Assembly: GCA_008690995.1 (NCBI GenBank)
Contig: VRMN01000003.1
Location: 1,240,001 to 1,304,000 of the forward strand
Reading direction: 5' to 3'
Length of the DNA: 64,000 nucleotides
Source: Porphyridium purpureum
Lineage: Eukaryota
A model generated the notes under the pieces. It did no database searches and was not told where the DNA came from. It worked only from the letters and a program-made list of their open reading frames with translations. Position numbers and translations under genes: made by a program. This document shows positions 1-64,000 of this stretch, piece after piece (positions within the stretch are counted from its first letter, which is position 1; each line of letters opens with the position of its first letter).

Positions 1-657
1 AGGGTTGTTCTCAGCAAACGCGCGGCGCAAGAACGAGCGGAACGGCGCAATGCCAGTTCCCGTCGCCAACATGATGATGGTCGCGCTGGTGTCTGCCGGC
101 ATCAAGAGACCGGTTCCGACAGGGCCCGACAGGTTCACCGGGTCTCCTGGCTTCAGGTCGCAGATGAAGTTGCTGCACACTCCCTTGACCTCCTCGCCGG
201 TCTCTGGGTCGTTGTATACCAATCTCTTCACGCACAGACCGACGGTCTTGTCATCGCCAAAGTCGCCGTGGCGCGTGGACGCGATCGAGTACAAACGCAC
301 CTTGTTCGGCTTGCCCGTCTTCGGGTCGTTGCCCGGCGGGATCACGCCGACCGACTGGCCTTCCAGGTACTTGACGTTGCCGTCCGTGTTGATGATGACA
401 TGGTTGGTCTCTCCCGGCGCGCCCTCACCGACGATCAGCGAGTTGTACACGCACGTGCCGACGTACGGCGCATTCGGGCGGAACGTGTTGAGCGGGATCT
501 GCGACTTCTCCAGTCCGTGCGCGCTCATGACCGTTGCCCTTGCGCGGCTGCGCAGCACGGGCGCCGCGCGCGCGGCGCTCTGCACGCTCACGCATCGCTC
601 CTGCGTGCCCACAAAGCTGGACGCGCTTCCCATAATGCTTCCAACGAAGGCAGCCAT
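1..657 (-). CDS. petH: Plastid ferredoxin-NADP+ reductase, 5' part; runs off the window edge
   Basis: My translation from ATG 657 (missing from the ORF track): MAAFVGS transit peptide, then [39 protein letters not shown] and [16 protein letters not shown], all canonical FNR motifs. Confidence 0.97.
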
Positions 658-1112
658 GTTGTCAAATCGCCGTTTCCCACACGCGCTCCTCTTCTCTATG
701 TTGTCCCTCCTCCCCACTCCTTCCTTACCAACTCCTCCCGTCCCCCCTCCCCTCCTCCTCACTACTTCCTATTCCTTCTGTACCTCACGGTCTCATGTGT
801 GAACCACAAGAGTCATCGCACACACGCCTATTTCGGTCTAGGTTCTCTTGAGCCCCCCTCGCACACGATCTGGATCAACACTAAATTACCCCTGTTTTAA
901 TAGGAATGTCGGAGATCGACGCGACCCTGGGTGGACCACATATTTACGCGTTGTGGTAGATTGACGCTGTTTCTTCAATGAACAGCCGCACGGCGCTGCG
1001 CTTCTTGTTTGGATGAGATGGACTGTACACCTGCCGAGAGGTGCGTACACCTACGTCCAGATTGGATCATCGGTCCCAATGACCACGCCCCCAAAGACTG
1101 GACTTCCGCTGG

Positions 1113-2519
1113 TCAAGTTTGTTCCAGACGGAGAATGCATTCGCCAAACGAGCTGCCTTGCGTCAGCTGGTAGGTCAGCGCATCGTGCACAGGTTTGTAC
1201 GTGGCGAGAATCTGCGTGGCCTGCTCCCACGCCCATTGGATGCGGCGCACGCGCTCGGACTGGGAATATGAAGGCAGCTCGTGACCAGCGGCAGAGTCAG
1301 ACGCGTCGGGCATCCCGGATCCGGCCGGCAACGCAGCGATGGGACCGCTTGCTCGCCCTCGGGCCTTCCTGCGAAATGAGCCGCGCTCTTTCGCCCGCTG
1401 CAGGCTCCAGAACAGCCGGTCGCAGCACCGTGGATCCGTCTCAATCAGCGTCTTGTCCAACTGGTGCTCCGCAATGACGCCGCTTAACATCCACACAAGG
1501 TACTTATCCACAAGAGACCGTGAAAGCTCGTCAGCACTGGCTGGCGGACGACCTTTCTCCGCCGGGTCTCTTTGCAATCCAGCCCATTCACTTTGAATAC
1601 GGCTCGAGTGGGATGCGACCAACTCCTTGACGTTTGGCTCGAAGCACACAAAGGGCAGGCCAAGCAAGTAGGCCACCATGAGATGCGCGGCTTCCACTGA
1701 ACACTGTCGAACAGGGTCATCTGAAAACAAGCGACGCAGGCCCTGAGTAACACGCTCAAATGTCCCCGTCTGTGCCACAAAGCGGTCCACAGCCATGCCG
1801 CCGCCTGCTAGGACGAGCAAAGCATTCGCATAATCGTGCGAGCCGTGGTGAATATATGGCTCGAAAAGTTCAAAACTCACACCCCCTCCAAGGACTGCCA
1901 GAAAACCGCTCGCGCTGAATAAATCGAGAGACCGCGATGTGTCGAGCGTGCTCAAAAACTTGAGCGACGCAGTATCTGACTCTGCATCTGACCCCGGGCC
2001 GCGCTCGCTGCTCGCCTCATCACACTTTATTGCCCGCAGGCATCCGAAACGCCGAAGCGTCTTGCGCTGAGACAAAAGCGCAAGCGCTTTCCGAACAGCG
2101 TCCTGGTCTGCTGGTGCGGATTGCCTCAATGCGCAGTCAAGCAGAGCCTGTATCGCTGCATCGCTCATCTGCCAATCCGCTCGTTCAGCAAAGAGCGCGC
2201 GTGTCAGATCAATCGCCTGGTCGAACCGGCCCTCAGAGCACAGCGTCTGCAGCAAGGCGTTCCCGACGAGACTTTCTGGCATTTCGCGGATCATGTCACG
2301 TGCAGACTGCGTGGGTGTAGCATCCGCCTCTGTGCGCACAGATAAGTCTTCCTGTCCCGGGTTCGTCGACGTGGGCGATTTCTCAGCAAACCGGTACAGA
2401 CCAGCGAGCCTGCAGCATCGGGCGCGGGGCGCGCGAGCGTGGCTGGTAGGTTGACGCAACAATGTGGCGGTTCGTCGCCTAGATGGCGGGCTGACTGTGG
2501 GCACTGGATGAAACATCAT
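1113..2519 (-). CDS. Putative plastid protein with a peptidase M41/FtsH-protease-like C-terminal domain and no ATPase domain
   Basis: 468-aa ORF with a transit-like N-terminus, two hydrophobic segments, VEAAHLMVAYLLGLP (cf. HEAGHFLVAYLLG) and a C-terminal A..IL......HDAL...L......GECI pattern. Confidence 0.6.
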   Translation of the reverse strand: MMFHPVPTVSPPSRRRTATLLRQPTSHARAPRARCCRLAGLYRFAEKSPTSTNPGQEDLSVRTEADATPTQSARDMIREMPESLVGNALLQTLCSEGRFDQAIDLTRALFAERADWQMSDAAIQALLDCALRQSAPADQDAVRKALALLSQRKTLRRFGCLRAIKCDEASSERGPGSDAESDTASLKFLSTLDTSRSLDLFSASGFLAVLGGGVSFELFEPYIHHGSHDYANALLVLAGGGMAVDRFVAQTGTFERVTQGLRRLFSDDPVRQCSVEAAHLMVAYLLGLPFVCFEPNVKELVASHSSRIQSEWAGLQRDPAEKGRPPASADELSRSLVDKYLVWMLSGVIAEHQLDKTLIETDPRCCDRLFWSLQRAKERGSFRRKARGRASGPIAALPAGSGMPDASDSAAGHELPSYSQSERVRRIQWAWEQATQILATYKPVHDALTYQLTQGSSFGECILRLEQT

Positions 2520-2877
2520 GCGGATGCGTCTCTACGAGAACGAGCCGCCTTTGCCGTGATCTCGGACACACAACCAGTTGACGAAAAAGTTCAGCGGCCT
2601 CGACAAATTGCGATGAACTCGTTTGGCTGCTCTTCAGGCAGCGGGACGATAGGGCGGCGGTTTCTCAAGCAGCGGAAGCCACCCGACCCACGAGACAAAA
2701 GGATAAGCGAACCAAACGCAACGCGAGAAAGCCTTGTCACGACCACATAACCTCGTGACCACCTCACGCCCAAATGCAACCCACCTCCCGCCCGTGTGCA
2801 GTATGAATTTGAAAGGAGGTGCAGATTTGAAATGGGAGTGCGTCTTGTCTTCATCTTTATTGACCCAGAATATTTAT

Positions 2878-4578
2878 TCAGTCATGTATCCACTGCAGCC
2901 CGAGCTTGAATGCCTGGCGCTCCGCTTCAATGGGCCCGGCACTGCCATAGTTATACGCCGCAGGCTTCGGCGCACGGTCGCCTTCCATTTGCTTGAGCGC
3001 AGTGTCAAAGATCTGCCACGCGACGCGCAGCTCGTCATCACGAATGAACAGACTCTTCTCGCCCTGGATCGCGTCTAGAATCAGGCGCTCGTATGCATCT
3101 GGAATATCCTTGCTCTCCTCCCACGCCTCGCGGTAGAAGAGATTCAACCGCGCTTGCTCGAGCCGCGATGTCAGGCCCGGTGCCTTGCTTATAATTTTCA
3201 TGTAGATAGCTTCGTCGGGTTGCACACGGATCACCAGGCAATTGCTCTTCATCGACTCTGGCACGTTGAAAATGTCGCCGGGCGCGGGCTTGAACTGAAT
3301 CACGATCTCGGCCTTTCGCTCATCAAGCGCCTTGCCCGCTCGCATCAGGAACGGAACGCCTTCCCATCGTCGGTTCGGAATGTGGAAGACGCAGCTCGCA
3401 AACGTGGGCGTTGTCGAGTTTTTCGGGACACCATCGTCGTCGAAATAGCCTGGTTTGCCGTTGGCAGCTTTGTACTGGCCCAGCACAAAGTCATCGATGG
3501 TGAGCGGCTTCACCTGGCGCAGCACTTTCACCTTTTCGTTTCGGATATCCTCGCCGCTCAGAGATACAGGCGTCTCCATGGCCAGCAAAGCTAGAGCCTG
3601 AAGCAGATGGTTCTGCATGATGTCGCGAACAATGCCAAAGTCGTTGAAGTAGCCAGCGCGGCCTTCGACCCCAAACGGCTCTTTGAATGAAATCTGGACC
3701 GACTCAATGTGGTGATGGTTCCAAAGCGGCTCGAAAATCGAGTTCGCGAAGCGCAGCGTCATCAAGTTCTGCACGAGCTCCTTCCCCAAGTAGTGGTCGA
3801 TGCGGTAGACCTCTTCCTCTGAGAAGGAACTGCTCAGCGATGCTTGTAAATGCACGTATGAGGCAAGGTCGCGCCCGAACGGCTTCTCTACAATTACACG
3901 CGTCCAGCCTTTTGCCCCTCGCGCAGCGCGGTGAATTGAATGGCACGCATCCTCAAAGACACTTGGCGGCACTGCCAAGTAGAAGAGACGGTTGCTCACG
4001 CCACGCTGCTCCTCGAAGTCTGCCGTCAGCTTGTCCAAGGAAGCCATATCTTCCTCGGATGCGTAACTGCCCTTATGGTACCGACAGCGCGGGAGAAACT
4101 GGTCCATCTTTTCACTGCACTTGCGGCCGTCGAGAACGCGGCAGGTTAGACTGCCGAGAATGAGTTCGCGGAACTCATCATCGCTCATATCCCGCCGGGC
4201 ATACCCGACAATCTGAAAATCATCGGGAAGCAAGTCGTGGTAGAAGAGTGAAAACAGGGCCGGGAAGGTCTTCTTCTTGGCCAGATCGCCTGATGCGCCC
4301 AGCACCACGATTGAGATCGGCTCCTTACGACAATCGTCCGTGCGCTTGTGCACCGAGTCCATCAGCGATTTCTGAGTGTCGAGCTGCAAGCCCGACAACA
4401 TTGCCGATGCGCCGGGCGCCGGCGCATTTCTCGCATCCATGCGCACGGCATGACTAGCCTTTCTGACAGCCGCCGTCACCGCACGATTATTCATCAATGC
4501 ACGCTCCTTCTGCGTCCTTCCCGACACCGGCGACGAGGTTGCCGGCCCTGCCGACCCGACAAACGCCGAACCAGTCAT
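2878..4578 (-). CDS. G6PD: Glucose-6-phosphate dehydrogenase, plastid type
   Basis: Motifs GASGDLAKKK, RIDHYLGKE, EKPFG and DIMQNHL. Transit peptide MTGSAFVG from ATG 4578. The LTCRVLDGRKC cysteine pair is typical of thioredoxin-regulated plastid isoforms. Confidence 0.96.
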   Translation of the reverse strand: MTGSAFVGSAGPATSSPVSGRTQKERALMNNRAVTAAVRKASHAVRMDARNAPAPGASAMLSGLQLDTQKSLMDSVHKRTDDCRKEPISIVVLGASGDLAKKKTFPALFSLFYHDLLPDDFQIVGYARRDMSDDEFRELILGSLTCRVLDGRKCSEKMDQFLPRCRYHKGSYASEEDMASLDKLTADFEEQRGVSNRLFYLAVPPSVFEDACHSIHRAARGAKGWTRVIVEKPFGRDLASYVHLQASLSSSFSEEEVYRIDHYLGKELVQNLMTLRFANSIFEPLWNHHHIESVQISFKEPFGVEGRAGYFNDFGIVRDIMQNHLLQALALLAMETPVSLSGEDIRNEKVKVLRQVKPLTIDDFVLGQYKAANGKPGYFDDDGVPKNSTTPTFASCVFHIPNRRWEGVPFLMRAGKALDERKAEIVIQFKPAPGDIFNVPESMKSNCLVIRVQPDEAIYMKIISKAPGLTSRLEQARLNLFYREAWEESKDIPDAYERLILDAIQGEKSLFIRDDELRVAWQIFDTALKQMEGDRAPKPAAYNYGSAGPIEAERQAFKLGLQWIHD

Positions 4579-5560
4579 CTTGGTATCGCTGCTCCACCCA
4601 CCATCCACGTCGCGGCCGCGACACACCCTAATCCGACACACGCCACGCCCACAACCTGCAGCGTTCTTCTGCCCAAGTCTGCCGTGCTTGTACTCCGTCA
4701 GACGGTATCTTATATACCAAGGCGGAAGACGAACGGCGGACGGCGACCAGCGCTCTGTCTTTCTTCGACCGCACGCCACCTCGACATCGCGGGCACGCAC
4801 ATCCGTTGGAGAAAATCTTCAATTTTGACTTGTCGCGTTAGCGATGAGGTACAGTGATGTGGAGTACAGTGCGTGTGACGGGTGGCGATCGCGGGACGCG
4901 TGCGGTTGAGTCGCAGCACGCGCTATGAGCCGCGTGACTCCCGCTGCTGCGGCTGCCGCGATTTTGCGCGCCGCGCTATTCTGGGTGGGCGCGCGGCTTT
5001 CTGCGCCGCGCGGTGCGAAATTCGGCCGCAACCATCGCCGTGCGTTTTCTCGCGCCCGACACAGCTTTTCAACATTTGCGCTGTCCCGGCAAGTCGGCCC
5101 GCGGGAATCCCGCCAGGGTGTGAAGGGCTTTCTCAAGACGAAGGCACCCGCACGCGTGTCGGAAAGCAACCATGCGACGTCGACCACTGGCACTCGTGTC
5201 TGCCGAATAAGTGGTGGTAGTAGTTGCGGGTTCACGTCCGAGACATGTGTCGCGCGAAGGCCGTAGGGTCAAGGATTCTGATCACGAAGTGCTTGACGGC
5301 GGTGATTCTCATCGATGCTCACTATATGGATTTGAGCATTGTTCTGACGCGTTTGCATGGGGATGATACTTCCATTCTCTGTCAAGTTAGTGGGGTCGTG
5401 ATGAAGCACGTGGTTAATTTCGCCAAACACCTGGTTGAAGTATCCCAACAGTCCTTTAATTTTCCTTCACGTTTTGTTCTTCGGACTGCACTACTCTTCT
5501 GACTCTACCCACGGTCTCGAGCTTCCAGTGAAAACTTCGTTTCCAGATGGCAAAATCATC

Positions 5561-5752
5561 TTACTTCTTCGGCTTCACGGCATTCGCAGCATTCTCCATC
5601 GTGTTACCGGCCTTGTCCGCAGTGTTTTGCGCGGAACCTTTGACGTTGTCTTTGGCCTTGTTCGCGTCGTGGCGTGCCTGCTCCTCAGTCGTCCTGTTCT
5701 CCACTCCAAGGGCCACGCCAGTCTTGTGAGCTGCGTCCTTCATTGCGTCCAT
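5561..5752 (-). CDS. Small LEA-like hydrophilic protein
   Basis: 63 aa, rich in A/K/D/E/N/T, no aromatic residues or Cys. Clear paralog of 20177-20392 (M.DA..D.G..LGV...T.EE...PKK). Confidence 0.7.
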   Translation of the reverse strand: MDAMKDAAHKTGVALGVENRTTEEQARHDANKAKDNVKGSAQNTADKAGNTMENAANAVKPKK

Positions 5753-6088
5753 GATGCCTACGTTTGCTTGCTGACGATAACTTCACACCTTCCCACTACC
5801 CACTGCTCTTCTGCTCCTTCTCTCTACACACAACTTCGATACTTCTTCTCTTCTGCCGCTGTCGACCAGTCCTCCTCCGGCTGGGCAGACCTTCTTATAC
5901 CTGTGAGCCCGTGACAAAAGTCTTCCAGCTGGCTTGTGCCCAGGCAGATCCTGGATGTCCTTCGGCATACCGTCTCAAATTGTCGTGCGCGAGTGTGACA
6001 TAACACAGCTGTCGATGGGTCCAAATTGGGATTCCAGATGTCGCCTCCACCTGTCAGCGAGACAGCGTCGAACACATCAAGGTGACCT

Positions 6089-6506
6089 TGTCACAAAAAC
6101 CGGTTTTACGGGGTTTTGTGCCCCGGAGAGACCGCGAAGGCGTAGGGAAGAACTGCTACACGTCAGGCAGTGGGCCCGCCACCACGGACGTGAGGTCGGT
6201 CTGCAGGAGGTGATCTTCAGAATCCCTTGCTGCTTATAAGGACAACAAACCCTTTTTAACTAAATGTTCTTCACTACGCTCATCTCTGGTCCTCCTTTTT
6301 TTCCCGTCATTAGCTTGCGGGAGACGGAGTCCACTTTATATACTTCGCACGAGGTGACCGCTGTACGCCGGGCTGGCGTGGGACGAGATCCTGCGTGAGA
6401 ACTATCTTGCGAGGCTCGGCATGATCCCGTGCCTGTCGACAGCCCGGAGAAGCGATGCGAGGTGCATCTCTTAGTACAGTGGCTTGGAAGAGTGAACTTT
6501 CTGACA
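6089..6506 (-). repeat. 3' LTR of copia element 1
   Basis: Same length as 17828-18245 with no difference seen by eye. TG...CA ends and a minus-strand TATATAAA near 6335-6342. Confidence 0.96.
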
Positions 6507-6612
6507 CTAGCCCGACCTCGTTTTGTTGTTTGCTGAGCGCGAGTGCGATGCTCAACGTTGAACCTGCTTGCGTAAGCGCAAATTAACCTTCTCCGAAAAA
6601 CGTGAGAATGTT

Positions 6613-9600
6613 CTACTGAAGTAGATACACACGCGCGCTGGCAACGTCCGCTAGTTTACCGTGGCGTAACACGCGTCGCCAGAGCGGGCAGTCGCGCTCT
6701 TTGGTGAGCGCGTCGGCAACATTGTTGGCGCCCGCGACATGCACAAGTTCTGCGATCCGCCCCAGCGCCATGCCTTCCCGGAGAAGCAGAAGTCGAATCA
6801 TCTGCCTCTTTTCCTGGAGAATGGAGCTGCTTGCAACCGAGTCGTATATTTGCTTTGAGTCAGTGGCGAGGACAATGGGCGCATCTAGCCCGCACTGATG
6901 TAGTTCGTTCTGTATGCCTTCAGCGAAATCGTATGCCAACACCAAAGCCAGAAGTTCAGCACTCATGGCTGAGTGTGCCACCTGTTTGGCCTTATGTGAC
7001 GAAGAATGCAGATGGTGTACTGTGTCAGATGAGTCACCAAGGAAAATCGCGAAACCAAGTTGGGAAGTGTGGTCGTGATTAGAGGCGTAACTGGCATCTG
7101 CAAATACGCGTATCCTTAGCGTCGCTGGGTCTAGTGGGGCATATCGCACTTGTACTCGGTGATGGTTCACATACTTGGCGAGTCGCACAACCTTTCTCGC
7201 GTGTTCTTGAGTAAAAGAGCTTGCTGTCACTTGGGCCAATTTGGCTGTTGCGCACTGGATGTCTGGGCGCGTGCCTGATGACAAGTAGGCCAGCTTGCCG
7301 CGTATTGAGCGAAATTCCTCGAAGGTCTGCACATTCGGGATGCTTGATCCGAAGCATCTTTGGACATAAGCATCTTGGTCTATTGTCAAAGTCCGTCCTC
7401 GGGTGGTGACATGTGTCCCATTGAATGTAAAAGGCGGATCGAAACGACCTTTGTTATCGAGTCCAGAGGCAACTTTGGACTCTGCGGCGAACGCCGCCTC
7501 TTCGCCAAAAATCAAAGAATCGTCCACAAGCACGCCGACACCGCCGAGGAATGATTCTTCGGATCGGAGATAGAAGACGCAAGGGTCGAGACCGGCCGTA
7601 TTAAAGCCTATATCACGGAGTCGCTTGGTCAGTGTGGCATGCCAGTAGGTCCCCGACTCTCTGAGTCCATACAATGGCTTGACTATCCGGGCGTATTGAG
7701 GGAATACACTTTCCGTGATTTTGGAAAGGATGTCCCGCACGTCAGACTTTAGCCGGATGAATACTTTGCGCGATAGGTCCCACTCACTCTGCAAGTATGC
7801 TTGAGCAAAATCGCGGTATGCGATTCTATGCCCCCGGATCACTGCTATGGAAAAGATCGTGCGCATCATAAACCGCGATAGCGTTGGCGCATTTATGGTT
7901 GTGGATTCCGCGCCCGGATCCCGTGTTTTGATGCCTTGTGCGACGGAGCGGGATTTGAAGGTACCGTCTGCCTTGACGGTGTTTTCCATTCGCGAGCCTA
8001 ATAAAGTCGCGCCCGGCGGTACTTCATGCACTGCTTCAAGAGTGCCTCGATCGATTAAGCCACGAAGCTCCTTTTCCTTTGCTTCTTTCCATAAATCATC
8101 CTCGACATGGTCTGCGCTATCGAGCTTGAGAATTAGATTTTCCCGTACGTCTGTGGCTCGCAAATATGGTTTCACATTGTGGATGCTGAATGATAATTGT
8201 CTTGCCGGACCTCTCATATTCGGCACGAGCACCCACACCCGGTTTCCATCAACCTTGGCGCACACAAACGGGCCCCCATACTCATACGCTTCTTCGCGGC
8301 GCACGAGGACCGGGACTCCAGCTTCAATTCTGTCCCCCTCCCGCGGAAATTCAGGGGCTCGGCTCGCCAATGCTGCTTTCACACGATATTCTGCAATGGC
8401 GCGTTCATACGCGCCCCGCGCAATTATGGCCGCGGAAAGGCGGGCAACATTCATTTCGCGGGAATCTTCTCGGGCCGATTCTGGTCGCATGGCCAGTCGT
8501 GGTATTGTCCCAAACACCAGAAGGCTGGGAATTACACCTTCTGGGCCGGTGGTTACATTGACCGCCCGTACAGCGATGGCGAGAGAGTCCTCTGGAGTCA
8601 AACCTGGTTGGTCGCGGCGGACTCGTAGATACGTTTTCCGTAGAGGCTCATGGTGTCGTTCCACCGTTCCTTGGGACCAATGCGACTCTATGGGGACGAC
8701 GTCTACGACAGAGCACTCCCCTAGCATGAGCGCCTTAAAGTCGGCTGACGCAAAATTACTCTGGTGGTCCACTGTGATTCGATGCGGACTACCGAATACA
8801 GATATCCATCCCCGGAAAAATAAACAGAACAGGTCTTGAGCAGTTTCTCCGGACACAAACCATGCCCCGTTGAGCTTTGTGCCATTGCAGACTGCGTGTA
8901 GAACCGGGATGGATGGACTTGTTGCATCTGGATTCAAGTACATGATGTCAAGCGATACATTGTGGTTAAATGAAACCTCAATTTCCGCAGCAACTTTAAA
9001 GCTGCTTCGCCGCCCGGAATACCACTGGCAAATATCACACACGCGCAGCATGTCGTGTAGTTTCTTGTACTGTTCTGATGACAACGGGTTCCCAGAAAGG
9101 CGCAGTATCTTCTTCATCTGGGCGGCGCTTGCGTGTCCGAATCTTTTGTGAATATTTTTGAGCTCGGCGTCTGTGAACAGTAAAGCTTGTTCGGATGACT
9201 CCACATGGAATAATCCTTTCGAAAACGAATTTGCCGGGATCGATATGTGTTTGGAAGGCGCCACTTCTAAACGGATGTCAAAGTTCGGCCCTTGTAGTCG
9301 TAGAGGTGGTGGTTCACGTACCACGTTCAGTCGGTGACGCTCGAGTTCGTCGTTGCCGATGAGGATGGGCAGATTTGAGCCTTGGACCACAATGAAATGG
9401 AAAGAAAGAAAGGCGTCTGCACCAATCCCGACACGCACGGTCCCGACTCCGACCGGCTCCAGGCGCTTTCCCCAGACAAGTGTTGGGAGTTCTTTTGGTA
9501 CGGGTTCAAGTGTCTTAGGTGACCCTACGGTTTCACAATATTCGAAAAATGCGGCCACGCCTGCGACCGAAATCGGGGCGCCCGTATCCACAAACACACC

Positions 9601-9666
9601 TCTCCAGCGGCGCAGTGGCGCTGTGCGGCCGGAAATCCCACATATCGCCACCTGCACCATAAGGAG
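6613..9666 (-). CDS. pol: Copia Pol polyprotein (PR-IN-RT-RNase H), in frame with gag across one TGA
   Basis: PR: VDTGA. IN: HKRFGH..CDIC, LD..DHQSNF..ERHH and GPF. RT: KSRSVAQG, DFAQAYLQ, KPLYGL and LVDD. RH: FADAS, SAELLA, TDSK and ADALTK. Confidence 0.95.
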   Translation of the reverse strand, partial: LLMVQVAICGISGRTAPLRRWRGVFVDTGAPISVAGVAAFFEYCETVGSPKTLEPVPKELPTLVWGKRLEPVGVGTVRVGIGADAFLSFHFIVVQGSNLPILIGNDELERHRLNVVREPPPLRLQGPNFDIRLEVAPSKHISIPANSFSKGLFHVESSEQALLFTDAELKNIHKRFGHASAAQMKKILRLSGNPLSSEQYKKLHDMLRVCDICQWYSGRRSSFKVAAEIEVSFNHNVSLDIMYLNPDATSPSIPVLHAVCNGTKLNGAWFVSGETAQDLFCLFFRGWISVFGSPHRITVDHQSNFASADFKALMLGECSVVDVVPIESHWSQGTVERHHEPLRKTYLRVRRDQPGLTPEDSLAIAVRAVNVTTGPEGVIPSLLVFGTIPRLAMRPESAREDSREMNVARLSAAIIARGAYERAIAEYRVKAALASRAPEFPREGDRIEAGVPVLVRREEAYEYGGPFVCAKVDGNRVWVLVPNMRGPARQLSFSIHNVKPYLRATDVRENLILKLDSADHVEDDLWKEAKEKELRGLIDRGTLEAVHEVPPGATLLGSRMENTVKADGTFKSRSVAQGIKTRDPGAESTTINAPTLSRFMMRTIFSIAVIRGHRIAYRDFAQAYLQSEWDLSRKVFIRLKSDVRDILSKITESVFPQYARIVKPLYGLRESGTYWHATLTKRLRDIGFNTAGLDPCVFYLRSEESFLGGVGVLVDDSLIFGEEAAFAAESKVASGLDNKGRFDPPFTFNGTHVTTRGRTLTIDQDAYVQRCFGSSIPNVQTFEEFRSIRGKLAYLSSGTRPDIQCATAKLAQVTASSFTQEHARKVVRLAKYVNHHRVQVRYAPLDPATLRIRVFADASYASNHDHTSQLGFAIFLGDSSDTVHHLHSSSHKAKQVAHSAMSAELLALVLAYDFAEGIQNELHQCGLDAPIVLATDSKQIYDSVASSSILQEKRQMIRLLLLREGMALGRIAELVHVAGANNVADALTKERDCPLWRRVLRHGKLADVASARVYLLQ

Positions 9667-10961
9667 TCATGCTTGCTCATCAGGATCGTTCTGGTCATAA
9701 TCGACTAGTTTTTCTCGCAAAGAAGCCACGCTTTCCTTTTCTGCATCAACATCCGGGTCGGGTTCGCCCTCATTCTCCGGGTCGACCCACGCGACTCTTG
9801 AGGGCGGGCGCCCGTGCTTTTTCCAGCACGTACTTTCTTCATGTCCTTTGATGCCACAAAAACTGCAAAGTTTGTCAGTTTTCGTAGCAAACCTCCTACG
9901 CGGTCCTTCAGCCTTCTGGAAGCCGGTAAGAATATCGTCACCCTTTCCGAAGAGGGTGCCCTTGTTGTAATCCATTCCTTTGAGTATGTGTGAGAACTTG
10001 AAAATTTTCTCTTCGGGATTGCGGGCCTGGATCAAGGTGAAGAGCGGTGAAAATGTCGACGCCATGATTGCGCGGGAGACGTGGCGGGCAAGGCCGTCGG
10101 GTGTGTTATCGGGTACGTCGAGTTCGCGTGCCTCGGCTTCCACAGCGGCTCTCAGCCTGACCAACGACTCGTGTCTCGATGGCGACGACGTGATAAACTG
10201 GTCGAGGTTGAGCCGGCTTAGTGCCAAAATACGCTGTTCTCTCTTATCGTTTGAGTCGAATGACGACTTGAGCATGGCAAGCATCGAGTCTAAGCGCTGG
10301 TGTTGGGCGCTCGACACGAGCGCTTCGGCGCTTCCGCCCAGAATAAGCGGAAGCGCGCTTCTCGCCGTAGAGTCGTCGATGCGGAATACCGTTCGCGCTT
10401 GTTCGAATTTTCGGTACCAAACGGCAAATGGCATGCCATTTGGCTCGCCAGTGAAGACATACCGCTCGAAGTATTTTGTAAAGGCGACTTCATTTGGACT
10501 CGAGGACGCGTTTCCTCTTCTCAGACCGCGCGACTCACCAGCTCCGCCAAGCTCGACGTAGTTTTTATCTTCGTTCCCCAATGAAGTCTGGGAGAATGCT
10601 CTGAATGAGTCCTGGATATTGCGCCCGTACTCGAAGTTTGGCACCCCGCGGAGGCGACAGTATCGCTGCCACGCGAGGAGGCTCGGCGGGCCACCGTTTT
10701 CTTTCAGTAGGTCGTACGACATAAGGCTCTCAACCATCATCATTTCAATGTCATCGTTCCCCATCTCGTCGGCAGTCCTTAGCATGTCCTCGACAATTTC
10801 ATTCTTCGCTTTGACGTCGAGCCATGGGAAGCGCTCTGCTGCGCGTTCAGGCCGGGATGCTGGTACCTGTGTGTCGAGTGCCGGGCTTGATCTCTGCTTC
10901 TCTGGTACCGTCGAGGATGCGCCCGCCCGAGACGAATGAGCGCCTCGTGTCCTCGAAGATA
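9667..10961 (-). CDS. gag: Copia Gag, 3' part; the first 12 codons lie at 17679-17715 on the far side of the nested element
   Basis: CSFCGIKGHEESTC zinc knuckle. The frame is open up to the inner LTR. Removing the inner element and one CAGG copy restores ATG TCC AGT ... TCC CCT GTA TCT TCG in frame. Confidence 0.9.
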
Positions 10962-10965
10962 CAGG

Positions 10966-11243
10966 TGCTGTGTACTACACCCGCAGCCACTACAACCCCT
11001 CTCTCACCTACAGGCACCCGCCCGGATCGAACCCCGACACCAACGGCACACCAACCTCTCCTCGCACTTCGGTACCTCCTTTACTTTTCGTTTAGCTCGG
11101 GCCGCACGGCGGCGTGGATTATATACTGCCGCAAAGCCCTGGATCTAACTCAGTGGTGGGTTTGGATGGGGTTTTGGAGGGTGGACTGTACTATGGAGTA
11201 CAGGTGCTACATGTGTACAGTGCATGGGGTGTACAGCATAGCA
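10966..11243 (-). repeat. 3' LTR of gypsy element 1
   Basis: Matches 17401-17678 with no difference seen by eye. Confidence 0.96.
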
Positions 11244-11259
11244 CATCTCCCCCACCGCC
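11244..11259 (-). promoter_or_regulatory. Polypurine tract of gypsy element 1
   Basis: Minus-strand GGCGGTGGGGGAGATG immediately precedes the 3' LTR. Confidence 0.75.
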
Positions 11260-11832
11260 TCAACCGCTTGTGCGCGCTCGGGGACCGGGAAGAGAGGAAA
11301 GGGAGGCTGGCTAGCCCGGAGGAAAACCACGCGGGAAACCGGGCAAAGGGGTCGCGGAAAACGACCGCCGGCCAGCCCCAAACAAGCAAAAAATATTGTG
11401 AACGACGGAAAACCCATGCGACCCGGGTGTACGCGGCGGCGTCTTTGTACCTCTTTTCCGTGAGTTTTCGGTTTTCTGGTGCCGACTCCAGACGAGCACA
11501 TTCCGGTGATCCAAGGTTCCGAGATAGAGGTGCAGGCTCAAGCAACACTCAAGAGGAGTTGATTGAAGCCTTTTCCCGCGAGGGAGGGCGCTTGCGGAAA
11601 CCTCGGCGATATGCAACATTTGCCGACCCACCATGAACAGAAATTCCTGATTTGCGGCCAAACGACGCGGCGAAAGTGCGCGAAATGCAATATTGTAACC
11701 TAGATGAGGCCCACGAAGCCAGTCATCACCAAAGCAGAGCTTCTCTCGCCCTGGAACCTCCAGACACTCGTTGCTCATCCGTTGACACCGCCTGCCTCTC
11801 AACACCATATCCTCACTGTACCCACCCTGTGA

Positions 11833-12024
11833 GCCGATACGCCGATACGCCGATACGCCGATACGCCGATACGGATAAACGGATAAACGGATAAACGGAT
11901 AAACGGATAAACGGATAAACGGATAAACGGATAAACGGATAAACGGATAAACGGATAAACGGATAAACGGATAAACGGATAAACGGATAAACGGATAAAC
12001 GGATAAACGGATAAACGGATAAAC
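11833..12024. repeat. Compound 8-mer tandem array (GCCGATAC)5(GGATAAAC)19
   Basis: Read directly from the sequence. It lies in the 3' non-coding region of the gypsy element. Confidence 0.97.
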
Positions 12025-12120
12025 GCCCTCCGCCTTTCTCACAGTCGAAGGTCGGGAAGGATAGAGAGGCAGCGCGAAAGGAGGCCGAGGCTCTTGCCAC
12101 ACGCCGGCGGCCCGGACCGA

Positions 12121-15100
12121 CTATAGAAAGCTCTCGCCCGACGTGGATCGCAATGCAGTGCCGCGGTGCAAGCTGCCGCGGTTGAACGCCCACACAAGGG
12201 CCGGCGGCAGGGCAGAGGAACTTTCCCACGTCCAGTCCTTCTTCCTTGCCCCCTTCCAAGCCACAAGATACTCGGCCCCGTCGCTCCGTTCGCGCCTGGC
12301 TTTCAGACCTGACACCTCAACGATGTCACCGTCGGCGTTTCCCAGGCTGGTCGAGCGCAATGTATCGTTGCTCAGTAGCGCTCGGTCCACTCTCTTCAGC
12401 CGTCGGCGATGCACGAAGAATTCTTTGCCGTCATGCGTCTTGAGCCATGCGCGATGCTCGTCAGCACGCTCAACTTCAAAAGGGCCTACCCAAGGGTCCG
12501 CCAGCTTTCGGCCCTCCCTGCCCAGCGGCGGCTTCCAAACGAACACACAGTCCCCCGGTTCAACGTCAACAATTCGACATGACGCGTTAAGCTCTCGACG
12601 TCGGGCGTCCCGGGTGGCATCATTTTCAACTACTGCGTTGTGCAAGGCCTCGAGCCTGTTGCGCAACAGAATCACAAAGGCGTCCTCCTTTCTTGCGCTG
12701 TCTTGTGGCGCTACTTCCCCTTCGGCGGCCGGGTTGAAGGGTCCCAGCCATGAATTGGCCTCTCGTCCGAACATGAGCTCGTAAGGCGTCCTCTGCGTCG
12801 TGCTGTGTCTAGTCTGGTTGAACGCGGCCACACAGGCAGGCAACCACAAATCCCAATCGTCCTCCGTGACCCACGAAGAAAGCATGTCGCAGAGTGTCCT
12901 GTTAAAGCGTTCGACCGCCCCGTTGGCTTGTGGGTTGTACGCTGTCGTAAACAGCTTTCTAACGCGCAGCATCTTGCATAACTGGCGTAGAACATCGGCT
13001 CGGAAACAGGGCCCGTTGTCGCTCAGAAGAGCTTCCGGTAGGCCAAAGATTGCAGCCCAACGATCCAAAAAAGCCTCGGCAATGGTCTCTGCCCGCTCGT
13101 CTCGCACACATATTGCTATGGTGAACCGAGTGAAAAGGTCGCTCACTACCAGGATTTTTGAATATCCAGTGCTTGTTCTCGGCGTTACCGTTAAAACGTC
13201 CGCAGCAACGACCTCGAACCGCCGGGTAACGACCCGCTTTCCCATGCGGTGGCTTGTGACAGGGGTCGGTGAGCCCTTTCGCGCGGCGCAAGTTCTACAT
13301 TGCTTTACGAACTCCAAGACGTCTTGCAGCCAGCCAGGCCACCAAAACTCCGCGTCGGATATACGTGCCGCCGTCTTGGACACTCCGAAATGCCCGCTGA
13401 AAGGTGCTGAGTGGTAGACATCTAAAATACTGCCCACTAGTCCATCAGGGACTACCTTGCGCGGTTTGTCTTTCAGCGCGGCCCACGCAAGTCCACTTTC
13501 GTCCAGATAGTACTCCGGATAGGAATATACTCGTGGGGACTTTTGCAATGCCGCGAGCTCTTTCGATAGCAGCTCGTCCTCCCTGTACGCTGCCTTGAGC
13601 CTCTCCGGAGATGGGAGCTCGTAGCCCACGGCTTGACCAATCGCGTGCGGATCATCTTCATCTGTCGGTACTGCAGAATCCTCTGCGACGGGATCTCGTC
13701 GCGCACGCGTGCGCACTGCGTTCAGTTCGAGACGTGACAGTGCGTCCGGCACTCGATTCAAGCGGCCTTTAACATGCTCGATGGTAAACGAAAAGTCCTG
13801 AATTGTCAGTGCCCAGCGCGCCAGCCTTCCTCTTGGCTCTTTCATGGACAGGAGCCAACGGAGAGGTTCATGGTCAGTGCGAATGCGTACGGTTGTGCCG
13901 AAAACATAGTGTCGTACCTTTTTGAGACACCAAACTACTGCAAGGCACTCCAGCTCGGTGACCGTATAATTTTGCTCCGCCGACGTCAAAGTCCGCGACA
14001 AAAAAGAGATTGGCGCAAGCTTCCCGTCCGGCATCTCCTGATACAACGCACCGCCCAGTCCTATCTGAGAGGCGTCGGTGTCGAGAACCTTTGGCGCGTT
14101 CGGATCCGCCAACACCAGCATCACTTTGTCCGACGTGAGCACCTCTTTGAATCCGTCGAAAGCGCAGCGCGCGTCTTCCCCAAAGCGTGCCTGCCAGCCG
14201 GCGCACTCTAGATCTGTATTGCGGTGTGCCTTCTTTGCATTGACGTCCAAGCCATCCAGCGCTCTCCGGAGCGGCGCCGCGCGATCCGAGAACCTGGGTA
14301 TGAAGTCCCTGAACCAATTCACAAGCCCTAAGAAACGCAGCAGCTCTGTTGGGCCCTTAGGGTAAGGCCACTTGAGAATGGCTGCCGTACTTTTTCCCCC
14401 CCGGCCGAATGCGGCCTTCTTCCACTTCATGTCCCAGGAAACTGAGCCTTGCCGTAGCGAATTTGCACTTTTGCAGGGAAAATGTCATGTTCTCTTCCTG
14501 GAACTTGCTTAGCACTACGTCTAGGACCTCCAAATGTTTTTCTATCGTTTTGGTCCCTGTCAACATATCGTCTAGGTACATCAGGATGTGTTTCCATCGA
14601 AGCGACCCAAGTATCGTGTTCACAAGTCTCTGGAAGGTAGCGGGCGAGTTTCGGAGGCCCTGTGCAAGGACTGTGTAGCGGAACAGTCCCTCCGCCGTTA
14701 TCATACCGGTGAAGTCCCGCGAGGACTCCGCGAGGGGAACTTGGAAGAAACCGTCAGCCAGGTCCATCACAGAGAAGACTCCACACGGGAGGAAGCGTCC
14801 CATCCAATCTAAGCATTCGCGCACGTCAGGGATTGGGTATCTATCTGGAACGGTGTGGCTGTTCAATTGGCGGAAATCCGTAGTCAGCCGCCACTTACCG
14901 TTTGGCTTTCGAATGATAACGTTCGCGCTGGCATATGGGCCCGAGCAAGGCTCGAGGATGCCCAAAGATAATAAACGCTGGACTAGCGTGCTCTCGGCCT
15001 CTCTTTCAACTTCAGACAATCTACGCAGGCGGGCCGGGGTAAGACGTGCGCCTGGATCAATAGCAATGGAGTGCTCAGTAGACCGTGTGCGACCTGGACG

Positions 15101-15919
15101 GTCCCGGAACACCCTCCAGTGCTTGAGCAACACCGCCCGAAGACCACTTTGGTGAAGCACGTCTACGTGGCTGAGGTCTACATCCATAATGCGAGCACGC
15201 GTCTCCTCTTCGTCCTCTTGCATTACGTTTGGACTCCCGAGCTTACTTGCGTCTCTTTGCTCTACCCCAACGCAATCAATTAAGTTCAGTGATTTTGCAG
15301 GCGCTCCCTCTAAGAGGCGAATCGTGGCGCCGTCTTTCATTTCGAGCTCGCCCTTGCCAAAGGAAAGCGCGTTAGCATTAGCAACCCAGAAATCCCATCC
15401 CAGGATAAGATCTTCGATAAGATCTTCAGCAACTAATGCGCGCACCTGGTACATTGACTGGCCAATTTGTAGCTGAAGCTCTGATGCTCCGACAATACCG
15501 AGGGAGCTTCCGCCTGCAGTTCGACACTCCTGCGCCACGTCCTGTATTACGGCTCCTAGAGAACTGACCCACTTTGCTCGCGCATATACACCGGCAATCC
15601 CTACAGCACCCGTGTCGGCAAGAGCATCTACGGCAGATCCCGAGACCTTGACAGGCGTGCGACCCGATCGCATGACACGTGCTTTGGCCAACACGCGCAC
15701 GTACGGGACTCTGCCAGAAGCAGATTCCACCAGATGGTTTAAGACTTCCAAGGTTGGACTCGCTCGCAGGATTCGCTTCGGCCCTAGAGCTAGATCATCA
15801 ATCACGGAACTTGTTCGAATTTCGGTGTTCTCTTCACCTACGCTGGGCTTGCGATATCCCAACGCTTCCATGGCCTCATCCACGGCCCTCCCATTCCACG
15901 CTACCACGCGTCCGCGTAG
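12121..15919 (-). CDS. pol: Gypsy Pol (PR-RT-RH-IN-chromodomain) with a single 1-nt frame break near 14390-14402
   Basis: PR: ADTGA. RT: WRLTTDFRQLN, DLADGFFQV, QGLRNSPATFQR and YLDD. RH: DTDAS, ELECLA, TDHEPL and PDALSR. IN: H..GH..CRTC, SDNG, VERFN and WVGPF. Chromodomain: EYLVAWKG..DWTWE. Confidence 0.93.
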
Positions 15920-17131
15920 TCACTCGCTCGCAGGCGCCGCCGAGGTAGCTCTGCGCACCGGTGCTGGCGCCAGGCAGTCTCCGGCATAGTGTCCTGTCCC
16001 TTGGCAGCGGCGACACCCCACTCGATCCGAGTTGGCCATTAAACGGTTCCCCCCGATTCCGGGCACGCCCAAAACGGCTGCCACCCGGTCCGCCAGGAAC
16101 TCCACTTCGATCAACTTTTGATCCTCTGTCTCCTTCGCCGGGTCAGGAGGTACACCCCCAAGATTTGGTTCGGAATCATGAAGTACATTGACCGCAGCCC
16201 CCGGTGGACGGAAAACCGGTCTCCCTTGGGCAAAGCTTCGTCCCTTCTCCAGTGTCGACCCGTAGTTTTTCTCCAACGGTAAAATCATTCCGAAGAATGT
16301 TTCTGTGGCAGCGTGGAGACGACCCATCTGTTGAATATCTCGAGGAAGTCCTCGAACAAAGTCGCTCTTCATCGACGCCTCGGATTTCCCAAGAGCAGCG
16401 CCGAGCTCGTACACGGCGCGGTGATAGTTTGCCACTGACTCGCCCTTCGTCCATTTCCTCTCGCAGTACTCTTGTTCCACAGATTCCAAAAGCTGAGGAG
16501 ACCAGAAAACCGAACGCGCCCACGCCCAACGCTGCTGAGCCGAGTACTCCGTCGCAAGCTCGCCGTTCTTCTCGGCAGTGCGATAAACCTGCTCAGCCGA
16601 ATCCGCAAAAGCTAGAACCACAAACTTTGCCGTGAGGTCGGCTGGAATGTGGCGACATGCTTCCACCCAGGTCAAATACGTGGTTTCGAACCTGAGATCA
16701 CGCGCGTGACGGATGCGACAGTCTTTCATCTCGAGAATGACCGACCTCTTCATTTCTTGCTCGAGTTTGATGAGCCGGAGCTCCTCAGTGGACATTGTCA
16801 ACAGGCTCGAACCATCAGAGACCGCCAGTGCAGTCCCGATTCTGGACGCGCGGCTGGGCTCCCCCGGTGGCTCGGCACCATGTTCGGCGGATCTTGGCCG
16901 AGAACCGCGATCCTGCGCGTCCGCAATCGTCGGTTCGTCCAGCTGCGGTCCGAGACGCTGAACGATCATCTCCATTCTCTGACGTATCTGGTCAATGCTT
17001 TCGCGCAGCTGCTCCTGGCCGGATGCGATCAGCTCTACACGTCCCTGGAGTGCCGCCACATCAGCCGTGACGCTCGCTACAGTTGGACGCCCGGCCATTT
17101 CCCCCAAGATATCCGACAGGCGTCCGGACAT
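15920..17131 (-). CDS. gag: Gypsy Gag
   Basis: 403 aa with an N-terminal coiled coil, a retrotransposon gag-like ESV..Y...FVRGL segment and the CRRCQGTGHYAGDC knuckle. Confidence 0.9.
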   Translation of the reverse strand: MSGRLSDILGEMAGRPTVASVTADVAALQGRVELIASGQEQLRESIDQIRQRMEMIVQRLGPQLDEPTIADAQDRGSRPRSAEHGAEPPGEPSRASRIGTALAVSDGSSLLTMSTEELRLIKLEQEMKRSVILEMKDCRIRHARDLRFETTYLTWVEACRHIPADLTAKFVVLAFADSAEQVYRTAEKNGELATEYSAQQRWAWARSVFWSPQLLESVEQEYCERKWTKGESVANYHRAVYELGAALGKSEASMKSDFVRGLPRDIQQMGRLHAATETFFGMILPLEKNYGSTLEKGRSFAQGRPVFRPPGAAVNVLHDSEPNLGGVPPDPAKETEDQKLIEVEFLADRVAAVLGVPGIGGNRLMANSDRVGCRRCQGTGHYAGDCLAPAPVRRATSAAPASE

Positions 17132-17400
17132 AAATCAGATAATCAGTCAGTCCCTAGAAATCAAACGCAAAAGTGTGCAATGCGTGTGCTGAAGCCACCC
17201 GGCTTCCCACACAAGTTCAAAAACCAAACAGAACTATCTTTTCAAAGCCACCCGACTTCAAACGAGACACCAGAGCCACCCGACCTGGCACCTCTCCCCC
17301 ACGTCGCCCTGGTTCCGGGCCACCCGACCACCAACCAGACCGGCCCGCGCGCTCCCACAAGAAATTACTCAAGAATGGGGCAACGCTAATTCTAGAATTA

Positions 17401-17678
17401 TGCTGTGTACTACACCCGCAGCCACTACAACCCCTCTCTCACCTACAGGCACCCGCCCGGATCGAACCCCGACACCAACGGCACACCAACCTCTCCTCGC
17501 ACTTCGGTACCTCCTTTACTTTTCGTTTAGCTCGGGCCGCACGGCGGCGTGGATTATATACTGCCGCAAAGCCCTGGATCTAACTCAGTGGTGGGTTTGG
17601 ATGGGGTTTTGGAGGGTGGACTGTACTATGGAGTACAGGTGCTACATGTGTACAGTGCATGGGGTGTACAGCATAGCA
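17401..17678 (-). repeat. 5' LTR of gypsy element 1
   Basis: Direct repeat of 10966-11243, with minus-strand TATATAA inside. Confidence 0.96.
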
Positions 17679-17827
17679 CAGGGGAAGTTGGGGCGGCTTC
17701 TCCCTCACTGGACATTCTGACCCGTCAGCAGACCGCTAATCGCTTCACTCAGGCCCGACTCCTTGCTGGATAGATCAAAGAAAGCGGACGAAGAGAGCAA
17801 ACGGGCAAGCACAAGTGAATTTCGAAA

Positions 17828-18245
17828 TGTCACAAAAACCGGTTTTACGGGGTTTTGTGCCCCGGAGAGACCGCGAAGGCGTAGGGAAGAACTGCTACAC
17901 GTCAGGCAGTGGGCCCGCCACCACGGACGTGAGGTCGGTCTGCAGGAGGTGATCTTCAGAATCCCTTGCTGCTTATAAGGACAACAAACCCTTTTTAACT
18001 AAATGTTCTTCACTACGCTCATCTCTGGTCCTCCTTTTTTTCCCGTCATTAGCTTGCGGGAGACGGAGTCCACTTTATATACTTCGCACGAGGTGACCGC
18101 TGTACGCCGGGCTGGCGTGGGACGAGATCCTGCGTGAGAACTATCTTGCGAGGCTCGGCATGATCCCGTGCCTGTCGACAGCCCGGAGAAGCGATGCGAG
18201 GTGCATCTCTTAGTACAGTGGCTTGGAAGAGTGAACTTTCTGACA
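17828..18245 (-). repeat. 5' LTR of copia element 1
   Basis: Direct repeat of 6089-6506. Confidence 0.96.
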
Positions 18246-19480
18246 GACCTGGAGTCACCTTGTCACGGCGCGCCACGAGATTTGGCGATTTTTGCCAATG
18301 TCATCATGGAGTGACAAAGATACAAAATGGTCCCTCAATCAAAATCTTAAATACGACAAAAGAATCCGGTGCGGGCGCAAAGTTGGCTTTCGCGTGCGCA
18401 CCAGTTGTGCTGTCGCGAAGGGGAGCGGCAAGCATGCCATTGGTCTGTCGAAGAAGCAAGAAAGCCGTGGTTCCATGTGGACACCGCGGCTTGACTGTTT
18501 TTTGTCGTTGATTTAGTGGCTCGAACAGAAATCCTCGCCAACATTCAATCAGTGAGGATTCGTGCGCGAACGTGCGAGCCGTGCAATCTGGATTGAAGTT
18601 TATGCGTCTCATTCATGATAACCCGCCGCAAGAATCTTCTCTGACTACCGCAAGCTTCTACGAGATTCAAACGCCTGCTCCGGCACCTGCGCAGAACTGA
18701 TTTGCGAAATCGCTCTCGGCACACCCATTGCGTCCAACTTTCTGCGAAAGTTTCATTTCGGGGCAGCGTAGTCTACTCAGTCGGTCTTATTGCATCAGCA
18801 GCGTCCTCCAGCATGTCTGCGGCCCTGTGCGCAGCATCCTCCCCGCTGTCTTTTACGCTCTATTTAACATCGCGCCCATGATGAAAACTCTGCTCCTCAT
18901 TTTTCTTCTTTTCGGGCCCAAGATCCACTGTGGTGGCCCTTGTACACTGCGTCCTTCTCTTCGAGTGTTTGCTTCGCTTCCCAATCTGCTACGCTCTTCA
19001 ATATCTCGCATTCGCAGCCTTCCCAAGTTCAAAGTCGGACGTGCGGCTCATTGCGTCCCGTCGTACAGTCGTGGCAATGGTGGGTACAAGTCCTGCGTGC
19101 CATTGTTCACGGAGTCATCTTCGCGCGAGAAAGGCAGCACTGTGTGCTTCATTGTGCCAGCTACGTCAGATGATTCAATGTACGGAGCCGTACCTTTTCT
19201 TCGCTCGCTCGCTCTGACTACGTGGAAGATGACATGTGGAACAATTGTCCCTAGCAAGAATCATCGCGTGCCTCCAGATGGAAGGGCTAAAAACTACTGC
19301 TGGTGCCAGCGCAACCAGGACTCAGGAGCGGGGTGTCGCGTTCTCAGGGGTATAAGAAGACAGCGGACTCTTCGGGCAAAGTGGAAGGCAGAGGACAAGC
19401 GCCGACGTTGACGAGCCTCAGAGATTTTCCAACATTTGAAGTATTGCCGAGGAAACGATTCTACTATCTTTTGAGAGAAA

Positions 19481-19816
19481 ATGGCAGAGACGCAGAACAA
19501 GACCCTCACCGAACAGGTGACTGGTGCGATGAACCAAGCATCGGAAACGATTCAAAACGCGCTCGGGCTGGCGCAGCCCGAACCGACGCCCGGTGAGGTT
19601 CGCAAGGAGGAGCTTGAGAATGCCCGCAATGCGGGATCTGAGGCTGTGAACAGCGCTGCAAACGCCATGGGTGCTGCAAAGGACGAGGCCAACGACGCCG
19701 TCAAGTCTGACGCCGAGCAAGCGAGGAAGGATGCCGAGAACGCCAAGCAGACGGTCACAGACAAAGTAGACTCTGCTCGACAGACCGTTGCAGAGAAAGT
19801 AAGCCCGAACAACTAA
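19481..19816 (+). CDS. LEA-like hydrophilic protein
   Basis: 111 aa, A/E/K/N/Q/T-rich amphipathic repeats, no aromatic residues. Shares LG...EPTP.E and V.E.V.P with its neighbour. Confidence 0.75.
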   Translation: MAETQNKTLTEQVTGAMNQASETIQNALGLAQPEPTPGEVRKEELENARNAGSEAVNSAANAMGAAKDEANDAVKSDAEQARKDAENAKQTVTDKVDSARQTVAEKVSPNN

Positions 19817-20176
19817 GAGCAGTTTGGTTGCCGCGAGCAAACAAGACTCGGCTTGATGAAACTGTTGCGATTCCGTGCTTCCACGTGGAATGTCGGCCGC
19901 TTGACGATTCCCGCAAGGCAACGTCGTAAAACGCAAACGGTAAAGAACGTTCTAGCTACTCTGCAAAATCGATTCAACCCGCGCTGGGATTTTTCTAACA
20001 ACGGTGCCTGCAAGTGAACTACGATTATCGTGGAAACATCGTTGGCTCGGGATTCAGTGAGGCGTGGAGGGCGGCATCGGATAACAGGTGAAAATCGGGA
20101 AAGTTAGCGAGAAGGTGCATCAAACGGTCAGAGAGAGATTCGGAAAGGGCGTGGATCGGCACAGCAACATTACAAG

Positions 20177-20392
20177 ATGCAGGACGCTTTGCACGACGCT
20201 GGAGTAAAGCTTGGCGTGGTTGAGCCCACGCCGGAGGAGAGGATGCAGGCCGCAGGGGAGAAGACGAAGGATGCCGCAAAGGATGTGACGGCTGGTGTGA
20301 CTGGCGCGGCCACTGCCGGAGTTGAAAAAGTTGTCGAGGTAGCAGACAGTGCTCGCGCAGCTGTGGCGGAAGCCGTTGCTCCTAAAAAGTGA
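20177..20392 (+). CDS. Small LEA-like hydrophilic protein
   Basis: 71 aa containing AGEKTKDAAKD. Paralog of 5561-5752 and 19481-19816. Confidence 0.72.
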   Translation: MQDALHDAGVKLGVVEPTPEERMQAAGEKTKDAAKDVTAGVTGAATAGVEKVVEVADSARAAVAEAVAPKK

Positions 20393-20998
20393 GGGGCAGA
20401 AATCTGGGTGTGAGGCCACAATGCCTTCAACCTGGTGGGCCGTAAGTTAGGAGAAGAAAAATAAACCGGTGGTCAATCTTTGGCAACAACGTTGTGTAAG
20501 AAACTTCTTACTACGTACGAATATTCTATTCACGACCACTAGTGCATGAATTTTGTCCAATCAAAGCCTGTGTGGATTTCGCTGCGGTAGCCGTAAGGCA
20601 TGCGATGCGCGATCAAAGTCCCGTGTTGCAATAAAACGAGCTGTGGACTCACAAGGGACCCAACTGGATGACATGGAAGCGCAGATGTTCAACCGGAATC
20701 CCGATCGAGGGGTGCAGCGCGCATCATCCTTCGCGCGCAACCGCGAAGCAGCATCCTTCTGTAGATGCCACCGCACGGTGGTCTGTCGTGTGCCACCCGG
20801 ACGGCTCACGCGCCATACCTGTGCGCGCGGCTCACACAGACCACCGTGTGACCGCGCATACCCCACTGCGTGCGTGGCGTCAAAATGGACCCACACTGAG
20901 CCGTCATCGACAGCCGTTCAATATCTTGCGACTGAACACACGCAAAACGATCTCTTTTAGATAGACAAAGCGCGCAGTGTGCCCATGCCTGTGGCGTG

Positions 20999-21006
20999 TA
21001 TAAATA
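20999..21006 (+). promoter_or_regulatory. Putative TATA box
   Basis: TATAAATA about 210 bp upstream of ATG 21217, followed by a GA/GT-repeat leader. Confidence 0.5.
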
Positions 21007-21216
21007 GTCGGCAGCGAACGGAAAAAGCCCAGGTTTGGAAGAGGAGGAAAGAGAGAGAATCAGACAGAAAGCTTAGAACCAAGTCTGTGGATGTGAGAGT
21101 AGGAGAGAGAGCGAGCGAGCGAGTGTGTGTGTCTGTGTGTGTGTCTGTGTGTGTGGGGTGGGAACAGGTGGAGAGACTGGGACAGGGGTTTGCAAGAGCT
21201 GAACGTGACAAGGAGC

Positions 21217-22125
21217 ATGGAGACAGTGGTGGAAGAGCGCCCGGCCGCACCGGCGGGGCCCGTGCGTAAGATGACCGAGGACCTGGCGAACAAGGCCACA
21301 GATGTGTATGAGAAGCAGATCAAGCCATCGCCGTACGTGAACATGGCGTCTGAAAAGTACCAGGAGGTGAAGAGGGCGTACCCTGCGACCATGGAGAACG
21401 TGGAGAAGACTGTCGGGGAAGTGGTGCGCTCCGCTCAAGGCACCGGGGGGAAGTTCGTGGAGAAAGTGGACCAGACGATTGACACCAACATCAAGAAGCC
21501 GCTGGACACAGTGTCCGAGTCAGTGGAGACAGTGCGCGTCCGCGCCAAGGGAGAGTGGGACCGCGAGGAGATGCAGGAGGTCAGGAAAAACTCTGCTTCG
21601 TTGTTCGGCTCGTTGGTGCAGCTTGTCATGGTGTATGTGGCCGCCGTGCTCACCTTTGTCGAAAAGCGCGTCGACTCGTACGTGCCTCCAGGTGCAGGAG
21701 AACCTCAATTTGAGGTGGAGCCCAAGGATGTGTGTGTATCCCAACGCTTCCTGACGCTGGTGGATACGGTCTGGGCAAGGGTATACTCCAAGTTGGCCGG
21801 CAAGGCCGGCATGGAGGTGCGCCCGCTGAAGGTCAAGGACACTAAGATTGATGAAGCGCTCAAGAGCGTCGTGTACGTGTCCATGGTTTCCAGCCTCGGC
21901 GTGTTCGAGTTCTTTGTGGATGCAGCGAGCGATTACTCGGGCCTAGGCGGACCTCTGGTGCGCACGGCGGCTTCGAGCTCGCGCGGAGCAGTGGACTTGG
22001 TCAAGCCATACTTGCCCGGAAACATTCCGCGCCCCGCAACTGGTGAGTCTGTCGGTGTTTTCCCCGGTGATAGCGCGCCAAGCTCCCAGAAAAGCTCGCA
22101 GAATAACCTTTCGTCGCAGGGATGA
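21217..22125 (+). CDS. Uncharacterised helical protein; candidate perilipin-like lipid-droplet protein
   Basis: Strong codon bias supports coding. Amphipathic N-terminal half. PYV...SEKYQEVKRAYP and VLTFVEKRVDSYVPP recall PAT-family motifs (from memory). Confidence 0.55.
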   Translation: METVVEERPAAPAGPVRKMTEDLANKATDVYEKQIKPSPYVNMASEKYQEVKRAYPATMENVEKTVGEVVRSAQGTGGKFVEKVDQTIDTNIKKPLDTVSESVETVRVRAKGEWDREEMQEVRKNSASLFGSLVQLVMVYVAAVLTFVEKRVDSYVPPGAGEPQFEVEPKDVCVSQRFLTLVDTVWARVYSKLAGKAGMEVRPLKVKDTKIDEALKSVVYVSMVSSLGVFEFFVDAASDYSGLGGPLVRTAASSSRGAVDLVKPYLPGNIPRPATGESVGVFPGDSAPSSQKSSQNNLSSQG

Positions 22126-22294
22126 GCAAAAGTCCTGCACGCGTGATTCAGTCCGCTGAGAAAAGACACCCATCTTTCTTTGAGCTTGTCTATTGGAGAT
22201 TTGTATTGGCCCCTTTGCTTCCGCGTTATCTGTGAATTTTAAAGGATTCTAATAGATTGTTTTATGTCTACTTTTCACGTGTTTCTGGGCCGCG

Positions 22295-23371
22295 TCACAC
22301 GGACTGGATTGTGTGACGCAAGCTTCCTTGATTGGTCGCACATTGCACGGTCTCACGTAAACGGCCGCCAATATCTTGGAGCTGAAGCCACTCGTCGGCC
22401 CCATCGATCATTTGTGCCTCGGCCTCGGCGAGCTTCAGAACTACAGCAGACTTTTGCAGGTCGGATAGGCCCGCTATGGACGCACGGGTATTTTCCTGGA
22501 TGCGCCTACCAAACTGTAGGATTAACTGTGAGACCGAGTAGCCATCGTCCACAATATTGGTCAAAACGAGACTCATGTCTTTAAAGGAGCATGAGCCCAG
22601 AACTGCCGCCTCAAAGTCATCCAGCACGCTCTCAGGCACCAGACACGCCGCAGTCACCAGCGCCTCGTCATCCATGTCCCCGCCGGGCCCCGCCATTCGA
22701 CTCGTGCTCTGCAAGGTCGTGATGGCACGACGCATATCGCCTTCGGAGGCTTCGCACATGTGATCGAGAAGCTGCGTAGAAATGCTGAGCCCTTCGCCAC
22801 TCGCAATGTGGGACAAGTGAGCGCGCATAGCACTCATCGGCAGCGGCATAAAACGGCATTTTGCGCAGCGCGAAGCCAGCGGCGCAATGATGCGACTGAT
22901 GTAATTGCAAATCAGAATAAATCGCGTGGTCAGCGAAAAGGTCTCCATGGTCCGTCGCAGCGCGGTCTGTGCGTCTGTCGTGATCGCGTCGGCCTCATCA
23001 AGTATAATGATTTTGAAGGCCGGGACAGCTCGACCGGTCTCTTTGTTGGTGATCCGGCCCTCCGGCACGGAGGTCTGCGCAAAGGTCTTGATGCGATCGC
23101 GCACCACCTTGATCCCTCGCTCGTCAGATGCGTTGAGCTCCAGCACCCTTGCTTTGAAATGCTGAGCGCCGAACATCTGCCGACACAGAGCCAGAGCCGT
23201 CGAGGTCTTACCCGTTCCCGGGGGTCCGTAGAACAGCAAGTGAGGCAAGTTCCCCTGCCCGTCGTCCAACGCGGAGCTCAGCATGCGCACCACTTCATCC
23301 TGATGCGCCACTTGCGCGACCTTTTGCGGGCGGTACTTCTCGCTCCACGGCATCATGTCGTTTCCCACCAT
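22295..23371 (-). CDS. RFC4: Replication factor C small subunit (human RFC4 / yeast Rfc2 type)
   Basis: Motifs [46 protein letters not shown] and GADEWLQL. Confidence 0.93.
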
Positions 23372-23609
23372 CTTGGCGCACGGCCCGCGTGCAACCTCAC
23401 CCAACAAGCCTGACGCGTTCCTCCTGTCCCTTGTCCTCCTGACCTCGAGTGACTTGATGGCACGCGAAAGGTCGAAGCGAGCCGTCTTTCGCGCCAAAAA
23501 GGAAGAACGAAAAAAGGAGGTACAGTGACGGAACTGTACCGTAAATCGGAGGACAAGTCAGTGAGCCAAGCCGGGGTCTGGCGAGTCCGATGAGCGTCGA
23601 CGTAGCAGC

Positions 23610-24812
23610 ATGGTGAGGCGGTCTCCACAGTTCGTGAATGGCTCGTTCGCATGGTGTGTCCCGGCACCGCTCGCGACAGATCAGTCTTCCGGTGCCGTCG
23701 TGAGTTGGGACACCGATCATCGCGATGTGCGAGCACGCGTGCTCGGGCCTGATCGGCAGAAGGACCTTGGATGGATGCGAACGCGTCGCTTGGAAAGGAC
23801 GCGCTCGAGGAGGTGCCGTGCTGGGAGACTTTTCATGGATGTGAGGGAGAGGGCTGCGAACCACGAGATGTATGCACCGCCGACAGGATCCTTCTATGTC
23901 CTGGATGGAGCGAATCTGGTGTACAGGTGCTATCATGCCCTGGCACGCACCATGGGCGAGCGGCTGGACGCAAGCGGGGATGACACACAAGCCGTGTTCG
24001 GAGTCGTTATGCAGCTCACCAAACTTTTGAGGGAGCAAGTCGGCCACTCACCTCTGGCATTGGTGCTCGAGTCTACGGGTTCGTCGTCGCGCACCGCAAT
24101 GCACCCTGAGTACAAGGGCACTCGAAAGGAAACTCCTCAAGGCGTCGTCAGTTCGTTTCCGTACGTCGAAGCGCTCTTTGTGGCGTGCGGCTTTCCAGTG
24201 TACAAAGTGGACGGGTTCGAAGGGGATGACATCATCGCTGAGCTTGCTGTGCAAGCCGCCCGAGCGGGCCAGAAGGCCGTGATTATTTCCGGGGACAAGG
24301 ACTTTAATCAGTTGCTCCGACAAGACTCGATCGAGATTCTGAAACTCACGAACAAGGGATGTGTGCCATACGAGGAGGCCGATTTTCGCAGAGAATATGG
24401 TGACTTGCGACCCAGCCAATTTGTCGACCTGCTCGCATTGATGGGCGACACCGCAGACAACATTCCGGGTGTGAGTGGCATCGGTCCCAAGACCGCACAA
24501 AAGCTCGTGCTAGAGTATGATTCAGTCGAAGGTATATTTGACAACATCGACAACGTGCGCCCTCTTCGAACGCAGAACCTGCTTCTCGCTGCCGGTCGCG
24601 AGCGTGTGATTCTGTCAAAAGCGCTCGTAGCCTTCATTTCGGACGGCTTGTCAAATGACGCTGCGAGTCGATTCAAGTGGGGAGATGCACAGCTGCGGAG
24701 AGCCCCCGACATCGTTGCAGTGGATGACATCTTCAGTCGGCTGCGCATCGGGCGCAAAAAGCTGGACGCGCTTTGCACGTTGCTCCGCGCAGCAGGAACG
24801 AACACGCACTAA
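23610..24812 (+). CDS. Stand-alone 5'-3' exonuclease (PolA N-terminal / flap-type), probably organellar; copy 1
   Basis: Motifs LDGANLVYR, YKGTR, GFEGDDII, SGDKDF and GDTADNIPGV.GIGPKTA (H3TH). No polymerase domain. Start codon uncertain. Confidence 0.9.
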   Translation: MVRRSPQFVNGSFAWCVPAPLATDQSSGAVVSWDTDHRDVRARVLGPDRQKDLGWMRTRRLERTRSRRCRAGRLFMDVRERAANHEMYAPPTGSFYVLDGANLVYRCYHALARTMGERLDASGDDTQAVFGVVMQLTKLLREQVGHSPLALVLESTGSSSRTAMHPEYKGTRKETPQGVVSSFPYVEALFVACGFPVYKVDGFEGDDIIAELAVQAARAGQKAVIISGDKDFNQLLRQDSIEILKLTNKGCVPYEEADFRREYGDLRPSQFVDLLALMGDTADNIPGVSGIGPKTAQKLVLEYDSVEGIFDNIDNVRPLRTQNLLLAAGRERVILSKALVAFISDGLSNDAASRFKWGDAQLRRAPDIVAVDDIFSRLRIGRKKLDALCTLLRAAGTNTH

Positions 24813-25056
24813 ACAGCTATTTGAACCGAAAATCTCTTTCGCGGTCCATTGAAATGGGTTGCCACACCGTCAAGTTGAGACCGAAGCATCGACGCCGCAG
24901 CTTGCGGTGCATCCACTTCGGAGAGAGGTACAGCGCCTTACAGATGAGGTACTGTGGTCTCCAGTTTGCGTTTGACGGAATTCTGTGGGACGCGCGCCAT
25001 CGAAGGGAGTTGTATCTCACACGCGTGGGAATGCCCGGCGCGTCAACAACTGCACC

Positions 25057-26298
25057 ATGAATGCCCATGCGCTCCGACGCCCGCCCCGATGCTGGACGAC
25101 TCGCTTTAGACTGCGGGCTTGCACCGGATACGACCGCTCAGTGATTACGATGCATGTCGAACGGGCAACAGATCGTGCGGTTTACATGAATCGCGCGCGC
25201 GAGTTTGCGTCCGACCTTGTTCAGACAACCTCGACAGAGGCAATCAATGTGGCGACGGGAAGCGTGGATGTCTTGGTGAAAGCACAGGATAAAACCGGCG
25301 TGGTGCATGCGAATAACGTACTTGGACCTGTTTTTGCGCCAGCCACGGGCTGGTTTTTTATCATCGACGCGTTGAATTTGGTGTTCAGAAACTACTATGC
25401 ATTGGCTGGGCCGATGGGCGACCGTTTGGACGCCAGTGGGGATGACACTCAGGCCGCATTCGGGGTTGTGAATCAGCTGACGAAACTTTTGAGAGAGGAG
25501 GTGAAGCACGCCCCGCTGGCCGTTGTCTTTGAATCGACTGGCTCATCATTGCGAAGGAAAATGCACCCAGCTTATAAGGGCACCAGGAAGAAAACTCCTC
25601 CCGGAGTCCGCACGGCACTCCCGTACGTGGAGGCAATAATCAAGGCTTGCGGTTTCCCTGCATTTAAGGTCGATGGATTTGAGGGCGATGACGTCATTGT
25701 TCAGCTTGCGCTGAATGCAACCAGAGCCGGCCAGAAGTGCGTGATCGTGTCAGGAGACAAGGACTTTAATCAAGTGCTGAAGCAAGATTCCATTCATCTC
25801 CTTAAGCTCATGAACAAAGGTTATCAGAGGTACGAGGAGGCCGATTTCCGTAGGGAATTTGGAGGTTTGCGACCGGACCAGTTTGTCGACCTGCTCGCCC
25901 TAACGGGTGATGCAGCAGACAGCATTCCAGGAGTGAAGGGTATTGGCCCAAAGACGGCGCAAAAGCTCTTGCTGGAGTTCGAGACCGCAGAAGGTATCTT
26001 TGATAACATTGACAAAGTCAAACCTGTTCGCACTCAGAAGCTGCTCAGCGCAGCTGGGCGTGAACAAGTTGCTCTCTCGAAAGCGCTCGTGCGCTTTATT
26101 TCCGAGGGATTGGGGGATCATCCCGGGGCTCCATTCCGATGGGGAGACGGTCAGCTACGGAAAGAGCCTGACGTGATTGCGATGGATGACATTTTCAGCC
26201 GGCTCCGCATCGGCCGGAAGAAGCTCGACCCTCTGTGTGCTATATTGGAACAAGCGCGGCAGTCCACATCAACGACACCGCTTGAAGCGCCGAGATAG
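25057..26298 (+). CDS. Stand-alone 5'-3' exonuclease; tandem copy 2
   Basis: Same motifs (IDALNL, GFEGDDVI, SGDKDF, GDAADSIPGVKGIGPKTA) with a different N-terminal extension. Start codon uncertain. Confidence 0.9.
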   Translation: MNAHALRRPPRCWTTRFRLRACTGYDRSVITMHVERATDRAVYMNRAREFASDLVQTTSTEAINVATGSVDVLVKAQDKTGVVHANNVLGPVFAPATGWFFIIDALNLVFRNYYALAGPMGDRLDASGDDTQAAFGVVNQLTKLLREEVKHAPLAVVFESTGSSLRRKMHPAYKGTRKKTPPGVRTALPYVEAIIKACGFPAFKVDGFEGDDVIVQLALNATRAGQKCVIVSGDKDFNQVLKQDSIHLLKLMNKGYQRYEEADFRREFGGLRPDQFVDLLALTGDAADSIPGVKGIGPKTAQKLLLEFETAEGIFDNIDKVKPVRTQKLLSAAGREQVALSKALVRFISEGLGDHPGAPFRWGDGQLRKEPDVIAMDDIFSRLRIGRKKLDPLCAILEQARQSTSTTPLEAPR

Positions 26299-26414
26299 GT
26301 TATCGCCTGCTTTCAACTGTACGCTTGCCCGCACTCGCGTTTGTCTATTTCTTTGTGAGGAATATTTATAGGCTGCATTTCCAGCGCTGCTACGCCTGGT
26401 GCAATAGCTGCCAC

Positions 26415-27935
26415 TTACTTTGCCTGGTAAAACAAAATATAGCCAGTCTCCGTACTGGACATGACTTCTTGTGTGAGGCCGAAAACGTTCTGAAGCTCAG
26501 ACTCGTCCTTGAGCTCCACACATTCATCATCGAACAAGAGCCACTGATTGTAGGACTTGATCAGGCTCACATAGTGCCCATGATTAGGTCCAGATCCTAC
26601 ATGCACAACAACGCCAAACAGATCATATAAACAACTGCCTTGCGATTTGCTTCCCTTTGTGCCTTCGTCGTTTGTGGTCTCGATGCGAAGTTCCAAAGGA
26701 AAGACGACCCGATAGCTCAACTTCTTCAATTTTTGGAGCTGTTCAACGTACTTGAATCTTTTGAGATGAAGCGCTAGAACACGAGGAGCCACGTTGACGT
26801 ACATCCGGCGCTCTGCCTCTTGTAGTGATCCGCAAAAATCGCAATGGAACTTTTCCTCCCCGCGCAAGGTTTCTGTGGAAGAAAAATTCTTAAGACATGC
26901 CGATACACTCGAGTTCTGCTCGACATCCACGCTGAGATCCAGGAACGCTTCATCCCGCTTAGCAATCGATTCGCAGCAAAGGCATCGCACTTCGTTTGTC
27001 AGTCGGCCTTCAAAAAGCTCTTGCACAAATGTGCGCTGCGGTGGCTCTCCAGTGTCCATGCCTACAATGTTGCTGTTTGAAAAAGTTTTTGTTGCCTTCA
27101 GGGGCCGGGGCACCATCCCCAGTTTCCGGCGTTTCCGCTCAAGCAGATCACGCTGCAGGCACTCCGTCACATCGTTGAGCATGAAGTTCAAGAATTCATG
27201 TGCGTCTTGATGTTGATATCCGCTGAACAGATCATTTTCCCTCCGCAAAGTGGTTATGAAAGACTTGGGAGGCAAGGATCCGGTGCGCTTTTTTTGCGCA
27301 CTTATTTCTATAAACAGGTCTGTGAGCGCAGATAGCATGCTCTCTTCTTCCCGTGTCTCCGAAGCGGTCGCCGCCGCCTCGTTATTTGCACCATGCAAGG
27401 AGGCGCCCTCAGTGTCACCACCTTTTCTGGCGGCACCGCTTGTCTTGGTGGAAGCCGCTGTGGCCTTGTCCTGATTTCCACTCATGATCCCGCGCAGAGG
27501 CAACCGGAACTGAGACCCGCTCGAATTTCCATTTCCGTGCGCTTGTTGGGGTTGCTGCAGCTGGTGCTGCTGTTCTTGCCCTTGCTGCTGTTCTTGCTGT
27601 TGCTCTTGTGGATGAAGTGGTTGCTGCATTGGCTGCAGGGTATTGTGCTGGTTTGTGGCAACGTCTCCGTTCACAAATGGCGCTGCCCCCGTCGTCCCTG
27701 TACTGCTTGCGTTGGCCTGGATATTTCGATGCAAGTTGTCAATCTTGTTCTTATCTGCGCGGTACTCTATCAGAGCCTTTCTAAACGGCTCGCAAAAGTA
27801 AAGCGCCTGGAGCACGGAATTACAGTAGCACGTGTTGCCAAAGTTGTCCAGGCCGAAGTAGCGTTCATGCTCCGGCAAGTCTGACGCAAGCGCCTTGTCC
27901 AATTCCTGTCCTGTGGAGCTGGCCGAATTCCCCAT
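26415..27935 (-). CDS. Ubiquitin C-terminal hydrolase, USP12/46 (plant UBP3/4) type
   Basis: Cys box GLDNFGNTCYCNSVLQ, HQDAHEF and His box HVGSGPNHGHY. MGNSAS is a myristoylation-type start. Contains a polyQ-rich insertion. Confidence 0.95.
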   Translation of the reverse strand: MGNSASSTGQELDKALASDLPEHERYFGLDNFGNTCYCNSVLQALYFCEPFRKALIEYRADKNKIDNLHRNIQANASSTGTTGAAPFVNGDVATNQHNTLQPMQQPLHPQEQQQEQQQGQEQQHQLQQPQQAHGNGNSSGSQFRLPLRGIMSGNQDKATAASTKTSGAARKGGDTEGASLHGANNEAAATASETREEESMLSALTDLFIEISAQKKRTGSLPPKSFITTLRRENDLFSGYQHQDAHEFLNFMLNDVTECLQRDLLERKRRKLGMVPRPLKATKTFSNSNIVGMDTGEPPQRTFVQELFEGRLTNEVRCLCCESIAKRDEAFLDLSVDVEQNSSVSACLKNFSSTETLRGEEKFHCDFCGSLQEAERRMYVNVAPRVLALHLKRFKYVEQLQKLKKLSYRVVFPLELRIETTNDEGTKGSKSQGSCLYDLFGVVVHVGSGPNHGHYVSLIKSYNQWLLFDDECVELKDESELQNVFGLTQEVMSSTETGYILFYQAK

Positions 27936-28759
27936 GACGTTTCACGTCGACGTTTGCCGTGCGACGCGCGTCACGCCGAGACACCCACGCACGCACGCAC
28001 GATCGGCCTACCGCTGCTACGGCTCCCACCAAGTCCGCACACAGTGTATCGGACACCTCAACGACACGCACGACACGATCAGACACAGCGACACATTCGC
28101 ATGTCTTTTTCGCTTCTCCTCCTCCTTTGTATCCCCCTGTCCTTCACCCGTCGCATCACGCACACAACTTCTCACTTGGCCTCTTTCACTCCTGTCCTGT
28201 TCGCAAGAATCACAAAATGACCACATTCGAGAAGAAAAATCACTGTACACTACCACCAAATCCGCCCGACTCCTCTTTTTTTTTTCAGCTGTACCTTATA
28301 CGATGAATCCTGTACACAAACTTACCACTGTACTTGGGTTGACTGAGGTTTGTCCTTCGGGTTGTGGTTGTGCTCGGCTCGAAACGCATCTGCGTAAGTG
28401 CCTTATCGACACTCTGCGAGGCACTCACAAAAGCAAGCGGACCATAGGCCTCTTCTCCGCTGGCGTCCAGTCTTGCAAAAGCAGAAAGAAAAAGAACTGG
28501 TCGTCGATTTAAATCCGGGCACGCGATCAGCCCCGCGCACCCTAAAAACGGCCTTCGTCGACGTCTACCCCAACAAGCGCAGTTCTTTTCGTAGCGTCCT
28601 TCTTCGAGTTTGTCTCCCGATCTGGCCGAGCCTTTGACTCAGAATAAGGTGCGCCGCGAGGTCGAAAACCCCTCTCGCTCTTGGTGAAAGTAGCTGGTTG
28701 TCGGCGACTATCGTTAATTACGCAGCTTGCCTCTTTAGTCGATAACAACTGGACTTACG

Positions 28760-30421
28760 CTATAGCCGGCAGCGCTCAAGGTTCGGATCTGACACAACCA
28801 GCTTGGCCAGCTTGCTCTTCAGGCCCTTGCTCAAATACAGTCGCTGAGCACGAAGACACACCCGGTTCGAGTTCAGCTCGACATTCCACGCCTCCTTCTC
28901 ATTCTTGCGCATCGAATTCACGCTGAACGCTTTCGCCCATCTCCTCACCTTCTCCATGTACTTCAGAGCTTGCTCCGCCTTGTCACCGCTATTGTACTTC
29001 TGCAAGCACTCAAGGTATGTTTCCAGGTCTGGCTCTGCATCAAAGGGTACATGCACGCCTCCGGTCCGACGCACCAAGATGTTAAATAGTTGTGGGTAGT
29101 ACAGGAACGGGAACACTTCAATCACCGTCGTGCGCATCGGCAGAAAGATCGTGTTTGTCAGGCCCGCTCCGTGGCTGATGATCAGCAGGTCCGTGCTCTG
29201 CATCAGATCGATCTGCTCTCTCACGCTAAGTCCGTCGAAACTGCTCTCCAACACTTCTACGGCGCGGCCGCGCTCCCTGCCGGCACTCTTGATAATGTTG
29301 GTCAACTCGTCCACCTCCATGATCTCGCGGCCCCCGTGCAGGAAGTTCTTCGACGTTGCCGGACGATTCAGAATGGTGACACGGGCAGGGCACGCTGCGC
29401 GCGGACTTTTGTTTATCCCGTTCATCGCAAAGAACGGGTTCTGAGGGTCCACGGTCAAGTTGCCCCAGTCTGCGCCGGGAGCAAACGAAAACACCGAGCG
29501 CGCACGAACCGTCGTCATCTTGTCCGCCGTGTACAGCCCCGAGAAGCCAACCCCTTTCGGCGGAAAGAAGCCCAGCATCGTGCGCACCCAGTCGAGATAC
29601 TGGTACCGCTCTGCCCTCCCCTCGAGCCAGAATGCCGGCCGCACAAGGCCAGAATCTCTTTGCCATGTGCAGACTTCACCAGACGGCAAATAGCACTCGT
29701 AGTCTACGTTGTGCGACACGGACCGCTCCCCGAACACGACCTCGGCAAACGACAGCGCAGTCCAGGCGTCCTGAAAGAAGTGAGGAATATGCGTCCGAAC
29801 AGATAAGCCAGCTAGCACGTCCACATCATTCGAGTCCGACACGTCGCTCCTGTTGAACGGTTGCAAGACTGTGGACACAACTGGCAAGCTACGGGTGTCC
29901 ACGGGCTGCTTTTGCTGCCAGCCGCATCTCCGGCTGAGTTTCTCCATCAAAGGCTTGGTCTGAAAGGGGAGCACCATGACTCCGCGATCCGACACGATGC
30001 CAGCACCAAATACTCTGCATAGTACGCCCTTGATTGGACGCCCGTGCTTGATTTCAATGCTGTACGAGTAGATCTCAACTGCGCCATGAGGCACATGGCC
30101 AGATGCCGGGAAATCTTTCGCCCTGTTCGCGAGCGCGCGCTCGGATTCTTGGACCTTATCTCTTTGGTCAATCGCCTTCGTGACAGCACGTGGAAGCACA
30201 TTCACACTTGTCGTCACGCCTCTGATCACTTCAGCATCACGTATGATCTGGAATGATCTCAACGCGTGCAAGTATCCAAGTGCAGTCACAACAAGCGTGG
30301 CGGCGACCACCAACTTGAACGTCCGCGTGCCAGCATTTGTGTGCGCATCTTTTCGTGTCGCGGCACTTGCTCCACTACTGCTGCCTATCGCTTGGCCATG
30401 CCGAAACGACGTCGCGAGCAT
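28760..30421 (-). CDS. Glycosyltransferase family 61-like type II membrane protein
   Basis: N-terminal TM anchor, then H..HFF.D, ILNR and EQIDLMQSTDLLIISHGAGLTNTIFLP...VIEVFP. Confidence 0.85.
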   Translation of the reverse strand: MLATSFRHGQAIGSSSGASAATRKDAHTNAGTRTFKLVVAATLVVTALGYLHALRSFQIIRDAEVIRGVTTSVNVLPRAVTKAIDQRDKVQESERALANRAKDFPASGHVPHGAVEIYSYSIEIKHGRPIKGVLCRVFGAGIVSDRGVMVLPFQTKPLMEKLSRRCGWQQKQPVDTRSLPVVSTVLQPFNRSDVSDSNDVDVLAGLSVRTHIPHFFQDAWTALSFAEVVFGERSVSHNVDYECYLPSGEVCTWQRDSGLVRPAFWLEGRAERYQYLDWVRTMLGFFPPKGVGFSGLYTADKMTTVRARSVFSFAPGADWGNLTVDPQNPFFAMNGINKSPRAACPARVTILNRPATSKNFLHGGREIMEVDELTNIIKSAGRERGRAVEVLESSFDGLSVREQIDLMQSTDLLIISHGAGLTNTIFLPMRTTVIEVFPFLYYPQLFNILVRRTGGVHVPFDAEPDLETYLECLQKYNSGDKAEQALKYMEKVRRWAKAFSVNSMRKNEKEAWNVELNSNRVCLRAQRLYLSKGLKSKLAKLVVSDPNLERCRL

Positions 30422-30584
30422 CTCTTTTCCCTTCACACGCGCACATTAAAGTCTTGAAACATTGCGCACGCGCGCGCTGCTCTGAAACTGGCAATTTGGC
30501 GAAGGTTACACGTGCGCAACGTCGATCACTTCGCACGACGGACGGCGTTCACGGTCGAAGCGGGGTTTGGAGGGGACGGGCAAC

Positions 30585-31415
30585 ATGAACGGATGCGTGG
30601 GTTGTTTCTGTGCGCCGGGCGCAGCGGCACTGCCGCTTCCGTCTCGCAATGCGCGAGGGCCGGTGTGTGCCGCGAAGACGTGGCAGAGGAAGCAAGCAGG
30701 GGCGTCTCGTGCGCGGCGAGCGAACGTGGTGTGCGCCGTGGCAGGCAACGGAAGCAGTGGGTACGTCGCGCCGGCGGAGAACCGCGTCGCCCAAGTAGCA
30801 CGTACAACGAACGAGACCGAGGTGAGTGTTAGCGTTAATCTGGATGGTACAGGAAAATGCGACGTGGACACAGGGATTGGTTTTCTTGACCACATGCTGA
30901 ACCAGCTGAGCTCGCATGGGTTGCTGGACCTGAACATCCGCGCGCGAGGTGACTATCACATTGATGACCATCACACGAATGAGGATGTCGGTATTACGCT
31001 TGGTATGGCAATTGCTAAAGCTCTTGGTGACAAGAAGGGCATTCGCAGGTTCGGGCATTTCATTGCACCACTTGACGAGGCCCTTGTCGAAGTTGTACTT
31101 GACTTCTCGGGGCGCCCGCATCTTGAATACGGTTTGAAAATCCCCACTGAGCGCATCGGGAAGTTTGACACTCAGCTTGTGCGCGAGTTTTATTCAGCCG
31201 TAGCCGGCAATGCGCAAATCACGATCCACGTCCGCCAACTCAGCGGAATCAACTCGCACCACATTGTTGAAGCCTCGTTCAAAGCGTTTGCACGAGCCAT
31301 GCGCATGGCCCTTGAGCTCGACCCGAGGCGACTCGGAGGTATTCCGTCATCGAAGGGAGTGCTCACAGACGCACAAGGGCTGGAGCAGGCCAAAACGCAG
31401 AGCATGAATCATTAA
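30585..31415 (+). CDS. hisB: Imidazoleglycerol-phosphate dehydratase, plastid-targeted
   Basis: Motifs [39 protein letters not shown] and PSSKG, with a transit peptide. Confidence 0.97.
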
Positions 31416-31586
31416 GTACGGGATGATAATGCGTCCTTGCAGGTATGGAACGATATTAAAGTAGCATAGCATTGCAAGTACCTTTCGGTTCCTTCGTTTC
31501 AATGCTGCTTTTGCGAAGGTCGCACTCCGTGCGCATGCTTCGTTTCTGGGCCAGATCAGGAATGCTGAGAATAGCAGCCCGTGCAC

Positions 31587-32711
31587 CTATTGTAATTCCT
31601 GCACATTAAGGGCGAGCGCTCTGCGATGTGCCATGACGCCCAAATGAAGAGCACCAATAATACCGATCTCATATCCGTAAGATGGTGGCACGATGAACTG
31701 GTCCAGCTTATGCATAACCTTGTCAACGGAGCAGTAGCCCGCATTTAGTTGCTCGAAGTGCTTGCGGATCAAAGCGAACAAAACTTTTCGCTTGAGAACA
31801 CCGCCCGAGATGACAATCACGTGAGGCGAAACCAGATAGGTGATAGAGACGCACAGCTGGGCCAAGTAGAAGGCCACGGTATCCCAGACTGGGTGCGTGT
31901 CAGGCAGCTCCGCCAATTGCGTCGTCTCGACACCTGCGCGACGTGCAATGGCGGCGGCATTCACCATGGACTCAATTTCAACGCGGTCGCCATGAAAGCA
32001 GCAGGACGGAACAAAGTCGTCGCCGTCCAGTCTGCTCGCAGTCATGTGTCCTCCCTCCGGATGCATCAGTCCATGTACAGGAACTCCGTCGACGACCACT
32101 CCGACTCCCACTCCAGTACCGACCGTGATGTACGCCGCAGATGTGGCGCGCGTAAACTTTAGGCCTTGTCCCGTACTGCCGCAATGCTTTCCGTACGCCA
32201 GTTCGGCGAGTGCAGGTGCATTCACGTCGGTGTCGAGCAGAATGCGAGCGAGCGGGAAGAGTTCTCGCACAGCGCCGACCAAATTGTACCCCTCCCATTT
32301 TTGCTTTGGCGAGCGCATGATCTTTCCGTACGCCGGAGACTCCTCATTTATGTCTATAGGCCCGAAGCTGCCTATCCCGATCGCGGAGCAGGGCGTTCCG
32401 ATAGCCAGTTCCTGCGCGCGAAGAAAGTCAGTCAGCTGGCGCATTGTATCGCGCGGCTCAGTGGTCGGCACTGTAATCGTTTGTATAATATCTGTGGGGC
32501 TTTTGTACCAAGCCAGTGCGGCGGTACTTGTTGTGCCGCCCAGCTCAATCGCGCCTACCAGAACGCGGGCAGCGCTCGCGTCATCATCCAGCACACGCCG
32601 CGCGTCCCGCTGCCGCGCGCGCGCGCACTCACACCACGCATTCCATGCCCACTGGAGCGCAGCACCGAGCGCTATCCCGCACCCAGTACCGACCCATACT
32701 CCCGCCCGCAT
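31587..32711 (-). CDS. ROK-family fructokinase-like sugar kinase with an N-terminal hydrophobic anchor
   Basis: Motifs IELGGT, GIGSFGPID, DTDVNAPALAE, YITVGTGVG, HGLMHPEGGH and CFHG. Confidence 0.9.
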   Translation of the reverse strand: MRAGVWVGTGCGIALGAALQWAWNAWCECARARQRDARRVLDDDASAARVLVGAIELGGTTSTAALAWYKSPTDIIQTITVPTTEPRDTMRQLTDFLRAQELAIGTPCSAIGIGSFGPIDINEESPAYGKIMRSPKQKWEGYNLVGAVRELFPLARILLDTDVNAPALAELAYGKHCGSTGQGLKFTRATSAAYITVGTGVGVGVVVDGVPVHGLMHPEGGHMTASRLDGDDFVPSCCFHGDRVEIESMVNAAAIARRAGVETTQLAELPDTHPVWDTVAFYLAQLCVSITYLVSPHVIVISGGVLKRKVLFALIRKHFEQLNAGYCSVDKVMHKLDQFIVPPSYGYEIGIIGALHLGVMAHRRALALNVQELQ

Positions 32712-32999
32712 CACTCCGCCTCTCCCTCCTCTCGCCCTCCCTCTCTCTCTCTCTCTCTTTCCTGCTACACTTTCAACGCTCAGGAAACTCGTTACGTTCA
32801 ATTCGGTTTAGCGGCGAAGACCGATAAACCGGTCGATCATTCTTGTGACGAAAGTACAGTGCTGTCATTGACTGAACCTGTGAGTACAGTGGCAGATTCA
32901 AAACTGGGTGGGACGCGAGTTTGAAGCTCACGAAGAACAAGATGGGACAGAGCGGGGGTGACAAAGGGAGACCAAGAGAACAAGAGTGTTGGAGCGAAC

Positions 33000-35900
33000 A
33001 TGGAGGGGTCGGAGCACGTGCGCGAGCGCACGGACTGGGCATTGGATGTGTTAGAGCGCGTGGGAGATCATGGCGAAGCTGTGAGCGAGGCAAGCGAGGT
33101 GCTGTGGAAGGTGCAGAGCGAGCCGGTGTTGCTTCGAGCCGTGCTGACGAGCTGGCTGCAGCGCCCCGGCAGCCGCTCGCAGACATATTATGTGTACGCC
33201 GCGGCATCGCTGGGGCATCTGGTACGTGTTTCTGCGCACTTAAACGCCGAAGACGTGCTTCGGGATACCTGGAAGTTGCTGGCTGAGTGGCATCGGGCGA
33301 TGCACAATGACGCTTCATTAGCCGAAAAGCGCAAGGCACCCGCGCTCGCCTCTCTATGTGAAGCGTCAGCTTTGGCACTCGCTAATTTGCTGCACACCGA
33401 GCGCTCATCATTGTTCTGCGATCAGCGGTTCTCGGAGCTCGTCGCTGCAGTGCCGTCTGCGCGTCAGCCTCTGCTGATCCAGTTGGGGCTGTTATCTGAT
33501 CCTGGCACTGGTGGCGCCCTCCTGCAGCCAGAGTTTATCAATGCTCTACCCATGTATGAGCAGTGGCTCTCGGAAAAGGCCGTCTGGGTGCTTTCGGACG
33601 CATGTAGAGTCATTCTTGACGAAGCGCCGCAGCGAGAGCAGGCGCTCCGGGTGGTGGGCGCGTGGATTCGCTTCGCGCATGAATTGACGCATATCGTGGA
33701 GACTTTGAACGTTGCAATACGTGACACAGGGGTTGCCCTTTTAGCAGCAGAGGTGATGGCGGAACTCTTCGTGTCACGAAAGCGCGTCGGCGCTTCTCTC
33801 GTTGCCCGCGTTGCGTCGGCCCATGCGACGCTTCTCGACGAAATACGCACATCTCGCGGTCACTTTGATTCGGTCGACAATTGCATGGTGAATATCATTG
33901 AGCATGCGGTGTGCGAGTGCGCGGATTCGGTTTGTGAGGCGAACATGCTCCCGCTGCTGTCGTCGGGAAACTTGGACCGCGAAGAAGCCGGCCTTACAGT
34001 AGCGCACTTACTACTGAAAGGCTTGCAGTGTGACTCTCACAGCGCTCGTCTTGCGAGTATCTCGGCTTGGAACAACATTCTTCTAATTCTGAATGCACAG
34101 AATCAAGGCTCAAAGCAGTCGTGCAGTCAAGAGACTCGAGCTCTATTTTTCGATCAACTGATACCGCAGCTGGTGCAGCGCTCCGTAGATGTCCTTGGGA
34201 CGGTCTTTAATCTGTGCGTGGAACGCGGTGGCCAACCTGTGGTACTGCTGCCATCCGAGGACAGCAGTCGACAGGATCGAGAAAGCATCGATCAGATGTT
34301 TCACGAAACCAAAGCGGCGCTGGCTGATTTGTTTTTCAACATTGGAGGTTTTCTCGGTAGCTCATTTTTCTGTGACATGGAGGGGCGATTTGCCAGACTC
34401 GAGGTGAATCCAATGATTGCAGAGCTGTTTGCCTGTTTCGTTGCCGTCGCGTCTGCGCACGCAAGCCCACCTTTCCGCGTGAAGATGCAGCACCGGGAAC
34501 TTGACGCGTATGTGCGCATTGTGAACACAGCATCGAACTTTCTCGCGCGGACAGCGGGGGCATCCACAGAAGTTGATCACGGACATTTGGAGGTACAAGG
34601 CATGGCTCTTGCCGAGGCTGCAGCAGTTACAGTCGTAGGTATCTTTGGGGCACACGTGGCCTCAAGATTGGCCCCTCCAATGTACGAAGAAGCTCTAAAT
34701 CAGCTCTGCTATAGATTGAGATGTCCAGCGATCATGCATGATGCTTCCTTCGCTCTCCTTGCGATGAGCAAGGCTGACTCGGCCCGCTTTATGGTGTGCG
34801 TAGATTTTCTTATGAAATGGGTGTTTGACGAAAAGGCTGCACGCAACGGGAGTTTCGTGTCGGACAGGCATGGCCAAGAAAAGGTTCGTGCTAAGGATGC
34901 TGAACGGCGAATTTGCTCCGCTCTGGCAACGTCCATACCGACGCATAGCGATGAAGAGAAAGTATGGGAAGCTCTTTCAGGCCTTGCCGGCCTGTACATC
35001 TCGGTTTTGGAATCGCTGACAATGAAGCTGTCGACCCCTCCTTTGACCGATCAAGGTCGTGCTCAAATTTTACTTCATTGGGCTGATGATTTGAACCATG
35101 ATTTGTCCTGTTTGGCATGCATCGTGAGCGGTGTGAGCAAAACCGTGACGGCGCAGAAACTGATGGACAGAATCTCTTCCGGTCTCTGTAGGCTTGCAAC
35201 ATTCTATCTGTCCAACGAGGAAGTATCCGATCGCCTGGCAAGTATTTTTGAACTGGCTTTGATTGGAAATGGCGAGGATGATACCGAGCAAGACCAGATT
35301 GTGCATTGTTCCAGCAAGGCGCGCCTTGAGTGGAATTGCAAGCGCAATTGTGTCGAATGTGTTCTGTTTGGTCTACACTGTTTCCAGACTAGTTTGAGTG
35401 TAGATGCAACGGGCCACGATGGTCTGCGCTGGTTGCAATGCGCGTCGCGCATGATGCAAGCTGTGATAGAGCAGGAATGTTCGCATACCGGAGAAAGTTT
35501 GGCTTTGGTGAATGCAGTGGAGAAAACTGTTAGGGACCTTGTCTCACGCTTTGGTCTGAATGGTGTGGCGGAGCATGTGAAAGAGTGTAGAGCTCTGAAT
35601 GCGCTTGATCGCGCGCTACTCAGCGGTGAAGTGGACGCTGCTGCCGCAGTTCTCCAGCAGCTCAACTCTATGACTCTTCGCTCAATGAGCTTGGATACCG
35701 GAAGCGTGCTGTGTCGTTCCAAGGATGTTATTACAGTCTCGTTGCTTGGTTTGGCTGCATCTAATGAGTCTCGAACCGGTGTTGCGGCTTGTAGACTGTG
35801 GAAGCACCTGTTGAACGAAGCGAGTGCGTTGGAATTTCTTTCCGAGCATGTAGTCTTGATCGAAAGCTTCATTTCCACCGCAATCTTTGGCGTTTTGACA

Positions 35901-36173
35901 AGAAGAATTTCCGCGCAGAGCATCCGGGCCCTGACTGAACTCTTACCTCGAACTATCCGCCTACTCGGTGACCAGGAGCGATGGCATGCGGCGGTCCAAA
36001 AAGGGATGGCGATGGCCGCGCAGACCGATCAAATGCAGTGGATGCATCAGCATCCGAAGGTTACACACGACTTTGAGCTTGCGCTCACGCGGTACGCGCT
36101 TGAGAGTGAGGAGAAGAAGCTGAGAAAAGTACTAAGCGAGAGTGCTCAGGTGTGGAATAGAGAAGTGAGATGA
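33000..36173 (+). CDS. Large alpha-helical ARM/HEAT-like protein, possibly a divergent importin-beta family member
   Basis: Uninterrupted ORF of about 1057 aa, Leu/Ala-rich helical pattern throughout. No diagnostic motif recognised. Confidence 0.45.
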   Translation: MEGSEHVRERTDWALDVLERVGDHGEAVSEASEVLWKVQSEPVLLRAVLTSWLQRPGSRSQTYYVYAAASLGHLVRVSAHLNAEDVLRDTWKLLAEWHRAMHNDASLAEKRKAPALASLCEASALALANLLHTERSSLFCDQRFSELVAAVPSARQPLLIQLGLLSDPGTGGALLQPEFINALPMYEQWLSEKAVWVLSDACRVILDEAPQREQALRVVGAWIRFAHELTHIVETLNVAIRDTGVALLAAEVMAELFVSRKRVGASLVARVASAHATLLDEIRTSRGHFDSVDNCMVNIIEHAVCECADSVCEANMLPLLSSGNLDREEAGLTVAHLLLKGLQCDSHSARLASISAWNNILLILNAQNQGSKQSCSQETRALFFDQLIPQLVQRSVDVLGTVFNLCVERGGQPVVLLPSEDSSRQDRESIDQMFHETKAALADLFFNIGGFLGSSFFCDMEGRFARLEVNPMIAELFACFVAVASAHASPPFRVKMQHRELDAYVRIVNTASNFLARTAGASTEVDHGHLEVQGMALAEAAAVTVVGIFGAHVASRLAPPMYEEALNQLCYRLRCPAIMHDASFALLAMSKADSARFMVCVDFLMKWVFDEKAARNGSFVSDRHGQEKVRAKDAERRICSALATSIPTHSDEEKVWEALSGLAGLYISVLESLTMKLSTPPLTDQGRAQILLHWADDLNHDLSCLACIVSGVSKTVTAQKLMDRISSGLCRLATFYLSNEEVSDRLASIFELALIGNGEDDTEQDQIVHCSSKARLEWNCKRNCVECVLFGLHCFQTSLSVDATGHDGLRWLQCASRMMQAVIEQECSHTGESLALVNAVEKTVRDLVSRFGLNGVAEHVKECRALNALDRALLSGEVDAAAAVLQQLNSMTLRSMSLDTGSVLCRSKDVITVSLLGLAASNESRTGVAACRLWKHLLNEASALEFLSEHVVLIESFISTAIFGVLTRRISAQSIRALTELLPRTIRLLGDQERWHAAVQKGMAMAAQTDQMQWMHQHPKVTHDFELALTRYALESEEKKLRKVLSESAQVWNREVR

Positions 36174-36202
36174 TCGACCTGTTTTGTTAAAGGTAGAATC
36201 AC

Positions 36203-37963
36203 TCAAGCGAGATTCATGCAAGAGTCCCACAAGTGCAGCAGTTCATGTTTGCGGAAGAACGAACGCGCGTGCTCCGGTGGCTGCGAAAGCGTCTCGAAGT
36301 CGTCGAAAGTGCTCTGGGCTACACGGCCCTGCCAGCTTAGACTGCATGGCGTGGACACCTGCTCGCCAGCTGAAATACCAGCAGTGCCAGCCCCGATGGG
36401 AACTGCCCCGAAGGCGTCATGATCGTCGCAAGTCTCTTTGTTGTCCCACGAAATTCGTTCAAGCATCAAATGGATAAACTTGCGAACTGCCTTGACCCCA
36501 CCCTCGACAACAATCATACTGGAATCGGGACCCGCAAAGGTGACGCCTGTCAGATGCAAATCCTTAGCGCTCGCTTCAATTTTTGCCTTATGCATGACAT
36601 GCATTCCACCGAGCACGCGAAACACAGCAATGTGAATTCCAGCCTCCCGATCCCGTTCCATTTTCTCACTCATGCGCTGCCAGACCTCTTCCTTGGTAGG
36701 CTTTTTGGCCTCATTCGCCGCCAAGTGCCTACGCTGACGCTCTTCGATATCGCGCCGGACTTGCGCTTCCACCTTGGTTGGATCCTGCGTTTGCTGAACG
36801 GCTAGAACTCGCATCAAGTTGCTCAGCTTAACTTTGGGTCGCGGCGGGTCTGCAAGTCCCATTTGGATTTCGTCTTGTCTCTTCTGCTCTGCTGCCAGCC
36901 GCCGCATACGCCGCATGCGTTTCGACTCTGCTTTTGTCAGCATGAGCGGCATGACTATCTCTTGAGCATTCGGCCCCTGGAAATTAACGGTCACCGGAAT
37001 GTGCACGAGACTTGAAATAACATCTTTCGCCTGTATGTTTGCGTCCAAGTCAAACTCATCCTGGGCAAACTTATCGGCGTCCTCGACAAACTCGGCGTCC
37101 CACCACTCTACCGCTGGCGGCTTGTTGAATACTGGATCTTTGAGCAACGCAAGGGGCGGACAAAGCTTGGCACGATCCAGTTCATCCTGCTTTGCTCTGT
37201 CAAATAAGCTCTGCACGCGATGTTGCTCTCTCAGTTGCTCCCCCTGAGTTGCAAAGGTGCCCTGTGTTTGAAACTCGATGCGCTTGCCGATGTCCCGTTT
37301 GCGCGCACGCGCGCCGCGCAGCTCTGGATCAAAAAACGGGTTGGTTTCGTCGTGCTCGTGGAACCGTTCCCTTTCACCAGTTTGGAAGAGCTTGTTCAGC
37401 CTGCGCTCTCGCTCGCGCATCCGATTCACTTGGAGCGTAGCCACAGGTCCGACAGGAATCGCTTCAAGTTCCCGCATCGAATCCCGCTCTCCATAATCGT
37501 TCGACAACACGGAAAAGGTGGCCTGCTTTGCCGTCGGCAAAGTTCTTGCTGGGGCCGACGCCTTTATCACCTCTGTTTCCTTTGAAATGCGCAGCTCACC
37601 AACTTCGACCCGAGGCCTTTTCACGCCTGAAGGCTCGTGTTTTGGTGCAACACTCGAGGATGTTCCATCTCCTCGTTCGGACACGTCACTAAATCGTGAC
37701 CTCTTCCTAACCATGGGCGCATTCGCATCGCTTGAAGCTGCTGCACTTAGAGCTGCCGATATCCGTGCATTCAAGGCAGCTGCCCTTTGCGCTGCCACAG
37801 AGCCCTCATTTGAATGTGGCTCGCAACCTGCCAATGACGCGACAGGTGCCCCTGACTGCGCATGCGGAGCATCCTGTGCTGCATCTCCCTGTGCTCTGTC
37901 GTGCTCTGTCGCGATGCTCGAGAACCGCGAGCGCCGCGCTATCGTACGTCCTGCTGGTTCCAT
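36203..37963 (-). CDS. PRP3: U4/U6 snRNP protein Prp3
   Basis: Motifs VEWWD, PLMLTKAESKRMRR, PKVKLSNLMRVL, DPTKVEAQVR, VEGG.KA and C.L.WQG. Confidence 0.93.
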   Translation of the reverse strand: MEPAGRTIARRSRFSSIATEHDRAQGDAAQDAPHAQSGAPVASLAGCEPHSNEGSVAAQRAAALNARISAALSAAASSDANAPMVRKRSRFSDVSERGDGTSSSVAPKHEPSGVKRPRVEVGELRISKETEVIKASAPARTLPTAKQATFSVLSNDYGERDSMRELEAIPVGPVATLQVNRMRERERRLNKLFQTGERERFHEHDETNPFFDPELRGARARKRDIGKRIEFQTQGTFATQGEQLREQHRVQSLFDRAKQDELDRAKLCPPLALLKDPVFNKPPAVEWWDAEFVEDADKFAQDEFDLDANIQAKDVISSLVHIPVTVNFQGPNAQEIVMPLMLTKAESKRMRRMRRLAAEQKRQDEIQMGLADPPRPKVKLSNLMRVLAVQQTQDPTKVEAQVRRDIEERQRRHLAANEAKKPTKEEVWQRMSEKMERDREAGIHIAVFRVLGGMHVMHKAKIEASAKDLHLTGVTFAGPDSSMIVVEGGVKAVRKFIHLMLERISWDNKETCDDHDAFGAVPIGAGTAGISAGEQVSTPCSLSWQGRVAQSTFDDFETLSQPPEHARSFFRKHELLHLWDSCMNLA

Positions 37964-38092
37964 GCACGCTGTAGTCTCTGTTGGCTTCGATATTGTCGTT
38001 TCCTGACTCACAAGGGAATTGAGACTTCAAACTTTTGCGATTGCGTAGGTCGAGGCACCTGGCATGCTTGTGAAGGTTTCGCTCGAACGTAA

Positions 38093-39298
38093 ATGATGCT
38101 CGCACCTTTCAGGATAGGCGCACGCGCGCGCGAAATGATGGGTGTGTGCTTAACTGTGCAGATCCCGTCTGTGAGTGCGCAGGCGCTGCAGCTGCAACGT
38201 GCGCATGCCTGGCAGGGGACCAGCTCTGTGCGACGGATTGAGAGTTGCGCATGGCTCGGAAGTGCGGATGCTCGCCAGATTTCGCATCGACGATTCGCGA
38301 CTGCGGAAGCTAAAGTACCACCGAGGACGCATGTCCAGATGGTGCAGCGGGTTCAGGAGCAGATTCGTCAGGCCGCAGAGGCGGGTGACGATACGTCACA
38401 GCTGACTCTTGGTCATCTGTGCGAAACTGGGGCGGGTGGCATTGCCGTGGACAGGCGGGCGGCAATGCATTGGTTCCGCAAAGCTGCCGAGAAAGGAAAC
38501 CCACAAGCGCAGGTGAGATTGGGCAAACTTCACGAGCAATTTTCGAACGAGAAGGAGGCCGTTGTGTGGTTTCGCAAGGCAGCCAGTGCTGGTGATTCGT
38601 CTGCCAAGTGCTTGTTGGGCATTTATTACGTCAAAGGGAGAGGCGGTCTCCCCCAAGACGGACGTCTGGCCATCAAGTGGTTCATGGAAGCAGCCGCTGA
38701 TCAACACGCTGGTGCTGCATTCAACTTGGGCTTAATATATTCTACCGGGAGAGGTGGGATTCCCGTGGATGGGACCGAGGCGAAGAAATGGCTAGGACGC
38801 GCCGCGCGTGAAGGGCTTGTTGATGCACAGTTTACGTTGGCGGTCTGTTTAGAGACGGGTAGAGGCGGAATCGTCAAGGACGACAAGGAGGCGTTGCTCT
38901 GGTATCGCACTGCGGCCAAAGCCGATCACGTACGCGCACAGTTTCATTTAGGCACCATGTACGAGTCTGGGAGAGGCGTTGAAGTGGACCAGAGAGAAGC
39001 GCTTTACTGGTATGATAGAGCCGCGAAGCAAGGGCTTGCGATCGCGCAGTTTCACTTGGGCTTAATGTTCGAGAGCGGAAGAGGGCTTCCAGGTGTGGAC
39101 CATTCCAGTGCACTGGAGTGGTACCACAAAGCCGCTGCACAGCGGCTAGATTCTGCGCAGCTGCATTTGGGCTCACTGTACCGGACAGGAGGGTGTGGGC
39201 TTACAGAGGACAAAACAAAGTCCGCGGATTGGTACGGAAAAGCCGCTGCTCAAGGAAACATGGAAGCCAAGGATTGCTTGAAGGAAATGGGTCTCTGA
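38093..39298 (+). CDS. Sel1-like repeat protein, copy 1
   Basis: About eight AQ..LG..Y..G.GG...D...A..W..KAA repeats after a presequence-like N-terminus. Start codon uncertain. Confidence 0.9.
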   Translation: MMLAPFRIGARAREMMGVCLTVQIPSVSAQALQLQRAHAWQGTSSVRRIESCAWLGSADARQISHRRFATAEAKVPPRTHVQMVQRVQEQIRQAAEAGDDTSQLTLGHLCETGAGGIAVDRRAAMHWFRKAAEKGNPQAQVRLGKLHEQFSNEKEAVVWFRKAASAGDSSAKCLLGIYYVKGRGGLPQDGRLAIKWFMEAAADQHAGAAFNLGLIYSTGRGGIPVDGTEAKKWLGRAAREGLVDAQFTLAVCLETGRGGIVKDDKEALLWYRTAAKADHVRAQFHLGTMYESGRGVEVDQREALYWYDRAAKQGLAIAQFHLGLMFESGRGLPGVDHSSALEWYHKAAAQRLDSAQLHLGSLYRTGGCGLTEDKTKSADWYGKAAAQGNMEAKDCLKEMGL

Positions 39299-39861
39299 GG
39301 CGTTCATCGTATTCTTCTTGCCTTTGTATATTATCTTTGTTCGCACACCAAATTGTTTCATTTGTTGGATCGTGACGCGAAGCACAGTGATCCTCGACAC
39401 TTGACGAATATGCGCGCCAAAGTCTTCGTATTTCATTGCTTCACTGTGCGAGAAATATGCAGCTTGTAACGCATGGGAGATGACGTCGCCAAGACCAGCA
39501 CCATTGTACACTTTCGACATCGAAGTAGTGCCTCCTAAGTAGCGCCATGAATGCAACAGCCCAATTTTTACCTGGAACCGAGTCGGTTCATAGTGCGGCC
39601 TCCCTGTCGAACATGGCGTTGACTTGAGGCGATATGCGCACGGCTGGTCAGCCTGAGAAGCCGGCTTGCGCTCGGACGACCGTGCTTGTCGTGGGGGAGT
39701 GCATTTGCAAGCAGCATTATTACAAGCAAAATTTTCTTCGGAGGCGAAGACAACCGTCACGAATAAATTTCCACCTGACCCGAATAATCTAAGATAGGCC
39801 CAGAAGAGAGGAAGCCCGAAGGGCGCGAGAGGTTGGGCATAGACTTCGATGCTGAAGCCTG

Positions 39862-41016
39862 ATGTCCCAGTACGTGCGAGCGCAGGATGCGTGTACTAGC
39901 CGCGCTTTGATGGCTACCCTGGCAACGGGCCTGACCTTTCGTGGCTGGGTCAGATGCGGTCACGAGCATGTCGCGAAAGGGCTTCCATTCCGAAATGCGC
40001 TTCCCGGCGTGAGAGAATGTCGTGCGAGAGAATCGGCATGGGTATCCAAAGTGCAGGGCTTTGCGGCAGTGCATCCTGGTATACATGGCGTGTCCAAATA
40101 TGGGTTCAGGGTGAGTGAGTCGCGCGGTTTTTCGAGCACAGTCGACGACTTCAGAAGCAAATCAAGAAGGTCAAAAGAGACGTCAGCAGGACCCAAAGCT
40201 CTGAGCTTTGAAGCACAGATACCTAAGCATCATGTCGAGGACTCCGGATTCGTGCGCGATTCCGTTGAGAGGCAGACACTGACAAAGGCTCCGGCGCAAG
40301 CAGAATGGGCGCGCCTTTACGCGAAGAAGAGGGAAAGGCAAGGGTCCGAGAGGGAAGTGGGGGAAGACCAAGAAAAGGCTTTGCAGCGGCTCCACTTGGC
40401 AGCAGAAGCTGGCATCGCCAGCGCGCAGTTTCGTTTAGCAATGAAATACGGTAGTGGGACAGACGGTGTGCAGTTGGACGAGCAGAATGCCATCAAGTGG
40501 TTTCAAAAAGCTGCTGTTGCAGGAGATGCTCGAGCGCAGTTCATCATGGGCGGAATGTATGCCGAAGGTGAATGCGGGCTACAGCGCGACATGCGCAAAG
40601 CAGTTAAGTGGTTTCGGAAAGCAGCAGTGCAAGAGCACCGTGTGGCCCAGTTTAACATGAGCATTTGTTACAAACTGGGTGCCGGTGGACTGCCTCAGGA
40701 CGACCGTGAAGCCGTCAAGTGGTGTCGCAGATCTGCTGAAAACGACTACGACACCGCGCAGTACACCCTGGGGTCACTGCACTCAAGCGGGGAATGCGGA
40801 GTGACCTTGGATCACTACGAAGCGCAAAAATGGATACGCAAAGCTGCCATGAACGGCCACGCGCACGCGCAATTTCTCATGGGTGTGATTTACGTGAGCG
40901 GGCACTGTGGCTTACCTGTTGACGATCGCGCGGCCAAGAGGTGGTTCCGCATGGCCGCTGCGCAAGGAGATGAAAATGCGGCGATGTCTCTCCGACAGCT
41001 GCAGCGAACGTTCTAG
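39862..41016 (+). CDS. Sel1-like repeat protein, copy 2
   Basis: About five Sel1 repeats after a long Arg/Ser-rich N-terminus. Confidence 0.88.
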   Translation: MSQYVRAQDACTSRALMATLATGLTFRGWVRCGHEHVAKGLPFRNALPGVRECRARESAWVSKVQGFAAVHPGIHGVSKYGFRVSESRGFSSTVDDFRSKSRRSKETSAGPKALSFEAQIPKHHVEDSGFVRDSVERQTLTKAPAQAEWARLYAKKRERQGSEREVGEDQEKALQRLHLAAEAGIASAQFRLAMKYGSGTDGVQLDEQNAIKWFQKAAVAGDARAQFIMGGMYAEGECGLQRDMRKAVKWFRKAAVQEHRVAQFNMSICYKLGAGGLPQDDREAVKWCRRSAENDYDTAQYTLGSLHSSGECGVTLDHYEAQKWIRKAAMNGHAHAQFLMGVIYVSGHCGLPVDDRAAKRWFRMAAAQGDENAAMSLRQLQRTF

Positions 41017-41481
41017 CACGCCTTCCACTTCACGAACGCGCGTGCGCACGCGCGGGTGCCGCAGCGCTGCATTTTCAATCGAACGAAATGGTATGTTTTC
41101 ACGTCGCCGCTACCAGCGGTAACGCTGTTTGAGAGAATAAGAGCTTGGCTCGGACTTCGGGCGGATGTCGCTCTTTGGTCTCTAGGCGGCCCTCTGACAG
41201 ATAAGATGAAGCTTCACTTGTAATAGATAAACTCCTCGAAACATCCTCTCTTCCGAACCTTGGTCCTTCGTCTGTTGGACCGGCGCGTAACCAGCCAGTC
41301 ATTAATTCCCGAGATTTGGCCTTCTTCATGTGGCGAAGCTTCACGGACGCAAAGTCCGCGAAACATGTACAAGAAAGAATTTCTGGTTTAGTGGGTTGAA
41401 GGGTAGAGAGACTTTAAGGGCGCGCGCTTGCCGCACCTTGTTCCCAGATGCGCGAGGATTGTCGTTGCCATCGCCGCCGCC

Positions 41482-44400
41482 ATGGCTGCTGCTGCTGCTG
41501 CGAGAGAGTCCGTTGAGGACGGTCAGCCGGACGTGTCTCACATGGCCGAGTCGGAAGCTATTTGTGCCGAGCGTGCAGCCAGTAAGATCAGACATTTGGT
41601 GGTGGTTGTTCATCTGAACGCATCCAGCGCGAACATGAGTATTTGCACGACATCTGTTGCATTCTATCACGCAACACAGATGTGCAAGGATTTGCTATGT
41701 GCGCTTGACGACGAGCCGCTGGCTCGGAGCATGGGTAAGGAGCAGCAGCAGGATGGTGTCCATGGTGTTCAACGTCATGTCATGATCAGCATGTTGGCGG
41801 CTGTCACCACGGCGCGACGCTCTACCAGACCATTGCACCATATTGCAGATGCGTGCAATATCCGTATCGTTCCTATCCTTGAGTCTCAAAGCGTGCGCAT
41901 TCCTGTATTTGATCCGGAAAAGGGCTCCAGTAGTCACGACACTTCCAGCGCATCGCTTCCGAGCGATCTAGCTGCGGTCGCGTCCAAGTGCATGCTCAAC
42001 AGTGTGCTTCCCGTTTTGATTGACTTGTTGAACAGTTCAAATGCGCGAGAAGCAGAAGGTGCAGGGAAGGAAGGTGCAGATGGGGACGACGCATCGATAT
42101 CCGTTCTTGATGAGGCTGTGACGAACGACATGGGCTCTTCATTCGATGCATTGGCAGAGATAACGCGGCTCGGCTTGTTTCATTTTGGTCGTGCGAATGG
42201 GACATTTGCAGATGATACGGATTCTGGTAGACACAGTCATGAAGGAACGAGCCGTGACTTGGTTCTCTTGACCGATGCCACGACACAAAGCTCACCTGTG
42301 CAACTCAGTAGAATAATTCATGAAGTCAAGATATGTGGGGTGCGCATCAGCGCAGTTCTTTTCGGGGACGCAGGATTCCCGTACTTGCGCGAGTACTCAG
42401 GCATTTCATCACTTTGCCAATCTACAGGAGGAACCGTCTTCGGTGACGAAAATTTGGCCAGAATATTCAGACAATTATGGTGTACGACGATCAGTCACGA
42501 CGAAGGAACTGAGGTGGCTGGCGCTGCATTTTTATCCGGTGAATCCCATCTGTGGTGGCCGTCGCGCAGCTTGTTTCGACCTACATTACGAATGATTGCT
42601 CATGAAGCCAATGAAGATGCAGGAGTCTCAAACAGTGGCCCCAGGCTCAGTGGGTCAAGCTATGAATTTCCCGTGGCCGGTCGGCCGATTCTAAAGTCAC
42701 TCACGGAATGTGTGGTGCAGAAATATGTCGTGTCGGAAAAGAGTAGTCATCTTGTTGTGTCGAATCGACTCATGCACGGATTCAGGAAGCGGTCCGCGTC
42801 GTTGCTCCCAGGCGATGTAACATTTGATGCGGAGCTATTCTTATATCCGGACGTGCAGCTGCGCTTTCGCTTGCGGTCGATTCAATTTGCGACTGAGAAT
42901 GCGCGCTCAAACTCTACATCTGGGATGCTCGAGGCCTCGATCGCGGTGGTCGCGCAGCCTGTCTTTCTTCAGAGCTTGCACGCTCTCATGTTTAAAGCCA
43001 CGACGCTCGGTGTTAGGAACTCATCCGTGGGAAGCTCGTCGGTGGTTTGTGTGGTACGGCAGCTGATATTTGAGATGAGGCGCCGCGACGTCTTTTTCAA
43101 CCAAATAGGTAACATGGATTTTGAGTTTGTTTCCAGATCAGAGCTCGCTCAGCTGTTCTTTGGTTCATGCGGTTTTGATTGCGGAGACTTGCCCATGCTA
43201 TTCCATGTGCGCTCCTTGTACACGTTGAACCTCGAATGCCGCAATTGGATTCACATTTCGATTCATTTTCGAAGCAAAGGGGGCGGCAAAGTTCGTGTGG
43301 TTCGCCTGTCCGACAATTGTTTCATTGTTCTGTCCCTCAACGACCCAGATCGCTCTTTCTGGATGGTTGGTGAGCAGCGGATTTCAAGCTGCGCGAACAG
43401 CGTGGTATTTGCATTCAGTAGTCAGGACACGCCTTTCATCAATCAGGTGATGCGCAAAGTCAAGCAAGCGCTGAGCCAATTTCTGTTGAATACGAGCAAC
43501 TACCCTCCGTCTCTACTGTGGCCGACCCGCATGGACTCGACAAGGTTGATTCGCTTCTCGCCGATTTTATCATGGCGGCTCTTTGAGCGCAGAACGCGCG
43601 TATGCAGCTTACGAGATCCAGACGTCCTTTTCGCGGCTTTCACCGAGACGCGGGCGAGGGACGGCTTGACATTTATCGAACGCAAATCTGATTCGACGCT
43701 GTGCTGTGTGGATCCGTGCGCGGAAAATTCCGAGCTCGCAGTGGAGCAGGCGCTAGTATATCACGCGGCCGTGATCGAACGTGCAGTGCTCATTACTATT
43801 TCGTACCATCATCCCTCAAAAGAAATTGACGAATCAAAGGAGGCCGCCATGCTCGCTAACCTTTCCCGCTTGCAGGAGATAGAGGTTGCAGACGATATGC
43901 TAGTCAAAGCTTTTGACGCCTTTGAAGATCTTTCGCGCGTGCGACAGCTTCGCTCCCAATTTAACTTCTGTGCACCAAGTGTGTGGTCACACTGGGAATG
44001 GATCTTTGCGCGTTCTACCCCGCGCGTATATGTCGACTTGCCGCTGCTTGACAATACTGAGTTGGACGACCAGGTTTTGGCGGAGCTACACCGTGTCTTG
44101 AGAGATACAGGCGAGGCATACATTGCAGAACACGACTTGGTCATGGTTTGCGATACAATGTACGTGAAATTATGCTCAGACGGGCGTCATTTTTTTGTTG
44201 TGTTGCCAAAGTCAGAGCACATTTGGATGAAGCATCTTGGAGAGGACGCGAAGGAACGCGATCTAATTCATCAAGGCGGCCGGAAGCCTGCGCCGGAGCG
44301 TTGGATCAGCGTTGAAGTTGTCCTTTTCCGCAGGCCAAGGTTCTGGCCGGCGCAGAACCAGGTGCTTTTGAGCGATTCCGAAGTGAGTCCATCAATGCGT

Positions 44401-46863
44401 CTAGAGATGGATGCGTTCACTCAAAGCATTCGAAAAGCGCACCAGGAAAATATTTGTCGCATTGTGGCGTCAGAAATCGTACTGACGGATAATGTTGAAG
44501 TCATTTCGGCACGTAGCGTGCAAATGGCGCTTGGAGCGTGTCGCATATCGACGATCTCGCTCATGAAGTTGCCGCTTCCAGAAACGCGGACAGAAACCGC
44601 TACGAAGGCTGTTCACGCGCGCGTTGCAGCGAGTCGCTCTTTTCGCAGTTTCCCATGGAGTGATTCTTTCTTCTGTATTCGACCGCTGTCGCAGCTTGTC
44701 CGTGTTCCAAGCCAACGTCAGCAACAGTTGAGTGATTGGCTGATCAGTCCGTGCTTTGCAGAGCTCCGACCGGGCTTTCAACTTTACATTTACTCATTGG
44801 ACACCAAACGAGACTTAAGCTCGTCGGCATCGGCGTCCCTGGGCGTATTAGTACAAGAGACGTCCGGAGGGAGTGGGGGAGTTGCAAGCATGCTACCTGT
44901 GCGCTCGTTTCAAAGGCCTATGATTAGCGATCTCTGTCTGTTGGCCACTTCTGCCATCGATGAAGTTTGCGTTATCGCGGCACGACGCTGCGTTGTGTCG
45001 CTCATTTCAGATGAGTACGGACTTCCTGCTCTCTTTCGGTCCATGGTTCTGGACTACTTTCTGCTCCACGGTTTGGTGAAGCGTGATGCACTACCACGCT
45101 CGGCGTCTATTGAGTCCGGTTCGCCGTCGCTCAGTAAAGTGCGAGGATTCGGATTGGAACAGCATGATAGTGAGGACCCTGTGGAAGCGTTCACACCCCC
45201 GGCCTCCTTGGGCCGCTCCGTATCGTTTGGAATGTCAGCTACATTCTCCGAGCCTGAGCACCTAGATCGTGGCTTTCATATGGAGTTTGTCGACGATATT
45301 TTCAGCTCGCCAGAGCTTCGACTGCGCGTTGAAATTCGGCAATTTCCTCCGGACGGAGGGAATTTCAGCATCTCCATCGAACGCTCGAATGTTAATGTTT
45401 TTCAGCAGGCTGAATTCTCCGACGTGGAAATCCGTCGCCGGCCTTCTTTGAGAGTGCTGCTCGACTTCGAATCCTTTTCGTACGCCGCGCAGGTGTCCAT
45501 TCTTTACCACTTGATTTTCGACACCAGAGGCGTGCTAAATGTTTCGGCCAATGAGCAGGAGCAACAGAACGGCCATGTCGTGATGCCGCCGGCGTCAAGG
45601 GAACAGCAGCCATCGCAGCCTCTTTCACATCAGCAACAGCAACAGCAACAGCAGTTCTTCGCATCCTCGAAGGGTGATTGTTTGGTTCGGTTGGGTTTTC
45701 GATATTCTGAGAATCCGCCTCTTCGCACAGATGCTTTTGTGGATATCTACACACTCACGCTGGCTTTGGAAGGATTTGGCCGTATGAGTCAGCAGATACG
45801 AAAGAGGGCGGGTCCTTCCGCTTCTCGTGATGGGACAGTGAAAGTTGATTTGAGTGCCTTTGAGCACGATTTCCGCATGCTTTTCCCAGGCGCCTTCAAT
45901 TGCTCGGCCATTGAAATGGTCGTTTTGATGACAACATGTTTGAAGCGGATCAGGAGCCTTCATAATATGCGGTTTCTACAGGGTGCGGATACGTGCTCCG
46001 GGTACTTTGCTATTCGTATTGATGGTGGAGCTACAAGCGTCGAGTCGAAGCCGTCAGCTGAAGCAGCCGAATACGCCCTTTTGCAGCTGATTCCAAATGC
46101 GCAAGAGCAGCGGATGCAGCTGAGAATCGTGTGTGCTTTTGCGCCCTACGCGGGCTCTTGCATGGCGCAAGAAGCAAACACAGCGCTTCGTGTCTTGGAA
46201 AACAAGTCTGATGCCGCTTGGTCTGTTGCACTTTCACTGCGTACGTCACATCGTCACAGTCTCCAGGTTGTGTGCGAGGAGCGATTCCGGGTAATTCTGC
46301 ATGAGGGGTTGGAGCTGGCTGCATGTATGGTGCTGTGGGAAAACGCATTCTTGGGGCCGCACACCCACGACACTTCGAGTTACGCATCGCGGCAGCGAGA
46401 TACAGCCGCGGCGGAGAGAAACTGCAGTGTCCAAGCTTTGCTTAACAGCATGGGTGTATGGATCTCGCGCACTGCCTTTGATGCGCGCCGCTTTCCTGCC
46501 CTGGATTTCTGTGAGTATGAAGTGGGTGCCTCGGAATTTCTGACTTGGCTCAACGCCGAAAGATCTTCCGGCTTCTTTACGATGCCACTCGGACTTGATG
46601 CGCACGGAGAAGCCTTTGTGGTCCCTTGCAAGAAGGAGTTAGCGAGGGCAGCAGTCATTCACATAAGCTGGAGCGTTGCGGAGCCACTGCAGCCCTGGAC
46701 GCTCGAGCTGTGGCGGACGGACGGCGGATCCGCACGAAATGAAGCCGAGCGAAGCGGTGGACTAATCATCATTTGTGAGTTCGTCAACAACCTCCTACTT
46801 TTCATGTCTGAATGGAATAGTGCTACCCTGTCAACAGTTATTCAAGATTCAAAGAAAACGTGA
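41482..46863 (+). CDS. Very large protein (about 1793 aa) with a vWA-like N-terminus; SZT2 (KICSTOR scaffold)-like
   Basis: Intact long ORF. LVLLTDATT...IIHEVKICGVRISAVLFG..DAGFPY....LCQSTGG and VSNRLMHGF resemble SZT2 N-terminal motifs as I recall them. Confidence 0.5.
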   Translation: MAAAAAARESVEDGQPDVSHMAESEAICAERAASKIRHLVVVVHLNASSANMSICTTSVAFYHATQMCKDLLCALDDEPLARSMGKEQQQDGVHGVQRHVMISMLAAVTTARRSTRPLHHIADACNIRIVPILESQSVRIPVFDPEKGSSSHDTSSASLPSDLAAVASKCMLNSVLPVLIDLLNSSNAREAEGAGKEGADGDDASISVLDEAVTNDMGSSFDALAEITRLGLFHFGRANGTFADDTDSGRHSHEGTSRDLVLLTDATTQSSPVQLSRIIHEVKICGVRISAVLFGDAGFPYLREYSGISSLCQSTGGTVFGDENLARIFRQLWCTTISHDEGTEVAGAAFLSGESHLWWPSRSLFRPTLRMIAHEANEDAGVSNSGPRLSGSSYEFPVAGRPILKSLTECVVQKYVVSEKSSHLVVSNRLMHGFRKRSASLLPGDVTFDAELFLYPDVQLRFRLRSIQFATENARSNSTSGMLEASIAVVAQPVFLQSLHALMFKATTLGVRNSSVGSSSVVCVVRQLIFEMRRRDVFFNQIGNMDFEFVSRSELAQLFFGSCGFDCGDLPMLFHVRSLYTLNLECRNWIHISIHFRSKGGGKVRVVRLSDNCFIVLSLNDPDRSFWMVGEQRISSCANSVVFAFSSQDTPFINQVMRKVKQALSQFLLNTSNYPPSLLWPTRMDSTRLIRFSPILSWRLFERRTRVCSLRDPDVLFAAFTETRARDGLTFIERKSDSTLCCVDPCAENSELAVEQALVYHAAVIERAVLITISYHHPSKEIDESKEAAMLANLSRLQEIEVADDMLVKAFDAFEDLSRVRQLRSQFNFCAPSVWSHWEWIFARSTPRVYVDLPLLDNTELDDQVLAELHRVLRDTGEAYIAEHDLVMVCDTMYVKLCSDGRHFFVVLPKSEHIWMKHLGEDAKERDLIHQGGRKPAPERWISVEVVLFRRPRFWPAQNQVLLSDSEVSPSMRLEMDAFTQSIRKAHQENICRIVASEIVLTDNVEVISARSVQMALGACRISTISLMKLPLPETRTETATKAVHARVAASRSFRSFPWSDSFFCIRPLSQLVRVPSQRQQQLSDWLISPCFAELRPGFQLYIYSLDTKRDLSSSASASLGVLVQETSGGSGGVASMLPVRSFQRPMISDLCLLATSAIDEVCVIAARRCVVSLISDEYGLPALFRSMVLDYFLLHGLVKRDALPRSASIESGSPSLSKVRGFGLEQHDSEDPVEAFTPPASLGRSVSFGMSATFSEPEHLDRGFHMEFVDDIFSSPELRLRVEIRQFPPDGGNFSISIERSNVNVFQQAEFSDVEIRRRPSLRVLLDFESFSYAAQVSILYHLIFDTRGVLNVSANEQEQQNGHVVMPPASREQQPSQPLSHQQQQQQQQFFASSKGDCLVRLGFRYSENPPLRTDAFVDIYTLTLALEGFGRMSQQIRKRAGPSASRDGTVKVDLSAFEHDFRMLFPGAFNCSAIEMVVLMTTCLKRIRSLHNMRFLQGADTCSGYFAIRIDGGATSVESKPSAEAAEYALLQLIPNAQEQRMQLRIVCAFAPYAGSCMAQEANTALRVLENKSDAAWSVALSLRTSHRHSLQVVCEERFRVILHEGLELAACMVLWENAFLGPHTHDTSSYASRQRDTAAAERNCSVQALLNSMGVWISRTAFDARRFPALDFCEYEVGASEFLTWLNAERSSGFFTMPLGLDAHGEAFVVPCKKELARAAVIHISWSVAEPLQPWTLELWRTDGGSARNEAERSGGLIIICEFVNNLLLFMSEWNSATLSTVIQDSKKT

Positions 46864-46932
46864 CAAAAAACCTGCAGTCTAATATGTCTTCTTTTCAGGC
46901 CTTACTGTAGGCGATGACATCAGCGACCATGC

Positions 46933-48531
46933 TCACTTGGAAGGGTTCGAAACACAGTCATAGATACATCGAAATGCGGTACGCGGCGAAGATACCATAT
47001 CCGTCTTTTGGAAGCGCAATGGGCGCTGTTGAAGTACGCGCCACAAATCGTCGGCAGGCACGCAGAAGAGGTCGCCTTCTGCAGAACCACCGAATACTGT
47101 GAAGAGTGCCAGAACATGAACGCGCGGGATGTCTTTGTCGGTGATCGCGCGATACGCGCGCACAAAATCACGAACATACACCTTGTGCTCCCCTGGACGA
47201 TACATCTCTATCGCCTTATCCACACGCGGAATCTCCTGCAAAAATCGATTGAAATCAATCCATTCGTTGACAGAGATTCGTTCATTATCCCAGCCCGATG
47301 GTCCTGCGAGCTTATCCAGGCGCTGAATGTACTCGGCTGATTTATCAGGACTCCTCTCAACAATGGCACGCGTAAAGGACGAAAGTGAGATGCTTTTCTG
47401 CGCTGATGTTGGCGCTTTCGTAGCTTCATGGTCCAGCACGCTGCCAAGCGCCTGCTCTTTTTTGATTAAATATTCAAACTCGAGCGCCCAGAATTCTGTC
47501 TGCACATCTTCAACAAATGTTTGGAACGTGTCAAAGTCCAACAGACCGGTGCGATTCGCACCGAAAAAAGTTTCGAATAGCGGCGAATTCTTATCAAGTG
47601 ATTGGTTCAGCAGCCTTTTCGACGATACGGATGGTTCCGCTCCGGTTTGTGATAGGTGGTTCAGAACTTGCAAGAACTCGTCGGCATCTACTTTGCCGCT
47701 TCCATCCGCGTCAAACATAACGAATGCCAGCTTCAGGTTCGCCGCGGGAAGAGACAAGATTGTCCGGAGGAAGAGGTACTCACTGAATGACAAGAGTCCA
47801 TCTCCAGAAATGTCGAGTTTCCAACCAGTCCCCTCTTTTCTTCTCCGCGCCTCCCTTCTGCTTGTTTCAACGTCTGCGCGGTGGAGCGTTGGCGCTGGTA
47901 CGACCGCTAGCGAGCCCGAAGCTCCACTTGCAGCTACACCCCAAGCCTTTTTGGTACCATCCTCTACTGCAGATCTCGTTAGACTCGGCGTCACTGACAA
48001 GATCAAGTCTTCGTACGTCATGAACGCCTCGCCTTGCACATTCACACTCGCAAAATACGCAAAGAGCTTTTCCGGCGAACTAAACTGTCGCAGTCGATTC
48101 TCGTACTGAAGGACAACAGCGGACGGTGCCGCACTTTTCGGCGCTACGTGCTCACTTTCGCTCTGCTTTTCACCGTCCTCCGGCTGTGAATACGGCTGCT
48201 GCTGATCCATGTGCGCCATTTTGCTTGAATCGGCATAGACGATGCGTGGGCTGAACCCGCGTCTCACCATTTCAGAAGCGCCGTGGTTCCCGCGAGACTT
48301 CATCCATCTCCTCCATGCCCTTTCGCTCCCCCACCTCCCGGAGGACCACGAGCCGGCCTCAGCTCTTGCGCCATCCTCATTGTTCTTCACGGAATGTGCT
48401 TGTCGTGGTGGCACACCGTCCCATGCGACATGCCTCGCGGGTGCATCCTCTATCACACATTTTGAAGCTACCACAGTCGCACCTACACACATACCCGCGC
48501 AGGTCCTATATTTCCACAGCCGTGTTGCCAT
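46933..48531 (-). CDS. MICU: Mitochondrial calcium uptake protein (MICU family, EF-hand)
   Basis: YENRLRQFSSPEKLFAYFAS, plus EF-hands DISGDGLLSFSEY and FDADGSGKVDADEF. Confidence 0.9.
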   Translation of the reverse strand: MATRLWKYRTCAGMCVGATVVASKCVIEDAPARHVAWDGVPPRQAHSVKNNEDGARAEAGSWSSGRWGSERAWRRWMKSRGNHGASEMVRRGFSPRIVYADSSKMAHMDQQQPYSQPEDGEKQSESEHVAPKSAAPSAVVLQYENRLRQFSSPEKLFAYFASVNVQGEAFMTYEDLILSVTPSLTRSAVEDGTKKAWGVAASGASGSLAVVPAPTLHRADVETSRREARRRKEGTGWKLDISGDGLLSFSEYLFLRTILSLPAANLKLAFVMFDADGSGKVDADEFLQVLNHLSQTGAEPSVSSKRLLNQSLDKNSPLFETFFGANRTGLLDFDTFQTFVEDVQTEFWALEFEYLIKKEQALGSVLDHEATKAPTSAQKSISLSSFTRAIVERSPDKSAEYIQRLDKLAGPSGWDNERISVNEWIDFNRFLQEIPRVDKAIEMYRPGEHKVYVRDFVRAYRAITDKDIPRVHVLALFTVFGGSAEGDLFCVPADDLWRVLQQRPLRFQKTDMVSSPRTAFRCIYDCVSNPSK

Positions 48532-48944
48532 CGTACACACATACAAACATATAGAGATGTCCCTTGTTCGTCTTCCTTCGCGCTCCGTTCGATCTCCTTC
48601 CCGCTCCACACGCAACAAACATCGACCGTCAATATTATAAAATATATTAAACATAACTATAATTAATGAGATTCGGGCCAGTTGCACTGAACACAGAGTA
48701 CACTTGGAGCGCTTTGCCATTTCAAATCTTGGCTGAGTGCGTCGAGACAGAACGTTGGTCGAGCAGGTTAATCTGTCGGAAGAGACTTTGTGGATTCGTG
48801 CTTTGTGTGTTGGAAGGCGCACGAGGCGCGCGGTGCCCGGGTGCTCGAAGCCTGCCGCATCGAACTGTCGTGGACATTAAACCGCGGTGGCGGTTGTGAG
48901 AAGAGTGCTCGAGGAATAGAGTTCGAACGTGCGGCGTTTGAAAA

Positions 48945-51245
48945 ATGGTGTCGGATGAGACAGCGGGTGTGCTGTTCTCCGTCGGCATTGGCGTTGTGGT
49001 GACAATTATCTTCGCGGCTCTGTTTGAGTTGCTTCGTCGGGTTCTGCCGCGTGTGTATGAGCTTAGGAAGGAGTTGCAACGGATACGTTTGAAAGATGTC
49101 AACGGGCGCGTAGTGTGGGCGCCGCCAGAGTACCGGCTTGGGCGCTGGCCCCTGTCGTGGTTGTGGGCCGCTCATGAGATTAATGAGGGAGACATTGCGC
49201 GATTTGTATCGTTGGACGCGTTTGTCTATCTGCGCTCGCTCCGATCGCAGTTTCTCCTGTTCGGATTGTCTTTCCTGCTGACCGCAACCGTGCTTATTCC
49301 AACATACGCGACGGGATCGCGCAAGAATCGGTCCCCAGTGGATCCGCTTTACGCAGAAGGTTTGAATATCATCTCCATGTCTAATTTGGACGAGAGAGAT
49401 GGCCGTCTCTGGGTGACGTTGGTGATCGAGGTCATCCTTGCCGTCTTGATTTTTTTCGTGTTCTACAAAGACTACTCAAGGTATACCTATTATAAGCGCA
49501 AGTACTTGGCCAGCATGCGACCAAATTCGTTCTGTGTACTTGTCCGATGTGTGCCGGAGTGGTTCAAGGACACCAACCATATTTTTCAATTCTTTGAACG
49601 AATTTTCCCAGGTGAGATCGTCTACGCAGTACACGCAAAGTACTCCAAGCAACTGGTATCTCTACAGCTCCAATTTAACAAGGCAGTGACCGCAAAGGAA
49701 AAGTTCATCTGGCAGACCATCAAGGGCAAGCCCAAGAAGGTGCCGATTGAAATCAAGGTGGCAGACGCCGATTCGACTGGGCTTTGCCCGCAGAAAGTCT
49801 CTACGCCCGCAATAGATCATTGGTACGAGCGGCAGGGTGCGCTGTGGTCTGATATTCACAGTTTGCAACAAGATACAGATGCGCGAGCGGAAATCGTCGT
49901 TCCAACCAACTTTGCTCTTATCGTGTTCAAGACTCGCCATGCGGCGAGCCAGATTATTCAATCGCAGCTCTGGTTTGAGGCCGGAGCTTTCATTCCCGAG
50001 CGCGCCCCAGAGCCTCACGCCATTGTGTGGAAAAAATTGGCCCAGTCGGACTGGTCCAACATATTATTTAGTACCATCGCTGTCGTTGCGATTACGTGCT
50101 TGATCATTTTTTGGAGTGCAATCGCGCTGATGGTCTCCGCACTCGGTAATTTGTCAAGTTTGAGCATGACGGCCGCGTTCTCGTGGCTCAGCGTTGTGAA
50201 CACGTGGCCGACGTGGGTGGTGGGATTAATTGAAGGCTTTTTGCCCCCCTTGATCATGGCCATTCTTTCTGCGGTGTTCCCAGTCATCGCAAAGGTTTTT
50301 CTCAGCTTGGGCAGAGCGTATGACATTCTTGCTCTAGAGAGACAAGTGCGCAACTGCCTCTTCATTTTTCTCTACATAACGAGTTTCTGGGCCATCCTCG
50401 TATCTGGCTCGATTCTGTCCCAGCTGAACGCGATTGTCAGTACAGGATCGGTAACATCGACCGTGCAATTGCTGTCTCAGTCCGTGCCCGCTCAGGCAAT
50501 ATACTTTCTTAATTATGTGCTGCAAGCGGCCTTGATTCGTGCGCCACAGGTGTTGCTTCAGGAAGTGCGCTTGTTTCTGCGCGGTACACTGTGGGTCCTT
50601 CTGCGCCCAAAAACTGAACGTCAAAAGCGCGCGCTCGACCGAGGTCCACACTCGTTCTTCCTTTTCTGGAAACTTTACGCCGTTGGAGAATGCGTCGCGC
50701 TGATGTCGCTGGTGTACGGTACCATTGCTCCATTGATGAACCTGTTTGCCACGGCGTACTTCTTGGTGGCGTACTATGTGTCCAAGTATAATTTGTGCTT
50801 TACGCATTATCGTGCGTTCCAGGACGGCGGGAATATGTTTCGCGGCCATTTTTGGTGTCTCATGACGTGCCTGTTCACCAAGCAGGCCATCATGGCAGCT
50901 TTGTTTGGGATCTTCAAGGCGCCCGTTCAAGCGGTTCTGGAGGGGTTCTTGCTTATCTTCTCGATCATGCTGGCCATTATCATTTCGGATCGATTTGACC
51001 GGGTCGCCAAGTTTGGGAGTCTCGTGAGTGTTTATGACTCATACGGCCACACAATCGACAAGGACGATGAAGTACCTCTGCCGTACGTGACGGAGTATTT
51101 TGATCCGGGTTTACGTCCCCTGAAGCATCCTAAGAACTTGTCCGGGTGCAGCGAGGCAGAGATCACTGCTGCGGGCTTGCTTCAGTTCATTCAACCGACC
51201 ACAGGCAAAGACGAGGAGCTGGCGCCGTCGCCTTTGAAGCAGTAG
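48945..51245 (+). CDS. OSCA/TMEM63/CSC1-type calcium-permeable stress-gated channel
   Basis: About 11 TM segments. Motifs SLDAFVYLR, ISMSN, APEPHAIVW, P.QA.YFLNYV and Y.TIAPL. Confidence 0.92.
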   Translation: MVSDETAGVLFSVGIGVVVTIIFAALFELLRRVLPRVYELRKELQRIRLKDVNGRVVWAPPEYRLGRWPLSWLWAAHEINEGDIARFVSLDAFVYLRSLRSQFLLFGLSFLLTATVLIPTYATGSRKNRSPVDPLYAEGLNIISMSNLDERDGRLWVTLVIEVILAVLIFFVFYKDYSRYTYYKRKYLASMRPNSFCVLVRCVPEWFKDTNHIFQFFERIFPGEIVYAVHAKYSKQLVSLQLQFNKAVTAKEKFIWQTIKGKPKKVPIEIKVADADSTGLCPQKVSTPAIDHWYERQGALWSDIHSLQQDTDARAEIVVPTNFALIVFKTRHAASQIIQSQLWFEAGAFIPERAPEPHAIVWKKLAQSDWSNILFSTIAVVAITCLIIFWSAIALMVSALGNLSSLSMTAAFSWLSVVNTWPTWVVGLIEGFLPPLIMAILSAVFPVIAKVFLSLGRAYDILALERQVRNCLFIFLYITSFWAILVSGSILSQLNAIVSTGSVTSTVQLLSQSVPAQAIYFLNYVLQAALIRAPQVLLQEVRLFLRGTLWVLLRPKTERQKRALDRGPHSFFLFWKLYAVGECVALMSLVYGTIAPLMNLFATAYFLVAYYVSKYNLCFTHYRAFQDGGNMFRGHFWCLMTCLFTKQAIMAALFGIFKAPVQAVLEGFLLIFSIMLAIIISDRFDRVAKFGSLVSVYDSYGHTIDKDDEVPLPYVTEYFDPGLRPLKHPKNLSGCSEAEITAAGLLQFIQPTTGKDEELAPSPLKQ

Positions 51246-51353
51246 CACACACTTTACATGGCATAATTATATTAATACATTCGTTAGAAGGCGGGACACC
51301 TAGGCCACGCACGCTTGCGTTCATTAGCCCCGGCGCGTCATTGTCCTGAAGGC

Positions 51354-52073
51354 TCACGAGCTTTGATCATCTTCGTCCTCGAGCTCCATGATGGGTTCTA
51401 GTGCTGTGTAGTAAGGCGTACCCATTCGACACGTCGACATGCTTCGCGACAAGACCGGATCCGATGACTCGTATGTGCCTGGATGCACTCCCCGCATCGA
51501 ATTCGAGCGACTGGAGGCCAAATCATCACCTGGTGAAGAGCTTGTGGAGCGCTCAAACACAGAGGGCAAGTTGCAAGTCGCTGAGAATGCGGCAAACTCT
51601 TGCAGCACGGAGGAAAGATCAGATTCCTTTTGCGATCCGGGGCTGTCCGACGCGCCGCGCACGGGCATGTGCACTGCCATGCTGTGGTGTCGCACACCAA
51701 AGCCACAGGACCGGCCCGAGTGCGAGCGCGCACCGACGCCTCCCGCCTGCGCAGACACAAACCGAACGGCCGGCTCGGACGTGGGGATATGCGCCCAATC
51801 CGGGTGCGCGCCGACTCCCAAAAGCCTTGGCAGCTTCCCTGCGGCCCCCGCGCCACTGTCATTCCTCCCGTGCATCCTTCTGGACGTATACCTGGCCTTG
51901 GACCTCTCCATCGCCGTGAGCCCGATGCGCGTCGCGCCCCCCTCGGCCTCACGCCGCTCAACGCCGCCCAGCCCGCTCTCGTCGACGACAACCCCACTCA
52001 TCGTTCCACTCAAGCGCTCCTCGCTAGACGACTTGCTCGAGCCGTGGCTACTCCTCTTACTCTCACTCTCCAT
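51354..52073 (-). CDS. Hypothetical Ser-rich, probably disordered protein
   Basis: ATG-initiated 239-aa ORF filling the gap, preceded by a purine-rich leader. No family recognised. Confidence 0.45.
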   Translation of the reverse strand: MESESKRSSHGSSKSSSEERLSGTMSGVVVDESGLGGVERREAEGGATRIGLTAMERSKARYTSRRMHGRNDSGAGAAGKLPRLLGVGAHPDWAHIPTSEPAVRFVSAQAGGVGARSHSGRSCGFGVRHHSMAVHMPVRGASDSPGSQKESDLSSVLQEFAAFSATCNLPSVFERSTSSSPGDDLASSRSNSMRGVHPGTYESSDPVLSRSMSTCRMGTPYYTALEPIMELEDEDDQSS

Positions 52074-53337
52074 CCTACTCTACACACCCATACCCACACC
52101 CCCTCCCAACCCCTTAACCACTACCCCACCACCCTCTTCTTGTCGACCGTCGCAGCCCTCTTCTCCTTCCCCGTCACGACAAAAGAACACCCAAATTCAA
52201 AACTACCGCGAAACATAGATGACACGCCGCACCTTCTTTTTGCTTTTTTTTGTCTTTTCTTTCCCCCTTCTTTTCAAAAACCCCAATCTGCCGTCATAAT
52301 GGCGATCATCATAATGATTTCGAGTGGTGACCTTTTTTTGTTTTGGTTCCTTTCTCTTGTTTAAATTGCGGAAAGTGGGAGTTGTGGTGTTTTTGGTAGT
52401 GTGGCCAGTAGGGGTGCGAGTCTATTTTTGGGAAGGTCATGTGAATAGAGAGCGGGAACGGGTTTGTGTGTGTGCGTGGGGGTGTGGCAGTAGTGTAGCC
52501 GCGGTGGTTTGGTGGCGGCACGCGCGCGCGATGAGCGCGGGTGGTGGCTGTTGTTGATTGCGTGGCGTGGCGTGGCGGGGCGTGGCACAGCGACTGAGAT
52601 GTGGATGACATCCAGCGGCTTCGGCTGCGGTCGCGGCCGCGTCGATGCGCCAGAGTGCTGGGCGCGGGAGGATGTGCACTTGGGAGCAAGGCTGTGAGTG
52701 GTGAGAACGCAGCTCGATTCAAGGAGTGGCGCGCGTGCATCTGTGAGAACAAGTCGTTCCGCGCTGGCGTCGTCTGGCGTTTGCACCCTCACCCATCAAA
52801 CCGAAAGTCAGCGCTCGCTGTCATGGACGACTCGGCCTTACGGCGTGGGGATGCCACTGTGTAGCCGAGATCACGTTCATCACCGGGTATGAACACATGT
52901 TTCACTGCCCGCGTCGCACTCACAAAGGCGCTCTTTCTGAGTGAGAGGGCCCGCCTTTCCGCACACGGCGCGGGCAGGTTCCCAGACGTCTGCGAACACG
53001 TTCGGGCGCGCACTACCCTGGCTACACGTAGCCCTTCCTGTGGCTGCTCCGGCGGATAACGTGCTACGCGAGCTCCGTCTGCTCGTCCACGCGCTACCTG
53101 GCTCTCCAACTCGAATGGTTAGTGCCACTATCAGCCAGCTGGTTTCAGGACCAACGAAAGACCGACAGCGATTTTGTAGGTTTGCTTGATTTGCCTGTAA
53201 ATCGGCGTGTTCGAGAAAGATCAGCGCTGCCGGTCGCAGCGGGAGGACGTAAATGTGCTAGAGAACAACGTTGATCAAGGGCGAGAGTGACGTGGGGGAA
53301 GGAGAAGGGGACGAAACGAATACTCAGCGTCGATGCG

Positions 53338-54951
53338 ATGACGACGGAGGAAAAGTTGACGCCCGATGGCGGCGTGGTAAAAAAAATTTTGCAAGAGGGC
53401 GCTCCGCTGGTAGCTGGCAATGAGACGCTTGTGAGTCCGCAGGATGGCGACGAGTGCTTCATTCATTACGCCGGCCGGCTGGAGGACGGCACCGAATTCG
53501 ATTCTAGTCGCGGAGGCGAACCGTTTCGCTTCGTGCTGGGCAAGCAGACCGTCATTTCCGGCTGGGAAGTCATGGCAAAGGCGATGAAGAAGGGCGAAAA
53601 GGCGCTCGTCACGCTCCAACCGTCGTATGCCTACGGCGCAAAAGGATCGCCTCCAAAAATCCCGCCCGACGCCACGCTCATTTTTGAGTGCGAGCTAGTA
53701 AACTGGGTGAGCCACTCCGACATCTTTGGCGATGGCAAAGCGATCAAGACCATTCTCAACGAAGGCGAAGGCTGGGAGCGTCCGGGTCGAGGAAGCATCC
53801 CAACGGTTTCGGTGAGAGTGCGCGATGCCTCTGGCGAAAAGACACTGCTGGCCGAGCAACAAATTACTTTCACGCTGGGAGCCCAGGATGCGGCCGTCAA
53901 TGCGCTGATCGATACGGTGACCAAGGACATGAAGGCAGGTGCGGTGTGGCAGGTCAAGGCCTCGACGCCGCACTCCAATTGGCAGGGTAAGCTAGATAGC
54001 AATGTCGAGGCGTGTATTTACGAGATCAAGCTTGAGAAATGGATGAAGGTTGAAAGCGTTTCGAAAGATGGCGGAGTGATGAAGAAAGTCTTGAGTGATG
54101 GCGAAGGTTGGGAACGGCCGAACGAGTGGTCCGTAGTAGTCATCAGCGCAAGAGGCTGGGTGTCTGGACACACGGACAGGGTCTTCATGGAGCTCAAAGA
54201 GCGGAATTCCGTGGTGTCAAATGGAGAACTGCCTGACGCGTTGGAAAGCACTATTCTTACAATGAAGAAGGGAGAGCGAGCGCTTGTGAGCATCGCGCCA
54301 GAGCACGGGTACAAAGTTTGTGCCGCGCTGAAGCCTGAGAACGTTTCGCTGGACGATGCGCTCGAGATCGAGGTCACGCTGCACTCCTTTGAGCCGGCCA
54401 AGCAGACGTGGAGCATGACGTTTGAGGAGAAGCTGAGTGAAATGAAAGTGAAGAAACAGCGCGGGAACGAGTTGTTTGCGGAAGGCCGATACGGGCTTGC
54501 GATCAAGCTGTACGAAAGAACGGCGAGTTACCTGGCGTACTCGACGTCGGAGCTGCAGCCGAACATGCAAGTCGAGGTCAACCTTTTGCTTGTGCAAACC
54601 AACGTAAACCTGGCAATTTGCCACGAAAAGCAGAACGATTTTGAATCTGCCCTCAAGTTCTGTCGCAAAGCCCTTGCAATCGACCCGAGCAACATCAAGG
54701 CATTGTTCCGAGAGGCAACCGCTCTCATCGAGCTGGAGGACTATTTTGCAGCGGAGAACGTGCTAAATCACGGCCTCGCGATCGAGCCAGAGAACGCTGC
54801 GCTGCTCCTGAAAAAGAAGCAGCTTCACCAGAGACAGAAGCAGCACGACGCGCGCGACAAGAAAGTGTTCAAAAATATGCTCCGTGGCGCGATCGGCACC
54901 AACACAGGAGGCGAAGACGTGTCGTCCAGTAATCGCATGCAAATCTCGTAA
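53338..54951 (+). CDS. Multi-domain FKBP peptidyl-prolyl isomerase with TPR repeats (FKBP62/ROF1 type)
   Basis: IHYAGRLEDGTEFDSSR and AYGAKGSPPKIPPDATLIFE, two further EGEGWERP FKBP units, and TPR motifs K..GNELF and NIKALFR. Confidence 0.93.
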   Translation: MTTEEKLTPDGGVVKKILQEGAPLVAGNETLVSPQDGDECFIHYAGRLEDGTEFDSSRGGEPFRFVLGKQTVISGWEVMAKAMKKGEKALVTLQPSYAYGAKGSPPKIPPDATLIFECELVNWVSHSDIFGDGKAIKTILNEGEGWERPGRGSIPTVSVRVRDASGEKTLLAEQQITFTLGAQDAAVNALIDTVTKDMKAGAVWQVKASTPHSNWQGKLDSNVEACIYEIKLEKWMKVESVSKDGGVMKKVLSDGEGWERPNEWSVVVISARGWVSGHTDRVFMELKERNSVVSNGELPDALESTILTMKKGERALVSIAPEHGYKVCAALKPENVSLDDALEIEVTLHSFEPAKQTWSMTFEEKLSEMKVKKQRGNELFAEGRYGLAIKLYERTASYLAYSTSELQPNMQVEVNLLLVQTNVNLAICHEKQNDFESALKFCRKALAIDPSNIKALFREATALIELEDYFAAENVLNHGLAIEPENAALLLKKKQLHQRQKQHDARDKKVFKNMLRGAIGTNTGGEDVSSSNRMQIS

Positions 54952-55730
54952 ACCTCGACACCCTACGCTCCGCGCTGTGAAATAAAGGACCCGTAGACAT
55001 GAGCACATTAATCTTGCACGTATCGTTTGCGAGCCTGATCACATTCTTCGTCAGAAAAGGCTGTGCTTTCTTGAACCTCTTTGTGTACAATGGGCACATG
55101 AGCTCATGCCCAAAGCACTTGTGGTGTCGCTATCCGCAGGACTTGATTGACCACTTCAGCACGCAAGACATGCCCAACTGGCGCGCAAGCATTTTCTAGT
55201 TTTCTATGTGGCAAGCGCGCCGTGGTGCAATTCTTCACGTCCAAACGAAGCGATCGCATCCGATCCGCTCCGTGCACAGAGCTGAGCACCTGTATCTATC
55301 TACGCATGCGCCAATCCAGAAGCCATGGGCCTGCAGGCAGAGTGGCAGACTGCATCTCACATGCGAACCGTCTTTTCCGGCATTGTTCAGCCAGTGGACG
55401 ACGGCCAAGGGCGTGCGCGGCTCTCCCTTTGAAATGGCGCTGTTTTTATACAAACGCGCTCATTGCAATCGCAGCGAGTTAACCGATTGAGTCGTTTCAT
55501 CGAAACCGGCTCACCTGGTGACGAGTCCGAGGCAGGCGTGCACCTTCTTGTTCTGCGTGGTAAATTGTATACAAAGCGCGTTTGTTGTTTCATCCAAGAT
55601 GTCGATCTATTAAAGTGAGGGTGTTTGGTTAGACAGACGGGGAGGAGGTGGTGGTGAGGTAAGAGTGGAGAAGGAGAGCGGGGGAAGGTGCAAGACAGGG
55701 TGGCGCGGTGCGCGGGGTGGTAGTGCAGGT

Positions 55731-57884
55731 ATGTCGTTACATGACCTGGTGAATTCGGGCGCGGCGTGCGCGCCAGATGGAGGGGCCGCAGGGAGCTCGA
55801 GTGCGCACGCCGCCAACCCGCTGTCGCAGTTTGCCGACTCGCTGTTCGGGGGTCCCGCGGCGGGTCATGGTGCCAGCCAGGCTCCGGGAGGGGGAGCGCG
55901 TGAAGCGCTGCAGCATGCGCGGTACAACTCTGCGCGGATGCGGCAGCAACATCAACAGCAACAGCAGCAGCACCAGCAGGCTCTTCAGTATGGACATCAT
56001 GCGGGACACGCCGGCCCGCCGCAGATGCATGGGCTCTCTCCAGAGGAGTTTGCACTGTTCGACATGCGTCTTCAAGGCGCGCCGGGGCACATGCCGCCAT
56101 TCGGCGCACCCATGCCTATGCATCCGCAACAGTTATGGCCGGGCGTCGCACCGCATCCGCAATGGATGGAGGAGTTCATGATGCAGGAAGCGTTTGCCAA
56201 GCAGGAGCAGGAACGGCTCGCGGGCATGCATGGGCCAGGCCGAGCCTTCAATCCGCATGGATACATGCTTGGGCCCCCGCAATCACGCGGAATGATGCAT
56301 GCGCAGATGGCCAGACCGCTTCCGATGCAACCCGCACCGCCGCCACTCGCCCCGCAGAGAAATCAGAGTGCACTCGCGGACGAGTTTGTGGCGATGGAGC
56401 AGCGACAGCAGCACAGAGCACAGCCTCTCGCTCCGGCGCCAGTACTCCACGCAGACCTTGAAAATGCGTTCTCTCAGGCGGCGCGCGCACATCCTTCTGC
56501 TCCTGCGGCCCAGCAGCACATGCTGAGCGTACCGTCAGCAGCGTCTGCTTCAGCTAACCTTGCCGCGAGCAGCTTAATGCAAGCTTCTGAAAAGGCCGCC
56601 TCAAACGAGGCTCTGCGCATTGCCGCGGAACGAAAGGCCCGCGAGTTTTTTGCGGATGCGCCGCAGGAGTTTATTGATGAGCAAGTGAATGAATTTTTGG
56701 CGGCCTACGCTGACACTGCGGCCGCTCTGCCGCAACACACCGACGAAGCTTGGGCAACCGAGTTTTCTGAGCTGCGTGTTTCTGACCAGGATGCAGACGC
56801 ACTGCATCACCACGAGAGCTGGGCGCAAGAATTTGGGAAGCAGCAGGAAAGCTGGGCGCAAGAATTTGAGCAGGAGCAGCGCAGCTGGGGCGACGAATTC
56901 ACGAGCCTCGAGGGTGAGTTTAAGGACAATTTTGATGAGGAACTGCGCGCGTACTTGGGAAAGAGCCCGGATGAGACCGAGTATGTATTTGCGCAGAACA
57001 ACCCGTACGTGGGTGACCCAGAGGCCATGGCACTTGGCGAGCGGTTCCTTGCTGAAGGCGACCTGACACAAGCGGTCCTTGCGTTCGAAGCAGTGGTGCA
57101 AGCGGATTCGGGACGTGCAGATGCTTGGTATTTGCTGGGCAGCGCGCAGACCGAGTGCGATGAGGACGGCAAGGCTATTGCTGCACTTCGTCGCTGCTCC
57201 GAGACGCATGCAAAGCCAGGCGATGAGCTCAGGGAATTACCGCCGGCGAGTGCTCCGGTGCTGAGCGCTCTTTTGGCGCTTGCGGTGAGCTACACGAACG
57301 AATTAGACCAGTCTCGTGCTCTAGACGCCTTGCGAAGGTGGGCCGACGCTCACCCGACAATGCGCAGTGTACCCACACCCATTGGCGGTGAGTCGTCCAG
57401 CATGTCGGCGCATGATGCGATCCTCAATCGATTTTCCGAGTTGGCTCGCCAGTTTCCCCGCGAGGCTGATGTACACCAGGCGCTTGGTGTTCTGTACAAC
57501 TTGTCTCGGGAGTACGACTTGGCGGCGCTTGCTTTTCGCAACGCACTCGAAATCCAGCCCAGTGCGTACCATTTGTGGAATAAGCTAGGCGCTACATGCG
57601 CGAATGGCTCTGAACCGCGCGAAGCGCTTACAGCGTATCGGCGCGCTGTGGAGCTCAAGCCGCACTATGTGCGTGCGTGGGTCAACGTTGGCACCAGCTA
57701 TGCCAACCAAGGCCAGTACGACCAGGCGATGCGCTACTACTTGCGCGCGTTGGGCATGAATCGCGAAATGCATCACGTGTGGGCGTACCTGCGTACGAAT
57801 GTGATTGCCATGAACCGCGAGGACTTGCTAGAAGCTATTCATGAACGCCGCTTAGAATACTTGGCTTCCCAGTTTCCGCAGTAA
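55731..57884 (+). CDS. PEX5: Peroxisomal targeting signal 1 receptor
   Basis: N-terminal MSL.DLV....AC with the conserved Cys, five WxxxF motifs, and C-terminal TPRs LWNKLGAT.AN and P.YVRAW.N.G. Confidence 0.95.
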   Translation: MSLHDLVNSGAACAPDGGAAGSSSAHAANPLSQFADSLFGGPAAGHGASQAPGGGAREALQHARYNSARMRQQHQQQQQQHQQALQYGHHAGHAGPPQMHGLSPEEFALFDMRLQGAPGHMPPFGAPMPMHPQQLWPGVAPHPQWMEEFMMQEAFAKQEQERLAGMHGPGRAFNPHGYMLGPPQSRGMMHAQMARPLPMQPAPPPLAPQRNQSALADEFVAMEQRQQHRAQPLAPAPVLHADLENAFSQAARAHPSAPAAQQHMLSVPSAASASANLAASSLMQASEKAASNEALRIAAERKAREFFADAPQEFIDEQVNEFLAAYADTAAALPQHTDEAWATEFSELRVSDQDADALHHHESWAQEFGKQQESWAQEFEQEQRSWGDEFTSLEGEFKDNFDEELRAYLGKSPDETEYVFAQNNPYVGDPEAMALGERFLAEGDLTQAVLAFEAVVQADSGRADAWYLLGSAQTECDEDGKAIAALRRCSETHAKPGDELRELPPASAPVLSALLALAVSYTNELDQSRALDALRRWADAHPTMRSVPTPIGGESSSMSAHDAILNRFSELARQFPREADVHQALGVLYNLSREYDLAALAFRNALEIQPSAYHLWNKLGATCANGSEPREALTAYRRAVELKPHYVRAWVNVGTSYANQGQYDQAMRYYLRALGMNREMHHVWAYLRTNVIAMNREDLLEAIHERRLEYLASQFPQ

Positions 57885-57953
57885 AAGGACGAAGAGTGAT
57901 CGGTAGAACGCCGCACCGTGTCATTTCTGGTTCGTAGTTTCAGAGCCTCGGCT

Positions 57954-58427
57954 CTACTTTTTACTTTTCGCACCGCCGGGAAGGTTTGCGATTGAGAGAA
58001 AATCGTCGAGCTCCTTTTCGTGGCCCTTGCAGGATTCACATGTGCCCCAACGCTCACTCGCGCGACTGCAGTCGTACACGGGCTTTCCAATGCTGACGTT
58101 CACCTCGTTGTGAACTTCACACATCCAGCGGGCAAACGCCGCGTTGGACTGGGTTCGGGGCGGGTGGTTGGCCACAATTTCTTGAAATCCGTCTGCGCAT
58201 GTCTCGCACGGATATAGCTCTGCGAACAGCGTCATGAACAGCGAGGTCTTCCGCTGTCGCTCCACCGAGGGCCGCTCTGGATACGCGGCCGCGAGCGTGT
58301 GCAGAAACGTCCACGTCGCGCGCCCTAGGGTCTCCCTGTCCACGGCATTCTCCTCACTGCTTTCCGCACCTGCTCCGTCGCTGGCTTTCGCACCGCCCAT
58401 CCTGTCGTTCTCTGCGACAGCCTGCAT
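57954..58427 (-). CDS. ERV1: Erv1/ALR FAD-linked sulfhydryl oxidase
   Basis: LGRATWTFLHTLAA.YP, YPCETC, WMCEVHNEVN..IGKP.YDC and a C-terminal CESC. The first in-frame ATG is at 58427. Confidence 0.92.
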   Translation of the reverse strand: MQAVAENDRMGGAKASDGAGAESSEENAVDRETLGRATWTFLHTLAAAYPERPSVERQRKTSLFMTLFAELYPCETCADGFQEIVANHPPRTQSNAAFARWMCEVHNEVNVSIGKPVYDCSRASERWGTCESCKGHEKELDDFLSIANLPGGAKSKK

Positions 58428-58551
58428 CTGCCCCTTCCACAAATCGCACCAACCACATCCAGCGAACGCCCGAGAAGAAGCTGCTTCTTTGTCCGGCAAT
58501 GTGCATTCTAAAGTAATGCCATTTCATCCGGGAAACTGAACACTATTGATA

Positions 58552-59358
58552 AAGTGCGACCAGAATGGATAGGACCCCCCACAATTTTATACTCAATTTC
58601 ATAGTTTTATATTAAAAATAAAATGTTTTAGTATGAAAAGGACAAGAAACGGAAGAAGGGCACGGAAAAAGGACAAAAAAGAGGGTCAAATAGGATAGGA
58701 CCCCCAACTTTGTGCGTGCAATTGCGCAGCAAGGCGCAGGCGAAGTCGACTCGGATTGCCTCCCACCTATGCACGCTGACGTTGCGCACATCTCCACATT
58801 CGATTTTCCACTGACAAATGCAGTATGTTGAAGCTGGCCAGCTCAACAGCGCCTTGCGCAGCAAAAACAGCACTCTTTAGCCGGTCCACGGTCGCGTACT
58901 GCCTTTGGTCCCCAATAATCTTGCGGTCTGTATTCCTCAGACGTTGGCAACCATGCTGAAGTCTGAACAGTACTCAAACCACTCCATAATGTGGACATGG
59001 CTGCTTCGAAAATGCTGCCTTCTTGGTCAGTAGTTTACCGCTTCGCATTTTCTTTCACCCATATGAAGCCATGGTTCTCTAAATCGCGGCGTTTCTGAAG
59101 CTTCTCTTTGCCCTGCAACATGCGCACGTACCTATCTGCACTCACTCTGCCTTCACCAATGTGCAAACACAAACGTTTACCGCTCAAAATTTTGCCCCAG
59201 ATCATGATGCTTCCCCCGCAGTATAATTAGACCAGCACGAATGAGTATCATCCACTTCATTTGACCATGCGGCGTGAAAGACATCTGAGCACATCGAAAT
59301 CGAACATTTTCTCGTCAGAAGAAACAATCTTCTTTCACTTTTCACGAAACGACGTTTG
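58552..59358 (-). mobile_element. Decayed Tc1/mariner DNA transposon, 3' half plus terminal repeat
   Basis: Minus-strand translation with stops and frameshifts gives *KKIVSSDEKMF, GGSIMIWG, GRVSADRYVRML, FIWVKENA and IMEW....DF...NV. The end is TA|AAGTGCGACC, and GGATAGGACCCCC is duplicated at 58567 and 58693. Confidence 0.8.
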
Positions 59359-62300
59359 TGTCAATTATTCGTGTGAATAATTGACCAAGTACAGGTGTAG
59401 CTGTACCAAGTTACTTTGAGGGTTACCCGAACCCTCAATTTCTTGACCAGCGTATAAATACGCGGCGAGCGGCGGCGGGAAAGTAGCACTAGAACAAAAA
59501 TAAAGGTTAAGGGTGTATGGAAAAAGAACAAACCTTCCGCCCCGTGGGATAGCCTGACGGGGGATAGAGATGAACGACAGTGATCACTCGGGATCTCTCC
59601 AGTGTTAGAAGAAGTGTGGTGTCTGACTTAAGATGACTCGTCGGGGTGCTAACGTCGCGGCGGGTGCGAGTGGCGAACGTGAGAGAGAAGTGTCTCCCGC
59701 TGGAGAAGGGATCGATGCGGGACATATGACGCAAATCAGTCGCGACGAAGGCTCCACGGAGTCCAGCGACCAGTTCGATCCCTCTCTTCTAATTAGCATG
59801 GATCTTGGTAGTTTTTCTACCGAAAAGAGGCTGGCGATTGAGGACTTACGGGACTTCGTCGTCATGTTCCGAACCTACAGCGGTGTGGCCTTGATGGTGC
59901 AGATGACTCGCCGTCTTCCTCGTTCCAGTATCCTGGATTGTGGCCTCTTTGCACGCGAACAGTTTGCTTCATTTCTGACAGCAGCACAAGTACCAGGTTT
60001 TCGTCTATCTGACCCCGGTGTACCCACGATTGATCGTTTTCGCCGGATTTATGAAGACAGTAATGATTCCCGATCTTCTGCGACGGTGCTAGATGCGAAC
60101 GGACGTACTCCGCAACGGGGAGCCGCACCTGTGACGGATACTTGGCAGCAAGACTCTGGCCGATTGCAAGCAAGTACCGTAGGTCATAGTTCTCAGCCCG
60201 TGGTGCCACCAATCGTTTCTGTGCCCGGCAACGAATATGGTCTTGCGAGAAACTCATCCACAGTTTCGAAAATGATTAGATCGGAGGACATTTTTTACAT
60301 GGACGAATACAAGGATAAGATATCATACTACCGGTGGAAACAAGAAGCCCTTCTTACGTTTGCGCGAGCTGAAGTCACCGAACACCACCGTGCTCCGATC
60401 CTCGGCATGATGCTGGGCGGAACGATCAAGATGTTTTATACCGACAAAGTCCAGTACAATAAGAGCCTGAACGATGCTTTCGAATTACTTGATTCCAAAG
60501 TTTTTACCGGGGAATTTCATGAACAGATGGTTGATTTATTTGACGGGGTGAAGTTCCGCCACATTGCGAATCGCATGCGTAATAGCGGCAACAAAGGGAT
60601 TTTACATGTACTGTACCATGATACTCTGAAGTACGCGCAAGGCTGCTTACCGACGGAATATCATGGCGAACGCCGCCTCCTCCGGGCTCTGCGCAATGCA
60701 GTAAGAGATGAAAGTTTCGCATCTGCAGTCCTGCTGAAGGATTTCAACACTGCCGATGACCTATACGCTCATCTGGTGGGATGCATCAATATACAGTCGC
60801 GGATTGTACGACCGTCTTTGCCTGCATCCCAGCCACGCGCCCAACATCAGTTGTTCACCAGAGATTTACGTCATCAAGTGTCTTCCTCCTCTGCCGCTGG
60901 ATCGCACGCGAAGAAATCCAGTGCGCCGTTTTGCCGCAATTGCAGCTCTCCTGAGCACCTTGCCATGCAGTGTCCAGAACCGCCCAAATGTCATAATTGT
61001 GGCTCTACAAGTCATTTCATTGCACAGTGCTCGGAGACATTGAATCAAAAATTGCAACGAGCGCCTGTTCGAAATATTCGCGCGCTTCTCTTCAGTAATG
61101 AGGATATGCAAGCGTCCGATATTGATCCAGTGTTGGAAAGTGTTGAGTCGTTTGAAGAACACAATGCTTCAGGACACGACAACAGCATAGAGGACGAACT
61201 ATTTTATTCCGCTGTCAACGACATGCATATTAAGTATGAACATCTGCAAAGTATCGCGTCAGCAACTCGCTCGTCAGGAGCCATCGGGCTTGCGCTGCTT
61301 TCGCAACGTATGATTTCAGACTTCTGGGGTGTATGCGTTGATACCGGAGCAAGCTCCAACTTTTGCTCACTACCACAGTGGCAAGCGTTTTGCGCATTAT
61401 CGAACAGCCCGTCTTCGCTGCGTCCAGTCACAATGCGCTCCGTCGGTCTCGATATCGGCATATTTCGGATCATCGGAACTGGAGAGTTTCGTCTTCCGGT
61501 CTCGTCTGATGTGTTTTTGACCGTGGATGTGGACGTTCTTGATACTTCCAAAGCAGAAGATCCTCAGTGGCCTCCACTGGTCTTGGGACTGTTGACCATG
61601 GATCATCACTCATGCTTTCCGAACAATTTGACCGACGCGTTGGTGTTTCCAACGCTTCAGATTGAGATACCTCTTATCCGCAAATTTGGAAAACTTTTCA
61701 TCGACCCTGCCATTTTCGCTCGAGCGTCTCCGCTGTTGACGTACGCGGAGCTGCGAAAAATTCACAGAAAGTTCAATCACGCGAGCAGCGAACGCATTCA
61801 GAGAATATTTGATATCGCCGACCAACCTTTGTCCGAAAACGAGTTCAGTATTCTAGCAAGACTATCGCGCCAATGTCACATCTGCCAGCGATTCTCGAAA
61901 GCACCCGCGACGTTTCGCCTGTCCGCCAATGTCGAAGTCAATTTCAATCATACTGTGCAGCTCGATACATTCTACCTGCCGCACACCCAAGGCGAACGAC
62001 CTATGCCCGTGATGCATATCGTATGCGAAGGCACCCGTTTTATGTCTGGTCAATGGTTGAAGCACGACTCTACATCGGGTGCTTTATTCGAGATTTTCTT
62101 CCTGTGCTGGATTTCCGCGTACAATGGCGCACCACACATCGTCAAAGTCGACGCAGGATCCGCTTACGCAAGCCGGGAATTTCAGGCCCTTGCAAATGTG
62201 CACGGTATTCACGTCGACGTACAGCCGATCGAAGGGCATCAATCGATCGGACGAGTGGAACGCGCGCATGGTATAGTCGGTATTATGTACGAGAAAATGA

Positions 62301-62707
62301 TACTTGAAGATCTAGACGCAGACGCAGATGAAACGCTTGCACACTGCTTCTTCGTCGCAAACTCATCCTGTGGGCTTTCGGGAATCCCACCATGCCTTAT
62401 GGTGTTTGGCTCGATGCCTCGGATGGTAATCAGTTCGATTCAAGATGTTCCCTCTCAAGCCGCGCGGATCAATGCCCTTGTTCTCGCACGTCGTGTGTAC
62501 GAAGAATTCATCGCGAAACAGTACTTAAACATCGCGCTGAGCCGTCGCCACGCAGCGCTCGGTTCCGAAATGCAAGACACCGGTCCTCCTGTGCCTGGCG
62601 ACCTAGTAATAATCGCCCGGGAAAGAAACCGCAGACGGAATTATGATGGGCCCTATCTGTGCGTCGCTGTTGATGGCCATAAGGTCTCAGTTCGAATGCC
62701 GCCCACC
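59359..62707 (+). mobile_element. Second Ty1/copia element (5' LTR plus gag-PR-IN), interrupted at 62708; remainder outside the window
   Basis: Putative LTR TGTC...GACA at 59359-59579 with TATAAATA (59453) and AATAAA (59499). It cuts the Tc1 transposase, and its PR/IN are homologous to those of copia element 1. Confidence 0.85.
59633..62707 (+). CDS. Copia Gag-PR-IN in a single ORF, truncated by an insertion; the ORF tail to 62839 is LTR-derived
   Basis: Two CCHC knuckles (CRNCSSPEHLAMQC, CHNCGSTSHFIAQC), then VDTGA, HRKFNH..CHIC, LD..VDAGS..VERAH and GPY. Confidence 0.9.
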
Positions 62708-64000
62708 TGCCACGATTTGGGGGGTTACCCCAATCGTCCGCTCGTGTCCCAGACCCCAAGCGTTCAAAACCAACGTCTTTTACTCTCTCACCTCTCCTCT
62801 TCTGTCTCTCTTGCTCTCTTTCTCCCATCCCCGCCGTGAAGCGGCAGAGCTTAAATACCCTACAACTAGACCCTAAAGCTAACCGGACCGCCCAGTTATT
62901 TTGGGGGCCGATGCACTGTACCGAGTGGTACAGTGCCCATTAGAATAGACTTTAGACTATAGCAAAAAAGATTAAAGAGGCGATTAGAAAAAGCTGCAGG
63001 TGGACAAAAGGGGTGGATCGTTACACATCTCACGCAACCCCTAAGCCCTACATCTGCAAGAAAAAGTCCTGGCAGCCCGTCGGAGTAACCCGTGGGGAAC
63101 CGTGCAAAGCGCGACCGAAAATGCGCGCGGCTACCGGACATAAAAAAAGAAAGAAACAACAGAAAAAACGCGCGAACCGAAGTCCGACCCAAGAGGTACA
63201 GTGTAAGTACTGTACAGCAAGTGACAATCAATTAAAAACACCCGCTAGTCGTTACCTTTTATAACAAAACATGGTAAATTTAGTACAAACTCGTTGAAGT
63301 AGAGATTTTACGCGCGAAGGGAAAGTGACAAACGATTAAAAACAGAGCAAGTTCAGAGAGTTTACCGCAGCAGTGAAGAGTAAAAGCGAGTTCTGAAAGC
63401 GCCACGTCCTTCCTTGGCCCAAGACCTTTCCAACGAGTCCCTTTGACACACTGTCACGCGAGCCTGTGACGCAGGAGCCCTCCATTTTCGCCAGGGCGTC
63501 CTAATCTGCCGTTCGCAGCTCTTTCACGCTATAAAACTGCTGGAATTCACCGTAAACGTGGCCTATTACATGTCTCCGAACATGGTCAATTGAATCCAAG
63601 TCTCGCGGGAGCGCAGGACTATCTCTAGCTTCCACATATTTGCTTTTCAATCGGTATCAGGTTTGCTCTGCCTTGAGGCAAGCTACATAGAGCAACATAA
63701 ACATGAAGCAACTGAGCTTTTTTACGGCTCTCATATTCACCCGAAATCTGTCCAACATGTTCACGCTTCTTGCGCTCCTCTCAATAGGGATACGATGGTC
63801 GCATGCGAAGGAGAAGTCTAAATTTTCGGGTGCGGTTGGCACTCCCAAGTTATCAAGCTGTGTGCACCGAACGTACAGATGAAATGGTTGACTGGGATAA
63901 GCTCTGACCCTCCCTAAGAGAAGAGGACACCATCAGAACCCTCCAATTCGAGCCTTTTAGGTCCGTAAATAACACTTGCAAGTTTTTCTCTGTTTTCAGC
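62708..64000 (-). mobile_element. Second gypsy-type element: 3' LTR (62708-63025) and adjacent internal region; runs off the window
   Basis: Imperfect inverted termini TGCCACGAT...ATCGTTACA. It is followed by CATCTC exactly as the gypsy-1 3' LTR is, and 63070-63122 resembles 11307-11363. Confidence 0.72.

Follow-up and report, generated by a model that had tools for sequence, protein, structure and literature searches.

How a retrotransposon whose gag and pol genes lie in one reading frame, parted by a single stop codon, comes to express its polymerase is the question raised by a Ty1/copia element of the red alga Porphyridium purpureum. The window analyzed here, a stretch of 64,000 nucleotides, is eukaryotic, gene-dense DNA of approximately 55% GC with long uninterrupted open reading frames (ORFs), and the element lies on its minus strand (table 1).

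Anatomy and State of the copia Copy

The assignment to Ty1/copia followed from the order protease (PR), integrase (IN), reverse transcriptase (RT), RNase H (RH) between two LTRs flanked by a target duplication, with domain matches that included RVT_2 and gag_pre-integrase. The 5' and 3' LTRs were identical at 418 of 418 positions, and AGGTC (5 bp) was present on both flanks. The element also carried the motifs listed for GalEa elements, namely TGT...CA LTR ends, a 5-bp target site duplication (TSD), DTG(C/A), HHCC, and ADxxTK at the end of RNase H, and the palindrome after its 5' LTR resembles CHSeq1 of the fungal members (PMC5445492). However, fungal GalEa elements are described as having one large ORF and LTRs of approximately 235 bp (PMC5445492), whereas the present element has 418-bp LTRs and two ORFs; because the in-frame UGA breaks the single ORF, we classified it from its sequence as GalEa-like and not as GalEa. 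GalEa-type copia elements are already known from Porphyridium as CoPorcru1/2, listed by EST accessions only (PMC5445492, PMC3587641). No tRNA primer site was obvious in this element or in the gypsy element nested within it, and no tRNA genes were found in the window.

The nested element is a Ty3/gypsy chromovirus with PR, RT, RNase H, integrase, and chromo domains. Because it interrupts gag at codon 13, the copia copy in the window is disabled and can yield neither Gag nor Gag-Pol from the normal start; one of its RT motifs, moreover, carries a Ser private to this copy, the residue being Phe in four other proteins. The rest of its coding sequence is close to that of its siblings: the first 12 gag codons match the N-terminus of the 443-aa Gag at four other loci, the gag remainder differs from these proteins by 0 to 4 substitutions, and Pol differs from the P. 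purpureum Pol models by at most three substitutions and one inserted residue, mis-modelled C-termini aside. The family is young and multi-copy in Porphyridium. The initial annotation had argued from the identical LTRs that a chance nonsense mutation at the gag/protease boundary was less likely; the LTRs are indeed identical, but the argument is weak alone, since this very copy carries a gypsy element in gag and a private RT substitution, and identical LTRs are no guarantee of an undamaged copy.

Several minor features of the locus were also noted. The gypsy RT frame breaks at about 14390-14410 (minus strand), near a G run followed by an A run, and because other loci have continuous Pol models, this break reflects either damage to the window copy or a slip in its assembly. 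A 14-nt palindrome directly follows the gypsy 5' LTR (17387-17400, minus strand), and a tandem array of 8-nt units in two variants lies near the gypsy 3' end (11823-12025). Two public gene models at this locus, KAA8495793 and KAA8495794 (P0006 and P0197), are chimeric, the chimeras being copia Pol joined to a neighbouring host ORF and gypsy Pol joined to copia Gag.

Table 1. Coordinates of the retroelement features in the window
Feature	Position	Strand	Remarks
Ty1/copia element, whole	18245 -> 6089	minus	LTRs and 5-bp target duplication
copia 5' LTR	17828..18245	minus	418 bp, ends TGTCA...TGACA
copia 3' LTR	6089..6506	minus	
Palindrome, 10 nt	17819..17828	minus	takes in the last copia LTR base; at the expected place of a tRNA primer site
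copia gag start	17679..17715	minus	ATG at 17715, first 12 codons; then the nested gypsy
Ty3/gypsy chromovirus, nested	10966..17678	minus	identical LTRs of ~278 bp; TSD CCTG, 4 bp; in copia gag codon 13
gypsy gag/pol junction	15917..15925	minus	GAG UGA CUA; TGA at 15922-15920
copia gag remainder	9670..10961	minus	CX2CX4HX4C zinc knuckle; last residues ...DPDEQA
In-frame UGA, gag|pol	9667..9669	minus	context GCA UGA CUC
Spacer CUCCUUAU	9659..9666	minus	7-8 nt; includes bases 1 and 2 of the in-frame AUG 9660-9658
Predicted stem-loop	9609..9658	minus	arms 9658-9646 / 9620-9609, 12 bp, one 5' bulge
Inner helix of predicted stem-loop	9642-9638 with 9628-9624	minus	
copia pol frame	6613..9666	minus	1,017 codons: protease (DTGA, Asp at 9588), integrase, reverse transcriptase, RNase H
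Third copia (control, separate element)	59633..62839	plus	continuous gag-PR-IN frame, truncated before RT

The Gag/Pol Junction and Its Predicted Hairpin

Re-reading of the minus strand gave GAG CAA GCA TGA CTC CTT ATG GTG CAG at the copia junction (TGA at 9669-9667), with a stop-to-stop frame of 435 codons before the UGA, 1,017 codons after it in the same frame, and the protease Asp 27 codons downstream; junction sequence, frame, coordinates, and pairing arms were all as first annotated. The spacer is pyrimidine-rich and begins with CU, and the in-frame AUG at 9660-9658, with a pyrimidine (C) at -3 and G at +4, contributes its own G as the first base of the predicted stem. The minimum-energy fold (-34.9 kcal/mol) contained the anticipated main stem together with both the inner helix and the outer one (CUCC/GGAG). 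The spacer had been put at exactly 8 nt, which is possible but not exact: because U9659 can pair with G9608 (pair probability 0.73 in a 141-nt context), its predicted length is 7 or 8 nt. No Rfam family scored above threshold, with one chance-level match (E 2.5). A pseudoknot candidate was rejected: the best loop-to-downstream match, 8 bp including G-U pairs, begins right at the stem foot and competes with the inner helix.

The annotated strength of the stem was upheld by shuffling, by ranking across codons, and by synonymous recoding. Among dinucleotide shuffles, 2 of 200 folded as well as the native sequence over 81 nt and 6 of 200 over 77 nt; with longer segments the counts were 12/200 (101 nt), 14/200 (150 nt), and 25/200 (107 nt), and the junction was less significant (z between -1.8 and -1.2). 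Over the 66 nt that follow the copia stop, a length picked with the stem known, as was the 53-nt length, no shuffle in 500 was as stable. When structure at +8..+60 (53 nt) was compared after each in-frame codon, the copia stop ranked 4th of 1,428, the three codons above it all belonging to one gag hairpin near 10365, and at +8..+117 (110 nt, a length not picked in this way) it ranked first of 1,409. With the peptide held fixed, synonymous recodings folded as well in 3 of 5,000 cases (66 nt) and 1 of 5,000 (+8..+60), and the z of -3.92 for the junction block was reached by none of 64 other 22-codon blocks (nearest, -3.79). These results indicated a predicted junction stem that exceeds chance and keeps register with the stop. 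Strength alone is nevertheless no proof of a role, and because an equal hairpin occurs near 10365 without an adjacent stop, strong stems in this element need not be recoding signals.

Strong hairpins within copia gag were located on the minus strand at about 10315-10370 and 9853-9890, the first of them about equal in stability to the junction stem (z -3.79 against the synonymous null). Both are possible packaging or dimerisation signals.

The copia UGA appears to be a family trait and not a lesion. Four other annotated P. purpureum loci (KAA8496782, KAA8498123, KAA8498007, and KAA8490309) encode a 443-aa Gag with the same end residue, 0 to 4 residues off the window copy, the stop codon at these loci being inferred from protein ends and not from DNA. 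Their accession numbers adjoin those of four separate Pol models that start at a Met two codons after the stop; the fifth Pol model is that of the window locus, and this AUG is kept in 5/5 Pol-cluster proteins. In majority contigs, which hide rare variants, positions 9602-9672 were unchanged in 7 of the 7 runs compared (of 24), drawn from seven studies, although two of these runs (X1 and X5) are possibly the source of the window DNA itself. The proposal that the stop did not arise as a chance nonsense mutation was thus borne out by a Gag end that is the same in five annotated loci and by the unchanged runs, and siblings lacking the stop, which would have spoken against it, were not seen: none of the five Pol-cluster proteins listed is stop-free.

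The junction stem was invariant among near-identical copies. One diverged relative (record 7 of run X5) is gap-free over the junction, with 75 differences in 331 nt (77% identity); none of the annotated families compared agrees with it in the differences listed or in its loose ends, and it appears to end within integrase. No close-relative DNA was found in the viral contigs or prokaryote genomes searched, and a direct Gag search gave no match; blanks from the tool used for this last search carry little weight, because Gag models did turn up in the cluster list.

These data also bear on the idea that the stop goes back to an old nonsense mutation and that the lineage is non-autonomous, depending on a helper element for its movement. 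The same genome does contain related families with continuous models (P0003, P0014, P0017, and P0018), but the closest of the continuous models to the window copia are only 37-44% identical in the PR-IN region. In addition, four loci have retained intact frames for Gag as well as Pol, and the stop sits at the Gag/protease border with no stop-free member seen and a stem beyond chance behind it; such a lineage is therefore highly improbable.

Proposed Readthrough and Other Possible Routes to Pol

Retroelements need an excess of Gag, and their Pol is normally supplied fused to Gag (PMC2194720). The copia family has the gag-stop-pol layout, with a single, family-fixed, in-frame stop at the Gag/PR border. 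Because this fixed stop is combined with a UGA-C context and a stem in register, we proposed that programmed, stem-stimulated UGA readthrough likely produces a minor Gag-Pol fusion, and we consider that the copia junction is probably a real, functional recoding cassette. Every step beyond the RNA sequence is one that we infer: most ribosomes on full-length RNA would release the 443-aa Gag, while a few percent, delayed by the weak UGA-C context together with the hairpin at the mRNA entry channel 7-8 nt on, would decode the UGA with a near-cognate tRNA, by precedent one for Trp, Cys, or Arg. A ribosome at the stop would melt the outer CUCC/GGAG helix, and the 1,461-aa Gag-Pol would be packaged with Gag and cleaved by the protease. 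The working cassette would be carried by intact siblings and not by the window copy. Among the 12 papers listed by a literature search, none reported ribosome profiling in Porphyridium.

The initial annotation had likened the junction to gammaretroviral and alphaviral readthrough cassettes, and the alphaviral half of this comparison fits. The Type II cassette of VEEV likewise combines UGA-C, a spacer of 8-9 nt, and a stem of 11-12 bp with a one-base 5' bulge, and its stem stimulator is reported to raise readthrough about 10- to 14-fold (PMC3159437). The copia stem begins within the 7-12 nt after the stop that characterize Type II signals, but the Type II context given in the same source reads either UGA-CUA or else UGA-CGG (PMC3159437), and copia has UGA-CUC. 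The gammaretroviral half does not fit, since the Type III signal consists of UAG-G, a purine-rich 8-nt spacer, and a compact pseudoknot, whereas copia has UGA-C and a pyrimidine-rich spacer. Functional importance of such stops has been reported for the chromovirus Tj1, whose transposition requires the gag stop even when the host is a foreign one (PMC4600332).

Several observations count against readthrough, among them the UGA-CUC context, which is off the Type II consensus, and the silence in yeast of the look-alike junction of Tca2; the equally strong gag hairpin near 10365, the weaker z in longer segments, and the lack of an Rfam family above threshold also belong here. Tca2 (pCal) of Candida albicans has a one-frame gag/pol split by one UGA, an 8-nt spacer, and predicted RNA structure, as does the window copia, although its spacer is purine-rich and its predicted structure is a pseudoknot, in contrast to the pyrimidine-rich spacer and predicted stem-loop seen here (PMC2194720). 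In an S. cerevisiae reporter, the 300-nt Tca2 junction was reported to give 0.3% readthrough, no more than a control stop, and to hold a weak promoter; in Candida, Tca2 Pol appears to derive from gag-pol RNA (PMC2194720).

This minor promoter is the precedent for a second route, in which Pol comes from another RNA made from a weak promoter inside gag or by a rare splice removing the stop. Such a splice is feasible on paper, since four frame-keeping GTR..YAG pairs (one with its acceptor at 9652) would remove the stop and retain the protease motif, and plant and fly copia elements are reported to splice near the protease (PMC5580714). However, the copia splicing described there starts from a single-ORF element and yields an RNA for Gag only, opposite to what the present junction would require (PMC5580714), and no TATA-like box occurs in the 430 nt before the copia stop. 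Contigs of X6, X12, and X16 showed no joint across the stop, a weak indication because contigs drop rare forms; those of X6 and X12 each span a stretch of 4,441 nt in one piece. Of the runs compared, X16 alone is on record as RNA. Moreover, a separate RNA leaves the register of the stem unexplained, and we regard this route as quite improbable.

Alternatively, Pol could be made separately, by reinitiation or internal initiation at the AUG two codons past the stop. This AUG is in frame, upstream of the whole protease motif, followed by G at +4, and conserved in all five Pol-cluster proteins, and in another P. purpureum copia family both models (P0021 and P0174) begin at a Met approximately 30 residues before the protease motif. 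Pol models that start at Met are no proof of use, though, as gene callers take the first Met after any stop. The AUG at 9660 also has C at -3, compared with a purine in 15 of 19 first AUGs among 20 long host ORFs chosen from 79, and it sits at the stem foot. The UGGGA motif, which has a role in calicivirus reinitiation, is absent from the 130 nt before the copia stop, and a competing out-of-frame AUG overlapping that stop opens only 45 codons. A free Pol would, in addition, need its own route into the particle. The nested gypsy has its first in-frame AUG only at the 17th codon past its stop, and Tj1 Pol, as published, lacks one. Separate initiation is thus unlikely, and readthrough is preferred as the source of Pol.

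The layout itself, a rare one, is known from fungal elements, and the surprise is moderate. The initial annotation had held that copia elements normally have one continuous gag-pol ORF, a view that missed the published gag-UGA-pol copia elements Tca2 and VdLTRE5 (PMC3441728; PMC5580714, PMC7175516). In VdLTRE5 of Verticillium dahliae, gag and pol are parted by UGA as in the window copia, and VdLTRE1 of the same host is single-ORF; the host is a fungus, and the available text reports no stimulatory structure (PMC3441728). For red algae, no gag-UGA-pol junction was found in a literature that was mostly non-subscription (Gao et al. 2003 might list such cases), and the available text of a 2026 review (PMC13517186) has no retrotransposon passage. 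The interest of the family lies in how Pol is expressed from gag-UGA-pol copia elements, for which the sole tested case in the sources at hand, Tca2, failed to show local readthrough. It offers a compact, statistically strong candidate cassette of alphavirus-like geometry with intact recent copies, together with a comparison set in the same genome consisting of the nested gypsy with a bare UGA-CUA and single-ORF copia relatives. It also matters for annotation, as public gene models split Gag and Pol or bridge them by false introns.

Related Elements and the Host

The gypsy junction reads UGA-CUA, which fits the Type II sequence consensus, and it has no outstanding stem: its 3' structure was unremarkable, ranking 135th of 890 and 257th of 871 codons. 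Gypsy Gag models of seven loci share their end residue and one more is truncated, so that the gypsy UGA, too, appears to be fixed in its family. One fused gypsy model jumps from residue 363 to 411 and thereby loses the zinc knuckle and the stop, a jump that is most likely a false intron. The claim that two unrelated superfamilies share UGA-CU therefore holds insofar as the codon appears family-fixed in both; a shared cassette design does not follow, because gypsy has the context but no unusual stem. The triplet pattern of the gypsy junction is known elsewhere, as the fission-yeast chromoviruses Tj1, Tosmo1-3, and Tcry1 carry Glu-UGA-CU(A/G) between gag and pol (PMC10085805, PMC4600332); these elements belong to the gypsy superfamily, whereas the window copia has Ala-UGA-CUC and a predicted stem.

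The initial annotation had taken the two junctions as a hint that Porphyridium translation is unusually permissive for UGA-CU and drove both superfamilies to converge, a view that is compatible with readthrough. Both elements, nested at one site, do carry an apparently family-fixed UGA-CU, and 8 of 12 copia-clade representatives are broken or gapped at the gag/protease border in their protein models, the other four being continuous. Whether host genes avoid such ends had been posed as a check. Among 20 long host ORFs, TGA is the stop in 10; C follows it in 4 of the 10 and CT in 0 of the 10, with approximately 0.6 of 10 expected by chance, and the sample is too small to show avoidance. A special host is also at odds with the continuous-frame copia in the same window, with the conservation of Glu-UGA-CU in five fission-yeast chromoviruses, and with the listing of UGA-C and UGA-CU as leaky in many eukaryotes (PMC10085805). 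The gypsy signal may thus be inherited, or may use a common eukaryotic leaky context, and a specially permissive host, being unsupported, is very unlikely.

The state of the gag/protease border was read on DNA in two families, the window copia (stop) and the third copia (continuous), whose family has full-length members of 1,545 aa; the 12 representatives above, 11 of them from P. purpureum, were scored on protein models. The catalytic DTG is absent from the P0012 family (3/3 members read) and from P0013, and the distance from zinc knuckle to integrase is 153 and 186 in these, against 215-258 elsewhere; the gap in P0009 (distance 228) is ambiguous. Because annotation bridges the known gypsy stop with an intron, such model gaps probably conceal a stop or a frameshift. 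On the trees, from which P0016 was omitted because it is likely a fragment of the P0013 family, the split or gapped label was not significantly clustered, either for integrase (3 changes; 199 of 500 shuffles as low) or on a quick RT/RH tree (2 changes; 132 of 500 as low). Metagenome relatives comprised 19 loci, all distant (26-32%); among the eight that were scored, five have the zinc knuckle and protease in one open frame, two are open to the contig end, and in one a TAA precedes the protease motif by 69 codons. We tentatively suggest, as a scenario that is conceivable but on balance doubtful, that the UGA is an old signal of the whole Porphyridium copia radiation (families 40-70% alike), masked by false introns, with several switches between readthrough and single-ORF expression, and that the hairpin both stimulates readthrough and masks the AUG. 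If true, this would provide, for the first time in red algae, a set of natural readthrough cassettes that comes with its own single-ORF controls.

The region of the third copia (59380-64000) contains two zinc knuckles and is cut at approximately 62700 by unrelated sequence, which may be another mobile element. Elsewhere in the window, tandem paralogue pairs were observed at 23565-26298 and 38093-41016 (two 5'-3' exonuclease genes; two Sel1-repeat genes), and two long ORFs, at 41407-46863 (1,818 codons) and 32925-36173 (1,082 codons), are without a Pfam match.

Follow-up and report, generated by a model that had tools for sequence, protein, structure and literature searches.

Two nested LTR retrotransposons

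The window, as we call the whole 64-kb stretch of Porphyridium purpureum DNA that was analyzed, contains two nested LTR elements, both on the minus strand. A gypsy copy is inserted into the gag gene of an outer copia element. The features of the two elements are as follows, in window coordinates.

6089..6506, minus strand: copia 3' LTR, identical to the copia 5' LTR
6613..9666, minus strand: copia pol, downstream of an in-frame TGA, with protease, integrase, RT, and RNase H
10962..10965, minus strand: gypsy target-site duplication CCTG, downstream copy
10966..11243, minus strand: gypsy 3' LTR, identical to the gypsy 5' LTR
11244..11253, minus strand: gypsy polypurine tract core GGGGGAGA plus 2-nt spacer TG, followed by the 3' LTR
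11833..12025, no strand assigned: two abutting 8-bp tandem arrays (5 copies in one, 19 in the other) within the 3' untranslated region of the gypsy
12121..14484, minus strand: gypsy pol, second part (RNase H, integrase, C-terminal chromodomain)
14357..15919, minus strand: gypsy pol, first part (protease and RT)
15920..17134, minus strand: gypsy gag-like ORF, 404 aa from stop to stop, with a CCHC-like knuckle near its end
17375..17386, minus strand: leader immediately downstream of the palindrome, conserved in a sister family and able to pair with the U5 end in predicted folds
17387..17400, minus strand: perfect 14-bp palindrome TAATTCTAGAATTA at the primer-binding-site (PBS) position, starting immediately after the 5' LTR
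17401..17678, minus strand: gypsy 5' LTR, 278 bp, TGCT...AGCA, with a TATA-like box at LTR position 119
17679..17682, minus strand: gypsy target-site duplication CCTG, upstream copy
17819..17828, minus strand: copia perfect 10-bp palindrome ATTTCGAAAT, which includes the last A of the copia LTR
17828..18245, minus strand: copia 5' LTR, 418 bp, target-site duplication AGGTC

The boundary of the gypsy LTR was fixed by three features, namely the identical 278-bp LTRs, the CCTG duplication, and the reading frame of the interrupted copia gag, which stays open across the insertion if CCTG is counted once and is broken by a 280-bp boundary. An LTR of 280 bp, as reported by the repeat finder, was rejected because it includes two bases (TG) shared by chance at the U3 end. 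The last base of the 5' LTR is 17401, and the palindrome starts at the next base, 17400. Contigs from three sequencing runs contained the empty copia site and contigs from two runs contained other flanks, all breaking at 17678, which indicates that gypsy insertions differ between samples. At least two diverged sister LTR types were also observed (17401-17680; runs X7, X8, X3, and X9), one of them with ~290 extra bases in the middle of the LTR and a nearly identical polypurine tract before it.

The pol product of the gypsy element is 100% identical to P0001, a protein named as Porphyridium purpureum, and a Pfam search with the gag-like ORF (15920..17134) gave no match. The pol frame is broken near 14400, at a G7/A5 run (14392-14503), and the database gene models P0001 and P0002 both omit these 112 nt, a skip that is perhaps a false intron. 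The frame break itself may be due to an assembly error, a shared mutation, or a programmed shift.

Classification of the gypsy element

The LTRs, target-site duplication, polypurine tract, and domain order (PR-RT-RH-INT) place the inner element in Ty3/gypsy, and its best PDB match was Ty3 Gag-Pol (E=2e-80). An earlier note, made from the sequence of the window, had called it a chromovirus. The chromodomain on which this name depends is present at the C-terminus of the integrase (Pfam Chromo, E=3e-5), with a score of 24.3 bits just under the curated cut-off of 25.1. In the best tree, however, the RT fell into a separate clade of 12 rows (SH-aLRT 99), apart from the chromovirus-like rows of plants, green algae, and fungi. 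Joining this clade with the chromovirus-like rows was not rejected by the AU test (p=0.161) in a tree that holds no named Tf1 or Maggy reference, and both RT trees in this study are quick trees. The label is therefore doubtful.

A perfect palindrome at the position of the primer-binding site

The 14-mer TAATTCTAGAATTA equals its own reverse complement over all 14 nt, and no second copy with up to two mismatches was found in the window. Since the window contains 13 perfect palindromes of at least 14 bp, the palindrome by itself is unremarkable, and it is the position that counts: only 72 of the 64000 window positions (0.11%) have such a palindrome at an offset of -1 to +3. None of the six covering DNA runs (X2, X7, X9, X13, X8, and X3) listed alternative letters at 17387-17400, in a comparison that rests on contigs and thus on the majority form. 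A loose end from the X7 sister family, compared by eye, matched the window at 15 of 17 positions in 17375-17391 and at 3 of 13 in 17362-17374. It carries a T>C change at palindrome position 13, the partner base of which lies outside the visible part. The palindrome is real, and we consider it very likely to be functional.

The computed boundary and self-complementarity confirm the claim of the earlier note that a perfect 14-bp palindrome directly follows the 5' LTR. Its further statement that the site has no TGG agrees with the position of the first TGG after the LTR, at +44, compared with the 0–5 nt that we used as the criterion for tRNA priming. A TGG that follows a sister LTR at 17406 was not accepted as a PBS, because that LTR comes after a polypurine tract and is hence a 3' LTR.

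The element also differs from those with a Tf1-type self-primer, defined by an LTR complement of at least 10 nt that starts 0–5 nt after the LTR (PMC6317226). By this definition the best complement in the gypsy element was 4 nt, and the longest exact LTR complement to any part of the first 30 nt after the 5' LTR was 5 nt. The same script retrieved a 10-nt Tf1-type complement in L041, a gypsy element with a 293-bp LTR on a circular contig, which served as a natural positive control. The LTR is thus devoid of a Tf1-type partner for the site, as the earlier note had stated. Several G-U-rich matches of 7–8 nt near the 3' end of the LTR were discarded as self-primers, being mostly wobble pairs far from the likely transcript start.

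The outer copia element has a palindrome at its LTR edge as well. The 10-bp palindrome ATTTCGAAAT sits within a bulged stem (side region 17819-17833), and the 128 nt that follow it contain no TGG.

Palindromic leaders in related elements

Of 20 metagenome loci searched, six had an interpretable leader, and the other 14 either lacked the region or were too decayed. Four of the six leaders are palindromic (L016, L019, L026, and L028) and two have a TGG (L022 and L025). L016 belongs to the RT clade of the window element (SH-aLRT 99, 42% identity) and carries a perfect 14-mer, TAAGAAATTTCTTA, directly after ...GACA. Compared with the window, the three outer pairs (TAA/TTA) are retained, and each of the four inner pairs differs on both sides. 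The changed pairs include the centre pairs 6-9 and 7-8, which a hairpin cannot form. Two more sites are imperfect: L026, linked to L016 by 47-62% identity, has TACGAAATTTCTTA after ...CAACA with 6 of 7 pairs and open visible ORFs, and L019, also a member of the clade, has TAAGAATTTTGTTA with 5 of 7 pairs and decayed ORFs. All three of these loci (L016, L019, and L026) stem from the same record set, and in each the LTR end was inferred without a second LTR, so that they amount to one independent comparison. The covariation within the clade was reached by 11 of 500 shuffles, a figure that comes from four rows, three of them related, and is not a probability. The expectation raised in the earlier note, that symmetry is kept while the letters vary, holds for L016 with its perfect site and changed inner pairs.

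L028, which falls outside the clade in the best tree, carries GAAAATCGATTTTC directly after an LTR end that is confirmed by its 3' LTR. Joining the window clade with L028 was not rejected (AU p=0.34), and one or several origins of the palindromic site are both compatible with the tree. Among the named rows of the tree, the RT nearest to that of L028 belongs to a powdery mildew fungus. Together with the last three LTR bases, the 14-bp palindrome of L028 grows to 20 bp (L028:116-135).

Among nine gypsy-like viral loci (L035-L042 and L044), a TGG was present in L036 and probably in L037, and L041 is Tf1-like. Searches of viral contigs gave no element of the window clade; they gave 14 distant retrovirus-like loci, the others being mostly pararetrovirus- or retrovirus-like. 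The genome contigs yielded two short fragments, both lacking the 5' end.

Calculated stability of RNA dimers and hairpins

The self-dimer of the 14-mer was calculated at -13.6 kcal/mol for the window, -13.0 for L016, and -15.5 for L028, and the corresponding isolated hairpins at 0.0, -1.1, and 0.0 kcal/mol. Forcing the window 14-mer into a tetraloop gave +1.7 kcal/mol. In all four cases considered (window gypsy, L028, copia, and L016), the dimer lay 8-16 kcal/mol below two monomers. The fold-back of the window site was predicted in a context of 50 nt and not in one of 100 nt. In the latter, the pair probability of the fold-back was 0.02-0.03 for the window, 0.01 for L028, 0.3-0.4 for copia, and 0.87-0.99 for L016.

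A possible role of the palindrome in trans self-priming

From these sequence comparisons and calculations, we judge the chances to be about even that the palindrome replaces the tRNA primer, in that two packaged RNA copies would pair with each other and one of them would be cut and prime on the other. The two copies, presumably held as a dimer in the particles, would pair through the 14-nt palindrome. One copy would then be cut at the 3' boundary of the 14-bp duplex or close to it, presumably by the RNase H of the RT, by analogy with Tf1. From the freed 3' end, minus-strand DNA would be primed on the partner's U5, with the uncut copy providing the full template. The primer would be copied into plus-strand strong-stop DNA and the template into the minus strand, so that these 14 nt would also serve in second-strand transfer. 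The 2-nt spacer on the polypurine-tract side suggests that the priming point could lie at +3 instead of +1. In such a cycle the site would pair with its own mirror image each time, so that a single repair step could bring symmetry back, and this would explain why the symmetry is perfect up to the centre pairs. Re-symmetrising would act under fold-back too, and the symmetry of the centre therefore favours the palindrome as primer more than it favours trans over cis.

The trans reading is favoured by the +1 position, by the lack of a TGG and of an LTR complement, by the covariation in L016, by the palindromes of L028 and the copia element, and by the dimer energies. Counted against it are the imperfect sites of L026 and L019, the T>C change at position 13 in the X7 sister family, and the fold-back of L016, which is favoured in context (0.87-0.99). 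The broken pol frame also counts against it, as it bears on the autonomy of the window copy.

Among the alternatives, it is unlikely, though worth weighing first, that the palindrome is only a signal for dimer initiation or packaging and that another primer is used. Palindromic dimer sites have been shown for Ty1 (PMC6844567), the dimer is favoured in our calculations, and covariation of the centre pairs fits such a signal. Known dimer palindromes, however, stand beside a PBS and not in its place (PMC5445492, in the text available), and a pure dimer signal would leave unexplained why the palindromes of the window gypsy, copia, L028, and L016 start at -1 to +1 relative to the LTR edge.

Somewhat less likely still is priming in cis, in which an RNA, once cleaved behind the palindrome, would fold back into a stem of 5 bp with a loop of 4 nt and prime on its own U5. 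Its geometry sets the 3' end at the U5 edge, and the stem is predicted in the 50-nt window context and strongly in L016. On its own this stem is unstable (+1.7 kcal/mol), and in 100 nt it almost disappears from the window (0.02-0.03) and L028 (0.01). Moreover, the loop bases covary although they would be free to vary, and the body of the cut RNA would be left without a site for second-strand transfer. The earlier note had offered both fold-back and pairing with the partner genome as mechanisms; by the energies and the centre-pair covariation, pairing with a partner RNA fits better than fold-back, which is nevertheless predicted in the 50-nt context.

We regard it as improbable that a symmetric cellular RNA, such as a tRNA fragment, an edited tRNA, or a small RNA, anneals at the palindrome. 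There are copia lineages with half-tRNA priming (PMC6317226), and anticodon arms are near-symmetric, but no valid half-tRNA register was found at the palindrome: only two anticodon-loop registers are possible, and both fail the tRNA invariants (CUA with an A-A closing pair and AGA with a U-U closing pair). The 64-kb window contains no tRNA genes, and no Rfam match was obtained in 17100-18300. As the core is wholly different in the window, L016, and L028, each of these elements would need another symmetric RNA.

A binding site at the DNA level, for example a heat-shock element, is very improbable. The core reads TTCnnGAA in the window (17390-17397) and GAAnnTTC in L016 (424-431) and L026, both of which are two-unit heat-shock-element patterns. 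The third unit, however, is absent in all five sites, the pattern is missing from L028 and copia, and a protein-binding site would need neither the outer symmetry nor the exact LTR edge and would leave priming unexplained. Chance can practically be dismissed, since despite the 13 palindromes of such length in the window, a coincidence of 0.11% per position recurs in L016, L028, and the neighbouring copia.

Comparison with known priming systems

Three types of primer are distinguished for LTR elements, namely full tRNA, half tRNA, and the Tf1-type self-primer, in a survey whose available text does not mention red algae (PMC6317226). Trans priming through a re-symmetrised site, shared by several gypsy and copia lineages that are unrelated to each other, two of them nested here, would be a fourth mode, a proposal that we hold tentatively and would place slightly below an even chance.

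The closest parallel is found in the fungal GalEa elements of the Ty1/copia group, where 44 families have a palindromic CHSeq1 and a CHSeq2 and no PBS, and no model fits (PMC5445492, as far as its text was available). For five of the 44 families no CHSeq2 is listed, and four of these five have a palindromic CHSeq1; dimer sites are mentioned in the same source (PMC5445492). The window gypsy, like GalEa, lacks a PBS and has a palindrome at the edge of its LTR. It differs in being a gypsy element of a red alga, with a palindrome that is 14 bp long and starts after the last LTR base, and its letters vary with compensation across relatives, whereas the two main CHSeq1 forms of GalEa may differ by RIP, to judge from their low GC content. 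No conserved CHSeq2 (12-41 nt downstream, with an A/A mismatch) was found for the gypsy element, and a weak candidate at 17374-17362 was dropped because the X7 sister family does not conserve it (3/13). The hairpin that the earlier note had named as a precedent from GalEa consists of CHSeq1 with a separate CHSeq2; the precedent thus extends to the shared palindrome and not to this hairpin. The outer copia element has the exact CHSeq1 geometry (10 bp including the last A of the LTR), but comes from a red alga and is without CHSeq2.

In Tf1, the primer is released when RNase H cuts a duplex of RNA (PMC7175516), and a complement of 9-11 nt at the 5' end of the transcript is needed, the PBS not being palindromic according to the text available (PMC7175516, PMC4600332, and PMC6317226). 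The window gypsy is like Tf1 and sushi in being tRNA-free, in having a primer site that adjoins the LTR, and in the cleavage of an RNA duplex by RNase H that is proposed here. Unlike in Tf1, the site complements itself, and the LTR complement reaches only 4-5 nt. The dictyostelid Skipper and the SM-Tcn1 chromodomain gypsy elements have neither a tRNA site nor an LTR complement in the accounts available (PMC5006619 and PMC2864245), but they carry polypyrimidine or T-rich tracts and not palindromes. Palindromes drive the dimerization of Ty1 RNA (PMC6844567). PAL1 and PAL2 of Ty1 and the dimer-initiation palindromes of retroviruses likewise give the 5' leader a self-complementary part able to join two RNAs, but they accompany a tRNA PBS and lie away from the LTR edge.

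The literature that we searched, which covered few subscription papers, contained no report of gypsy elements, or of elements in red algae, in which a palindrome stands in for the PBS. The Tcn2-5 elements of Cryptococcus reportedly might use a novel priming mode, a second-hand mention that may bear on novelty. Judged from sequence features, the tRNA-free variant described here would be new, with a partial precedent only in fungal copia elements.

The site of the fungal GalEa elements has been unexplained since 2017. That compensatory changes extend to the innermost pairs of the palindrome points to two RNA copies pairing with each other and permits sharp mutational tests. As one culturable alga harbours this feature in two young families, one gypsy and one copia, the proposal is directly testable. 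Annotation tools that demand a PBS would mis-score such elements as defective.

Gag-pol junctions

In both elements of the window, gag and pol lie in the same frame with a TGA between them. The gypsy gag ORF stops at TGA-CTA (15917-15922), which we take to be a readthrough-type context, and the copia junction reads TGA-CTC (9664-9669). This arrangement suggests that pol may be expressed by stop-codon readthrough in both elements. A gag that ends in an in-frame stop is a feature that the window gypsy shares with Tj1, and an in-frame TAG was observed in L028.
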